Shown in pieces: positions 1-64,000 of a stretch of 64,000 nucleotides of DNA. The translations under genes and the position numbers were made by a program. This DNA is from an uncultured Chloroflexia bacterium (GTDB taxonomy: Bacteria > Chloroflexota > Limnocylindria > Limnocylindrales > CSP1-4), in the NCBI GenBank assembly GCA_963712745.1, contig CAVQJC010000001.1, forward strand, positions 320,001 through 384,000. The letters are read 5' to 3'. The notes under the pieces were generated by a model that ran no database searches, was not told the origin of the DNA, and saw only the letters and a list, made by a program, of their open reading frames with translations. Positions within the stretch are counted from its first letter, which is position 1. The number at the start of each line of letters is the position of its first letter.

Positions 1-42
1 GACACGCGCACCGGAGTGGTGGACGAGTCGGAGGTGATCAGA

Positions 43-117
<75 letters not shown>

Positions 118-159
118 GCGCTGGGCGTTTGTAGGCTCTCACAGAAGACGCCGGTTGAA

Positions 160-244
160 TGGTGGGCAAGGAGGGAATCGAACCCCCACAGTCGAAGACG
201 GCTGATCTACAGTCAGCGGAGCTCACCACCTGCTCAACTTACCC
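160..244 (-). tRNA. tRNA-Tyr(GTA)
   Basis: Anticodon arm GCTGA-CTGTAGA-TCAGC, long variable arm, GGTTCGATTCC, CCA. Confidence 0.95.
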
Positions 245-313
245 ATGATTACCGTGCACCCCTTCGGGACCAGCGCCCCTGCGGTGAAGGGGGGACACAG
301 CGTCTTCTGTTGT

Positions 314-389
314 TGGAGCCGACGACGGGACTCGAACCCGGAACCGGTGGTTTACAAAACCACTGCTCTACCAATTGAGCTACGTCGGC
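314..389 (-). tRNA. tRNA-Thr(TGT)
   Basis: Anticodon arm GTGGT-TTTGTAA-ACCAC, GGTTCGAGTCC, CCA. Confidence 0.96.
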
Positions 390-400
390 GGCGACGCCGA

Positions 401-430
401 ATGGTAGCGCACGAACCGCGAACCTCGCAA
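401..430 (-). promoter_or_regulatory. Probable sigma70 promoter of the tRNA cluster (TTGCGA-N18-TACCAT)
   Basis: Motif match immediately upstream of tRNA-Thr(TGT). Confidence 0.5.
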
Positions 431-486
431 GCGCCTGCCCTTCTCGTGCTCCGTGCGGCGCTCGCTATCCGGCCGCGGGCGTCGGC

Positions 487-1953
487 TCAGGCCCGTTCGT
501 CCGGGACGGGCGCCGCTGGAGCTTCCGGCAGCAGCTCGTCTTCGAAGGTGCTCTGGGCTTCGACGACAGCCGCCGGGGTGCCCTGCCCATCCGCGCTCGG
601 TGGAGCGTCGGCCACGGTCGCCGCGTCGTCCACTTCGCTGGCCGATGCGTCTTCCGGCCAGGGACTGGCTGCGGGGGGGTCGCGCTGGGCGGCGGCCTCG
701 AAGAGGAAGATGGAGCCGGCAACCGAGGCATTGAGGGAGGCCACCTGGCCGCGCATGGGGATGCGGGCCATGAGATCGACCCGCTTGCGCACGCGTGCGT
801 TCAGGCCCCGGCCCTCGGAGCCGGTGACGATGACGACGGGCCCGCGCAGGTCGGCCTCGCGCACCGTGAGCGAAGCGTCGCCGTCGGCACCGATGACTCG
901 GACACCGCGCGTGTGCAGGTCGACGAGGCCCTCGGCCAGATCGGGCATGGGCACCAGCAGCAGGTGCTCGACGGCACCGGCCGAGGTCTTGATGGCGGCC
1001 GGGCTGATTGGCGCCGCGCCGCGGGTCGGGAAGATGACACCGTGGACACCGCAGGCCTCGGCCGAGCGCAGGAGGGTGCCCACGTTCTGAGGGTCCTCGA
1101 GGTGATCGAGGGCAAGCAGGAACGGCGGCTCACCCCGGGACTTGGCCAGCGCCAGGACGTCGTCGAGCGTGGCCCAGCGCCGGGGAGCCACCACCAGCGC
1201 GACGCCCTGGTGCCCGTCGAAACCGCTGACCGCGGTGAGGGTGCCGCCTTCGACCTCCACCACCGGGATGCGGAGCGTGGTGGCGTGGAGCACCAGGCGA
1301 TCGAGCGCTGCACGACGCTCCGGCACGACCAGCAGTCGCTTGGCCTCGCGACGCGCGCTGAACGCCTCCTCGACGGGACGGCGTCCGGCCACGATCTCCT
1401 CGTCCTCGCCGAGCATCTCGGCAGGTGCCGGACCGGCCGGCGGACGCGGGGGTGCGAAGCGGTCGCGCTGCTCCCAGCCGGGTCGGGGACGCCCGCGCCC
1501 TCGATCTCGATCCCATGGGCCACGCTCCGGACGGGGACCACGCGGCCTGGGCCGCTGTCCGTATTCGACGTGTCGCTCGTGCTGCCCTGGGCGGTCGTCA
1601 CGTGGGCGGTCGTCACGTGGGCGGTCGTCACGTGGGCGGTCAGCGTAGGGACGCGCATCCTGCGGCCGCCCGCCTCCGCGGTTGGCATAGGGCTTGTTGC
1701 CGGCGTAGGGCCGGCCAGCGCCGCTCTTCCCGGCGTAGGGGCGCTTGCCGGGTGGTCGCTCGCCGTAGGACCGACCGCCTCCTCGAGGCGGGCCACCAGG
1801 TTTGCCCCGGCCGGGGCCGCCGGCTGGTGCACGGCCGGCGTAGGGCTGGTCACCACCGCCATGCTGGTCCGAGCGCTGTTCCGGGGTGCCCTCGCCCGGC
1901 GGGCCCGGTTCGGGATGGGAGCCCGCGGGTTCGTCGTGTCGGTCATCAGCCAT
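487..1953 (-). CDS. rlmB: 23S rRNA Gm2251 methyltransferase (TrmH/SpoU family) with long low-complexity N-terminal extension
   Basis: HQGVAL, DHLEDPQNVGTLLRSA, GSEGRG, IPMRGQVASLNASVA motifs; follows cysS. Confidence 0.93.
   Translation of the reverse strand: MADDRHDEPAGSHPEPGPPGEGTPEQRSDQHGGGDQPYAGRAPAGGPGRGKPGGPPRGGGRSYGERPPGKRPYAGKSGAGRPYAGNKPYANRGGGRPQDARPYADRPRDDRPRDDRPRDDRPGQHERHVEYGQRPRPRGPRPERGPWDRDRGRGRPRPGWEQRDRFAPPRPPAGPAPAEMLGEDEEIVAGRRPVEEAFSARREAKRLLVVPERRAALDRLVLHATTLRIPVVEVEGGTLTAVSGFDGHQGVALVVAPRRWATLDDVLALAKSRGEPPFLLALDHLEDPQNVGTLLRSAEACGVHGVIFPTRGAAPISPAAIKTSAGAVEHLLLVPMPDLAEGLVDLHTRGVRVIGADGDASLTVREADLRGPVVIVTGSEGRGLNARVRKRVDLMARIPMRGQVASLNASVAGSIFLFEAAAQRDPPAASPWPEDASASEVDDAATVADAPPSADGQGTPAAVVEAQSTFEDELLPEAPAAPVPDERA
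1588..1641. repeat. 15-bp tandem repeat (TGGGCGGTCGTCACG x3.6) encoding DDRPR in the RlmB N-terminus
   Basis: Read directly from the sequence. Confidence 0.9.
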
Positions 1954-1955
1954 GC

Positions 1956-3350
1956 TCAGGTCCTTCGCCAGCGCTGGCCATCGGGCGTGTCTTCGACCAC
2001 GATCCCGACAGCCGCGAGGGCATCGCGGAGTTCATCGCTGCGGGCCCAGTCCCGGTCGGACCGGGCCTGCGTGCGCGCCTCCAGCATGGCAGCCACGTCG
2101 GCATCGAGCTCGCCACCATCCCGTTCGAGCACACCGAGCACCGTATCGAACTCGCGGATGGCCGCGGCGCCGCGCTCAGCATCAGCCGTCGACAGCGAAC
2201 GGGCGGCGACCCGGCTGTTGAGTTCGCGCACGAGGTCGAAGGTGGCCCCCAGCGCCGCCGAGATGTTGAGGTCGTCCTCGAGTCCCGCAGCGAAAGCTGC
2301 CCGCGCGTTCGCCAGCACCGCCGGCAGGCCCCCATCGTCGGGCCGTTCCTCGCGATAGGCCTCGAGTGCGGCCACGGCGGTCGTCAGCCGCTCCACGGCC
2401 GCGGCAGCCGCACTCAGCGAGCGCTGGCTGAACTCCAGCGGCGAGCGATAGTGCGTGGCCATGAGCGCGTAGCGCAGGGCCTGCGGGCCGATACCCGAGG
2501 CATAGACATCAGCCGGCCGGCTGATGTTTCCGTCCCGCTTGGCCATCTTGGCTCCGCCCATCTGCAGATGCGCACAGTGGAGCCAGGTGTGTACGAAGGG
2601 CTCCCCGCTGGAGGCCTCCGACTGGGCGATCTCGTCCTCGTGATGGGGGAATACGAGGTCGACGCCCCCGGTGTGGATGTCGAAGCTCGGGCCCAGGTAG
2701 CGCATGCTCATGGCCGAGCACTCGATATGCCAGCCGGGCCGCCCCGGCCCCAGGCGGGTGGGCCAGCTGGGCTCGCCGGGCTTGGCCGCCTTCCACAGCG
2801 CGAAGTCGCGCACGTCGTCCTTGTCGTACTCGTCGGCCTCGACCCGCTCGCCGCTGCGCTGCTGGTCCGGGTCGATCCTGGCCAGCTTGCCGTAGTCCGA
2901 CCAGGAGGCGATGCGGAAGAAGACCGAGCCGTCGTCGGTCTGGTAGGCATGGCCCTTCTCCATGAGCGACTCGATGAGCGCGACCATGTCATCGATGTGC
3001 TCGGTGGCTCGAGGCATGACGTCGGGCGCGGGGATGCCCAGGCGGGCCAGGTCCTCGAGGAAGGCGTCGGCGTGGCGAGCGGTGAACTCGGCGATGGGCA
3101 CACCGGCGGCACCCGCGTCGCGGATGATCTTGTCGTCGACGTCGGTGATGTTCATGACCCAGGTGACCTCGTAGCCCGCGAACAGCAGCGCGCGGCGGAC
3201 CAGGTCGGCGAAGACGAAGGATCGGTAGTTGCCCACGTGGGCGGGGGCGTAGACGGTCGGGCCGCAGCTGTACATGCGCACATGCCCAGCCTCCAGCGGC
3301 TCGAACGGCTCGAGCGCGCCGCCGAGCGTGTTGCGGAACTGCTGGCTCAT
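1956..3350 (-). CDS. cysS: Cysteine--tRNA ligase
   Basis: CGPTVY, HVGN, NITDVDDKII, DFALWK, GRPGWHIECSAM, KMAKR (KMSKS variant). Confidence 0.97.
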   Translation of the reverse strand: MSQQFRNTLGGALEPFEPLEAGHVRMYSCGPTVYAPAHVGNYRSFVFADLVRRALLFAGYEVTWVMNITDVDDKIIRDAGAAGVPIAEFTARHADAFLEDLARLGIPAPDVMPRATEHIDDMVALIESLMEKGHAYQTDDGSVFFRIASWSDYGKLARIDPDQQRSGERVEADEYDKDDVRDFALWKAAKPGEPSWPTRLGPGRPGWHIECSAMSMRYLGPSFDIHTGGVDLVFPHHEDEIAQSEASSGEPFVHTWLHCAHLQMGGAKMAKRDGNISRPADVYASGIGPQALRYALMATHYRSPLEFSQRSLSAAAAAVERLTTAVAALEAYREERPDDGGLPAVLANARAAFAAGLEDDLNISAALGATFDLVRELNSRVAARSLSTADAERGAAAIREFDTVLGVLERDGGELDADVAAMLEARTQARSDRDWARSDELRDALAAVGIVVEDTPDGQRWRRT

Positions 3351-4504
3351 CGGGATACCACGGCTGCGAGGCAGGACGCGCTGATGGCCCGTCCGGCACC
3401 TTCGTCGCCACTGAGGTTACCGGTAGCGGCCTTGACCGACACGCGAGAGGGCGGGACCGAGAGCATGGCGGCGATGGCGGCAGCCATGGCGTCGAGACGT
3501 TCGCCGCCGAAGCGAGGCCGAGCCCCGAGGATGGTGACGTCGGCGCTGATGACCTCCAGCCCGGCGGCCTCCACCCTGCGTACCACCTCCGCCACCAGTT
3601 CACGGCTGTCGATGCCACGGGTGCGGCGCTCGCCCGGCGGGAAGAGCCGGCCCAGGTCACCCGCACCCGCTGCCGCCAGCAGGGCATCGCACAGCGCATG
3701 CAGCACGGCATCGCCGTCGGAGTGGCCGTGCAGGCGCGGAGCGCCTTCGATGAGCAGGCCGCCCAGACGCAGGCCGTCGCCGGGGCCAAAGGGGTGGCTG
3801 TCGCTACCGTGTGCCACGCGCATGCCGGTGCCCTCCCCTGCCAGTCGCCGCGCGAGGGCCAGGTCCTCGGGCAGCGTCACCTTGATGTTGTCGGCATCGC
3901 CGGGCACGATGGCCACTGACACCCCGTGGCGGGCCAGCAGGTCGGCCTCATCGGGGATGTCATCGTCGCCGTTGGCGTGAGCCTCGGCCGCCGCCAGCAG
4001 CAACTCCCGTCGGGCGCCCTGCGGCGTTTGTGCGCGGTAGAGCCCGGTCCGCTGGGCAGAAGCGGTGATGTGTGCACCTTCCACCTGCTTGAGCGCATCA
4101 ACCACCGGCAGGGCCGGGATGGCCGCGCCATGTTCCTGCACCCCGGCTACGACGCGGGAGACCAGCGCCGGCGAGACGAAGGGCCGGGCCGCGTCGTGGA
4201 CGAGCACGATGTCGGCCCCGGCCGCCCTCACGCCGCAGGCGGTCGAATCCTGGCGCCGCGGGCCCCCGGGCACGACCCGTGCGCCCAGCTCGACGAGCCA
4301 GGGCAGGTCGCGCAGCTGGTCCACGCGATCCTCGGCGGTGACCACGATGACCTGGCCGATCTCCGGCGCCGCCGCCAGGGCCTCCACCGTCCAGCGCAGG
4401 ATGGGACGGCCGGCGATAGCCAGCTCCAACTTGTCTCCGCCACCCATGCGGCGGCTGCTGCCCGCGGCGACCACGACCGCGTCAGCCACACCCTCTGAGA
4501 TCAC
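3347..4504 (-). CDS. ispDF: Bifunctional IspD/IspF (MEP pathway)
   Basis: IspD motifs AAGSSRRMG, VLVHDAARP, QTPQ, NIKVT, then IspF motifs GSDSH, HSDGDAVLHALCDALL, VSVKA. Confidence 0.9.
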   Translation of the reverse strand: MISEGVADAVVVAAGSSRRMGGGDKLELAIAGRPILRWTVEALAAAPEIGQVIVVTAEDRVDQLRDLPWLVELGARVVPGGPRRQDSTACGVRAAGADIVLVHDAARPFVSPALVSRVVAGVQEHGAAIPALPVVDALKQVEGAHITASAQRTGLYRAQTPQGARRELLLAAAEAHANGDDDIPDEADLLARHGVSVAIVPGDADNIKVTLPEDLALARRLAGEGTGMRVAHGSDSHPFGPGDGLRLGGLLIEGAPRLHGHSDGDAVLHALCDALLAAAGAGDLGRLFPPGERRTRGIDSRELVAEVVRRVEAAGLEVISADVTILGARPRFGGERLDAMAAAIAAMLSVPPSRVSVKAATGNLSGDEGAGRAISASCLAAVVSR

Positions 4505-4572
4505 CGCGCAAGTGTGCCCTGCCCGGCCTGTCCTGTCGCGGCTGCCACGTGCGTCCCCGGCGGGTCGGGGCC

Positions 4573-5635
4573 TCAGGAACCGTTCGCCAGCTCGGCGAAG
4601 ATCGATGCGTCCCGCGACGGTCTGGAGGATGCGCGTGACGGTCACGTCGAGCTCACCTTCGATGTGGGCACTGCCGCCTTCGACTACCACCATCGTGCCG
4701 TCGTCGAGGAAGGCCACGCCCTGCCCGGGCTCCTTGCCTTCCTGGATGACCTTCACGCGCAGCTCCTCGCCCGGCAGGAAGGCCGGCTTCAGCGCGTTGG
4801 CCAGCTGGTTGAGGTTCATGACGCGCACGCCCTGCAGCTGGGCGACGCGATTGAGGTTGTAGTCGGTGGTCAGGATGGCGGCGTTGCGCTTGAGGGCCAG
4901 CGCCACCAGCTTGGCGTCGACCGTGCTCGCGCCGGGGTCGTCCTCGGCGCTCATCTCCACCTCGATGCGGTGGTCCTTCTGCAGGACGGAGAGCACGTCC
5001 ATGCCCCGCCGGCCACGGTTGCGCCGACCCGGGTGCGAGTCGTCGGCGATGTGCTGGAGCTCACCCAGCACGAAGCGCGGGACGACGAGCAGTCCGCCCA
5101 GGAAGCCGGAGGCCACGACATCGACGATGCGGCCGTCGATGATGGCGCTGGTGTCCGCATAGGTCACCTGCTCGACGTGTTCGTCGGGGGACGCGTCGTC
5201 ACCGGCATGTCGCCCCAGGCCCAGCTCGACGAGTGAGTCACGCAGGTCCTGTCGCTTGGCCACGGTCAAGCCCATCATGCCCAAGGCCAGCACGATTGAA
5301 ACGCCGATGGGCATGAGCAGGCCGGCCGGTGCCGGCAGGCTCGTTAGGGGCAGACCCAGCAGGAAGCCCATCAAGAGGCCCAGGACCAGGCCCACCACGG
5401 CAGCCACGAACTCGTCGGTGGACATGTCGGTGACCGCCCGCATGAGCCAGTGCGCGGGGGTGATGGTGATGTAGGGCATGATGGCGAAGCCGACCGCGGC
5501 CCAAGCCAGGATCCATGCGAGCAGCAGCAAGCTGCCCCCGGTGGACCCGTCGGACAGGGTCTCCGAGAACCCGGCGAGGGCGATCGCGAGGATGACCCCA
5601 AGGGCACCCCCGAGCAGGCGGACGAACCTCAACAT
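4573..5635 (-). CDS. Membrane PIN/TRAM domain protein (YacL family); 1-bp insertion near the 3' end
   Basis: N-terminal TM helices, DTSAIIDGRI, TTDYNLNRVA, GKEPGQGVAFLDDGTMVVVE; removing one C near 4604 restores the GRMIFA ending and a stop at 4573-4575. Confidence 0.88.
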
Positions 5636-5675
5636 GGACTATGAACGCTACCAGAAGGGGCGTACTCCTGACCTC

Positions 5676-7121
5676 CTACCCAGAGGTACCAGTAGACCGG
5701 CCGAAGGCGGCATCGAGCGCCCCGCGCAGGCTGCCCACGCGGACCAGCTCCAGATCGCCCGGCAGCGGCGCTCCCGATGACGACGACCCACCCTGAACAG
5801 TCGGGATGAGCGCCCGGCGGAAACCCAGTCGCGCGGCTTCGCGCAGGCGCCGGTCAAGCCCGCGCACTGGCCGGACCTCGCCCAGCAGCGAGACCTCCCC
5901 GCAGGCGAGCGTATCGGCCGACAGAGCCTGGTCGCGCTGCGATCCAGCGATGGCCAGAGCCAGCGGCAGGTCGAGCGCGGGCTCACTCACCGTGAGCCCT
6001 CCCGCCAGGCTGGCGTAGACATCTCGGCCGCTTACGTCGACGCCGCCACGGCGGGCGAGCACGGCGATGAGCAGAGCCAGGCGATTGGTGTCGAGTCCGG
6101 CCACGGTGCGGCGGGGCGGCCCCATGCCGCCGGCCGGCGCGACCAGCGCCTGGACCTCAACCAGCAGCGGTCGGCTGCCTTCGAGGATGGCTGCGACGGC
6201 TACCCCCGGAGCTTCGCGCTGGCCACTGCCGAGGAAGGCAGCGGCCGTGTCCCGGACCTCGTGCAGGCCATGCGCGTCCATCTCCATGACGCCCACCTCC
6301 TCGGTCGAGCCGTGGCGGTTCTTGAGGGCGCGCAAGAGGCGTAGCGAGCCATAGCGATCGCCTTCGAGCATGAGCACCGCATCGACGAGGTGCTCGAGCG
6401 TGCGTGGGCCGGCGAGCGTGCCGTCCTTGGTGACGTGGCCAACGAGCAACACCGGTACACCCGCCTCCCGAGCGTACGCGCCCAGGGCGCTGGCGGCTTC
6501 GCGCACCTGGCCCACCGACCCCGGTGGGCCGTCGAGCCCGTCGACCTCCACGGTCTGGATGGAGTCGACCACGAGCAAGGCCGGGGCCGAGGCTGAGGCA
6601 GCGGCGATGATATCGGCCACGTCGGTGCCGGCGAGCACGTGGAGGGCGCCGTCCGCGGGGCCACCGGTCAATCCCAGGCGCGCCGCCCGCAGGTGCAGTT
6701 GCGAGGTCGACTCCTCGGCACTGGCGTAGACCACGGTCGAGGCCTCGGGGCCCGCCGCCACGCTGGCCGCCAGGGCTCCGGCCACCTGCAGCACCAGCGT
6801 GGACTTGCCGATGCCGGGCTCGCCGCCAAGAAGCAGCAGCGACCCCGGCACGAGCCCACCGCCGAGCAATCGGTCCACCTCCGTGATGCCGGTTGGGCGA
6901 CGCGCCGATCCGGACGTGACGAGCGTCCCCAGCGGCCGGGCTTCGATGGCCCCCCTCCGGGCCTGGCCGGGGCGGACCCCGGCACGGCGCTCAGCCGGTT
7001 TGACCAGTGTCTCGACCAGCGAGTTCCAGGCGCTGCAGGCACGGCACTGTCCCTCCCACTTGGGAAAGGTCGCGGCACATGACTGGCACACGTACTCGCT
7101 GGCGGCCCGGGAGCGCGCCAC
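5676..7121 (-). CDS. radA: DNA repair protein RadA/Sms
   Basis: C4 zinc finger, GEPGIGKST, KNRHG (KNRFG variant), Lon-like C-terminus. Confidence 0.96.
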   Translation of the reverse strand: MARSRAASEYVCQSCAATFPKWEGQCRACSAWNSLVETLVKPAERRAGVRPGQARRGAIEARPLGTLVTSGSARRPTGITEVDRLLGGGLVPGSLLLLGGEPGIGKSTLVLQVAGALAASVAAGPEASTVVYASAEESTSQLHLRAARLGLTGGPADGALHVLAGTDVADIIAAASASAPALLVVDSIQTVEVDGLDGPPGSVGQVREAASALGAYAREAGVPVLLVGHVTKDGTLAGPRTLEHLVDAVLMLEGDRYGSLRLLRALKNRHGSTEEVGVMEMDAHGLHEVRDTAAAFLGSGQREAPGVAVAAILEGSRPLLVEVQALVAPAGGMGPPRRTVAGLDTNRLALLIAVLARRGGVDVSGRDVYASLAGGLTVSEPALDLPLALAIAGSQRDQALSADTLACGEVSLLGEVRPVRGLDRRLREAARLGFRRALIPTVQGGSSSSGAPLPGDLELVRVGSLRGALDAAFGRSTGTSG

Positions 7122-7124
7122 GGC

Positions 7125-9611
7125 CTAGACGGCCTCGACGGGGGTCTTCTCCGTGACGGTCTCGATGGAGAGCCCGGAGTCGTCCGAGCGGTCGACGAGG
7201 ACCGTGTCGCCGGCCTTGAAGCTGCCCACCAGCAGTGCCTCCGCGAGCGGATCCTCGATCATGTTCTGGATGACGCGACGCAGCGGCCGGGCGCCGTAGT
7301 CGACGTCGTAGCCGAGCTTGATGACGTGGTCCTTGGCGGCCTGGGTGACCTCGAGGTCGATCTGCTGGGCCTGGAGCTGGTTGCGCACGCGTGCCAGCAG
7401 CAGGTCCACGATCTGGCGGATCTCGTCGACGGACAGCGAGCGGAACACGACCTGAGAGTCGATGCGGTTGAGGAATTCGGGGCGGAAGCTCGATTTGAGC
7501 TGCTCGAGCACCTTGGTCTTCATGCGCTCGTACACCGCTTCGCGCTCCTCGTCCTCATCGGGCGAGACCGGCCGGAAGCCCAGCGAGGTGTCCTTGAGCA
7601 GTTCCTTGGCGCCGACGTTGCTGGTCATGATGATGACGGTGTTGCGGAAGTCCACGCGGCGACCCTTGGAGTCGGATAGGTGCCCGTCCTCCAGGATCTG
7701 GAGCAGCATGTTGAAGACCTCGGGATGGGCCTTCTCGATCTCGTCGAGCAGCACCACCGAGTACGACTTGCGGCGCACGGCCTCGGTCAGCTGTCCGCCC
7801 TCTTCGAAACCGACGTAGCCTGGCGGCGCGCCGACCAGGCGGCTGACGTTGTGACGCTCCATGAACTCGCTCATGTCGATCTTGATGAGTGAGTCCTCGC
7901 TGCCGAACATGAACTCGGCCAGCGTCTTGGCCAGCTCTGTCTTGCCCACGCCGGTGGGGCCGAGGAAGATGAAGGAGCCGATGGGACGCTTGGGATCCTT
8001 AAGACCGGCACGAGCCCGGCGCACCGCCTTGGACACGGTGTCGATGGCCTCGTTCTGGCCGATGACGCGCTTGTGCAGCGCCTCCTCCATCTGGAGCAGG
8101 CGTTCGGACTCCTCCTGGGCGATGCGCGTGACGGGGATGCCGGTCCACAGCGCGACGACCTGGGCGATGTCCTCGTCCGTGACGTCCGGGGTCTCGGCAG
8201 CCAGCGCTTCCTGCCAATCGCTGCGCAACTGGTCGGCCTTGGCCTTGGCAGCCGACTCGACATCGCGCAGCTCCTGCGCGCGCTCGTAGTCCTGGTCGTT
8301 GACCGCCTCTTCCTTCTCCTTGGCGATCGCCTCCAGCTCCTTCTGGCTGGCCTTGAGCTCCGGCGGGGCCGAGCTGTGGCGGAGACGGACGCGGCTGGCG
8401 GCCTCGTCGATAAGGTCGATGGCCTTGTCCGGCAGGTGGCGGTCGGTGATGTAGCGGATGGACAGGTCGGCCGCGGCACGGCAGGCGTCGTCGGTGATCT
8501 TGACGCGGTGATGCTGCTCGAAGCCCTCGCGGATGCCGAACAGGATGTCGATCGTCTGCTCCGGCGTGGGCTCCTCGATCATCACCGGCTGGAAGCGTCG
8601 CTCGAGGGCAGCGTCCTTTTCGATGTACTTGCGGAACTCGTCGAGGGTCGTGGCCCCGATGCACTGCAGCTCGCCTCGCGACAGCGGCGGCTTGAGGATA
8701 TTGGCGGCGTCGATCGCGCCCTCTGCCGCACCGGCGCCCACGAGCGTGTGCAACTCGTCGATGAAGAGGATGGCGTCGTTGGTGCTGCGCAGCTCCTCGA
8801 TGATCTTCTTGAGGCGCTCCTCGAACTCACCGCGGTACTTCGTGCCGGCCACCAGCGAGCCGATGTCGAGGGTGAGCACGCGCTTGTTGGCGAGCGACTC
8901 GGGGATGTCGCCGGCCACGATGCGATGGGCCAGGCCCTCCGCGATGGCCGTCTTGCCCACGCCCGGCTCGCCGATGAGGGCAGGGTTGTTCTTGCGCCGG
9001 CGCGAGAGGATCTGGACGACCCGCTCGATCTCCTTCTCGCGGCCCACGACAGGATCGAGCTTGCCGTTCCGGGCGGCCTCGGTGAGGTTGATGCCCAGCT
9101 GGTCGACGGTCGGCGTCTTGCTGCTCGTGCCGCGCTTGGACTCACTGCTGCTACTGGGTCCCGAGGCGCTCGACTGGCTGAGCACGCGGATGACCTCGTG
9201 GCGGACCTTGTCAAGGTTGACACCCAGGGACTCGAGCACACCGGCGGCGATGCCCTCACCCTCGCGCACGAGCCCGAGCAGGAGGTGCTCGGTACCGATG
9301 TAGTTGTGACCCAGGCGGCGGGCCTCGTCGATGGCCAGCTCGATGACGCGCTTGGCGCGTGGGGTGAGGCCGACTTCGCCCACGACCGGACGATCGCCGC
9401 GGCCGATGATGAACTCGACGGCGGTACGCACCTTGGGCAGCTCGACGTTCATGTTCTCGAGCACGCGGGCAGCCACGCCCTCCCCCTCCCGGACGAGGCC
9501 CAGGAGCAGGTGCTCGGTACCGATGTAGTTGTGGTTGAAGCGCTGCGCCTCGTCCTGCGCGAGCGTGAGGACCTTGCGAGCGCGGTCGGTGAACTTGTCG
9601 AACCGATCCAT
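7125..9611 (-). CDS. clpC: ATP-dependent Clp protease ATP-binding subunit ClpC
   Basis: Two Clp_N repeats, GEPGVGKT and GPTGVGKT Walker A motifs, UVR-like M domain, GARPLRR. Confidence 0.97.
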
Positions 9612-9803
9612 CTGGCTTTGCGACGACTCCTAACAGGCGGCCCCTTGACGGCCGTCGGGCCATGCTACCACCGCTCTCGCCGCTACCGACCGGGAAAGAG
9701 CCCCCGGCCCGCGCTCGTCGTCACGGGTTCGTCATGCGCGACGACACCGCGGCGAGCCAGCGGAGCACTGGCAGGCGCGGTGTCGAAGGCTTGCTCCTGC
9801 GGT

Positions 9804-12204
9804 TCAGGACTTGGCGGCATCCTCCGCCGCGTCCGCGGCCTCGGCTTCGGCGTCGTTCTTGGCCTCGGCAGCGGCCTCGGCCACGGCCTCTGCCTCGACG
9901 GCGACTTCCAGGTCCGCAGCGACCTCGGCTTCAGCGGCCTCGGCGACCTCCTCAGCGACCTCGGCCACTTCGGCGGCTTCGGCAGCCGCGTCGAGATCCT
10001 CGACCACCTCGGCCGCGGCTTCGGCCTCGACGGCCTCAGCGACCTCAGCCACGCGTTCCGCCTCGACGGCCTGGGCCATGGCTTCTGCGGCGGCCTCGGG
10101 TGTCTCCGCGTCAGCGGCTGCCTTGACGTCGGCGATGACCTCTGCCTCGGCCGTCTCCTTGACGGCCTCGGCGACCTCGGCCACTTCTTCGGCCTCGACG
10201 GCTGCCTCGACGTCCGCGGCTGCCTCTTCGAGCGCAGCCTCCTCGACCGCTTCGGCATCCTCAGCCACGGCTTCGGCCTCGACAGCGTCGACGAGTGCTT
10301 CTGCCTCGACGGCCTCGGCGATGGCCTCGGTCTCGCCGGAAGCCGCTGCGTCCTGCTCGGCGATCTGCTGGCGAACCTGCGCGAAGGCCGCCGCCAGCGT
10401 GTTGTCGATGCCGCCCTCGGGCTCCTGGATGGCCTGCGAGCGGTCGAAACCGCCTCGCTCGCTACGGGGCCGGCGCTCTCGCGGGGGCCTGGCCGGAGCC
10501 TCTTCCGCCTGCTTGAGACTGAGGCCCAGGCGATGGCGCTCGGAGTCGAGGGAGATGATCTTGAGCTTGAGCGTCTGGCCTTCGTGAACCACGTCGCCCG
10601 GATGAGCAACGCGCTGGTGCGATAGCTCGCTGATGTGGATGAGGCCCTCGAGACCGTCCTTGACGCGAACGAAGGCGCCGAAGTTGACGATCTTGGTGAC
10701 CGTGCCGTCGACGAGGTCGCCGACCTTGAGGTCGGCCACGGTCGACTGCCACGGGTCGGGCAGCAGGCGGCGGATGGAAAGGCTGATGCGACCGCGCTCG
10801 TGGTTGATGTCGATGACCTCGGCCTCGACCTCGTCACCCACCTCGTACGAACCCTCGGGGTTGTTGACCTTGTTCCAGGACAGCTCGCTCTTGTGCACGA
10901 GCCCGTCGATCCCGCCAAGGTCGACGAAGATGCCGAACGGCGCGATGGAGCGGACGGTGCCCTTCACGTTCTGGCCGGTCTCGAGACTGCTGAAGAGCTC
11001 GTCGCGCTTCTCACGGCGCTCCTCGTAGAGGGCCACCTTCTCCGAGAGGATGAGGCGATTGGCCTTGCGGTTGACCTCGAGGATCTTGAGGCGGAGCTTG
11101 CGCCCCACGTAGGGCTGCAGCTTCTCGGCGATCTCCTGCGCGGCGTCGCGTGGCTGATCGTTCTGCGGGCGGCGGGGGAAGTCCACGATCTGGCTGATGG
11201 GGACGAAGCCTCGGATGCCGCAGTCGACGATAAGGCCGCCCTTGTTGTGGTCGATGACGGGAGCCTCGATGATGACGCCCTCGTCGAACTGCTCCTGCAT
11301 CGAGCGCCACTTGCGCTCGAGTCCGGCCCGGCGGAGCGACAGGACGGCGTGGCCGTCGCTCGACTCCGGCTGCAGCACGTAGACCAGCACCGTGTCACCG
11401 ACGTTGAGCTCGGGCTGCGACTCGGTGTTGCGGCCGTAGAGCTCGCGGTTGCTGACCACGCCCTCGGACTTGGCGCCGACGTCGACGAGCATCTCGTCCT
11501 TGTCGATGCGGACGATCTTGCCCTCGACCACGTCACCGTGCTTGAGGCTGGGGATATCGCCCGACTGCTCCGCGAGCAGCTCCTCCATAGTGGTGGGCTC
11601 GGGACCCAGGTCGACCGGTTCCGCGGCTGCCTCGGCCGGCGGCTCCTCGGCGGCTGCTTCGGCTGCCGCCTCCGGCTCGGCTGCGGCTGTGGCCTCCGGC
11701 TCGGCTGCGGCTGTGGCCTCTGGCTCGGCTGGCCTCGGCTGCGGCGGCCTCTGGCTCGGCTTCGGCTGCGGCCTCTGGCTCGGCTTCGGCTGTGGCCTCT
11801 GGCTCGGCTTCGGCTGCGGCCTCTGGCTCGGCTTCGGCTGTGGCCTCTGGCTCGGCTTCGGCTGCGGCCTCTGGCTCGGCTGCGGCTGTGGCCTCTGGCT
11901 CGGCTGCGGCTGTGGCCTCCGGCTCGGCCGGTGCCTCGGGGGCACCCTCTGGGGTCGGCTCTGCAGCCGGTGCGACGTCAGCGACCTCCGCGGTCGGGGC
12001 GGGCTCTTCGGTCGGTGTCTCGGGAGCGGGGGATCCTGCCTCTACGGCAGCAGCCGTGTCACCGGCTTCCGGCTCGGCCGCGATGGCGGCTGTAGCTTCG
12101 ACAGGTGTGGCCTCCGTGGCTGCGGCCTCGGGGGCTTCGGTCGCTGTCTCGGCCGCGCTCGCGGCGTTCTCGGTTTCGGTGGTCTGCGGCTCTTCTACGG
12201 TCAA
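9804..12204 (-). CDS. rpsA: 30S ribosomal protein S1 (4 S1 domains) with long acidic Ala/Glu N- and C-terminal extensions; frameshift inside the repeat near 11730-11750
   Basis: S1 domains (KSEGVV, GIRGFVPISQI, GGIDGLVHKSELSW, GLEGLIHISELS); TTG start at 12204 preceded by AAGGAG. Confidence 0.88.
11668..11926. repeat. ~24-bp tandem repeat (about 10 units, encoding AAAEPEAT/AEAEPEAA) in the rpsA 5' region
   Basis: Repeating CTCTGGCTCGGCT(T/G)CGGCTG(C/T)GGC units. Confidence 0.9.
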
Positions 12205-12213
12205 CTCTCTGGT

Positions 12214-12384
12214 CTCCTTGGTCGATAGGCTCCGACCTCTGAGCATGCGCAAAGCCCGGGCAGCATCCCGGGCTTCTGTGAGCGGCGGTGCGTCGTCCGT
12301 GTCCGGGTGGGCTCAGAGACTCCTCCGTTACCGGGCCTGCGTGGTCTGCGTATTCTCATTCGGTAGGGCTGGCGCATCCTATCA
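12214..12384 (-). promoter_or_regulatory. rpsA promoter (extended -10, TGnTAGGAT) and structured 5' leader
   Basis: -10 at 12376-12381; pairing 12237-12244 with 12311-12318; hairpin 12252-12275; SD at 12214-12219. Confidence 0.55.
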
Positions 12385-12411
12385 CGGCCGCCCGCACGCA
12401 ACAATGGGACC

Positions 12412-13287
12412 ATGCCTGAGCTGCCGGACCTGCGCATCCTCGCCGACGCCTTCACGACCGCACTCGCCGGCCGCGAGCTCGTCTCGACCCGCCTCGTGCA
12501 GCCGCTCGTCCTGCGCGGGACCGTTGCCGAGCTGCGCGGGCTCGAGGGACGTCGGCTCGAAGGGGTGGAGCAGCGCGGCAAGTTCCTGACGCTTCGACTC
12601 GGCGCCGACCGCATCGTCATCAACGCCATGCTTACCGGTCGGACGGGTCTGGCGGCGCCGGGCGCCAAGGCGTTCACCGCTACCGCGCTGGTGCTCGGCT
12701 TCGGAGCGCGGGAGTCAGCGCCCGACGGACTCGAGGTGGCTCCGTGGACGCGCGGGGCCTCGTGGCTGCCGCCGGACGGCGAGCCGGTGGAGCTGCGCTA
12801 CCGCGACGCCAAGAAGATGGGCAAGGTCTATCTGCTGCCGCAGGGCATCGAACGGGAAGTGGCAGGCTGGGCCTCGCTGGGTCCCGATGCCGACGACCCG
12901 GCGCTGGACCTCGAGGCGTGGCAGGAGCGCATCCAGCGCCACCACGGGGAGCTGCACAACCTGCTCAAGAACCAGGAGTTCGTGGCCGGTATCGGCAACG
13001 CCTATAGCGACGAGATCCTGTGGGCCGCGCGGATCGCTCCGTTCCGCAAGCGGTCCACGTTGGCGAACGAGGAGTCGGCGGCACTGTGGCGTGCCGCTCG
13101 CGAGGTCATGGACTGGGCGATCCCTGAGCTGCAGGTGCGCGTCCCGCCCACATTCGAGAAACAGGCGCGTGACTTCCTGCGCGTGCACCGGCGCGGCGGC
13201 GAAGCCTGTCCGCGCTGCGGCGCCACGCTCAGCGAGGTCTCGCCGGGCGGTTTCACCACCACCTGGTGCCGCTCCTGCCAGGTCTAG
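12412..13287 (+). CDS. Fpg/Nei family DNA glycosylase
   Basis: MPELPD N-terminus, RGKF, H2TH motif AGIGNAYSDEIL, C-terminal C4 zinc finger. Confidence 0.93.
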   Translation: MPELPDLRILADAFTTALAGRELVSTRLVQPLVLRGTVAELRGLEGRRLEGVEQRGKFLTLRLGADRIVINAMLTGRTGLAAPGAKAFTATALVLGFGARESAPDGLEVAPWTRGASWLPPDGEPVELRYRDAKKMGKVYLLPQGIEREVAGWASLGPDADDPALDLEAWQERIQRHHGELHNLLKNQEFVAGIGNAYSDEILWAARIAPFRKRSTLANEESAALWRAAREVMDWAIPELQVRVPPTFEKQARDFLRVHRRGGEACPRCGATLSEVSPGGFTTTWCRSCQV

Positions 13288-13378
13288 CCTCGTCACCGTG
13301 CCAGTACACCCGAGGCGGCGCTGGAGACTCCAGGGCGGACCGATGTCGAGGAGGGACGCAGCTCGGCCGCGGGCGACG

Positions 13379-14647
13379 CTACGGGGCGAGACCCTGGAAG
13401 CCGGGCACGGCCTCCACTTCTTCGATGGTCATGTCGCCTGAGACCGGCACCACGATGACGTCGCCGGCCTCGACATAGGGCTTCTTGTCGCCGAAGCCAC
13501 CGTTGGCTTCGACGATGGCCGGCCGGTCCGTGCCGAAGGTCTGGGCGATCTTGACCAGGCCCTCGTCTTCCTGGACCTGGTACAGGATCTCGAAGCCGGC
13601 GGAGGATGGGGGGGTGGTCAGATCCGGCGTGGAGTCGGCATCCGGCTCGGGTGTCGGCTCAGGCGTGCGCTCGGGCTTGGTCGTCTTGGCCGGCTGGCCT
13701 GAGGCCGCCGCCGAGGGCGAAGCTTCACCGGCCGGCCCCGCGGGCTCACTGGAGCAGCTGCCGAGGAGCAATACGAAGAGGAAGACGATGATGGCGATGC
13801 CCGCGATCGCGGCGGCCACGACGATGGGCCGACGCGAGTCCGCGGCTCCACTCGAAGTGCGCGCGGTGCGTGCTGTTGCGGATCGGAGCTCCGCGGCCGG
13901 GGTGCCCCCAGCCTCGCCGCCTTCCTGCGCGAACTTGTACATCTCGCAGCGCGTATGCCTGTCGGTCAGGCAGAAGCGTTCCTGGAAGGCGAGAGGCAGG
14001 GTGCCTGGAGGATCCTGGACCGTGCAGCGATGGCCTTCGTCAGGTTCCGCCGAGCGGTAGGTGCCGTCCTCGGAAGCCAGGTACGGGCAGACGCCGGCCA
14101 GCCAGTCGCCAGGCACGACTGGGGCGCCCACCGGGCCCTGGACCGGCGACTCCGCAACTGCCTGGGGGATGTCCGCCCCATCGGCCCCGCCGGTCGCGGC
14201 GGCGTCCGGATCAGCCGGCTCAGCCTCGTCAACGCCTGGCTCCGATCCGCCGGTGTGGGCCACGGGGGCTGCGGCCGGAAGCGACTCGGGAGCGGCCGCG
14301 GCGGTCTCATCGGGGCCCTCGGTGGCCGGCCCTGACCGCGGCGGCACGACCGGCCCCTGGCCGGCGGGAGCCGGCGGCATCGGCTGCCAGCTCATCGGCT
14401 CGAGAGTCGGCGCCGGCATCTGCGGCGCGGGGGGCATCGCGGGCGTGGGGGGCGACCCGCCCGACGGCGGCACGGATCCGGGCATAGCCGGCATCCGCGG
14501 GGGCGTCGGCCCAGGCGGCCCAGGCGGCGGCGTGGGCGCAGGCGGCCTATCCGGAGGCACGGCCGCTCCGCCCCCGTCGGTAGTCAGGGGCGCTCCGTCA
14601 CGGCTCTCCGGCAGCGTCCACTGCTCGTCCTGAGGATCAGACTGCAC
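13379..14647 (-). CDS. Membrane protein with Pro-rich N-terminus, Cys4 motif, TM helix and C-terminal LysM domain
   Basis: CPYL..HRC..FC..RC motif, hydrophobic helix, YQVQEDEGLVKIAQTFG..IVEAN..GDVIVVP. Confidence 0.75.
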   Translation of the reverse strand: MQSDPQDEQWTLPESRDGAPLTTDGGGAAVPPDRPPAPTPPPGPPGPTPPRMPAMPGSVPPSGGSPPTPAMPPAPQMPAPTLEPMSWQPMPPAPAGQGPVVPPRSGPATEGPDETAAAAPESLPAAAPVAHTGGSEPGVDEAEPADPDAAATGGADGADIPQAVAESPVQGPVGAPVVPGDWLAGVCPYLASEDGTYRSAEPDEGHRCTVQDPPGTLPLAFQERFCLTDRHTRCEMYKFAQEGGEAGGTPAAELRSATARTARTSSGAADSRRPIVVAAAIAGIAIIVFLFVLLLGSCSSEPAGPAGEASPSAAASGQPAKTTKPERTPEPTPEPDADSTPDLTTPPSSAGFEILYQVQEDEGLVKIAQTFGTDRPAIVEANGGFGDKKPYVEAGDVIVVPVSGDMTIEEVEAVPGFQGLAP

Positions 14648-14745
14648 GACGCGATGATACGGCGTCGGTACAGTTCGAGCGCCGGACGCCGAGAACGGCC
14701 GCCGATGACGACGACCGCCCGGTCAGTTCAGGACAACGCAAAAGA

Positions 14746-14863
14746 CCCTGGCGACGACCTATTTTCCCGAGGGGCTGCCCCCTGAGTATCTTCGGCGCTG
14801 GAGAGCTTGACTTCCGTGTTCGAGATGGGAACGGGTATGGCCTCTCCGCTAGAGTCACCAGGA
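14746..14863 (-). rRNA. rrf: 5S rRNA
   Basis: Conserved CCCGTTCCCATCTCGAACACGGAAGTCAAG and AATAGGTCGTCGCCAGG on the minus strand. Confidence 0.95.
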
Positions 14864-15025
14864 TCTCGTGCGTGTGTTCAGAGTGACGACGTGATCGGCA
14901 CGACGGCGTAGCCGGCGTGTGTGAGTCTGAACTTCGATCCCTGCCGCGGCGCGACCTTCCGTCGCGCTGACGCGGTGAAATCTTCCGGACCTTCCTGGCA
15001 GCTGCCCTTGGTTGGGCTGCTGAAT

Positions 15026-18082
<3,057 letters not shown>

Positions 18083-18471
18083 TCCCTCAGCAACTCACCC
18101 AAAGGTAGTTGCCGATGGAAGGTCCGGGATCATTAACCTTGTCGTTAAATCTTCGGCAGAAATCGAAGTTCAAAAAAGACTTACGTTTTCTTCCGATCAC
18201 GTCTTCACTTTGTAAGGTGCTGCGAGTCAGGCTCGCACTGTCCAGCGATCCGCTGGTCGGTGACCTCCAGGCTTGCGCCTGAAGCCCACGGATCAGGGGC
18301 TCTCCGGGCGTTGACACACAAGACGGCTCGAAGACCTCGAGCCGTCTCCACGATGCGGCCAGGGTTGCTCTTCGAGAGCCTCGCGGGGTCTACCCGATAT
18401 TCGGTTCGGCATGGTCAGGCTGTCGGTCAGCAGACTGTCGTACCTCGTCGGCATCCGTGTCGGCAGGGAGT

Positions 18472-18547
18472 TGGTGGAGACGAGGAGACTCGAACTCCTG
18501 ACCCTCTCCTTGCAAAGGAGATGCTCTTCCAACTGAGCTACGCCCCC
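18472..18547 (-). tRNA. tRNA-Ala(TGC) in the ITS
   Basis: Cloverleaf, G3:U70 pair, anticodon TGC, CCA. Confidence 0.96.
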
Positions 18548-18577
18548 TTGGCGCCCGACGACCCATCGGACGGTACG

Positions 18578-18654
18578 TGGTGGGCGTTTCTGGACTCGAA
18601 CCAGAGACCTCTGCCTTATCAGGGCAGTGCTCTAACCAACTGAGCTAAACGCCC
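18578..18654 (-). tRNA. tRNA-Ile(GAT) in the ITS
   Basis: Anticodon arm CTGCC-CTGATAA-GGCAG, CCA. Confidence 0.96.
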
Positions 18655-18888
18655 GGCGCACCCCCCGGCGAGTCGACCTCCCGAGGGGTGACTGCACCTT
18701 AACACTTGAAGAGTGACAGATAAGCCTTGCACGAACGGTTTCGGTGCTTGTGCTGGGTCGTTCACGATCTCACACGGACGGATCCGTATGCCGCCCCCAC
18801 CCAGCGGGTTGGCGATATCGATCGTGGCGATCAACCTGGGAGGGTATCTAGCGCTCTGGCCTCACCGATGGCCTCGGCTCCCTCTCCC

Positions 18889-20392
<1,504 letters not shown>

Positions 20393-20466
20393 AAAAAGGG
20401 TCGATCTTGCGATCGTCCCTTTAGGTTTCGGGGGTTTGCCCGCTCGCACAATTTTCTAATGACTCG

Positions 20467-20494
20467 TCTGCCACTCTTCACTTGTTAAGGTGCA
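20467..20494 (-). promoter_or_regulatory. 16S leader half of the RNase III-type processing stem, with a boxA-like GCACCTTAACAA
   Basis: Complementary to 18693-18720 in the ITS; an equivalent pair for 23S lies at ~18193-18220 and ~14883-14898. Confidence 0.7.
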
Positions 20495-20533
20495 TCCGTA
20501 TCCCCGCATGAGCGAGACCCGGCACAGCGGTCC

Positions 20534-20562
20534 ATGGTGACACAGGCAATCTGGTCTGTCAA
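20534..20562 (-). promoter_or_regulatory. rRNA operon promoter TTGACA-N17-CACCAT
   Basis: Perfect -35 with 17-bp spacer upstream of the 16S leader. Confidence 0.7.
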
Positions 20563-21015
20563 CTACGGGTGGTGCCAGCTCTGACCCAGCGGCCCGAGCT
20601 CGCGGGGCACGGGTGTCGTGCCCTGCGGGATCCGTATCGTAGCCGTATTCGCGGATCACGTCAGATGGCGCCGACCCGTCTGCAAACACGGAATCGCGGT
20701 GCCGTCCGACCATCACGACAGCAACGGGGGCTCGCTGCATGAGGTCATTGAGGTCGCCATGAATGAGCGATGGCCCTGGGTAGCGACATGATCGGCGGCT
20801 GACCAGAGACCTACCCGCGGCCGGTCACCAGGGCCTGCTGCGTGGCCTGGCCGTACCCATCGTCTTCCTCGGCTCACTGCTGGCGCTGCTTTTCGTCGGC
20901 ACCCGACCGCGGGATGCTCGGCGTGTCGGTCACCCCGCACAGTGGCCGGCTAGGCGACTGCGCGAGACGATGGCCGCCCTGACGGGCGTCGCAGGAGCCG
21001 CGCTCGCCCAGGACG

Positions 21016-21187
21016 CTAGATGACGCCGTTCTCCGCGAGCAGGATGAAGCTGGCGGCGCTGATCCAGCAGGCCAGGGCGAGCACAGCTGAGCCGGGTTCA
21101 CCGAGGATACCGGTGATGACCCAGTAGAGCAGCAAGCCCAAGGAGCAGGGCGATGGCCGGCTTGATGAGACGCAGAGAGCGCCTCAT
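21016..21187 (-). CDS. Small (~56 aa) two-helix membrane protein, reconstructed across one indel
   Basis: MRRSLRLIKPAIALLLG...YWVITGILGEPGSAVLALACWISAASFILLAENGVI after frame correction; downstream of recR. Confidence 0.5.
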
Positions 21188-21226
21188 TGACGAGATACCT
21201 CAACGGTCGACTCGGCTCGAGTCAGT

Positions 21227-21840
21227 TCATGCCGACCCTGGAGTGCCCGGACGAGGGTCACCTCGTCGGCATACTCGAGGTCGCCACCCAACGGGAATAC
21301 CGCGGGCGATGCGTGGAGACCTCGCCGACGTGCTCGCGCATGCCGCTCGGCCAGGTACATCGCGGTAGCCTCCCCTCGAGCGTGGGATTGGTCGCGAGCA
21401 CGATCTCGGCGTAGCGATCACCCGCGACTGCGACGCTCTTGCGACACGCTCGAGCAGCTCGCGGATGTGCAGACGCTCGGGCCCGATGCCGTCGACCGGC
21501 GAGATGGCGCCGTGCAGGACGTGATAGCGACCCTTGAACGCGCGCGTACGCTCCAGTGCGAGCACGTCGAGCGGCTCCTCGACGACACACAAGCCTGGTG
21601 TCGTCGCGGCCCGGATCGAGGCAGATCGGACACAGCGGCCCGGTGCTGATGTCGAAACAGCGCTCGCAGAAGACGACGTCGTCGCGCACGGAGATGAGCG
21701 CAGCAGCCAGGGCGCGGGCCTCGGTGTCGGGTGCACGCAGCAGAGTGGTAGGTCAGCCGTTGCGCGGTCTTGGGACCGATGCCGGGTAGTCGCGAGAAGG
21801 ATTCGATGAGCCGTGCGACCGGCTCGATGAGACCGGTCAC
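21227..21840 (-). CDS. recR: Recombination mediator RecR (several indels)
   Basis: [13 protein letters not shown]4 finger, [28 protein letters not shown] pieces in different frames. Confidence 0.9.
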
Positions 21841-21864
21841 CGGCGGAGGATGCCTCAGCCGCGG

Positions 21865-22172
21865 CTACATGCCGGGGATCTGCAGGCCACCAGTCACACG
21901 CGCGAGCTTCTGCTCGGCCGTCGATGCGCGCATTCGCGAGCGCGTCGCCAACGGCGGCGACGACGAGGTCCTGGAGCATCTCCACGTCGTCTGGGTCGAC
22001 GACGCTCGGGTCGATGGTCACCGACACGATGTCCTGCTTGCCGGTCACGACCGCCTTGACGACGCCGCCGCCGGCGCTGCCTTCGATCTGGAGCGTCTCC
22101 GAGTTCCTGCTGGATGCGCGCCATGTCGGCCTGCATCTGCTGGGCCATCTTGGCCAGGTTGCCCATGCCCAT
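21865..22172 (-). CDS. YbaB/EbfC nucleoid-associated protein (indels)
   Basis: [33 protein letters not shown]; lies between dnaX and recR. Confidence 0.9.
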
Positions 22173-22201
22173 GCTTGTCTCCTTCGTGGTGTTCGCCTTG
22201 C

Positions 22202-23928
22202 CTAGTCGATGTCTCCGAGGCCTTCGATCTCGCCGTCGAAGATCCGTCGTGCCTGTGAAACGAGATCGCCTTCGCCGGCATCGACCGGTTCGACAAGCTC
22301 CAGGTTCGTCACGACGCAGCGTACCGCCACCGTGCCTCCCATGACGGACGTGATGCCATCCTCGAGCACGATGCGCTTGCGTTCGGCGATGTCGCGCATG
22401 AACGCCTGGTCCTCGGGGAAACCCAGGATCAGGAAGCCATCGCGCATCTCTACCGGCCGGCAGGTCGTGACCAGGGGCCGATTGGCCGGGTTGCTGCTGA
22501 TGGCGGCCACGATCTGCGGCCAGGCACCGCGGATCCGCGCGATCTGATCGCCCGGCTCGGACGGAGCACCGCTGGCGCGCGAGGGAGGGCGAGGTTGTCG
22601 CCGACCGCGGCTGGCGGGCTCATCGGCGGGAGCACAGCGCGAGGTCGACGGCTGAGTCGCAGGAGCGCCAGGTCGGGACCGGTCCGGCGCTCGCGTGCTG
22701 GCTGGCGCGGCTCGTCCGCTCGGCGGGGAGGCAGGGGCGGGCTGGCGCACGAGGTGGCGGTGGAAGCCGGCTGAGCTGCCGGCTGTGTCGGGCTGGGTTC
22801 ACGGGCGCCGCAGACATCTGGACTCGACACGGCCGGCGTCGTCGCGATCGGACCGTCCGCGGCGGCCAACAGACACAGCTCCAGCTGCCAGCGGTAGCCA
22901 CCCAGGCCACTGCGGCTGGCATCGATCCCGCTGAGCCTGCGGGCAGCCTGTGCCAGTGGTCGGGCTGCGGCACGTTCGTCAGCCGACTTCGACGACATGC
23001 GTTCGACGAGCAGTGCGCGCAGACGCTCGACGAGCTGCTCACTGAAGGCCACCAGGTCACGACCCTCGGCCTCGAGGCTATCGAGGACGTGGACACCGGC
23101 GAGCACATCGCCCTCGACGAGCGCGCTGATGAAGCGGTCGACGGCTGCGTCGTCTGCCAGACCCAGGAGTTCCTGGATGGAGGCTGGCGGTGATCGGGTC
23201 GGCGACGCTGACGAGGACCTGGTCGAGCATCGATTCGGCATCGCGCATGCCGCCACCGGCCATGCGTGCGACCAGTGCGATGGCTTCCGGCTTCGACCGT
23301 GCGCCCTTCGGTCTCGAGGATGCGCCGGAGCTTGCCCTCGATCTCGGGGATCGACAGCGGGCCGGAAGGTGAAGCGTTGCAGCCGCGACACGACCGCCGG
23401 GCGGATCTGGCTCGGATCGGTCGTGCAGAAGATGAAGAGGACGCCATCGGGCGGCTCCTCGAGCGTCTTGAGGAGCACGTCCCAGCCCTCCTTGATGCGC
23501 TGCACCTCATCGATGATGAAGACCTTGCGCCGCAGGTCGGAGGCGGCGGTGTAGACGCGCGGCACCAGCTCGCGCATGTCATCGACCTTGTTGTTGGACG
23601 CTGCATCGAGCTCGACCACGTCGAGTGCACGACCTTCGCGGATGGAGACGCAGTTGGCGCAGGCATCGCACGGTTCGCCATCTCGCAGGTCGGTGCAGTT
23701 GACGGCCTTGGCCATGATCCGCGCCGTCGAGGTCTTGCCCGTGCCGCGCGGCCCGACGAACAGGAAGCCATGGCCGACCCGGTCGAGCCGGACGCCATTG
23801 CGCAGCGTCTGGACCACCGCGTCCTGACCCACGATCTGCGAGAAGGTCTGGGCGCGGAAGCGTCGATAGAGCGCCTGGTTGTCGCTACCTCGGTGATCGG
23901 CGGACGAAGCGATCGGGGTATCTGTCAT
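22202..23928 (-). CDS. dnaX: DNA polymerase III subunit gamma/tau (indels)
   Basis: ALYRRFR, GPRGTGKTS, ELDAASNN, FIIDEV, LLKTLEEPP; C-terminal domain in ORF 22202..22750. Confidence 0.93.
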
Positions 23929-23976
23929 CGGACTCCGTGGGCCGATCGGGCGCAGACGCGCCGCTGGGTGAGTGTT

Positions 23977-24245
23977 GCCGTGCACCCTCCGTCGACCACG
24001 ACGATGCGCGGGCCCTACCGGAACGATCGGCTCGGACCAGGCCGGTCCGCGGCACCCGGCGAACAGCGCTTAACGCTGCTTCCTTCCGGACCTGACGTGG
24101 TTCACGCGTCGCCGCTGCGCGGGACCCGATCCTCAACACCGATCATCCCGTTGGCTTCCACGTAACGCGGGCCTCGGGAGGGAATTCAGCCCTGCTGGAG
24201 CGGTTTGCAGGTACAGGGCACCGCTAGTTCCCCGCCTAGCACGGC
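23977..24245 (-). ncRNA. ffs: Large (Bacillus-type, Alu-domain) SRP RNA
   Basis: 5' GCCGTGCTAGGCGGGGAACTAGCGGTGCCCTGTACCTGCAA, helix 8 TCAGGTCCGGAAGGAAGCAGC, closing GTGCACGGC; upstream of dnaX. Confidence 0.93.
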
Positions 24246-24274
24246 CTACGCATCATAGCGGCCACCGGCGGGAG

Positions 24275-24362
24275 TGGCGGAGAGGGCGGGATTCGAACCC
24301 GCGATGGGTTTCCCCATACGGCATTTCCAGTGCCGCGCACTAGGCCTCTATGCGACCTCTCC
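24275..24362 (-). tRNA. tRNA-Ser(GGA)
   Basis: Anticodon arm CGGCA-CTGGAAA-TGCCG, long variable arm, CCA. Confidence 0.95.
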
Positions 24363-24396
24363 GCGTGTGGGACCCGAGCCGGGCTCCACGGGCTAG

Positions 24397-24482
<86 letters not shown>

Positions 24483-24545
24483 GGGTCCGGCGAGAGTCTA
24501 GCAAAGCCGCGGCACGCCCGAAGAACGGACACGGGTCAGCGTGGC

Positions 24546-25002
24546 TCACGCTCGTGAGCCCAGCATCGCGATGTCCGGACGCAGTTCCGCAGCATCGTCA
24601 CGCAGGATGCCGGAGACGACGTCAAGGCGGCGAGGCAGCCCAGCGCGCCTCGGCCAGGTTGACCGCCGACGAACAGGCGCCCTCGGTCGGATCGGGCAGT
24701 GCGTAGACGACACCATCCGCATCGCACTGCTGCAGGGCGCCCGACGCACATGGCGCACGGCTCGACGACACAGAAGACGGTGGTGCCCGCGAGCGACCAG
24801 CGACCCGACCCGCGTGGCCGCCTCGCGCAGCGCGATGATGACGGCGTGCGCGGTCGGGTCGCCAGCTACTGCGGACGGCTTCTCGGCCATGCGCGATGAG
24901 GGCCTCGTCGAGCACGGCGACGGCGCCATTCGCGCGCTCGCCTGCGGCGCCCGCCTGGGCGGCCTCCGCAAGTGCGGCGCGCATGTACAGCTCGTAGTTC
25001 AT
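24546..25002 (-). CDS. tadA: TadA-family deaminase homolog lacking the catalytic Glu (HAV); indels
   Basis: YMRAALAEA..GAVAV, DPTAHAVIIALREA, VVEPCAMCVG, GAC; canonical position next to tRNA-Ser, ffs and dnaX. Confidence 0.8.
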
Positions 25003-25168
25003 CGCGAGGCCTGGGCTTCCTCATCGGAGCGATACGGAGTCGCGCTTCGACGCCATCGTACCGTGCGGCGATTGGCGCTACCATCGCGCTGCAGCACGTA
25101 GCGTAGCGGCACGTTCGACTGAGGGTCAAGGCAGGCGCGCCTGCCGCAGAGAGGGTCTGGGTCAGGAC

Positions 25169-26381
25169 ATGGCACGAAACAGGACGCATCGGGATCCTCA
25201 CCGGCGGTGGCGACGTTCCCGGCCTCAACAGCGTCATCAAGAGCGTGACGTATCGAGCGACGGAGCTCGGCTACGAGGTCATCGGTGTCCGGCGAGGCTG
25301 GGAAGGCTTGACGCACCAGGAGCCGGGTGAACGCATGGACAGCCGCTACGTCGTGCCGCTCGATCGTGCCTCGACGCGGACCATCGATCGCACCGGCGGC
25401 ACCTGGCTGCATAGCTCGCGCACCAATCCACGCAAGATGCGTGCCGACAATCTGCCGCCGCACCTCGATGCCGCGCGGGCCGCGCAGATGCGCACGTCCG
25501 ATGACATCTACGACGTCACCCCGGTGGTGCTCGAGAACATCGAGGCCATGGGCCTCGACTACCTCATCCCCATCGGCGGTGATGACACGCTGAGCTTCTC
25601 CCAGACGCTGCACGAGAACGGCGTACCGCTCATCGCCATCCCCAAGACGATGGACAACGATGTCCAGGGCACCGAGTACTGCATCGGCTTCTCCACGGCC
25701 ATCACCCGCGCCAAGGACGCCATCAACAGGCAGCGCACCACCCTGGGCTCACACGAGCGCATCGGCGTCTTCCGCATCTTTGGTCGCGATGCAGGCTTCA
25801 CGGCGCTGTACACCGCATTCGTGACCTCGGCGCGCTGCCTCATCCCCGAGGCGACCTTCGACCTCGACCGGCTCGCAGGCATCCTCGCCGATGACCACGC
25901 CAACAACCCCAGCCACTACGCCTTCGTCATCGCCGCCGAAGGCGCGATGTGGGAGGGTGGCAGCATCCAGGAGGTCGGCGAGGCGGATGCCTTCGGACAC
26001 CGCCACAAGGCCAACATCTCCGAGGTCCTCGCTGCTGCCATCAAGCAGCGCACGGGTATCGACACGATCCACTCGGACCTGACCTATGACCTGCGATCGG
26101 GTGAGCCGGACGCGGTCGACCAGATGGTGGCGATCACCTTTGCCAATACGGCCATGGAGTTGGTGGCCGACGGCCAGCGCGGGCGCATGATGGCTATCCG
26201 CGGTGGCCGCTATGCCCACTCGCCCCTGCCTGACCCAGCCCTCGGTGCCGTCTCGGTTGACGTCGAGACGATGTACAACCAGGACCGCTTCAGGCCGATC
26301 TACGCGAACCTGCTTGGCAAGCCGGCGCTGCTGGGCCATCCGGTGGCGCCGCTGACCGAAGCGGAGTCGATATCGGCTTGA
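25169..26381 (+). CDS. pfkA: 6-phosphofructokinase (PfkA family); indel near the start
   Basis: IGILTGGGDVPGLN, IGGDDT, PKTMDND, IGFSTA motifs. Confidence 0.9.
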
Positions 26382-27286
26382 CTGACAGCGCCGTGGTGAG
26401 GTCGACCTATCTGCGGCGCGTGCTGGCCGTCTGGGGGCTTTTGATCGCAGTCCTGTTGGTGATCCTCATGACGGCGCTGGCCGATCCGTTCGAGCCGGAC
26501 AGCTTCGGTCCTGGTCATGATGCCCGGGCCTACTGGGCGGCTCCGCTCGACGACCCGTATGAACCCGGCTCAGTGGGCCATGAGAGCGCCTACCTATACT
26601 CGCCGGCGTTCCTCGTCGCCCTGAGCCCGTTGCGCTCCCTGCCGTGGCCGGTCTTCGTGGCCATCTGGACGAGCGGGCTGCTGGCGGCACTCTTCTGGCT
26701 GGCTCGACCCCTCCTCTTCCTGCCCCTGGTGCTGCTGGCCCTGCCAGAGATCTGGGGCGGCAACATCACCATCCTGCTAGCCGCCGCGATCGTGCTCGGC
26801 TTCAGCCGCTCCTTCGCCTGGGCCTTCCCGCTGTTGACCAAGGTCACGCCCGGTCTGGGCCTGCTCTGGTTCGGCTTCCGGCGGGAATGGCGGCAGCTCG
26901 GCATCGCCATCGGCGCGACGCTCGCGATCATCGCGGTCACGGCCATGTTCTTGCCCGGGCTGTGGCTCGACTGGATCGGCCTGCTCTCGAGTAGCACCGG
27001 CTCAAGCACCGTACCCGGCTCCGTGCCGATCCCCCTGCTGGTGCGCCTGCCCATCGCGGTGGTCGTCATCGGCTTCGCAGCCCTGAAGGGCCAGCGCTGG
27101 CTCCTGCCGGTCGGGGTGCTCCTGGCGATGCCGGTGATCTGGTGGGGCAGCCTGGCCATCCTGACTGCCTGCGTCGCACTCAAGCGCCACGAGATCGAGG
27201 ACCGCATCGAGACATTCCTGGCCATGATCGAAACGCGATACGCTCGCCACCTCAGTGCGGAGAGCGCCCCCACACCCACGAGCTGA
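26378..27286 (+). CDS. Multi-pass membrane glycosyltransferase, GT87/DUF2029-like
   Basis: DARAYW, YLYSPAF, GN, LTKVTPG motifs; many TM helices. Confidence 0.65.
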   Translation: MTDSAVVRSTYLRRVLAVWGLLIAVLLVILMTALADPFEPDSFGPGHDARAYWAAPLDDPYEPGSVGHESAYLYSPAFLVALSPLRSLPWPVFVAIWTSGLLAALFWLARPLLFLPLVLLALPEIWGGNITILLAAAIVLGFSRSFAWAFPLLTKVTPGLGLLWFGFRREWRQLGIAIGATLAIIAVTAMFLPGLWLDWIGLLSSSTGSSTVPGSVPIPLLVRLPIAVVVIGFAALKGQRWLLPVGVLLAMPVIWWGSLAILTACVALKRHEIEDRIETFLAMIETRYARHLSAESAPTPTS

Positions 27287-27347
27287 AGCGACGGAGCCTG
27301 ACGGCCCCGCAACGACCCGCTCTTCCAGGTCCGTCCCGGAGATATCG

Positions 27348-28743
27348 ATGACCCTGCGTCAAGCCTCACGTACACGGCCCGCGATCGCGCTTGCCGTGGC
27401 GTTGTCCTTGCTCCCGCTGAGCCTACCCACCGTGGCTGCCGACAGCCCCGAGACCGCCGTCAGCGAGCTCGTGGCTACCGTTGCGAGCGGCGACTTCTCA
27501 AGTCTCGACCAGGTCGTCTGCGCCGAGCAGGTCGACTCGGTGATCGGCCAGTTCGATCCAGATCGTGGCGCTGGGGCTGCCAGCTGGCTCCGAGACGCTC
27601 GCCGCGGCGCTGACATTCAAGCTCGAGGACGTCGGCATCGACGTCACCGACCAGCAGGAGGACACAGCTGCGGCCCGCCTCAGCGGCACCCTCAGCATCA
27701 CCATCGATGAGGCTCAGGCAAGTGACCTGGTGCGCGCCATGGTGGAGGTCGACGGCGAACAGATCGACGACGAGGAACTCGACTTCATCGTGCCCCTCAT
27801 GCTCGAGGCGCTGAGCGAGCCGCAGGCCATCGACGACGAGCTGACGCTCGTCCGAACCGACGGCGAGTGGTTGGTGTGCGGAGGTTTCGGTGACGGCGAC
27901 GGAGGTGAGCCGACGTTCGAGGACAGCATCTCCTTCGACGGCATCTGCGGCCTCGTTTCGCTCGCCGAGGTGAACGCTATCGGGCCCGCGGAGCTGCGCT
28001 ATGACTCGAGCGACGGTGCGGAGGACTACTGCTCGTATTCCTCCTACTCGGCCGAGAGCTACTACTCGACGAGCTTGAGCCTGGGACGAGGTGAGAGTCT
28101 CGAGCTGTACGAATCGTTCTACCCCGAGGCGAGAAAGGTCACGGTCGCGGGCTTGCCGGCGTTGCAGGCTGAGACGAGCCTCATGATCGAACTCGCCGAG
28201 GGCGTGCTGATGGTGGATATCTACCCAGGCGATGAGGTCCCGGCCGATTTCGACGTGCTGGCCTATGGCGAACGACTCGCGGAGCTGTTCATCCCGCTCA
28301 TCCCCGGACTCGAGGCCAGCCAATCCGTTGGCTTCGACACTGAGGGCCCCTCGCTGTGCGATGCCATCAGCATCGAGCAACTCACAGAACTGAGCGGCCT
28401 GGCCTTCGACGACGCGTACGGCGACGGCAGCTACTGTGACTACTCGGACTCCACGGCGGACGTCGGCTTCTACGTCATCACGACCAGCCTAGAGCCCTAC
28501 GGCCTGGACGACTTCAGCTCGTTCTTCCCCGGTGGTCAGGACCTGACCGTTGCGGGCAAGCCGGCGTACGCCGAGTCAGACCAGCTCTGGGTGGAACTCG
28601 ATGATGGCCCGACCTCGTTCGGCGTGGGCGTCTATTTCGAGGACTCGCCCGGCGCCGATGGCCTCGACCAGATCGACCTCATGCGACGCATCGCTGAAAG
28701 GGCCATCCCGGCCGTGCTCGCCGCAACCGATCCCGAGGCCTGA
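27348..28743 (+). CDS. Secreted acidic protein with an internally duplicated Cys-containing domain (indel near 27560)
   Basis: Signal peptide ending TVAA; two similar C..C..TVAG(L/K)PA..L.(I/V)EL modules. Confidence 0.6.
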
Positions 28744-28949
28744 TCCACTCATGCTGCACCACGATCCTGCCACACCCTGACGGCCGCCCACGCACCGAGG
28801 CCCGAGTCCAGCGGTCGCGATGCGCTCCGCGGCCCTAAACTACATCCCGTCCGGGAAGAGAGGTTCGGCTAGCGCGAACGCGGTAGCCATCGGGTTCGCC
28901 GGACACGACCGCCCGCTCGTGCCCGCGGGTAGACATCGGAGGAAAAAGA

Positions 28950-29942
28950 ATGCCCCGACGCCGTTCCCTATGGCTGCTGCCCGCAGCGGTCCTCGCTGCC
29001 ACAGCCTTCTCAGGAGCCGCTGCCGTCGCCCAGGACGATCCTCAAGAGCTGGTCATCGGCTTCGTGCCCTCGGTCGAAGCTGATGCGCTGGTCGAGAATA
29101 TCAAGCCGCTGTCCGACTACCTGACCGAAGCGCTCGGGATCCCCGTCAAGGGGTTCGTTTCGAGCGACTACGCCGCGATGGTCACCGCGATGGAGACCGG
29201 GCAGGCACAGATCGCGGCCTTGCCGCCCTTCGGCCTGGTCCAGGCTGTCGATCGCGCTGGCGCCGAGATGATCCTGCAGTCCGATCGCTTCGGCAGCACC
29301 TCGTACCACACGCAGTTCATGACCACGGACGCCGATAAGTACTGCCTCGACGAGCCGGTCGAGAACATGCGCGTGCGCGAGGATGTCGAAACCGCGTTCC
29401 TCAATTGCAACGGCACCGCCCGGGAGAACTCTGACTCTCCCGAGGGCCCCATCGGCCTCGACGCCCTTGCTCTCGTGGAGCCGGGCACGACCGTTTCCTT
29501 CGTGGAGCAGACCTCTGCGTCGGGCTACATCTTCCCGGCCACGGTCTTCGCGACGCTCGGACTCAACCCCGAGACCGACCTCGAGGCCCTCTTCGCGGGC
29601 GGCCATGATGCATCCGTCATCGCTGTGTGCATGGGTCAAGCCGAAGTGGGCGTGAGCTTCGACGATGCCCGACCCCAGGCTGTCACCGACTGTGACGTGC
29701 CCGGCACGGTCGTCACGTTCGCGTACGGACCCGAGATCCCGAACGATGGCGTGGCCGTCGCCGGCGACCTTTCCGAGGAACTGAAGACCAATATCAAGCA
29801 GGCGCTGCTCGACTTCGCCTCGACCGAAGACGGCGTGTCGGTGCTGGAGAGCATCTACAACATCACTGCCTTCGGCGAGCCCAACCAGGATTCGCTGCAG
29901 ATCATCCGTGATGCAGTCAACGAGCTCGGCTACGGCTCCTAG
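28950..29942 (+). CDS. phnD: Phosphate/phosphite/phosphonate ABC transporter substrate-binding protein
   Basis: Signal peptide, IGFVPS, SASGY, GGHD, IPNDG. Confidence 0.85.
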   Translation: MPRRRSLWLLPAAVLAATAFSGAAAVAQDDPQELVIGFVPSVEADALVENIKPLSDYLTEALGIPVKGFVSSDYAAMVTAMETGQAQIAALPPFGLVQAVDRAGAEMILQSDRFGSTSYHTQFMTTDADKYCLDEPVENMRVREDVETAFLNCNGTARENSDSPEGPIGLDALALVEPGTTVSFVEQTSASGYIFPATVFATLGLNPETDLEALFAGGHDASVIAVCMGQAEVGVSFDDARPQAVTDCDVPGTVVTFAYGPEIPNDGVAVAGDLSEELKTNIKQALLDFASTEDGVSVLESIYNITAFGEPNQDSLQIIRDAVNELGYGS

Positions 29943-29954
29943 CCGTACCTGAAC

Positions 29955-29980
29955 GGGCGAGCCCGACTACGGGCTCGCCC
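29955..29980 (+). terminator. Perfect 11-bp GC hairpin between phnD and phnC (mRNA stabiliser or attenuator; no U-tract)
   Basis: GGGCGAGCCCG-ACTA-CGGGCTCGCCC. Confidence 0.6.
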
Positions 29981-30007
29981 ACCAGATCTTCACGGCAGAC
30001 CACACCC

Positions 30008-30802
30008 ATGATCCTGTTCGAGCAGGCCACGGTCACCTACCCCGGTGGCGTACACGCACTCAAGGACCTCACGCTCGAGATCCCGGATGGCCAGATGATC
30101 GTGATCGTGGGCCTCTCGGGAGCCGGCAAGTCCACCCTGATCCGTGCCGTCAACGGGTTGGTGCCATTGACGGGCGGCGATATCACCATCGATGGCGTCA
30201 GCGTGCGCGGCGCGTCGACCAAGCAGTTGCGTGAACTGCGCTCCCACATCGGCATGATCTTCCAAACCTTCAACCTCGTGAACCGCACGTCCGTGCTCAA
30301 CAACGTGCTCATGGGCCGGCTACACGAGACCAGCACGTGGCGTTCGCTGCTGGGCTGGTACAAACCTGCCGACGTCGAGATCGCCATGCAGGCGCTCGAG
30401 CGCGTCGACATCATCGAGAAGGCCTACGTGCGCGCGGCCAACCTGTCAGGTGGTCAGCAGCAGCGTGTCGGCATCGCGCGAGCGCTGGCACAGGAGCCCA
30501 CGATCCTGCTGGCCGACGAGCCAGTCGCGAGCCTTGACCCGCCCACCAGCCACGTGGTCATGCGTGACCTGCAGCGCATCAATCGCGAGCTGGGCATCAC
30601 GACCATCGTGAACCTGCACTTCCTCGACCTGGCCAAGGTGTACGGCGAACGCATCATCGGCCTGCGCGATGGCGAGCTCGTCTATGACGGCACGGGCGAC
30701 GAGGCCGACGAGAACGTCTTCCGTGACATCTACGGACGCTCACTCACCGCGGATGACGTGATGGGCGCACCGACGCCGACCCCAGCCACGATCGGCGCGT
30801 GA
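30008..30802 (+). CDS. phnC: Phosphonate-type ABC transporter ATPase
   Basis: GLSGAGKST, LSGGQQQRVGIARAL, ILLADEPVASLDP, NLH. Confidence 0.92.
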   Translation: MILFEQATVTYPGGVHALKDLTLEIPDGQMIVIVGLSGAGKSTLIRAVNGLVPLTGGDITIDGVSVRGASTKQLRELRSHIGMIFQTFNLVNRTSVLNNVLMGRLHETSTWRSLLGWYKPADVEIAMQALERVDIIEKAYVRAANLSGGQQQRVGIARALAQEPTILLADEPVASLDPPTSHVVMRDLQRINRELGITTIVNLHFLDLAKVYGERIIGLRDGELVYDGTGDEADENVFRDIYGRSLTADDVMGAPTPTPATIGA

Positions 30803-31605
30803 CGGCCGCAAGCCAGGCGAGCCGACGACCTGCCAAACCGCGTCGCTCGCCGGCGATCTACGTTGCCATCGCGGTCTTCGTACTCATCACCCTCGTCTCG
30901 GTCAGCGAGGAGTGGGGCATCGGCCTCGACATCGGCTCGATCCTCGCCGACATCGGACGCGGCGAGGGCATCATCCGCGAACTGCTCAACCCCAACTGGG
31001 CCTTCCTGCCGCGTACCTTCGAGCCACTCCTCGAGACCTTTGCGATGGCGGTAGTGGCCGCCTTCATCGGCTGCACCGTGGCCCTGCCCATCGTCTTCTT
31101 CGCCTCTCGTGTGACCGTCCCCAACCGCATCACCCTGACGCTCACGCGCGGCGTCCTCAGCGTCATCCGGGCCATCCCGGACTTCCTCTACGCCCTGATC
31201 TTCGTGGCGGCTATCGGTATCGGCCCCCTCGCAGGTGTCGTGGCGTTGATCTTCTTCAACGTCGGCGTCGTCGCCAAACTGCTCTCGGAGACCGTCGACA
31301 GCGTGGACACCGGACCCATCGAGGCCATCGACGCGGGCGGTGCCAGCCGCACGCAGATGGTGCGCTGGTCGGTACTGCCCCAGGTGTTGCCGAACTACGT
31401 GGCCTTCTCGCTCTACGCCTTCGAGCTCAACGTGCGCGCCTCCACGGTCATCGGTGTCGTCGGCGCCGGCGGCATCGGCACGCTGCTCTTCACGCAGTAC
31501 CGCTTCTTCCAGTGGAGCAACGTCTCGGTCATCGTCATCGAACTGTTCTTCATCGTCTTCGTCATCGAGCTGATCTCGATCCGCCTCCGACGCCGGCTGG
31601 TATAG
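30799..31605 (+). CDS. phnE: Phosphonate-type ABC transporter permease
   Basis: RAIPD, KLLSE, FELNVRAS..GVVGAGGIG. Confidence 0.9.
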   Translation: MTAASQASRRPAKPRRSPAIYVAIAVFVLITLVSVSEEWGIGLDIGSILADIGRGEGIIRELLNPNWAFLPRTFEPLLETFAMAVVAAFIGCTVALPIVFFASRVTVPNRITLTLTRGVLSVIRAIPDFLYALIFVAAIGIGPLAGVVALIFFNVGVVAKLLSETVDSVDTGPIEAIDAGGASRTQMVRWSVLPQVLPNYVAFSLYAFELNVRASTVIGVVGAGGIGTLLFTQYRFFQWSNVSVIVIELFFIVFVIELISIRLRRRLV

Positions 31606-31609
31606 CGGC

Positions 31610-32473
31610 ATGATCTCGACTGCCGGTCGCCCGCAGCGGCCCTCGACAGCCAAGCGCAATCTCTGGATCGTCGGCGCACTAGCCCTCTTCCTGGCCAGCC
31701 TGTTCAGCCTCGACATCGATGCTGCGGACATCCTGGCCCTGCCGCGGGGCGTCGCCACCGTGCTCTCCAAGATGTTCTTCGACGGCGGGCCGGATTGGGC
31801 ATTCCTCGACAACTCCGTGAACGCCATGATCGAGTCGCTCCAGATGGCCTGGGTGGGCACCATCATCGGGGCCACCCTGTCTATCCCGCTCGGCTTCCTG
31901 GGCGCCAAGAACGTATCTAGCGGCCTCGTCTCGAACGTCGTGCGCCAGATCCTCAACGGCATCCGCGCCTTCCCTGAGACTCATCCTTGCCATCGCCATC
32001 TTCATCCCCATCGCGGGACTCGGACCGGTCGCCGGCGCCCTGGCCATCGGCATCCACTCCGCGGGCACCCTGGGCAAGCTCACGGCCGAGGCCATCGAGG
32101 GCATCGACCCCGGGCCCATGGAGGCGGCCCGAGCGGCGGGCGGCCGCGGTCTACAGGTGCAGCGCTGGGGCGTCCTGCCGCTGGTACTGCCCGAGCTGGT
32201 GGGCTTCTGGCTCTACCGCTTCGAGATCAACATCCGCGCCGGTGCGGTGCTTGGCGTGGTCGGGGCCGGCGGTATCGGCTTCCTGCTCGACCAGACCATC
32301 AAGTTCGGGCGCTTCCCGCAGGCCGGCATGGCCATCATCGTGGTCGTGGTCGCCACCATCCTCGTCGATGGGCTGTCAGGACGCGTGCGACGTCGCATCA
32401 TCGAGGGTGCCGATGCCAAGGTCGCTCCGGAGGCTGAGAGTCGATCATCGACCCCGCCATGGCTGGCTCATGA
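31610..32473 (+). CDS. phnE: Second PhnE permease (indels)
   Basis: IRAFPE, LGKLTAE, FEINIRAGAVLGVVGAGGIG; reconstructed stop overlaps the next ATG (ATGA). Confidence 0.85.
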
Positions 32474-33496
32474 GCTCGCCCTTCAGGCTGCGCGATCGCG
32501 CAGCCCGCGAGGCCGAGGAGGTCGAGCGTCTCGCCCCGGCCGCGCTTCGCTCGATCGACTCACGCGGTCGTGAACGGCACGAACAACCCGACCGCTTGCG
32601 CACCATCTTCGAGCGTGACCGCGACCGCATCACGCACAGCAAGGCCTTTCGGCGCCTGAAGCACAAGACGCAGGTCTTCGTGAACCCCGAGGACGATCAC
32701 TACGTCACGCGCCTGACGCACACCATCCAGGTGACCCAGATCGCGCGCTCGCTCGCAGACGCACTCTCACTGAACGAGCCGCTGGCCGAGGCCATCGCGC
32801 TGGGCCACGACGTCGGCCACTCGCCCTTCGGCCATACCGGAGAGGAAGCACTCTCGCCGTACTTCCCGACCGTCGGCGGGTGGCACCATGCGGCGCAGAG
32901 CGTGCGAGTCTACGAGGTGCTCGAGGACCTCAACCTTGCTTGGGAGGTGCGTGACGGTATCCGCGCACACTCGTGGAAGATCGAGCCGCCACCGACGTAC
33001 GCAGGAGGCCTCTGTGTGCGCTACGCCGACCGTATCGCCTACCTGACGCACGACGCGCTCGACGCCATGCGTGCCGGGCTGCTCACGCAGGACGAGTTCC
33101 CGACGCGCCATCCGTGCCCGCTTCGGCCCGCCCGGCTCGGCCTGGGTCGGGCGGCATGATCGAGGCCGTGGTGGACGGCTCGACTGGCCGAGCGGCGACG
33201 TGACGATGGACGATGAGGTCCTCGCCGACATGACCGAGCTGCGCGACTTCATGTTCGAGCGCGTCTACCTGGCGCCGACGCAGCGCGATCACCATCGCCA
33301 GGCGGTCGAGGTCATCCGTCGCCTGCTGGACCACCACCTCAGCCACCCCGACGAACTGCCTGCTTCGTACCGCGACAACGACGCCGACCGCGTCGTGCAG
33401 GCGGCCGACTACGTCACCGGCATGACCGACCGTTTCGCGCTGCGCAGGCACGAGCAGCTGTTCGGCTACCGCGGCATCGACGACCCGCAGCTGTGA
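32470..33496 (+). CDS. dgt: HD-domain dNTP triphosphohydrolase (dGTPase, Dgt family); indels
   Basis: FERDRDRI, AFRRLKHKTQVF, TRLTH, HDVGHSPFGHTGE, ADYVTGMTDRFA. Confidence 0.88.
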
Positions 33497-34105
33497 GACG
33501 TTTCGACGACCGCTGAGCGGACTGCGCGTGGGCCTCGACATGGACGGCGTCCTGGCTGACTTCAACGCTGGCTGGATGCGGCGCTACAACGCGGACTTCG
33601 AGGCGCAGTTGCACCCGTCGATGGTGGTCACGTGGGATGGCTTGCACCGACTTACCCATTTCGAGTCGATGGTCGACTTCTGGGACTGGGCCCGCGGGGA
33701 TGAGCACTCCACCTTCCGGGATGCACCGGCCTTGCCGGGTGCTGTCGAGGCCGTGCCAAGCGCATCGCGCAGAAGCATCGCCTCGTGATCGTCAGCTCCA
33801 AGTTCGACTGGGCCATCCCTGATTCGATGGCCTGGCTGGCGGCGCATGCCATCCCGGCGCGCGAGGTGCACTTCCTGTGGGACAAGACCCTGGCCGCCTG
33901 CGACGTCTACATCGACGATGCACCGCACCAGTTGGCGGAGCTCAGCCGTCGGCTGCCCGAAGCGACCGTCTGTCGCATGGTGCATCCGTGGAACGAACCG
34001 ATGGCCGGCGTGCTCGACGTGCACTCATGGCACGAGTTCGAGACGATCGTCGATGACGCGGCCGTTCGCAAATCCGATCGCGCTGGTCGCACGACCGAGG
34101 GATAG
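33493..34105 (+). CDS. 5'(3')-deoxyribonucleotidase, NT5C/HAD family; indels
   Basis: GLDMDGVLADF, PGAVEA, YIDD, PWN motifs. Confidence 0.8.
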
Positions 34106-34122
34106 TTGCAGGCGCAACTATC
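34101..34122. promoter_or_regulatory. Palindromic operator GATAGTTGC-N4-GCAACTATC upstream of pirin
   Basis: Perfect 9-bp inverted repeat just upstream of an extended -10 (TGGCATACT). Confidence 0.65.
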
Positions 34123-34158
34123 CTGTGGCATACTGCGGTCCAGGAAAGGAGACCCCAC

Positions 34159-35161
34159 GTGCCAGCCATCAGCGTTGACGACATCACTGCCCTGCAGCGT
34201 ATCCCCTCCCCCGATCCAGTGACCGCTCGGCCTCGTGCGGTGAAGAGCGTCACACGGGCCCCCAGTGCGTTCGAGGGCGAGGGTTTCCCGGTGCGCCGGG
34301 CCTTCGCGGGTGTCGACCTGCGCGACCTCGACCCGTTCATCCACCTCGACCAGATGGGCGAAGTGGAATACGCGCCCGGTGAACCGAAGGGCACGCCATG
34401 GCATCCGCATCGCGGCTTCGAGACCGTGACCTACATGATCGACGGCATCTTCGAGCATGCCGACTCGAACGGCGGCGGCGGCGTCATCACCAACGGCGAC
34501 ACCCAGTGGATGACCGCTGGTGCGGGCATCCTGCATATCGAGAAGCCGCCGGAGCATCTCGTCATGAGCGGTGGCCTCTTCCATGGCTTCCAGCTCTGGG
34601 TGAACCTGCCCAGGGACAAGAAGTGGGCCGATCCGCGTTACCAGGACCTGCGCGCCGATGAAGTGGCGTTGGTCGCCTCGGATGACGGCGGTGCCCTGCT
34701 GCGCATCATCGCGGGAGAGATCGCCGGCTTCACAGGTCCCGGGTCGACCTATACGCCGATGATCCAGATCCACGCCACCATCAGCCCAGGCGCCGCGGTA
34801 TCCCTGCCCTGGCGAGCCGACTACAACGGCCTGCTCTACGTGCTCAATGGCGAGGGCACGGTCGGGCCCGGAGAAGCGCCCCATCAGCATGGGCCAGCTC
34901 GCGGTGTACGGCGCGGGCAACGTGCTCAGCGTGGCCGCCTCGGCGGTGCAGGAGAGCCGCAGCCCCAGCATGGACGTGCTCATCCTCGGCGGTCGGCCCA
35001 TCCGTGAGCCGGTGGCATGGATGGGCCCGTTCGTGATGAACACGCGCGAAGAAGTCATGCAGGCGTTCAGCGACTACCAGGCTGGTCGCCTCGGCTCGAT
35101 CCCGGCGGTGCATGGCACGCCGGACCGGGTCATCTCGACGGACGGCCAGCCCCGCGCCTGA
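34159..35161 (+). CDS. Pirin family protein (indel near 34870)
   Basis: DPFIHLDQ, HPHRGFETVTY, QWMTAGAGILHIE, QLWVNLP, GPFVMNT. Confidence 0.92.
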
Positions 35162-35193
35162 GAGCGGGCGGATCGATAACGAGCACCCAAGGC

Positions 35194-36037
35194 ATGCGGC
35201 GATTCCAGCAAGTGGATGTCTTCTCGCCGATGCCTCTGGGCGGCAACCCGGTGGCCGTGGTGCTCGACACGGAAGGCCTCACGAGCGCACAGATGCAACG
35301 CTTCACCAGCTGGACCAACCTGTCTGAGGCGACGTTCCTGCTGCCCCCGTCGGACCCTGCCGCCGACTATCGCGTGCGTATCTTCTACGCGGCAGGTGAG
35401 CTGGATTTCGCCGGCCATCCGACACTCGGCAGCTGCCACGCATGGCTCAGCGGCGGGCGGAACGCCCCAGACACCCGACATCATCGTGCAGGAATGCCCC
35501 CTGGGTCTGGTACGCATCCGACGGAGTGAGCGCGGTCTCGCCTTCGAGGCCCCACCGACGCAGCGCGCAGGCCCGGTCAGCCTGCGGAGCTGGACCGTTT
35601 CGCGGGCCATCCTGGGCATCGGCGCGGGGGACGTGATGGACTGTCAGTGGGTCGACAATGGACCCGGGTGGGTCGCGACTGATGCTCCGCTCAGCCGAAG
35701 ACGTGCTGGCGTTGAAGCCGGCCGCGGATGGGGGCGAGCGCGTGGACATCGGCGTCGTGGGTCCGTACCCGCACGGCGCGGAATGTGCGTATGAGGTGCG
35801 CGCCTTCTTCAGCAACGATCGCGGCGACCTGGTGGAGGATCCGGTGACGGGCAGTCTCAATGCGTCGCTCGCCCAATGGCTGGTCAGCAGTGGGCGATTC
35901 GAGGCACCCTACGTGGCCCGCCAAGGCACCGTGCTGGGTCGTTCCGGTCGGGTCCACATCAGCCAGACCGACGACGGCGCATCTGGGTGGGTGGCGATAC
36001 CCACACCATCATGGTGGGCTCGGTCGACCTCGGCTGA
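35194..36037 (+). CDS. PhzF family isomerase/epimerase (indels)
   Basis: QVDVFS..GNPVAVV, NLSEATF, FAGHPTLG, EDPVTGS. Confidence 0.88.
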
Positions 36038-36068
36038 GGCCCGTGGTCAGCCGGGTCGGCCGTGCCGA

Positions 36069-37687
36069 TCAGGTGACCTTGAACAGGATGCGGTGATGAC
36101 CACGAGCACCGTCGGGTGCGGGTCGTGAGCGTCTCAGCGGTCTGCACGTCGCCGTCTGCCGTCGGTGGTGCGCACCGTCACCTCGTGGGTGCCTGGCTGG
36201 GCGTCGTAACGCGACCTTCCACTGCACCCAGGTGGTGTCGTTGAGGGCCTCGGAGAGCTCGGCTGTCTGCCAGTCGACCGTCGTCGATCTGGACTTCCAC
36301 CTTCTCGACGCCGCGGTCCTGCGCCCAGGCCACGCCGGCGATGGCGATGGTACCGGCCTCGCACGCTGCTGCCACGTCCTGGGGACATCGATACGCGACT
36401 GTGTCAGGATCGGCCCTTCCTTGGACCAGCCCCGCGGCACCCAGTAGCCGTCGAAGTCCTCGAGCGTGGTCAGCTCGATCTCGCTCAGCCACTTGGTCGC
36501 GCTGACGTAGCCGTACAGGCCCGGGATGATGAGGCGAGCCGGATAGCCATGGTCGAGCGGCAGCGGCGCCTTGTTCATGCCCAGCGCGATCATCGGCTGA
36601 CGGTCGGGGTCCATGGCCCAGGCCGTCGGAAAGCCGCAGGTCCAGCCGTCGACCGACTTGCTGGCGATCTGGGTCGCGCCGGGCTGTACGCCCAGCCATG
36701 TCGAGCACCTCGCGCAGGTCGACACCGGTCCACAGCGCGTTGCCGATGAGCTTGCCGCCGACCTCGTTGGAGACACAGGCGATGGTGACGTACTGCTCGA
36801 TGAGCGGCATGGCTGACAGCTCGTCGTAGGTCAGGGTGACCTCACGGTCGACCATGCCACCGATCTTGAGGGTCCATTCATCCACGTTGACGCGAGGTGC
36901 GACGAGCGCCGTATCGATCAGGTAGAACTGGTCGTTGGGCGTCACGATGGGGGTGATGCCCGAGCACATCGAGCGAGGCCGTCGAAGGCACGCTCGGCGC
37001 CTGGGCCCGCGGCCACGGGCAGCTCGACGTCGACGGCTGGGCCGCCGGGACGGCTGGTGAGCAGGTTGCGCCCGACGACACCCGAAGACGATCGAGCTGA
37101 CGGCGACACCGCCACCGATCCGCAGGAAGCGCCGGCGATCCCAGTCCGGCATCGAGGCCTCGCCGACATCACGGCAGTGGCCTGCCCATCGGCCGCGTCT
37201 CCCCAGGCCGGGTTGGTCGTGGCCAGCATCAGCCGCAACGCGCCCAGGGCCACGAGCATCGAGACGACGACTGTGAGGATGGTGAGCAGCGGATCGTTGA
37301 GCGGCTGCGCGACGGCTGCCACCAGTCCGGCCGATCCCGGCGATGCTGAAGCCGACGAGCGGGATGTTCCAGTTCCTGCGACCACCCACGCCGAGCAGGC
37401 CGGCGATGAGGATGGCGCCGCCGACGATCATGATGTTGAGCACGAGCTTGTCTGCCTCACCGAACAGGTCGACGAAGATCTCCTTGCCGCCGGGTGGCTG
37501 CAGGTCGATGATCAGGTCGCCGATGGCGATGACCAGAGACGGCGCCCCGGCAACGAGGCCGGCGATCAGTTCGCCGACAGCGATACCAAGGGCGGCCGCG
37601 AGACCGCCAGCCGCGAATGCAGCCGCGTCGGCTGAACGTGAGTGGCATGACGCCGGGTGCGGACGCTGTTTGGGTCGATGTGCTCAT
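36069..37687 (-). CDS. Membrane-anchored sulfite-oxidase-family molybdoenzyme (several indels)
   Basis: TM N-terminus, DRRRFL twin-Arg-like motif, FYLIDTAL, TIACVSNEVGG, HGYPARLIIPGLYGYVSATKW, APDGARG. Confidence 0.85.
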
Positions 37688-37751
37688 GGCAGTCATTGAA
37701 GCGCACGTTCGTGACATTCCGACGACGGCACGATACGGCATACTCGCGGCC

Positions 37752-38305
37752 ATGGCCACAAGACCGCAGCGCAGCTCCAGGCGGGCATGCGCCGACGTGC
37801 TCGCCGCACCCAAGGATGTCGGGCACCGTCCGTCTCATCGTGCGCCGGCCCGGCGTGGACGAACGGGAGGTGCTCGAGACAGCGCGCCTCGAGCCAACCC
37901 ACGGGCTGGTCGGTGACGATTGGGAGCACCGCCCCGGACGCGATGGCGACGCCAGACCTGCTGTACGCGCAGCTGACCGTCATGAATGCGCGCTACGCCG
38001 AGTTGATCACTGGCTCCACGGAGCCGGAGCGATGGGCGGCGGCGGGTGACCAGCTCTATCTCGACCTGGATATCTCGGAGGCGAACTGCCGGCGGGTACA
38101 CGCCTGTCCGTCGGCACCGCCATCGATCGCGATCAGCGCCGAAGCCGCATACGGGCTGCGCCAAGTTCAGCGCGCGCTTCGGGTCCGAGGCCCTGAAGCT
38201 TGGCCAACACCAGCGCCGGCCGGGCGCTTGCGCCTGCGCGGCGCCAACGCCGCCGTCGTCGAGTCCGGCGTGGTGCGCACGGGAGACATCGTCCGCCGCA
38301 TCTAG
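37752..38305 (+). CDS. MOSC domain protein (indels)
   Basis: GTVRLIVRRP, GDQLYLDLD, PHTGCAKFSARFG, LRLRGANA; divergent from the molybdoenzyme gene. Confidence 0.82.
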
Positions 38306-38635
38306 GGTCCCGTGCTGGCCGATCGGCGAGCGTGGCTGTGGCCGCCGCTGGGACGTCGCTTCCGCGCATCGGTGTTCGTGACCGCAGGCCGGATGTCGGC
38401 GTCTGGACCGCGAACAGGCGAATGAGACGAGTCTGTAGGACAGCTGTCCCTCATGGCGGTGGGACAGCGGCAGCCGCCGGGCGACGACGGACGCTGTATC
38501 ACGTGATTCCCGGCAGTTCGGCGGGCGTGGCCGTGGTGGCGGCTTCCATGGCACTTGACGCACAGTCCACAATCGAGCCAAGCCAAGACCCTGAGGGGCG
38601 ATGCACGGGTCTTGGTGAGCGGGAGGAAACGCTCG

Positions 38636-38932
38636 ATGGCCAGTCCACCTCCGATCCTGGCGACCGTACTACGTCAGCCGGCGCCGAACGCGGTCTGCAC
38701 CTGCGAGCATTCGCTCGACTGCGACTGTGCTTGTCACGACCGGCACTGCGATATATCTCAGGTCGCCTGCCACACGGACTACCTGCCCGATGAGGGCGGG
38801 CTGACGGCCTGGGGTTGCCCCGCCTGCACACCAGGCCAGGGCGCCCTCCACTATCTCGGCTGCGAACTGATGGGCTGGAACGTTCCGATGCCCATGCCAG
38901 GCAGTGGCGGGTTGGGTCTGGCATTCGCCTGA
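38636..38932 (+). CDS. Small Cys/His-rich hypothetical protein (98 aa)
   Basis: GGAGG SD at 38622-38626; CTCEH, CDCACH, HC and CPAC motifs. Confidence 0.6.
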   Translation: MASPPPILATVLRQPAPNAVCTCEHSLDCDCACHDRHCDISQVACHTDYLPDEGGLTAWGCPACTPGQGALHYLGCELMGWNVPMPMPGSGGLGLAFA

Positions 38933-38978
38933 CAGCGCCGTGGCAGGCACGTGCATGCCATCGGCGTGGCTCTTACCT

Positions 38979-39941
38979 CTAGACCTCAGCAGCGGGACTG
39001 GATGCCTCGGCGCGGGAAGCCAGGCGTGCCTCGTCGGTGGCCTCGTAGCGTAGCGCGATACGGCCCACCACGACGACTACGGCGAAGGCGATGATGGCAC
39101 CGGCGATGGCCAAGACGACGTCACCGTCGGGTGCGCCCAGTTCCGTCGAATCGACGCCATTCGGCCACGGCCAGAGGACGCGCACCGATCCGGCCATCAA
39201 GCCGATGAGCGCCGCGAGCATGTTGTCGTGATGGTGCTGCAGGGCGTGATGCAGCAGCTGCGAGAACAGCGCCAGTCCGACGACAGCGCCAAGCATGAAC
39301 ACGCCCAGCACCGCGAAGTCGCGGTCGGTCGCGGCAGCCAGGACAGGCCCATACATACCCATCAACACGAGCAGGAATGAACCCGACACGCCCGGCAGGA
39401 TCATGGCGCAGATCGCGATCGCCCCAGCGATGAAGAACGCCCACAAAGCCGGCTGCGAGATCTGACCGACCGTCTCCTCGCTGGTGCCGCCCTGCAAACC
39501 CAGCGCCACGAAGGTGACCAACCCAACACCTGCCACGACCGCGATATGGAATGGCCGAGGTGCACGCATCAGACGCCAGGCCACGACCACCGATCCGGCC
39601 ACGAGGCCAAGGAAGATGGCTGCCATCAGCTCGGCCTCATCGTGCAGCAGACGCTGCAGGATGCCCGCGAGGACGGCCACGGCGATCAGGATGCCGGCAC
39701 CGAGCGGCACGATCAGGGCCCACTCCACCGTGGACATCCATGTGCGGAACCCGCTCGTGTCGGCCTTGAGCAGGAGGCCCAGGGCTTTCGAACCGGCCCT
39801 GATCGATGCGATCAGGCGCTCGTAGATTCCGAGCACCAGGGCGACCGTCCCGCCGGACACACCGGGCACGATGTCGGCGGCGCCCATGGCAAAGCCACGC
39901 ACGACGTTGAGGACGACGGTGACGAGCATGGCAGCGAGCAT
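38979..39941 (-). CDS. DUF368 family (undecaprenyl-phosphate translocase-like) membrane protein
   Basis: MGAADIVPGVSGGTVAL and AMILPGVSGS repeats. Confidence 0.9.
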   Translation of the reverse strand: MLAAMLVTVVLNVVRGFAMGAADIVPGVSGGTVALVLGIYERLIASIRAGSKALGLLLKADTSGFRTWMSTVEWALIVPLGAGILIAVAVLAGILQRLLHDEAELMAAIFLGLVAGSVVVAWRLMRAPRPFHIAVVAGVGLVTFVALGLQGGTSEETVGQISQPALWAFFIAGAIAICAMILPGVSGSFLLVLMGMYGPVLAAATDRDFAVLGVFMLGAVVGLALFSQLLHHALQHHHDNMLAALIGLMAGSVRVLWPWPNGVDSTELGAPDGDVVLAIAGAIIAFAVVVVVGRIALRYEATDEARLASRAEASSPAAEV

Positions 39942-40022
39942 AGCGTTCTGCGAGGCGCTCGTTGACCGGACCGCTGCGCAGGCTTTGTGATCGCAGACCT
40001 GGGGGCCTGGTCGTGCTTTAGG

Positions 40023-40271
40023 TCATGGCTCGCGGCGGTGCTCATCGACCGGCCGGAGCAGGATCACTCCGACCCCGAATAGCGCTACGCCCAGCCACAT
40101 CGCAGCCTGCGGCCTGGCCACGCCGCGCTCCGGCCCTCCCACGAGGTCCATCAAGGTGCCGCCAACGGCCAGGAAGATCGATGTCAGGCCCAGCCCATTT
40201 GGCGAGACTCGCAGGAGCTGCGTACCCGGGAGTCGCTGGATGGGTCGCGCGCTGGCTGCGGCGACGGCCAT
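40023..40271 (-). CDS. Small two-TM hypothetical protein
   Basis: 82-aa ORF with two hydrophobic segments, co-oriented with its neighbours. Confidence 0.55.
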   Translation of the reverse strand: MAVAAASARPIQRLPGTQLLRVSPNGLGLTSIFLAVGGTLMDLVGGPERGVARPQAAMWLGVALFGVGVILLRPVDEHRREP

Positions 40272-40286
40272 GATCTAGCCCGGCGA

Positions 40287-41324
40287 TCAGCGCTTCAGCG
40301 CGGCCCGATCGCGCGTCTTACGCGGGGTCTGCGCACTAGCGCGAGAACCGGCCTCCGGAATCGGCTTGACGTGGCCCCCGACCGGCAGGACCACCACCGG
40401 CTCCTGCCCGGGTCCCGAGATCGCCTCGACCACCTCTTCCGGCCAAAGCACCTGGGCAGATGGCACCAGCCGCGCTGCCGATGCGACGTGTGCATGCTGG
40501 TCATCGAAGAAGATATGGGCCCCGAACGCAGCCAGCACGTCGGTCTTCTCGACGCCCCCGAGGAAGTAGGTCTCGTCGATACGAACGCCCCATTGGCGCA
40601 ACGTATTGATGACGCGCAGGTGGGCCGGCGCGCCACGTGCGGTCACGAGCGCGGTACGGATGGGCGAGATGCCCTCGAAGCGGGCCTGGATACGCGCGAG
40701 GCCATCGAGGAACGGCCGGAATGGCCCGGGCGCCATGGCCCGATCCGCGTGCCGCGATTCATACGCATGGAAGGCCTCGAGGCCTTCTTCGTCGAAGAGA
40801 CGCTGCGACTCGGCATCGAAGAGCACGGCATCACCGTCGAACGCGATGCGAACCTCCGAAAGGTCCTCATCGAGGGCCTCCTGCGGCGGCGTCATGATCA
40901 GCGCTGCGGGCACGCCCTGCTCGCGAGCCTGAAGCACCTGGCTCGCCTCGGCGCTCAGGAAGATATCGCAGCTCAGCGCTGACAGGAACGAGAGCGGATC
41001 GCGCCCGCCGCGGAAGACTCCGCGGCTGATGTCCAGGCCATGTGCCTCGATCGAGCGGAAGACACGCATGGCGGAATCGGCGTCGTTGCGCGAGAAGATG
41101 ATGACCTCGACCAGGTGATCGCCGGCCCGTTCGTTCACCGCGAGCAGGCCCTTGACCAGCGGGAACGCCGTGCCCGGCGAGAGGATCTCGTGCTCGTGTG
41201 AATGCTGGAATTCGCGATATGCGCTCAGGCCTTCACGCTCGTAGACGGCGTTCGCCTCACTCAGGTCGAAGAGCGCTCGCGACGAGATCCCGACGACCAA
41301 CTTGTCCTGGAGATCAAGGGGCAT
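40287..41324 (-). CDS. 5'-nucleotidase (cN-I-like family)
   Basis: GISSRALFD, RIAFDGDAVLF, TALVTAR, HIFFDDQ. Confidence 0.92.
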   Translation of the reverse strand: MPLDLQDKLVVGISSRALFDLSEANAVYEREGLSAYREFQHSHEHEILSPGTAFPLVKGLLAVNERAGDHLVEVIIFSRNDADSAMRVFRSIEAHGLDISRGVFRGGRDPLSFLSALSCDIFLSAEASQVLQAREQGVPAALIMTPPQEALDEDLSEVRIAFDGDAVLFDAESQRLFDEEGLEAFHAYESRHADRAMAPGPFRPFLDGLARIQARFEGISPIRTALVTARGAPAHLRVINTLRQWGVRIDETYFLGGVEKTDVLAAFGAHIFFDDQHAHVASAARLVPSAQVLWPEEVVEAISGPGQEPVVVLPVGGHVKPIPEAGSRASAQTPRKTRDRAALKR

Positions 41325-41446
41325 TGGCTCTGGGTCCGACTACGGCACTGGGTAGTGCCAGTCTAGGCCAAGCGCTGCCATCGATGAACCCCCCATCAGG
41401 TGGCGTATGCCGTCAACCACGGTCCTGCGAAGAGCACGCATCGTGG

Positions 41447-42143
41447 CTACTCGCGGATGTTCTGACGGTCTACGGAGGTGACCTCGCCGCGGAAGTATTC
41501 CCAGGGCCCATCCTTGCGCTCATAGGTCGCGACTACGGTCGAAGGGATACGCACACCGCCGAATTCGCGCGGCTGACCGAAATCACAGCGCCAGGGGGCC
41601 AAAGCAAAGCCGTCGGGCACGTCGTACGGTCGCGCCTTGCTGGTTGCGCGCACGACGTCGCCGCGCGCATCGATGTCGAAGCGCACCGAGACCGGGCGCG
41701 AACCGGCTGCGTGACTGATCTCGAAGGCATCCTTGCCGGCAGCGGTCCACTTCAGGCTTGGTTCCGCTCGCGCCAGATCTGGCACCCAGGCCAGTTCTGC
41801 GAGGCTACGGATGACTTGCATCGTCAGCACCTCGGGTCCCTCGCGCTGGCCCAACGACTTGATGCCGTAGAGCCAGGCGCCACCCCAACCGCGGTCGGCG
41901 GCATGGCCGTCCTTGACCAGGATCCACAGGGCTGTCTTGAGACGCAGCCGTCCGCGCCAGTCGTACGAGAACGGGCGTGCCTCGTACGTGCCGGTCGACT
42001 TGAACGAGAGCCAGCGATCCTGCGCATCCATCTCCCCTTGCTCACCCACCCAGATGCGCTCAGGACTGGGGGCATCCGGGGCGATGACGCTGTCGAGCCA
42101 ACGCTGCGCCGCTGCCGGCAGCTTCGCTGGCATCTCGCGCTCG

Positions 42144-42151
<8 letters not shown>
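41447..42151 (-). CDS. Conserved hypothetical protein (DUF6544-like)
   Basis: LPAAAQRWL, LAELAWVP, FGGVRIPS patterns; overlaps the glnS stop. Confidence 0.6.
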
Positions 42152-43876
<1,725 letters not shown>

Positions 43877-44036
43877 AAGGGCAGCAGGGACAGATGTCGA
43901 GCCGGGTCGGTAGCAGGCGGGCGCCGGATCCGGATCTGGCTCACGGCGCGATGCGATGGCTCGCCGTCACTACGTGCTGCGAGGCTAGCACAGGGCACGT
44001 CGTGGCTCGGGGTTGTGAGGACTACGTGAGTGCAGC

Positions 44037-44459
44037 CTATGCCTGGAGGAGGATCCATAGCGGCGCGTCAGACGACACCCGATCACTGGTGGCATGCTCG
44101 AGCACATCCCGAAGCATGGCGCGATCCGCGGCGGTGCCCATCGAGGGAGAGCTGCCGCCGAGCACGGCGATGACATATCCGCGCTGCCGTGACGGTAACC
44201 AGGAGAGGTCGCGCAGGGCATCATCGAGGGCATCCCAGTTGTGCCCGAACCAGCCAGGAAACCGCAGCTGCTGCGCGAAGGCAGCCAGGACGCCCGCCTT
44301 GTCGATGACCCCGCTGAGGTCGATCAGTGCCGTCGACCAACCAGCGGCGTCGAATTGGTCCAGGAGCCTGACCATGTCCACCTCGACCCCAACGTCATGG
44401 GCGCCCGGGTCGAGCTCGCTTAGGCCCGCCGGCCACGCCGCTTCGCCAGGTGTGGTCAC
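44037..44459 (-). CDS. Barstar-family ribonuclease inhibitor
   Basis: FPGWFGHNWDALDDALRDL; GTGA overlap with the RNase stop. Confidence 0.88.
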   Translation of the reverse strand: MTTPGEAAWPAGLSELDPGAHDVGVEVDMVRLLDQFDAAGWSTALIDLSGVIDKAGVLAAFAQQLRFPGWFGHNWDALDDALRDLSWLPSRQRGYVIAVLGGSSPSMGTAADRAMLRDVLEHATSDRVSSDAPLWILLQA

Positions 44460-44902
44460 GGTTCCACGAACCGAAATGAGTCGTAGTGGTCGTCGGTGTA
44501 GTACAGGACCGAGCCAGCCTCGACGACGAGTCGCCGCGCCCCGCGATCTGACGACCCGGGTGTCTCGACGGTGTACTCGCGATAAGCGCCCTGCTGGCGG
44601 CCCGGCAGGAGGCCCTCGCGGTTCTGGAAGGCGGCCCCATCCTGCCGATACGGAAACGGTCCACCGGCAGCGATGAGCGCGAGTACCTCGATCGCTTCGG
44701 GTGGCAAGTCTGCCATCGCGACGCTGGCACCGCGCCAGTCGGACGCTGCTTGCGTGGCCCAAGGCCCCCCGGCAGCATCAGCGCCAGCGCTCCCGCTCGC
44801 GTCCGGGTCAGCACAGGCTGAGACGATGAGCATGAACAGCAACGCGACCATGGAGAACAGTCGGAGGTGACGGTTTCCGTTCGCGGACGACCGGTACGAC
44901 AC
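44456..44902 (-). CDS. Guanyl-specific ribonuclease (barnase/RNase Sa family), probable lipoprotein; start uncertain
   Basis: GGPFPYRQDG, FQNREGLLP, YREYTV, RGARRLV, YYTDDHYDSF; IVSA-C lipobox-like sequence. Confidence 0.88.
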   Translation of the reverse strand: MSYRSSANGNRHLRLFSMVALLFMLIVSACADPDASGSAGADAAGGPWATQAASDWRGASVAMADLPPEAIEVLALIAAGGPFPYRQDGAAFQNREGLLPGRQQGAYREYTVETPGSSDRGARRLVVEAGSVLYYTDDHYDSFRFVEP

Positions 44903-44975
44903 GATGGGCCTTCTAGTGCTGGTGCGTGCTACTGCTGGTGCGTGCCAGACCGGCAGCGACGGTCGGACTTGCACA

Positions 44976-45974
44976 TCAGTCGCGCGCGGTGGGGTTGACC
45001 GCATTCCGGGGGCGCCCACCATCGAGGACACGCAAGGCTTCATCGGCACTGAACAGGGCCAGTTCGCGCTTGGCCTCGAGCGAGTACCAGGCCACGTGGC
45101 CTGTCACGAAGACGTTGTCCCGCTGCAGGATGGGGCGACTCAGATCGGGGTCAGGTTCATCCTCGAGTACATCGAGGCCAGCCGCAGAGACGCGGCCATC
45201 CTCCAGCGCGGCCTCGAGAGCATCGATGTCGATGAGTCCACCACGGCTGGTGTTGACCACGACCAGGCCGGGCTTCGCAAGGTCGAGGCGTCGCGTGTCG
45301 ACGAGGTGGTACGTCTCCGGCACGAGCGGGCAATGCAGCGTGATCGCGTCGGCTGTCGCGAACAACTCCTCGAGCCCGAGCGGCTCTGCACCCCTCTCCT
45401 GGATGACTTCGGCCGACAGCCCAGCGTCATGGCCGACGACGCGCCAGCCGAATGCGGCCGCTCGCCTTGCCACCGATGCTCCGATGCGCCCCAGGCCGAT
45501 CACTCCGAGGACTCGCTCGGATGCTCGATGCACCGGCGGCAGCGCCTCATAGCGCAACCAGCCGCGGCCCTCTCGCCAGAGACCCAGCGAGGCATCCAGG
45601 CGCCGGGTCGTCGCGAGCAGCAGCAACATGGTGTGATCGGCCACCTCATCGGCGCAGTAGTCGGGTACGTTGGCGACCCAGATGCCGCGCTGCGTGGCCG
45701 CGTCGACATCGATGAGGTCATAGCCGATGCCGACCCGCACGATGAGACGCGCTTGCAGCAACTCCCGCATCTCCGCCTCTCCCAGGGCCCTGGCACCGTC
45801 GAGGATGACGCTGGAAGTGGCTGCGGCCTTCACGGCCTCGGCGGTCGAGGCGCCATCGGGCACGACGTTCACCTCTACGCCGGCCTCACGCAATCGTTCG
45901 ATGCCGGGCGCCAGTAGTTCGCGAGAGTCGACGACAGCGACCCTGCGTTCCATGGCATCGTCGGGCTGGTTCAT
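44976..45974 (-). CDS. D-isomer 2-hydroxyacid dehydrogenase (CtBP-like)
   Basis: GIGYDLID, NVPDYCADEVADH, GLGRIG, NTSRG, LDVLEDEP, HVAWYS. Confidence 0.9.
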   Translation of the reverse strand: MNQPDDAMERRVAVVDSRELLAPGIERLREAGVEVNVVPDGASTAEAVKAAATSSVILDGARALGEAEMRELLQARLIVRVGIGYDLIDVDAATQRGIWVANVPDYCADEVADHTMLLLLATTRRLDASLGLWREGRGWLRYEALPPVHRASERVLGVIGLGRIGASVARRAAAFGWRVVGHDAGLSAEVIQERGAEPLGLEELFATADAITLHCPLVPETYHLVDTRRLDLAKPGLVVVNTSRGGLIDIDALEAALEDGRVSAAGLDVLEDEPDPDLSRPILQRDNVFVTGHVAWYSLEAKRELALFSADEALRVLDGGRPRNAVNPTARD

Positions 45975-46193
45975 GATGGGTCTCCTGCGTGCGGCGCGGA
46001 AGCAAGCTTATCCTTCGATCCGAGGAGACATCCGCCTGGCGTCATACGGTCATCGCCCAGACTGCATGAACGCCTGAATGGCCCGGGCTGGCAGCCGTGC
46101 CACGGCGAGACGTTCCCTAGACAACGCGCGGCCGATGAGTCACGCCTGCACCCTACAGTCAGCACTGCTGACGTGACACATGAATGAACGCAA

Positions 46194-46643
46194 TTGATGG
46201 AGTTGCCGATGCCAGTGATCACTGACGTGTGCCTCGTGACGCGGGACCTTGACGCAGCCGTAGCGTTCTACTCCCAAAGACTCGGTTTTGAGCTGGCCTC
46301 CCGGATGCCCGGGTTCGCCGATTTCAGCAGCGAGGGTGTCACGCTTGCCCTCTGGGACGCCCAGGCCATCCGCGAGGCCACTGGCGTACCGGCTCAGGTG
46401 ATCGAGCCAGACGGCCATGGGGTCATGATCGCCCGGGAGCTGGCGCTGCCGTCGGCCGTCGACGACAAGTACCACGAGCTGTCGTCCCGTGGCGTCGAGT
46501 TCTATGGCCCGCCCAGGGACTATCCGTGGAATGCGCGCGCCATCTACCTGGCGGGTGTGTGTGGGGAATTCTGGGAGTTCTACGCCTGGAACGAGGGGGG
46601 CAAGCATGGGCACCTTCTCGCGCGAGACCCTGCCGTCAGCTAG
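46194..46643 (+). CDS. VOC/glyoxalase family protein
   Basis: DLDAAVAFY..LGF, PPRDYPWNARAIY. Confidence 0.82.
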   Translation: MMELPMPVITDVCLVTRDLDAAVAFYSQRLGFELASRMPGFADFSSEGVTLALWDAQAIREATGVPAQVIEPDGHGVMIARELALPSAVDDKYHELSSRGVEFYGPPRDYPWNARAIYLAGVCGEFWEFYAWNEGGKHGHLLARDPAVS

Positions 46644-46691
46644 CCGAGCCGAGCGTATCGACGACCGAGCCAGAGAGGTACCCGTCCCGAT

Positions 46692-47057
46692 ATGGCCACC
46701 GATTCCTTCGAAGAAGCCCTGGACGCGGCCATCGAGGCATTGCCTGCACCATATCGCCAAGAGCTCGCAAGCGTCGCCATCGTCATCCAGGATGAGCCAG
46801 ACGCAGTGCAGCTCGCCAGCGTGCATGCGCGTGGCCTGTTCGGCCTGTACGAGGGCGTGCCGCGCACCGCGTATGGTGCCCGCGGCATGCCGGTGGCCAG
46901 CAAGATCACCCTCTTCCGCGGACCGCTCATGCGCGCGTATCGAGGGCACGACGCCCTCGTCGAGGGCGTGCGCGAGACGCTCGATCACGAGGTCGGACAC
47001 CATCTGGGCATCAGCGACGCTCGGCTACGTGAGCTGAAGGCCAAGCACGGCGCATGA
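46692..47057 (+). CDS. Minimal zincin metallopeptidase (DUF1025-like)
   Basis: LFGLYEGVP, ITLFRGP, HEVGHHLG. Confidence 0.88.
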   Translation: MATDSFEEALDAAIEALPAPYRQELASVAIVIQDEPDAVQLASVHARGLFGLYEGVPRTAYGARGMPVASKITLFRGPLMRAYRGHDALVEGVRETLDHEVGHHLGISDARLRELKAKHGA

Positions 47058-47227
47058 ACCAGTCTGGCTGTTCCACGGACGTCGACATCGAGTCCGATGC
47101 TGGCGAGATCGCGGCGTACCCGAAGGCTGGAGGCTTCGCGTTCGGGCGCAGCACACCTGCGTGGTGCGCTCCTGGCCAAACGCCGACCCACGCAGTGTTG
47201 AGGCAGACCGACGCAAGAAGGTTGGGA

Positions 47228-48605
47228 TTAATCGAGGCTCTTGAGGTACGTGATCAACTCATCGAGCTGCTGGGGCGTCAACATGTCGAACGGTGGCATC
47301 TCTTCGTCTCTCGGGGTTCTGGATGTATTCCCGGAGGTGTGATTCGCTCCAGCGGGCTCCGGCGCGGGACAGGTCCGGACCCTTGGTGCCACCCAGGCCG
47401 TCGATGGTGTGGCAGGCGGCGCAACTGTTCTGGTTGAGGACTGCGAGGCCCGCCAGGTCGGTGACTGTCATGCCCTCCCTTGGTGGGATGGTAGGCACAC
47501 TTGCTCCCGCGCTAGCTCCCAGGTAGGTCAGCCACCCCACACCGCCGACCACGAGCGACCACCAGGACCATCGCGATAGGTCGCTGCCTGGGATGCCTGG
47601 CGCGCCCTCGGTCGATGAACGGCACGGCCAGGAATATCAGCGCGCCGGCGGTGAAGATGCCGAAGATCAGTAGCGGTTCAGTCGGCCCGGTGATGTACCA
47701 GAGCAACTGGAACATGTCGAGGAAGTACCACTCGGGTCGGGGCACGTAGCTGATGGTGTTGGGGTCTGCTGGCTCCTCGAGCGGGAGCGCCGAGGACCAT
47801 GGCCGCGACGACCACGGCGCCCACGATCACGAGCGCGACGATGGCGTCCTTGAGTAGCGCCTTCCAGAACGGTTTGCCGGCCTCCTTCTCGGCGGCGTAC
47901 TCACGCCGGTACGCATCCCGGCGAGACTCACCGGGTTCGGGCGCCACGAGGGGCGTGCGGCGCGGCGTTGCCGCGATGCCCTGGCGCACGACCATGAAGA
48001 GGTGCAGGCCCACGAGCAGGAGCAGGGACGCCGGCAGTACCCAGACGTGGATGCCGTAGAACCGGGTCAGGCCCACGGCTCCCGAGCGCCTCGCCGCCAC
48101 GCAGGAACTCGATGACGGATCCGCCGATGAAGGGCGCCGATCCGGCGATGTTGGTGCCCACCACGGTGGCCCAGTAGGCCTTCTGGTCCCAGGGCAGCAG
48201 GTAGCCGGTGAAGGCGAAGCCCATGATCACGAACAGCAGGCTCGCGCCGACGACCCAGCTCAGCTCACGCGGATACTTGTGGGCGCCCCAGATGAAGACG
48301 CGCAGGGCATGCAGTCCGACCAGCACTACGAGCAAGCCGGCCGAGGCTCGATGCATCGAGCGCACCAGCTCGCCAAAGGGCGTCTGGTCGATGTAGAGGA
48401 CGCTGGCATAGGCGTGGTCGGGCGACGGCACATACGACATCGACAACGTGATGCCAGTGACGATCTGGACGACCAGAAGAACGAGGGTCGCGCTGCCCAG
48501 CGTGTGGAACCAGTTGATGTTGCCCGGGACGTGGCGGTCGAGGAAGGCACTGAGCAGCTCGTCGGTGCCAAGCCGTTCGTCGAGCCAACGCGCCACACGC
48601 GTCAT
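47228..48605 (-). CDS. Fused cytochrome b6 + subunit IV + cytochrome c (indels)
   Basis: Heme b His motifs RSMH/LH and IH/LH, GYLLPWDQKAYWA, PRPEWYF, C-terminal CAACH and MP. Confidence 0.85.
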
Positions 48606-49263
48606 CCTTCTGGTTCCGACGGTCAGCAGTGCGCGGAGTTGGACTCTCGCCGTTCTCGACGCGCGTCTCGTAGACGTCCATGCGGCGCGGGGGCGGACCA
48701 GCGGTCGGGTAGCCCTCCGGATCGAAGGCACCACCGTGGCAGGGGCAAAGGTACGAACCGGAGCCCACCGCGTAGCGGACCGGGCAACCGAGGTGCGTGC
48801 AGTGCGGGTCGAGGACGGTGGCGTTGCTATTCGCCCTCCCGCAACACGAAGACGCCGACAGGCTCGACTCGCTCTACCCATCCGTCCTGGATCGAGACGA
48901 TCGACGGTGATGTACTGCGGGATGCCCAGTTCGTAATCGTCGAGAGGACCAGCGGACGACCACTCGTCCGAGCGGAGCGCCGGCGATACGGTCTCGGAGA
49001 GGAGTCGCCTGGGCAGCGTGCGAGAGCCAGCCCGGGAGCGGTCATGAAGGCGAGTGCCGGGATCGCCACGATCGCAGCCGCGATGCACTGAGGACCGCCA
49101 TGAGCGCGAGAACGAAGCCACGTCGCGACAATCGCGGCACGGGTCCCGTCGTGGCCGGCTCCGGTGGTGGGGCCGGTTGCGTCTTCGAGACGGTGCCTTG
49201 ACCTTGTCGGGCGAGACCGACCGGAACTTCCGGTCTTGTCCGTGATCGGATCGACGTCCACAG
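48602..49263 (-). CDS. Rieske 2Fe-2S subunit (indels; start uncertain)
   Basis: SRRGF twin-Arg anchor, CTHLGC, CPCHGG, GPPPR. Confidence 0.85.
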
Positions 49264-49353
49264 CTGCGCGCCCGCCCTTTCCAGCGATGTCGAGAATAGG
49301 CCAGTCGCGCCGGGCCCAGGAGGGGCAGATGCGGCGCGACTGGCGAGAGACGG

Positions 49354-50229
49354 CTAGTTCAGGGTGACCTCGATCCAACCACTCTCGGCGTTGGTGAGGT
49401 GTCCGGGGTCAGACCAGCCCTCTGCGTGCTCACGTGGATCCCACCAGGCGAGCACGAGGGAGGCGATTCCGCCAGCCTCGAACTGGGCATCCTGCGGGTC
49501 GCCGGTGTTCAGTGGCCGCGACATCTCGAACGTCCAGGTGCCATCGCCGCCGATCTCGGCAGCGCTGTGGCTCCAGGCGCCGGCGAGGCTGTTCTCGGCG
49601 GCGTCGTTGGCGATGTCGCCACCACCGTCATCCTCACGCATCGTCGGCGTCGTGGCGTACTCGTCGTCGAAGTTGCAGGCTTCGTCATTGCCGCCCGCGA
49701 CACCCTGGCCGCCGGTCAGAACGCCGGGTCCACACTCGAGCTCCCAGTGCCAGATATCGACCATGCCGGTGCTGGTGAGCAGGTCTTCTTCTTCAGCGCC
49801 CATGTGGACCGCCGTGGCGGGATCGATCCACGATTCGACGGCGAGCGCCGGCGATAGGTGGGCATCATCGGCCACGTAGTCGTATGGGGTCGGCACTTCG
49901 ACCAGCACATAGACGTTGTCGGCATCATTGGCGACAGCGATCTGCACATCGATGGGGTCGACTGGGCCGACCTCGGCAGCTTCGTCAGCTTCGAGGATGG
50001 AGGTGTCGTACTGTTCCAGCGTCACCGTCGTGCGCGCTACGTCGGCCCAGTCCGATGCGTCGCCGTCCACGGTGATGGGTACAGCAGCAGCGGTGATGGC
50101 GAATCCGGCCCCACCCTCCGCGTTGTCTTCGTCAGTCTGCGCCGCGACGCCCGCGGTAGAGATGGCTAGTAGCCCCGCCGCCGCCATGGCAGACAGGAAT
50201 GTGGACCTGGATCGTCGCATCGGTATCAC
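49354..50229 (-). CDS. Secreted DOMON-like/ethylbenzene-dehydrogenase-gamma-like heme-binding protein
   Basis: Signal peptide, ITVDGDASDW, HMG, VDIWHW, WTFEMSRPL.T.D..D, C-terminal GH. Confidence 0.7.
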   Translation of the reverse strand: MIPMRRSRSTFLSAMAAAGLLAISTAGVAAQTDEDNAEGGAGFAITAAAVPITVDGDASDWADVARTTVTLEQYDTSILEADEAAEVGPVDPIDVQIAVANDADNVYVLVEVPTPYDYVADDAHLSPALAVESWIDPATAVHMGAEEEDLLTSTGMVDIWHWELECGPGVLTGGQGVAGGNDEACNFDDEYATTPTMREDDGGGDIANDAAENSLAGAWSHSAAEIGGDGTWTFEMSRPLNTGDPQDAQFEAGGIASLVLAWWDPREHAEGWSDPGHLTNAESGWIEVTLN

Positions 50230-50293
50230 CTCTCGTGATGAGCATCTCGGGATCCACGTGTCCGAGACCCGTGGTCACCCCGTGGCCACCAAA

Positions 50294-50347
50294 ATGCTAG
50301 GACGGGAGGTGTCGCGAAGGCGTCAGCGGCGTGTCTCGATCGTGTCA
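50294..50347 (-). promoter_or_regulatory. Four 11-bp-periodic G(T/C)GTC direct repeats plus -10 TAGCAT: OmpR/PhoB-type activator site
   Basis: GTGTCG 50309, GCGTCA 50320, GTGTCT 50331, GTGTCA 50342; -10 at 50294-50299 on the minus strand. Confidence 0.65.
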
Positions 50348-50404
50348 AAAAGACCGAGCAGTGCATAGCCGCGCGTTCTTGCCTGTGCTACACCTGTTTT
50401 GACC

Positions 50405-51548
50405 ATGGCGATGTTGCGAACGTCCCTCAGCACCGGTTCCGGGCTGCGCTTGTTGCGGCTCGTGCGCTGGCTGCTGCCCCTTGTCCTTGCCTTGGTGGCC
50501 GTCGTCTTCGAGTTTGGCGAGCATTTCCAGGAGGGTGCGGACGAGCTCGCACCTAGCGGCATGGCCGAGATCGTGGTCTTCGCAGTGGTCGGACCAGTGG
50601 CTGTCTTCATCACGCTGGTCTGGGTCGAGCGCCTGGTCACCGCGTATCAGGAGACCTCGGCTGAGCTGGCCGGCCGTGAACCAGGATCTGGAGGCTCGCA
50701 TCGAGGAACGCACGGCCCATCTTGCGGTGACAGGGACCCAGCTGCGCGAAGCCAATGCGGAGCTGGCTCGCGCAAACGAGGAGCTGCGGCAGCTGGATCG
50801 ACTCAAGTCGGAGTTCGTTTCACTTGTCTCACACCAGCTGCGGGCGCCCCTCACCAACATCAATGGCGCTCTGGAGATCGTGGCCCAGGATGCCGACGAC
50901 CTCCCAGCACGACACGCAACGCACGCTGCGCATCCTGGTCAGTGAAGGGAAGCATCTGTCGTGGCTGATCCAGACCATCCTCGACGTGTCCAGGATCGAG
51001 GCCGGACGTCTGCAGCCACGTCTCGGGCCGGTCGCGCTGGGACCGTTGCTGGCTGAAGCCTGTGCTGCGACACTCGCTGGCGAGCCCGAGGCCGGCCGCA
51101 TCGGCTCATGGTCCCGGAAGGCCTGCCGCCTGCGATGGGCTGACGAGACGCTGCTTGGCGAGGTCGTACGGAATCTCATCGAGAACGCCATGCGCTATTC
51201 ACAGACTGGCACGCCGGTCGAGGTGGCCGCGAGGTACGACGGGGACGGGCTCGTGATCTCGGTGACCGATCACGGGTATGGCGTGCCATCGGAGGAACAG
51301 GAGCGCATCTTTCGCGTCCTTCCATCGTGTCTCCGATGGCGACAGACGACGTCAAGGGTTCCGGATTAGGCCTCTATTTCGCCGAACGACTGATGCGCGC
51401 GATGGGCGGCTCGGTCGAGGTGAAGAGCCCCGTCTGGCCAGAACCGCACGCGCCCGGAGCTCGCTTCAGCGTTCGACTGCCGATGGCCGACGATGTGCCC
51501 GACGAGGAACAGGATCACCTCGATGAGCCTGGGCTGGTGGCCGGCTGA
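50405..51548 (+). CDS. Two-TM sensor histidine kinase (indels)
   Basis: KSEFVSLVSHQLRAPLT H-box, NLIENAMRYS, DHGYG, GSGLGL. Confidence 0.9.
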
Positions 51549-52245
51549 TGTCACGCATCCTCGTCATCGACGACGATCGATCCCTGCTCGAACTTCTGTT
51601 CAGACTACCTGCGGCGCCAGGGCTTCGACGTCTCGACCGCATCGTCGGGTCAGGCTGGGCTTGGCGGCGTTCTCGGAGCAGGGCTCCGACCTGGTGCTCC
51701 TGGACGTGACCATGCACGGACTCGACGGCTGGCAGGTGCTGGCGCGGTTGCGGGAGCGATCAGCCGTGCCCATCATCATGCTGACGGCCCGGAGCGAGGA
51801 ATCCGAGGTACTGCGCGGTTTCTCGGGCGGAGCCGACGACTACGTCAGCAAGCCCTTCAGCTTTGCGCAGCTCGTGGCGCGCATCGGGGCCGTGCTCGAG
51901 CGGGCCAACCGGTCTCACGGCACGGCCATCGGGGTCTTGCGGGGCGGAGACCTGGAGGTCGACGTGGACCGCCATCGGGTCTACCGCTCTGGCGAGACCA
52001 TCGACCTTACGGCGACCGAGTTCAGGATCCTGACGGCGTTGCTGCGCGAACAGGGCCGGGTGCTGTCGTTGCGCGAGCTGGTGACCGAGGTCTGGGGTGC
52101 CGACTACGCCGAGGAGACCGGCTATGTACGTCGCTATATCTGGCACTTGCGACACAAGATCGAGCCCGACCCAGGTCGACCTCGCTACATCCTCAACGAA
52201 CGCAGCATCGGCTACGTCTTCCCGGCGGATGCGGACTTGGCGTGA
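51548..52245 (+). CDS. OmpR-family response regulator (indels at the 5' end)
   Basis: ILVIDDD, LLDVTM, IIMLTA, GADDYVSKPF, LTATEF, LRHKIE; TGATG coupling to the kinase. Confidence 0.92.
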
Positions 52246-52702
52246 CTACGATCGCGACATCAGCGTGAAGCGTCGATGCTGAGATACGGACAGCGTGAGG
52301 ATGCCTGCTCGGGTCACCAAGGGAGGGCGTTTCGTGCACGATGACGTGGCGCGCCCGGTGAGAGCAAGGCGTGGGGTAGTCAAACCGTTTCCGGACGGTT
52401 CCGTTAGCCGGGAGTCGCTGCGGAGGCAAGATGCAGTTCACCTAGATGATCGCGACCACAACGATAAGTTCCAAACTCGCTCGGGATGGTGGACCATGCC
52501 GCAACGAGACTCGCTCATGGCGCCAGGAGAGAGACGCGCGGCTGTCTCGTTGGATGCAGTCCGTGCGGCACGGCTGCACAATTGACCCACCAGAGCAAGC
52601 GAACGAGTCTGCCGGTGGGCGACACTGGCGGCGGGGAGTTGGCGTGAGCAGTTGGAGGCCGGCGTGCAGGACTCGCGGCGACGTCAACGATAGGGGGCGC
52701 TG

Positions 52703-53869
52703 TTGAAAACAGAAGTGCGGGTCTATCGAGGACATCACGGCCTGACGGAACTCCGCGACCCTTGGCGCGGCCTCGTGGATGTGATGACCGACCGCAGCTT
52801 CGTCCACGCCTATGAGTGGCACCGCAGCTTCCTCGAGACCCAGGAGCCCGATCCGGAAGCGACGCTCTTCGTTACCGTTTCGATCGATGGTTCGCTGGAA
52901 GCCATCCTCCCTTTGCGGCCGGTGCGGCTCCTGGGCAGCCTCGGTCGACGCGGCCTCGAGGTGCCTCTGAACCCCCACGTGCCATTCACTGACATCGTGG
53001 TCAAAGACCCCGAACGACTGCGCGCTGTCATGCCAAGCGTGCTGAGCTCGCTCGCGAGGGAGCTCGGGTTCCAATGGGACTACATCGCGCTCCGACGCAC
53101 GCTCGGCGACTCTGGAGCGGCGCGCTGCCTTCGCGACGTGCCTGGCTTTCCCGGCCTGGTGAGTGAGTGCGGTCAGGTCCACGTGATCTCGCTCGAGTCG
53201 TACGAGGCGCTCTTCAGCGCCCTCTCGAGTCGCTTTCGCAACAATCTGCGACGCGCTGCCAAGCGGGCGGAGACGCTAGGAGACATCACCTACCACACCG
53301 CGACAAGCCCCCAGCAATGTGACGCGCTCTTCGCCGAGTTCCTCCAGGTGGAGGCCTCTGGGTGGAAAGGCAAAGAAGGAACGGAGTCCGCGATCGCTCT
53401 ACACGCTGAACTGCGTCAATTCTACGCGGCGTTGGTGAGCCGCTTCGCCGTCCACGGGCAATGCCGCATCGACGTCGTGCGACATGCTGACCGACCCATC
53501 GCAGCAGCCTTCCACCTCGTGATGGACCAGACCCTCTATGGCTTGAAGATCGGCTATGACGAATCCTATGCGCAGATCGCGCCCGGCAACCTGCTCCACT
53601 GGTACATCTTCCGCAGCGCCTGCGAGGATCCCCGGCTAGCGACGTTCAATACGACCTCTGGCGCGGCGTGGCACTCGCAATGGCGTCCCCGCTCGGTCGA
53701 GCTCCTGGATATCGTCGTCGTCCGCCCCGGCCTCGCGGGCACTGTCGCGAATGCCGAGCAACGCGTCCTTGAGCATGCCGCCGACTACCGACGTCGGATC
53801 GCTCGACGCTGGTTCGTGAACGAGCGAGGGCGACGGCGGCCCACCTGGAAGCCACCACGACGCGCGTGA
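52703..53869 (+). CDS. GNAT family protein (CelD/BcsL-like)
   Basis: LSSRFRNNLRR, EASGWKG, KIGYDE..APGNLL. Confidence 0.82.
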   Translation: MKTEVRVYRGHHGLTELRDPWRGLVDVMTDRSFVHAYEWHRSFLETQEPDPEATLFVTVSIDGSLEAILPLRPVRLLGSLGRRGLEVPLNPHVPFTDIVVKDPERLRAVMPSVLSSLARELGFQWDYIALRRTLGDSGAARCLRDVPGFPGLVSECGQVHVISLESYEALFSALSSRFRNNLRRAAKRAETLGDITYHTATSPQQCDALFAEFLQVEASGWKGKEGTESAIALHAELRQFYAALVSRFAVHGQCRIDVVRHADRPIAAAFHLVMDQTLYGLKIGYDESYAQIAPGNLLHWYIFRSACEDPRLATFNTTSGAAWHSQWRPRSVELLDIVVVRPGLAGTVANAEQRVLEHAADYRRRIARRWFVNERGRRRPTWKPPRRA

Positions 53870-54079
53870 GCCTGGCACCGTGCCCCGACGGCTCAGCGCT
53901 GCCAAGCGTGGCCAGGCACCCGATGACCCACCCCTCCTCCGAGTCGCGGGCAGCGCCAGATTGACGAGCCTACGTTCACTCACGGCGCACGCGCGGCCAG
54001 ACTGGGCGATAATCCTGTATCGGTCCTCTGACGATCAACGAACCGTTCCTGCCTTGCGGAGCGTTCGAATACGACCGGG

Positions 54080-55351
54080 ATGGTGAGACGCAGCGGGAGG
54101 AGAGTCACGAAACGCCACCTCGCACTCCTCGGTGGCACCACGTCGTATCCGGACTGCCTAAACGCACTGTGGTGTCTCGCCCGCCCCACATCGCTGGTCG
54201 ATGGACCCGCGACGGATCGCTTCGAGCGTGAATTCGCCGACTACATCGGCGTTTCCCACGCCATCAGCTTCACTAGCGGCCGAGTCGGTCTCTATGAGAT
54301 CTTGCTAGGCCTGGACATCGGCGAGGGCGACGAGGTCCTGATCCAGGTGCCCACCCACATCGTCGTGGCCAACGCGATCCGCTACGCGGGCGCCCAGCCG
54401 GTCTACGTGGACTGTCGCACCAATTCATACAATCTGGATCTGTCCCACGCCGAAAGTCTGGTCAGTCCTCGGACCAAGGCGATCGTCCTGCAGCACACCT
54501 ATGGGATCCCTGTCGATCTGGATGCCGCGCAAACATTTGCCGATCGACATGGCCTGGCGGTCATCGAAGACTGCGTCCACTCGCTCGGCGCGACGTTCAA
54601 GGGTCGCCAGACCGGGAGCTTTGGCAGGGCGTCCTTCTTCAGTACCGAAGAGACCAAGATCATCTCGACCACCCTCGGTGGGGTCGTGACCACCGATGAC
54701 GACCAGCTGGCGACACGAATACGCGACGCTCATCGAGATCAATGCCACTCGCCGAGTCGGTGGCTAGTCGCGCGCTACCTCGTGAAGTTGATCGCGTACC
54801 ATGTGATGACCGAACCCGTGATCCACCCGTACGCTCGGGCGGTGTACGACTTCATCGGGGTTCAACCGCTGCCAACGCCGGTGTCTCGCCAGGAACTCGT
54901 GGGCGAGCGCCCGGCAGGATATCTGGAGCGCTTCAGCAACGCTCAAGCGTCCGTGGGGCTACGCCAGCTACGGCGGATCGAGGAGAACGTCGCCCATCGG
55001 CGAAAGATCGCGGGCATCTACCGGGACCGACTGGAGTCACTGGGCATGGACCGTCTAGCGTCCTACCCCGAACACTCATCCCCGTCGTGGTGTCGCTATC
55101 CGGTCCGCGTGCGGCAACGCGACGTCGTGGAAGAGGCAGTCAGGCCGTTCGCCCAGCCAGGCATCTGGTTCACGTCCGTGCTCGAAGAAGCTGAGTCACC
55201 GGAGGTCGGAGGCTATGTCCAGGGCTCGTGCCCGAACGCAGAGTCCGTGACGGGTCACGTGATCAATCTTCCGACCCACGGCCGCGTGAGCGCGAAAGAC
55301 GCGGAACGCCTGGCAGCGGTCGTCCTCGAGTCCGCAACCCGCGGAGGATAG
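54080..55351 (+). CDS. DegT/DnrJ/EryC1/StrS family PLP aminotransferase
   Basis: GDEV, QHTYG, VIEDCVHSLG, SFFSTEETKIIS, INLPTH. Confidence 0.88.
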   Translation: MVRRSGRRVTKRHLALLGGTTSYPDCLNALWCLARPTSLVDGPATDRFEREFADYIGVSHAISFTSGRVGLYEILLGLDIGEGDEVLIQVPTHIVVANAIRYAGAQPVYVDCRTNSYNLDLSHAESLVSPRTKAIVLQHTYGIPVDLDAAQTFADRHGLAVIEDCVHSLGATFKGRQTGSFGRASFFSTEETKIISTTLGGVVTTDDDQLATRIRDAHRDQCHSPSRWLVARYLVKLIAYHVMTEPVIHPYARAVYDFIGVQPLPTPVSRQELVGERPAGYLERFSNAQASVGLRQLRRIEENVAHRRKIAGIYRDRLESLGMDRLASYPEHSSPSWCRYPVRVRQRDVVEEAVRPFAQPGIWFTSVLEEAESPEVGGYVQGSCPNAESVTGHVINLPTHGRVSAKDAERLAAVVLESATRGG

Positions 55352-55579
55352 TCCAGCGGTCGTCGTGCTGGACCTGGTGGCACGGTAGGGCTGAGCGGCA
55401 CTCCTGACTCGATCCCACCATCTAGCGCTCGATGCCCATGGAGTGCTCGCGGCGAGGTGGTGCCCAACGAACCGCTCACGGTCGCCCCGCATGGCGGTTT
55501 AGTTTAGTAGACATGACTCGGCCCGTTCGGGGCTGAGCCGATCCGCGTTTAGGGAACGAGGAACGTGCCGATCCGTGGA

Positions 55580-55655
55580 TGGCGCGCCCGGCGAGACTCG
55601 AACTCACGACCTTCTGGTCCGCAACCAGATGCTCTATCCGCTGAGCTACGGGCGC
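55580..55655 (-). tRNA. tRNA-Arg with anticodon GCG
   Basis: GCGCCCGTAGCTCAGCGGATAGAGCA-TCTGG-TTGCGGA-CCAGA-AGGTCGTGAGTTCGAGTCTCGCCGGGCGCGCCA; A20 arginine identity element. Confidence 0.92.
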
Positions 55656-55662
55656 CTAAGAC

Positions 55663-55754
<92 letters not shown>

Positions 55755-55952
55755 TCTTCAGCCGGCCGATGGTAGCACGCACCGGACGCGGGCCGAGTAT
55801 CATCGCCTTCCTACTGCTACAGAAGCGGAATCGCACCGCGCTCTGTGCTCGCGTCCGCACGAGCCGGACTAGTCGTGTCGTGCGATCTGGGGAGTTCCCC
55901 AACTCGATCATGAGGCGAGCCTCTCGTGGCTCGCAACCTGGAGACCGTCCAC

Positions 55953-56853
55953 ATGTCCAAACGCGTCGTCCTTCTTGGCCACCCGGTATCCCATTCGCTG
56001 TCGGAAGCGCTACAGCGAGCCGCCTTCGAGGCCGCAGGGGTCGATGCCACCTACGAACCGATCGACACACCGCCGATCGATCTCGCGCAGGCCGTTGCCG
56101 CCCTGCGCGGCGATGACTACCTGGGGGCCAACATCACGCTGCCGCACAAGGATCGTGTGGCCTCGATGGTCGATCGCCTCACTGATGAGGCGCAGCACAC
56201 CGGGGCGGTCGATACCATCACGCGTGACGGCGATCAGCTGGTCGGGCACAACACCGACGTGCTCGGCTTTCCGTCCCGCACTCGACGCGCTCGTGGGACG
56301 CCAGAAGATGCCACGTACGGCGGTCGTGCTCGGCGCCGGTGGCGGGGCTCGCGCGGTCGTCTATGCCCTCATTCGTGCCTCGTTCCAGCACGTCATCGTT
56401 TTCAACCGCCATCTGCACCGTGGCGAGAAGATGATCAGCCACTTCGGGCGCAGCGCGTCTCACATGGAGTTGCGCGCCAAGCCATGGCACGAGTCGGTCA
56501 TCGAGGCGGAACTGGCCAAGACCGACATCCTCATCAATGCCAGCTCGGTCGGGCGCGACCCGAACGAGTCGCCCCTGCCCGCCGAGCTGCTGCCAGCGGA
56601 CATCCTGGTGCTCGATCTGCACTATGTGCCTGAGGAGACAAAGCTCATCCGCGATGCCCGCGAAGCTGGTGCCAAGACCGTCATGAACGGTGACATCATG
56701 CTTGTCGGCCAGAGTGCTGCGGCCTTCGAGCTGTGGACAGGAGAGAAGGCGCCGCTCGACACGCTTCGCAAGCAACTCGAGGCTTCCCGCAATGACCCTG
56801 ATGTGCCGGTCAGCGCCGGGGAGAATGGCGAGCCAATAGCCACCGCCGAGTGA
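55953..56853 (+). CDS. aroE: Shikimate dehydrogenase (indel near 56270)
   Basis: GHPVSHSLS, GANITLPHK, GHNTD, LGAGGGARA, INASSVG. Confidence 0.9.
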
Positions 56854-57863
56854 CCGATAGCACAGCTGGCTCACGCCTGGCGCTGGAACGCGCGTTCGCC
56901 ATCGAGGCCGTCGCGGCAGCCAGCCAGCTTTGCCGTACGGTGCGTGACGCCTTCGATGCGTCCGAGGCGACCTCGAAAGCCGACAGCTCTCCGGTCACGG
57001 TCGCGGACCTTGGCGCCCAGGCCCTGGTCAGCATCGCGCTACGCGAGCAGCTCCCCGGCGACGGGCTCATGGGCGAGGAGGACTCGGGGCCGCTGACCGC
57101 GTCGCCCGAACTGGCGGCGGCTGTACTCGCACGGGTACAGGAGCAGCGGCCCGACGTCGGGATGGATGAGTTGCTCGTCGCGCTCGACCGCTGCGACGAT
57201 CCCGGCGGACCCGGGCGCCGCTGGTGGACGCTCGATCCGGTCGATGGCACCAAGGGCTTCCTGCGTAATGAGCAATATGCCGTCGCGCTGGCGCTCATCG
57301 AAGATGGTGGGGTGGTGCTCGCGGTGATGGGATCGCCCAATCTGCCGCTCCGGGGTGAGCCCGGCGACCCCGGTGCTACGGGCTGCCTGTTCGTGGCTGA
57401 GCGCGGCCATGGCACCTACCAGATGGCTCTCGCAGACGTCGCGCCTGGCATTACCGGACAGCGCATCGCGGTGGCCGAGATCGAGTCCGCAGCCGAGGGG
57501 CGCTACGCCGAGTCGGTCGAGTCAGCCCACTCGAATCAATCGCAGTCGGCGCAGATCGGCCAAGCCTTGGGCATCACCGCCGAGCCACTGCGCCTCGACA
57601 GCCAGACGAAGTACGCGGTGGTCGGTCGTGGTGATGCCTCGATCTACCTCCGGCTGCCACGCGGTGACTACCGCGAGAACGTATGGGACCACGCAGCGGG
57701 CTACCTCATCGTGAGCGAAGCCGGGGGCCGCGTCTCGGATGTGGAGGGCCGGCCGCTCGACTTCAGCACCGGTACGCGCATGACCGACAACCGCGGCATC
57801 GTGGCCACGGTGGCGTCCATCCACGACGAGGTGCTCGCGGCCGTCGCGGCTTCCTTGGGATAG
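56850..57863 (+). CDS. 3'(2'),5'-bisphosphate nucleotidase, HAL2/SAL1-like
   Basis: KADSSPVTVAD, GEED, WTLDPVDGTKGFLR, ESVE, LDSQTKY, VWDHAAG. Confidence 0.88.
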   Translation: MTDSTAGSRLALERAFAIEAVAAASQLCRTVRDAFDASEATSKADSSPVTVADLGAQALVSIALREQLPGDGLMGEEDSGPLTASPELAAAVLARVQEQRPDVGMDELLVALDRCDDPGGPGRRWWTLDPVDGTKGFLRNEQYAVALALIEDGGVVLAVMGSPNLPLRGEPGDPGATGCLFVAERGHGTYQMALADVAPGITGQRIAVAEIESAAEGRYAESVESAHSNQSQSAQIGQALGITAEPLRLDSQTKYAVVGRGDASIYLRLPRGDYRENVWDHAAGYLIVSEAGGRVSDVEGRPLDFSTGTRMTDNRGIVATVASIHDEVLAAVAASLG

Positions 57864-58318
57864 CACGCGCGCCGGTGAAGTCTGCGGGTGCTGGCGCGGT
57901 CGGCGTAGTTCACGTAGTCGGCGGGCGTCGCGCGCATCGGATCAGCCCATGCATCCTGCTCGGCTGCTCACCGAAACACCGCATGTGGCTGCAGCGGCCG
58001 GGATCGAGGGAGCGACGTCAGGTCGTCGCATGAGAGGTGCCAACTGGAGGCTCGGGTGGCGTCTGACGAGTATCGGCCACCCTTGTGTGGCGATTTGGTG
58101 CATCAGAGGCACCAAACGGCGATCGCGACGGCCATCTGGCCATTCAGGCAGCCCCGATCCAGTGCTCGGGGGTCACTTGGCACGCGTGATGCAACACGGC
58201 CCCGACGAGCGCGCGCGTGATGCAAAGAGTGCCAGGGGGCGCTCAGGTAGGCCTTGAAGGTGAGCGTTGAAGGCCGGCTGGACTCGACGCGCGGGTCGCG
58301 CGCCACGGCGCCAAGGGA

Positions 58319-59134
58319 CTACGAGCGCTTTGTGGCTTCGGACAGGGACATCACCAGTGCAGCCATGCGCGAGATGTCATGCCCCTCTGGTCCCAGGGCA
58401 TCGACAAGGGCGCTGGCAACGATGACGCCATCGGCCAACTGTGCCAGCGAACGTGCATGGGCAGGCTTCGAGACACCGAAACCGACTGCCACCGGTACGG
58501 GGCTGACAGCACGGATCTCCTTGAGGAAACGGCCCACGCCGGGCGGCAGGGACTTGCGTGCACCAGTCACGCCAGCGAGCGAGACGGCGTACAGGAACCC
58601 CTGGCTGCGCGAGGCCACGAAGCGGCGGCGATCGACCGGCGTGGTCGGTGCGACCAGGTAGATGATGCCGATGCCGTGGCGCGCAGCCTCCTGTTCAAGC
58701 TCAGCGCCTTCGTCCGGTGTCAGATCGGCGAGGATGAAGCCCGATACGCCGGCCTTGCCGAGCCGCTCGAGCACGTTGGCACCGTCGCGGCCACCGAGCA
58801 CTTGGTTGACATAGCCCATGGCCACGAGCGGTGTGTCCGGACGTGCGGCGTGGATGCGGCCGACCAGCTCGATGGATGCGTCGAGGTTGGCACCGGCCGC
58901 GAGCGCGATGGAGCTGGCGCGCTGGAGCGTGGCACCGTCCGCGAGCGGGTCGGAGTAGGGCAAACCGACCTCGAGGATATCGGCGCCGCCATCGATCAGC
59001 GCGATGGCGATGCGGGCCGACGTCTCCGCGTCGGGATAGCCGGCCACAGCGTACGGGATCAGCGCTGCTCGGCCATCTGCGTCCGCGGCAGCGAAGGCAG
59101 CCGCGATCCTCATTGGACCTGCTACGCCAGTCAC
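58319..59134 (-). CDS. trpA: Tryptophan synthase alpha chain
   Basis: [31 protein letters not shown]. Confidence 0.95.
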
Positions 59135-61970
59135 GCTACGCCTCCCGCGTGCATGCCCGCCATGAGGCGATCCTCGATGGCCGCGATGTCCTTGTCACCA
59201 CGTCCCGACAGCCCCATGAGCACGATGTCGTCGTCGTCGGGTGCCGCTATCGAGGTCCCACGTAACAGCTCGATCATGGCTGACACGGCATGGGCCGGTT
59301 CCAGCGCGGGCAGGATGCCTTCGGTCATCGTGAGCAGCCGCACCCCCTCGAGCGCCTCTTCATCGGTCGCGCTCAGGATCTCCAATCGACCCGCCGCATA
59401 AAGCGCCGAGAGCTGCGGTCCGATGCCCGGATAGTCGAGCCCAGCCGAGATCGAGTGCGCCTCGGTGACCTGGCCATCGTCATCCTGGAGCAGGTATGAG
59501 CGCGACCCATGCAGCACACCGGGAGTGCCGCCGCCGAGAGCAGCCGCGTGCTTGCCGTCAAGGCCCTCCCCCGCCGCTTCAACGCCGATGATGCGTGTTT
59601 GCGTTTCGCCGATGAACCGCGCCAGCAAACCGATGGCGTTGGAGCCACCGCCGACACAGGCGATAGCGATATCCGGCAGGCGGCCCTCGAGCGTGTTGAC
59701 CTGCTCGGCGGCTTCGTCGCCGATGACGCGCTGGAGGTCACGCACCAGGGATGGGAACGGATGCGGCCCCACGGCAGACCCGAGGATGTAGTGGCTCGTC
59801 TCGACGTTGGTGACCCAGTCGCGCATCGTCTCGTTGACGGCATCCTTGAGCGTGGCCGTGCCCGAGGTGACCTCACGTACTTCGGCACCGAGCGCGCGCA
59901 TGCGCAGGACGTTGGGTGCCTGACGGCGGATGTCTTCAGCGCCCATGTAGACGACACAATCGAGGCCCAGCAGGGCACAGGCGGTCGCGGTGGCCACACC
60001 ATGCTGGCCCGCGCCGGTCTCGGCGATGACGCGATGCTTGCCCAGGCGCAACGTGAGCAGGGCCTGACCGAGCGCGTTGTTGATCTTGTGCGCACCGGTA
60101 TGGTCGAGGTCTTCACGCTTGAGGTACAGGCGCAGCCGACCAGGTTCGCGGCCCGCCCGCAGTTCCAGCTCGCGCGCGAGGCGATCGGCACGGTAGACCG
60201 GGGTGGGCCGACCGACGTAGTGATGCGAGAGATCACGTAGCTCGGACCAGAATGCAGGATCGATTCGGATGGCTTGGTATGCAGCCTCAAGGTCGAGCAG
60301 CGCAGCCATCAGCGTCTCCGGCACGAAGCGGCCGCCGAACTGGCGTTCCACGCCCCAGCGCCCGTGTTCATCCGGCTCGAGCAGGCCAGCATCGACCGGG
60401 TGGGGGCCGAACGCGACCGTGGGCCGGTCGAGGCGCGCGGCGCTGGCGCGCTTGATGAACAACGCCACCCTGAAGGGGTCCTTGACTGGACCGCGCCGAG
60501 CCCGAGGTGCAACCTCGACGCCGCTGGAGACGTCCACACCGACGGCCGGGATATCGATCAAGGCACCGGCTACGTTGGACGCGTCGAGTCCACCAGCCAG
60601 CACCACCGGCGTACGCCCGGCGATCGTCTGGGCGACCGACGCCGAGGCACGCTGCCCGGTGCCGCCGAGGACCCCAGGTGCAGCCGTATCGAGCAGGATG
60701 GCGCGCAGGTTCGACCTGGACTCGTACTCCACCACATCGGACAAGAGCGCCGCGAGATCAGGTGGGCTGAGCTGCGTGTCGCCCGCGGGCACGTGCAGGA
60801 CCTTGAGCACTGGTAGCGGGATCAGATCCAGGTCGGCAGGCCGGCTCGCTGCCATGCAGCTGCACCATGTCGAGACCCAGCCGAGTGGCCATGGCCGCGA
60901 CCTCGGCCGGATCCTGGTCGGCGAAGACGCCCACCAGCAAGGGTCCATTGCCCGGCGATCGAGGCCACGCGCGATGGCGATCAGCTTGGTCGCCTGGGCC
61001 TCATCGAGGACGCGCGGACTGCCGGGCACGAAGTTGAAGCCGATAGCATCCGCGCCGGCCGCGATCGCGGCCGCCAAGCCGTCGGCCTCCGGGATACCGC
61101 AGATCTTCACGAACGGCTGGCGGCCGTCGACGGCAGGATCGACGCCCGGTCCCGCCTTGCGTGCCAGCGCTCACCAAGGTGGCGACGCGCGACTCGATCT
61201 CGCCGGGATCGGTGCCACTGCGCATCAGGTCTTCGCCGACCAGAGCCGCATCGAAAGCGAGTGCCCGCCAGCGACGCAGCGTGCTCGCGTCCCGCACGCC
61301 CGACTCCGCCATCACGAGGCGATCGTCGGGAACCTGCGAGCGCAGCCGGTCGGAGAGCTCGGCATCGACCTCGAGCGTGCGCAGGTCGCGGTTGTTGATA
61401 CCGATAAGGCGCGCTTCGGTGGCCACCGCCGCTGCCAGTTCCCGCTCGTCGTGCGCCTCCACGAGTGGCTCGAGGCCAACACGCTGGGCCGCCCGCACCA
61501 GGCGCGCCAGTCGCTTGGGCGGGTGCAGGGCAGCGAGCAGAAGCACGGCGTCAGCGCCGGCTGCGCGAAGCAGTGGCAGCTGGCGTGCATCGACCACGAA
61601 CTCCTTGGCCAGGATCGGCAACGGTGGTGGCTGCGCGCGCCAGCCGAAGATCGTCGAGGGAGCCACCGAACCAATGCGGCTCGACGAGCACCGAGATCAT
61701 CGAGGCGCCGCCGGCCTGGTAGGCACGAGCGCGCTCCGCCACGTCGAGCTCGCCATCGATCATCGCGCCAGCCGAAGGCGAGCTGCGCTTGATCTCGGCG
61801 ATGAGGTGTAGGCCGGGGCGCGCCAGACGGCCGACCACGTCACGACGAATAGGCCCGGCGCCCGATGCACGCGTGACCGCACGCAGATCGTTCGACCCGA
61901 ACTCGGTGGCAACGTCCTCGGCGCGTCGTGTGGCGATCTGGTGCAGCACCGAATCCGCTCTCGTGCTCAT
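59131..61970 (-). CDS. trpB: Probable TrpC-TrpF-TrpB fusion (TrpF-TrpB junction open; TrpC joined across a presumed indel)
   Basis: TrpC motifs [26 protein letters not shown]; TrpF motifs [23 protein letters not shown]; TrpB motifs [44 protein letters not shown]. Confidence 0.85.
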
Positions 61971-63018
61971 GCCTGGGCCCCTTCGCCGCCACGCCCGGCA
62001 CGCGCCCGCAGACGCTGGAGCAGGTCGAATGCCGCCCCAGAGCCGATGGTCTGCTCAGCCAGCGCCACCCCAGCCCGGAGATCGCTCGCGAGGCCGGCCA
62101 TCTCCAGAGCCGCGGCAGCATTCAGCACGACCACGTGCCGCGCCGGACCGTCGAGTTCATCGCGCAGGATGGCTTCGACCAGGCGCGCGTTGGCTTCGCC
62201 ATCACCCCCGGCGAACTCGCTCGTGGACGCAACCGGCAAGCTATGGTCGGCACTGGTCACGGTCCGCCGAACGATGCCCGCTGGCGAGACGTCGAAGATG
62301 ATGCCGCTGTCATCGAGCGGCAGCTCGTCGATGCGGTCGCCGGTGACGACGAAGGCACGTTGCGTGCCCAGGGCGTGCAACGTCTCAGCCGCCTTTCGGG
62401 CCACCGCCTCATCGGGCACTCCCATCAACTGACGAGTCGGTTCAGCCGCATTGGCGATGGGGCCGATGAAGTTGAAGGCCGTGCGTACGCCGAGCTCCAT
62501 CCGAACCGGACCTGCGTGACGCATGCCGGGGTGGAAGGCTGGCGCGTGCAGATAGGCATAGCCATCTTCGCGCAACGATGCCTCCGCTTCATCCCGGTCC
62601 AGCTCGACGGCCAGCCCCAGGGCACGCATGACGTCGGAGCTGCCCGAGATACCCGACACCGCCCGGTTGCCGGTCTTGGCCACGGTCACGCCGCTCGCCG
62701 CGGTGACCAGCGACGAAGCCGTGGAGATGTTGAAGGTCTGGTGGCCGTCGCCGCCGGTGCCGCACGTATCGATGGTGCCATCGGGCGCCGGCACGTGGAT
62801 GGAGCGCGAGCGCAACGCGCGCACGAAGCCGGTCAGCTCGTCTGTCGTCTCACCGCGGACATGCATGCCCACGAGAACGCCCCCGAGCTGCGCGGGCGTG
62901 ACCTCACCATCGAGCACCGCGGCCATGAACGACTTCCGCAGCTGCCGCATCCAACGTCTCGCCAGCGGCGACGCCACGCAGGGTCGCACGGATCATGTCG
63001 CTGGTGGCTATCGGTCAC
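61967..63018 (-). CDS. trpD: Anthranilate phosphoribosyltransferase (indels at the 5' end)
   Basis: DTCGTGGD, FNIST, KTGNR, GSSD, RTAFNFIGP. Confidence 0.93.
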
Positions 63019-63115
63019 TGGCCTGGACACTCCCTCTCGTCGCGTGGCGGAGGATAGATGCTACCCGCTCAGGCAGGGCACTGGTGACATGGGCGTCGCC
63101 TGCTATCGTGCGAGG

Positions 63116-63853
63116 GTGACGAGCGAACTCATGGCGCGACCCGATACAGCCAGCGATGCACCCACACCCGAGGACGTGCGGGTCGCCTTCGCCGATCTGT
63201 GGGGTGACATGGGCCCAGCCTGGAACGTGACCCCTTCGGTCGCGCGGGTGCATGGCTACCTGCTCGCAGCGGGCGGCCTCAATACCGAGCGTGAGGTCCG
63301 TGAGGCCCTGGGCTTGAGCCACCGAGCAGCCTCGCTGGCGCTGGGCGAGCTCGAGGAGTGGCGCCTGGTCGAGCGTGTCGACGATCCCCGGCGCGAGGCC
63401 CGGCCCGGACCGTCGGCCATCGCCTGGAGCGTGGTGGGTGATCGCTGGCGCTGGTTCCAGCGCGTGGCGGAGGAGCGCCGAGCGCGCGAGGCAGACCCGC
63501 TGCAGCCACGTTTGGCAGCCTGCATCGAGCTTGCGGACCAGGCCATCGCGGCCTCACCGGATGACACCGAAGCCGCGCGATTGCGCGAATGGCTGACGGA
63601 GATCCAGGGCTTCGTGACGCTCTTCGAACGAGCGCTGCGGACGCTCTCGCGAGCCGAGACTGGTGAGATCGCACGCGGCTTCGCGGTCCTGGCGCGCATC
63701 AGCGATGAGACCCTCGACAACCTGCTGCGCCTGTTCGGTTCGCTGCCCGAAGATGAGCTGGCAGAAACGCTCGACGCCATCTCCAGGGCCTCGCCGACGA
63801 CAGCGCGACGCGTCATGAGCGCCGCCAACAAGGTGGCTCGGCTGAGCCGCTAG
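63116..63853 (+). CDS. GbsR/MarR-family transcriptional regulator with C-terminal extension
   Basis: FADLWGDMGPAW..VARVHGYLL, wHTH segment LGLSHRAASLALGEL. Confidence 0.7.
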   Translation: MTSELMARPDTASDAPTPEDVRVAFADLWGDMGPAWNVTPSVARVHGYLLAAGGLNTEREVREALGLSHRAASLALGELEEWRLVERVDDPRREARPGPSAIAWSVVGDRWRWFQRVAEERRAREADPLQPRLAACIELADQAIAASPDDTEAARLREWLTEIQGFVTLFERALRTLSRAETGEIARGFAVLARISDETLDNLLRLFGSLPEDELAETLDAISRASPTTARRVMSAANKVARLSR

Positions 63854-63902
63854 GCGCACCCTACAATCGGGTGATGGCACCCGTGACCGATCGAACGACG
63901 TG

Positions 63903-64000
63903 ATGCGCGCGCTCATCAAGCAGGCGCCAGGCGCCCACAACGTTGGGTTGGGCTCGGTGCCGCGGCCCACGCCGGGCAGCGATGAGGTCCTCATCGAGGT
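63903..64000 (+). CDS. Zn-dependent alcohol/threonine dehydrogenase, N-terminus only (truncated by the window)
   Basis: MRALIKQAPG...VPRPTPGSDEVLIE. Confidence 0.6.
   Translation, partial: MRALIKQAPGAHNVGLGSVPRPTPGSDEVLIE

What the first reader, a model, noticed from the sequence alone, without database searches (positions are those of the whole stretch)
24546..25002. Catalytically dead, Tad3-like TadA retained alongside a G34 arginine tRNA: candidate inosine-free decoding system with a pseudo-deaminase
Seen: the gene at the canonical tadA position reads DPTAH-A-V. The Val codon is GTC at 24840-24842, two substitutions away from GAG/GAA, so an indel error does not explain it. The Zn ligands H and PCAMC are intact, while the EVPVGA and G-N substrate motifs have drifted to ERANGA and GRE. 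Established: HAE supplies the catalytic Glu for A34-to-I editing of tRNA-Arg(ACG), and Glu-to-Val at this site marks the non-catalytic eukaryotic subunit Tad3/ADAT3. Bacteria using Arg(GCG) usually lack tadA altogether. Inference: the lineage replaced Arg(ACG) with Arg(GCG) (55580-55655), freeing TadA from catalysis. The retained fold may have a new Zn/RNA-binding role or act in a heterodimer with another deaminase.
Basis: partly seen in the sequence, partly recalled or inferred. Interest (0 to 1): 0.85.

Follow-up and report, generated by a model that had tools for sequence, protein, structure and literature searches.

The report
Dead TadA kept across Limnocylindria
A group of soil and freshwater bacteria (Limnocylindria) changed their arginine tRNA so that it no longer needs editing, yet for a long time they have kept a well-conserved copy of the editing enzyme that lacks its catalytic residue, so the protein probably now does another, unknown job.

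Summary
The gene at 24546-25002 (-) reads DPTAHAV (Val = GTC, 24840-24842) and keeps the His and PCxMC zinc ligands. It sits at the tadA position, upstream of tRNA-Ser(CGA), tRNA-Ser(GGA), SRP RNA and dnaX.

The valine is a clade trait, not an error. Every readable orthologue carries a hydrophobic residue there: 39 of 39 extracted ORFs from two families, and 80 of 80 further GTDB loci (V73, I5, L1, plus one HPV).

In 150 genomes of the class the partition is clean:
- Family f3 has HAE TadA and tRNA-Arg(ACG).
- Families f1 and f4 have HAV and tRNA-Arg(GCG), with no real ACG.
- The streamlined family f2 has GCG and no TadA-like gene.

The HAV proteins form one clade. They are under purifying selection (closest pairs dN/dS 0.05-0.12) and fold like TadA (TM 0.89). 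They have lost TadA's RNA-contact residues. Most genomes show no second TadA-like deaminase, so a Tad3-style heterodimer is unlikely.

The four frameshifts in the window copy are all +1 insertions, the error mode seen elsewhere in this contig. They are probably assembly artefacts. No public reads were available to confirm this.

Verdict: a conserved bacterial pseudo-deaminase derived from TadA, of unknown function.

The parts
24546..25002 (-). TadA-derived gene with HAV in place of HAE (about 150 codons), interrupted in this assembly by four +1 insertions near 24864, 24811, 24742 and 24644
   Evidence: The orthologue P0001 scores 92.9 bits to the TadA model NF008113 over positions 6-143 of 165.
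24840..24848 (-). Codons CAC-GCC-GTC = His-Ala-Val. His is the zinc ligand. Val replaces the catalytic Glu.
   Evidence: V in 39 of 39 orthologues. V, I or L in 80 of 80 further loci.
24397..24482 (-). tRNA-Ser(CGA), 64 nt downstream of the gene's stop codon
   Evidence: The same neighbour is found in f1 and f4 loci, and beside HAE tadA in G052, G168 and G089.
24275..24362 (-). tRNA-Ser(GGA)
23978..24244 (-). Large bacterial SRP RNA
   Evidence: RF01854, 185.3 bits.
22450..23985 (-). dnaX (clamp-loader gamma/tau), the last member of the conserved string
   Evidence: ORF. One 427-aa tblastn match to the C2 orthologue. The homologous neighbours in L084 and L079 hit DNA_pol3_delta2 and DNAX lid.
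55580..55655 (-). tRNA-Arg(GCG), anticodon loop UUGCGGA: the G34 tRNA that makes A34 editing unnecessary
   Evidence: A second copy lies on C2. No ACG among the 47 tRNAs of the genome, and no ACG pattern match.
55663..55754 (-). tRNA-Ser(GCU), just upstream of tRNA-Arg(GCG) on the minus strand. This pair lies within 3 kb of the HAV gene in 11 of 80 related loci.
25169..26381 (+). Divergent phosphofructokinase gene. Its ATG at 25169 is out of frame with the conserved body, which starts at about 25185 (one more indel).

Best explanation
The gene is the in-place descendant of tadA in Limnocylindria (Chloroflexota).

In the common ancestor of two families (f1, which holds this genome, and f4) two things changed:
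- The single CGN-box tRNA-Arg changed from A34 (ACG, read as ICG) to G34 (GCG). tRNA-Arg(UCG) and (CCG) cover CGA and CGG.
- TadA lost its catalytic Glu (HAE to HAV), and later its anticodon-loop contact residues.

The gene was not deleted, as it was in the streamlined sister family f2 and in two f3 genomes. It has been kept under purifying selection as a roughly 150-residue protein that retains the TadA fold, the His/Cys/Cys zinc site and the TadA-type dimer surface.

Shown:
- Orthology by position.
- The clade-wide hydrophobic residue at the catalytic position.
- Co-variation with the tRNA anticodon.
- Selection on the protein.
- Loss of the RNA contacts.

Inferred:
- The protein cannot deaminate. 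This rests on the general-base role of the Glu in this fold and on ADAT3 as precedent.
- The protein now works as a non-enzymatic zinc-bound dimer. Its role is not TadA-like tRNA recognition. My best guess is a structural or regulatory role at protein level, possibly tied to the tRNA-Ser/tRNA-Ser/SRP RNA/dnaX string that it heads.
- The four frameshifts in this window are insertion errors of the assembly.
For: **Position.** The order HAV gene, tRNA-Ser(cga), tRNA-Ser(gga), SRP RNA holds in f1 and f4 loci. HAE tadA of G052 (f5), G168 (f3) and G089 is also followed by tRNA-Ser(cga).

**Family.**
- P0001 gives a gapless alignment to solved TadAs.
- The AF2 model has pLDDT 88.2. Its best PDB matches are all TadA, with TM 0.87-0.89.

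**Motif.**
- HAV in 21 of 22 genus relatives with an orthologue; the 22nd (G014) is out of frame there.
- HAV in 20 of 20 loci from other f1 genera and from f4. HAE in 30 of 30 f3/f5/G089 loci.
- Of 80 GTDB loci: 73 HAV, 5 HAI, 1 HAL, 1 HPV.
- 35 of the best 150 cluster representatives are HAV.

**tRNA, same 150 class genomes.**
- GCG pattern: f1 39/44, f4 46/50, f2 6/6, f3 7/49. Of the f3 hits only three look like tRNAs.
- ACG pattern: f3 36/49, f1 1/44 (not tRNA-like), f4 0/50, f2 0/6.
- UCG pattern in both groups: f1 39/44, f4 42/50, f3 21/49.
- TadA model hits: f2 0/6.

**Selection.**
- The closest HAV pairs have dN/dS 0.052, 0.065 and 0.115.
- The 32 HAV rows form one clade, SH-aLRT 100.

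**Lost contacts (S. aureus numbering, except Phe149, which is E. coli numbering).**
- Asn42 becomes D or E in 28 of 39.
- Arg94 becomes D in 31 of 39.
- Lys106, Asn123 and Phe149 vary.
- All of these are kept in 25-26 of 26 HAE sequences.

**Dimer.** ipSAE 0.61, best control 0.00, contacts agree at least 94%, pLDDT at least 88. The mark was reached by 20 of 30 solved pairs and by 1 of 23 single chains. TadA dimers are solved, so this pass may reflect likeness to them.

**Errors.**
- The four changes are all +1 insertions.
- By my reading, 11 of 13 other frame switches in the window are also +1.
Against: - No reads could be laid. No public run holds more than 20% of the words of 23900-25400, and that share is about the size of its tRNA and SRP RNA part (my inference; nothing was laid).
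- Four insertions in 456 nt is about ten times the window's average (about 13 in about 22 kb). Only one other stretch (21.6-22.3 kb) is similarly dense. Real decay in this one organism is therefore not excluded.
- Nothing shows what the protein does. Only four positions are fixed differently from HAE TadA: V54, T74, F76 and V86. No new site is visible.
- Upstream neighbours differ between lineages.
- dN/dS over distant pairs is high (median 0.42), probably because dS is saturated at high GC.
- G089 carries both an HAE and an HAV gene, each on a short contig.
- Inactivity is inferred, not measured.
- The genome is 84.6% complete, so absence of an ACG tRNA or of a true TadA in it is not proven.
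Confidence: 0.72

Rival explanations
1. Simple pseudogene. In the organism of this contig the gene is really broken by four frameshifts and is decaying, whatever its relatives do.
For: - There are four frameshifts in 456 nt, about ten times the density elsewhere in the window.
- There are no reads to check them.
- The substrate tRNA is absent.
Against: - All four changes are +1 insertions. 11 of 13 other frame switches in the window are the same kind and affect ordinary conserved genes.
- The pieces contain no stop codon or deletion. All 28 clade-invariant residues are kept.
- Other long-contig bins of the genus with low completeness show the same kind of breaks: G014, G015 and G020.
- Most relatives have intact ORFs.
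Confidence: 0.15
2. Tad3-like subunit. The dead protein pairs with an active CDA-fold paralogue and supplies binding, as ADAT3 does for ADAT2.
For: - It has the same Glu-to-hydrophobic change with zinc ligands kept, as in ADAT3 (passages of PMC7713142).
- G000 has three other CDA-fold genes with HAE or HGE, on C4, C17 and C7.
- The dimer surface is predicted to be retained.
Against: - 27 of 39 f1 genomes with a hit have a single TadA-like match at E <= 1e-8, so there is no shared partner.
- The paralogues match the TadA model only over about positions 6-113 and lack its C-terminal helices.
- No A34 tRNA was found in G000.
- The protein has no extra tRNA-binding domain.
- The RNA contacts are lost.
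Confidence: 0.05
3. Still an enzyme. The zinc site works with another general base, or on another substrate such as a free base or nucleoside.
For: - The zinc ligands and Glu80 of (T)LEPC are invariant.
- Position 41 in the pocket, Asn in TadA, is acidic in 28 of 39.
- Selection on the protein is strong.
Against: - Position 41 is not invariant (also N, P, H, R).
- Position 54 tolerates V, I and L but never an acid.
- No new conserved polar residue appears.
- Glu is the stated general base of the fold, and its loss defines the inactive ADAT3 (PMC7713142; PMC3239186).
Confidence: 0.05
4. Translated leader. The ORF is kept open mainly because its transcription and translation carry RNA polymerase into the tRNA-Ser/SRP RNA genes 20-150 nt downstream. 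The protein itself matters little.
For: - The gene is tightly linked upstream of tRNA-Ser(cga) in f1, f4 and f5.
- No partner or new site could be found.
Against: - This would select for an open frame, not for dN/dS of 0.05-0.12, invariant zinc ligands and a conserved core.
- f2, G044 and G090 do without the gene.
Confidence: 0.05

Closest known systems
Bacterial TadA, tRNA adenosine(34) deaminase (NCBIfam NF008113; PDB 1z3a, 2b3j, 7cph)
   Same: - Same fold, including the C-terminal helices (TM 0.87-0.89).
- Gapless alignment at 30-34% identity.
- DPTAH and EPCxMC motifs and the zinc ligands.
- Predicted homodimer.
- Same genomic position upstream of tRNA-Ser, SRP RNA and dnaX.
   Different: - Val, Ile or Leu replaces the catalytic Glu.
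- Asn42, Arg94, Lys106, Asn123 and Phe149 are lost.
- The protein is more acidic: mean net charge -5.5 against -1.6.
- It scores 92.9 bits for P0001, and about 87-125 bits for the best hits of other f1 and f4 genomes, below the 150-bit cut-off.
- No tRNA-Arg(ACG) substrate is present.
Eukaryotic Tad3/ADAT3, the pseudo-catalytic subunit of ADAT2/3
   Same: It is a TadA-derived domain with HAx, where x is hydrophobic (Val218 in yeast). Zinc ligands are kept, and it is non-catalytic (passages of PMC7713142; PMC3239186).
   Different: - ADAT3 arose by duplication beside an active ADAT2. It carries an N-terminal tRNA-binding domain and serves an expanded set of A34 tRNAs.
- Here there is one gene and one domain, no active partner in most genomes, and no A34 tRNA. 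The likeness is convergent.
Loss of tadA with ACG-to-GCG replacement in Mollicutes (Yokobori et al. 2013, PMC3711424). Other bacteria that use GCG: Thermotogae, Spirochaetes and CPR (PMC8007984, PMC8629427). TadA loss linked to loss of the target tRNA (PMC6063277).
   Same: - Same decoding outcome: GCG plus UCG (plus CCG) and no inosine.
- UCG is present before or along with the switch (passages).
- Within this class, f2, G044 and G090 follow this route, with no TadA.
   Different: In those cases the gene disappears. In f1 and f4 an inactivated orthologue is kept and conserved.

Membership tests
TadA (NF008113, tRNA adenosine(34) deaminase) | Whole-protein score at or above the curated cut-off (150 bits) | tested here: not met
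   P0001 scores 92.9 bits. Best hits of other f1 and f4 genomes score about 87-125 bits. f3 HAE proteins score 130-157 bits.
TadA (NF008113, tRNA adenosine(34) deaminase) | H(C)xE motif with the catalytic Glu | tested here: not met
   HAV in the window. V in 39 of 39. V, I or L in 80 of 80.
TadA (NF008113, tRNA adenosine(34) deaminase) | His plus PCxxC zinc ligands and the EPCxMC motif | tested here: met
   H52, C82, C85 and E80 in 39 of 39. Readable in the window pieces.
TadA (NF008113, tRNA adenosine(34) deaminase) | TadA fold with two helices after strand 5 | tested here: met
   AF2 pLDDT 88.2, helices at 133-139 and 141-144. Top Foldseek hits are all TadA.
TadA (NF008113, tRNA adenosine(34) deaminase) | Anticodon-loop contacts: Asn in strand 2, the basic residue after strand 4 (Lys106), Arg70, Arg94, Asn123, and the Phe of the C-terminal helix. 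The list is taken from PMC3711424 section 12 and the PMC3239186 table. | tested here: not met
   These residues are variable or charge-reversed in HAV proteins and kept in 25-26 of 26 HAE proteins of the same class.
TadA (NF008113, tRNA adenosine(34) deaminase) | Substrate tRNA-Arg(ACG) encoded in the genome | tested here: not met
   aragorn finds 0 ACG among 47 tRNAs. The pattern finds 0 in G000 and 1 of 44 in f1, which is not tRNA-like. The genome is 84.6% complete.
TadA (NF008113, tRNA adenosine(34) deaminase) | A-to-I activity on A34 | not testable with these tools
   Needs an enzyme assay or tRNA sequencing.
Tad3/ADAT3 | Lacks the Glu of HxE while keeping the zinc ligands | tested here: met
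Tad3/ADAT3 | Obligate heterodimer with an active Tad2-type paralogue | tested here: not met
   27 of 39 f1 genomes with a hit have only one TadA-like match at E <= 1e-8.
Tad3/ADAT3 | N-terminal tRNA-binding lobe | tested here: not met
   Single-domain protein of 146-160 residues.
Pfam PF00383 dCMP_cyt_deam_1 (CDA-fold zinc deaminase domain) | Score over the gathering cut-off (25 bits) | tested here: met
   P0001 scores 66.5 bits. The window copy itself is missed because of its frameshifts.

The most novel reading that the evidence does not exclude
The HAV protein is a neofunctionalised bacterial pseudo-deaminase. It would be a zinc-bound TadA-type dimer that took on a selectable non-catalytic job once tRNA-Arg switched to G34. 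Candidate jobs are binding a ligand in the now hydrophobic zinc pocket, or acting on the expression or processing of the tRNA-Ser/SRP RNA/dnaX string it heads. That would make it a free-living counterpart of ADAT3 that arose without duplication. It would also show that TadA's scaffold has a function beyond inosine formation.
Probability: 0.3. Interest if true: 0.78.

Novelty: new variant of a known kind. Interest (0 to 1): 0.62.

Why it matters
TadA is treated as a near-universal, essential, single-purpose bacterial enzyme. Lineages that abandon inosine decoding are reported to lose the gene.

Here one class contains all three states side by side:
- active TadA with an A34 tRNA;
- no TadA with a G34 tRNA;
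- a conserved dead TadA with a G34 tRNA.

This makes two questions testable. The first is the order of events in a decoding-system switch. The second is why a catalytically dead enzyme persists. It is also a convergent bacterial parallel to eukaryotic ADAT3.

There is a practical point too. Homology-based annotation will call these genes tRNA adenosine deaminase and infer inosine decoding where there is probably none.

My searches found no report of this. Rafels-Ybern et al. 2019 (MBE) is not held and could not be read. Supplements were closed.

Tried and rejected
**Reads.** The look-up of sequencing runs on 23900-25400 gave no run with more than 0.20 of the words, a share about the size of the tRNA and SRP RNA part. 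Read laying was therefore not used, and no habitat is claimed.

**Pfam searches of the own genome** missed the window copy because it is frameshifted. They found the intact C2 copy and three paralogues.

**Paralogues as the real TadA.** C4 (RHAE), C17 (NHPFGA..HAE) and C7 (HGE) each reach only 62-68 bits, over the N-terminal two thirds of the model. Rejected.

**Conserved protein neighbours.** The upstream genes differ: pfk in g1, a PMT-type glycosyltransferase in an f4 locus, and a 3-hydroxyisobutyrate-dehydrogenase-like gene in a g6 locus. This gave no lead.

**P0029.** This is an HAV protein that keeps EVPVGA and a C-terminal Phe. Its nearest matches in 401 Chloroflexota genomes are f4 proteins at 47-49% identity, and its own genome was not found. 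Its place among the HAE rows in the tree is on a long branch and is unsure.

**Other steps.**
- A codon-usage script timed out and was dropped.
- Earlier findings of this scan: three look-ups, nothing returned.
- dN/dS medians over all pairs (0.42 for HAV, 0.33 for HAE) are not used as evidence, because dS is saturated.

Full report
**1. What is in the window**

On the minus strand, 25002 to 24546 encodes a CDA-fold protein that starts MNYELYMRAALAEA. The text runs through three frames. The codons at 24848-24840 are CAC GCC GTC = His-Ala-Val.

A nucleotide alignment with six orthologues shows four single-base insertions, near 24864, 24811, 24742 and 24644. Nothing else disrupts the gene.

Downstream on the same strand lie tRNA-Ser(cga), tRNA-Ser(gga), the large SRP RNA (185 bits) and dnaX. 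tRNA-Arg(gcg) is at 55580-55655.

**2. The genome**

The window is C1:320001-384000 of a 4.2-Mb bin in 20 contigs, 84.6% complete with 5.0% contamination.

aragorn finds 47 tRNAs. The Arg anticodons are gcg (two copies, on C1 and C2), tcg, ccg, tct and cct. There is no acg.

Contig C2 (234 kb) is syntenic with the window at about 70-80% nucleotide identity. The bin therefore seems to hold a piece of a second, related organism. C2 carries an intact 150-codon copy of the gene, P0001. It also reads DPTAHAV and is also followed by tRNA-Ser(cga).

P0001's best NCBIfam match is TadA: NF008113, 92.9 bits over positions 6-143 of 165, against a cut-off of 150. The other CDA-fold genes on C4, C17 and C7 reach 62-68 bits over the N-terminal part only. 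The fourth, on C6, matched no NCBIfam family and only a sub-threshold Pfam PF00383 hit. No gene in the bin passes the TadA cut-off.

**3. The valine is a clade trait**

- With P0001 as query, 22 of 24 genomes of the same GTDB genus have an orthologue at 59-86% identity, mostly as intact ORFs. The other two gave only weak paralogue hits. None of 16 genomes of the sister family f2 (1.0-1.4 Mb) matched.
- HAV is read in 21 of the 22. In G014 the stretch is out of frame.
- With the TadA model on 150 genomes of the class, f1 gave 39/44, f4 49/50, f3 47/49, f5 1/1 and f2 0/6.
- I fetched 13 loci from other f1 genera and 7 from f4. All 20 read DPTAHAV. All 30 loci returned for f3, f5 and G089:C60 read DPT[AG]HAE, with canonical DVP[IV]GA.
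- A pattern scan of GTDB species genomes gave 582 confirmed stretches. Of the best 80 kept, most are titled Limnocylindria, Limnocylindrales, Chloroflexota or uncultured Chloroflexia. They read 73 HAV, 5 HAI, 1 HAL and 1 HPV.
- A profile search of 1.84 billion cluster representatives found 335 hits below 1e-30. Of the best 150, 35 are HAV, 109 HAE and 6 other or fragmentary. All of the best 17 lack the Glu: 16 read HAV and one (P0017) reads HAP.

**4. Co-variation with the tRNA**

I scanned the same 150 class genomes with a pattern for the D-stem, anticodon and T-loop of tRNA-Arg. The three versions differed only at position 34.

| Anticodon | f1 | f4 | f2 | f3 | f5 |
|---|---|---|---|---|---|
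| GCG | 39/44 | 46/50 | 6/6 | 7/49 | 0/1 |
| ACG | 1/44 | 0/50 | 0/6 | 36/49 | 0/1 |
| UCG | 39/44 | 42/50 | 4/6 | 21/49 | 1/1 |

- Only three of the seven f3 GCG hits look like tRNAs. The single f1 ACG hit, in G071, has no complementary stem.
- UCG is not special to the switched lineages. This fits the Mollicute model, in which UCG permits ACG-to-GCG (abstract and passages of PMC3711424).
- Two f3 genomes, G044 and G090, have a GCG-UCG tandem and only weak TadA-model hits (3e-12 and 2e-10). They look like independent switches with full loss of the gene.
- G139 has both anticodons. Its GCG copy is on a 3.3-kb contig.
- Some counts include genomes the tool flags as unpublished: G103, G127, G141 and G147 in f3, and G123, G132 and G158 in f4. 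Without them, ACG in f3 is 32/45 and the picture is unchanged.

**5. Orthology**

In f1 and f4 the HAV gene is followed within 20-150 nt by tRNA-Ser(cga), then tRNA-Ser(gga), and usually SRP RNA. HAE tadA of G052 (f5), G168 (f3) and G089 is likewise followed by tRNA-Ser(cga).

In the rows listed, I saw no f3 genome with a second hit in the HAV score range.

G089 (f4) is the one genome with both forms. The HAV gene is on a 6.0-kb contig in the usual context, and the HAE gene is on a 3.4-kb contig. Contamination and true coexistence cannot be told apart.

I built a tree from 87 rows:
- 32 of my 39 HAV ORFs;
- 23 of 30 HAE ORFs;
- 32 of the 150 representatives, chosen by hand for full length.

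Near-duplicates, partial rows and the four unpublished rows were left out. The tree puts the 32 HAV rows in one clade (SH-aLRT 100) on a long stem.

**6. State of the protein**

- **Selection.** NG86 dN/dS for the closest HAV pairs is 0.052, 0.065 and 0.115. The closest HAE pairs give 0.17-0.23. Values for distant pairs are inflated by dS saturation.
- **Fold.** The AF2 model has pLDDT 88.2. Its best PDB matches are TadA structures (3ocq, 8e2p, 7cph, 1wwr, 1z3a, 2b3j) at TM 0.87-0.89. The sequence alignment to them has no gaps.
- **Contact residues.** I took residue roles from section 12 of PMC3711424 and the synapomorphy table of PMC3239186. In 26 HAE proteins, Asn42, Arg70, Arg94, Asp104, Lys106, Asn123 and Phe149 are kept in 25-26. 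In 39 HAV proteins:
  - Asn42 is D or E in 28;
  - Arg70 is S in 21;
  - Arg94 is D in 31;
  - Lys106, Asn123 and Phe149 vary;
  - the zinc ligands and Glu80 are 39 of 39.
- **Fixed differences.** Only V54, T74, F76 and V86 are fixed differently from HAE.
- **Charge.** Mean net charge is -5.5 against -1.6.
- **Dimer.** A two-copy prediction passed with ipSAE 0.61 and best control 0.00. The runs agree in at least 94% of contacts, with pLDDT at least 88. The mark was reached by 20 of 30 solved pairs and by 1 of 23 single chains. The interface uses 43-50, 55-70 and 82-92. TadA dimers are solved, so this shows likeness rather than proof.

**7. Partner test**

27 of the 39 f1 genomes with any TadA-model hit at E <= 1e-8 have exactly one hit, the HAV gene (my count of the 'matches' column). 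An ADAT2-like partner is therefore not a general feature.

**8. The frameshifts**

All four are +1 insertions. Three lengthen a run of G.

I compared open C2 ORFs with the window by tblastn. In one search I read 13 further frame switches in about 22 kb of aligned coding sequence. I left o39 out because it overlaps o84's DNA. Of the 13, 11 are +1, one is -1 and one is ambiguous. Three of them lie within 21.6-22.3 kb. The pfk start codon at 25169 is also out of frame with its body.

A one-directional error mode that hits ordinary genes points to assembly error. The local density in tadA is still about ten times the average. No public run holds the stretch. I put artefact at about 0.8.

**9. Comparison with what is known**

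- Loss of TadA together with replacement of ACG by GCG is described for Mollicutes (PMC3711424).
- TadA loss is linked to loss of the target tRNA across bacteria (passages of PMC6063277).
- GCG use is noted for Thermotogae, Spirochaetes and CPR (passages of PMC8007984 and PMC8629427).
- A Glu-less, zinc-binding TadA-derived domain is known as eukaryotic ADAT3 (passages of PMC7713142).
- I found no paper describing a conserved Glu-less TadA orthologue in bacteria. The searches were made, and I read only the listings and the passages named. Rafels-Ybern et al. 2019 is not held, and supplements were closed.

**10. Verdict**

The Tad3-type mechanism and a TadA-type RNA-binding role are not supported.

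This is a new variant of a known kind: a clade-wide bacterial pseudo-TadA. Its function is open.

Noticed in passing
G000 contig C2:1-76000 against window 17000-64000: C2 (234 kb, about 5.5% of the bin) is syntenic with the window at about 70-80% nucleotide identity (rRNA 94%). It duplicates the window's tRNA set. The bin probably holds a contig of a second, related organism, which matches the 5.0% contamination figure.
   Followed up: partly
window 21470-22330, 31600-36000, 42150-43850, 55900-62000: Many conserved genes change frame relative to their C2 orthologues, almost always by +1. This looks like a systematic insertion error of the assembly, and it will break gene calls throughout this contig.
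   Followed up: partly
L091 (G044:C26) 1980-2149 and L092 (G090:C21) 1981-2139: Two genomes of the HAE/ACG family f3 instead carry a tRNA-Arg(gcg)-tRNA-Arg(tcg) tandem and have only weak TadA-model hits. They look like independent switches to G34 with complete loss of tadA.
   Followed up: partly
L040 (G089:C60) and L090 (G089:C56): One f4 genome has both an HAE TadA (184 bits, the best in the class) and an HAV gene. Each is on a short contig and each is followed by tRNA-Ser(cga). This is either contamination or a rare coexistence.
   Followed up: partly
proteins P0029 and P0062 (library representatives): P0029 is HAV but keeps EVPVGA and a C-terminal Phe, so it may be an intermediate form. 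P0062 reads HPI at the same place, so it may be an independent Glu-less TadA. Neither source genome was found.
   Followed up: partly
G000 C17:431201-431295: aragorn reports a tRNA with a four-base anticodon (gaag) and undetermined identity. Given the insertion errors of this assembly, it may be a tRNA with one spurious base rather than a frameshift suppressor.
   Followed up: no
G000, whole genome: A tRNA-Ile with anticodon tat is called alongside three tRNA-Ile(gat) and two CAU tRNAs. From memory, a UAU tRNA-Ile is uncommon in bacteria. Several expected tRNAs (Cys, most Leu and Gly) are missing from the 47 found.
   Followed up: no
related loci, e.g. L079 3620-3815; G108:C8, G072:C8, G083:C4 (coordinates): In many f1 and f4 genomes tRNA-Arg(gcg), often paired with tRNA-Ser(gct), lies 1-10 kb from the HAV gene (13 of 80 loci within 3 kb). 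In the window the distance is 31 kb.
   Followed up: partly
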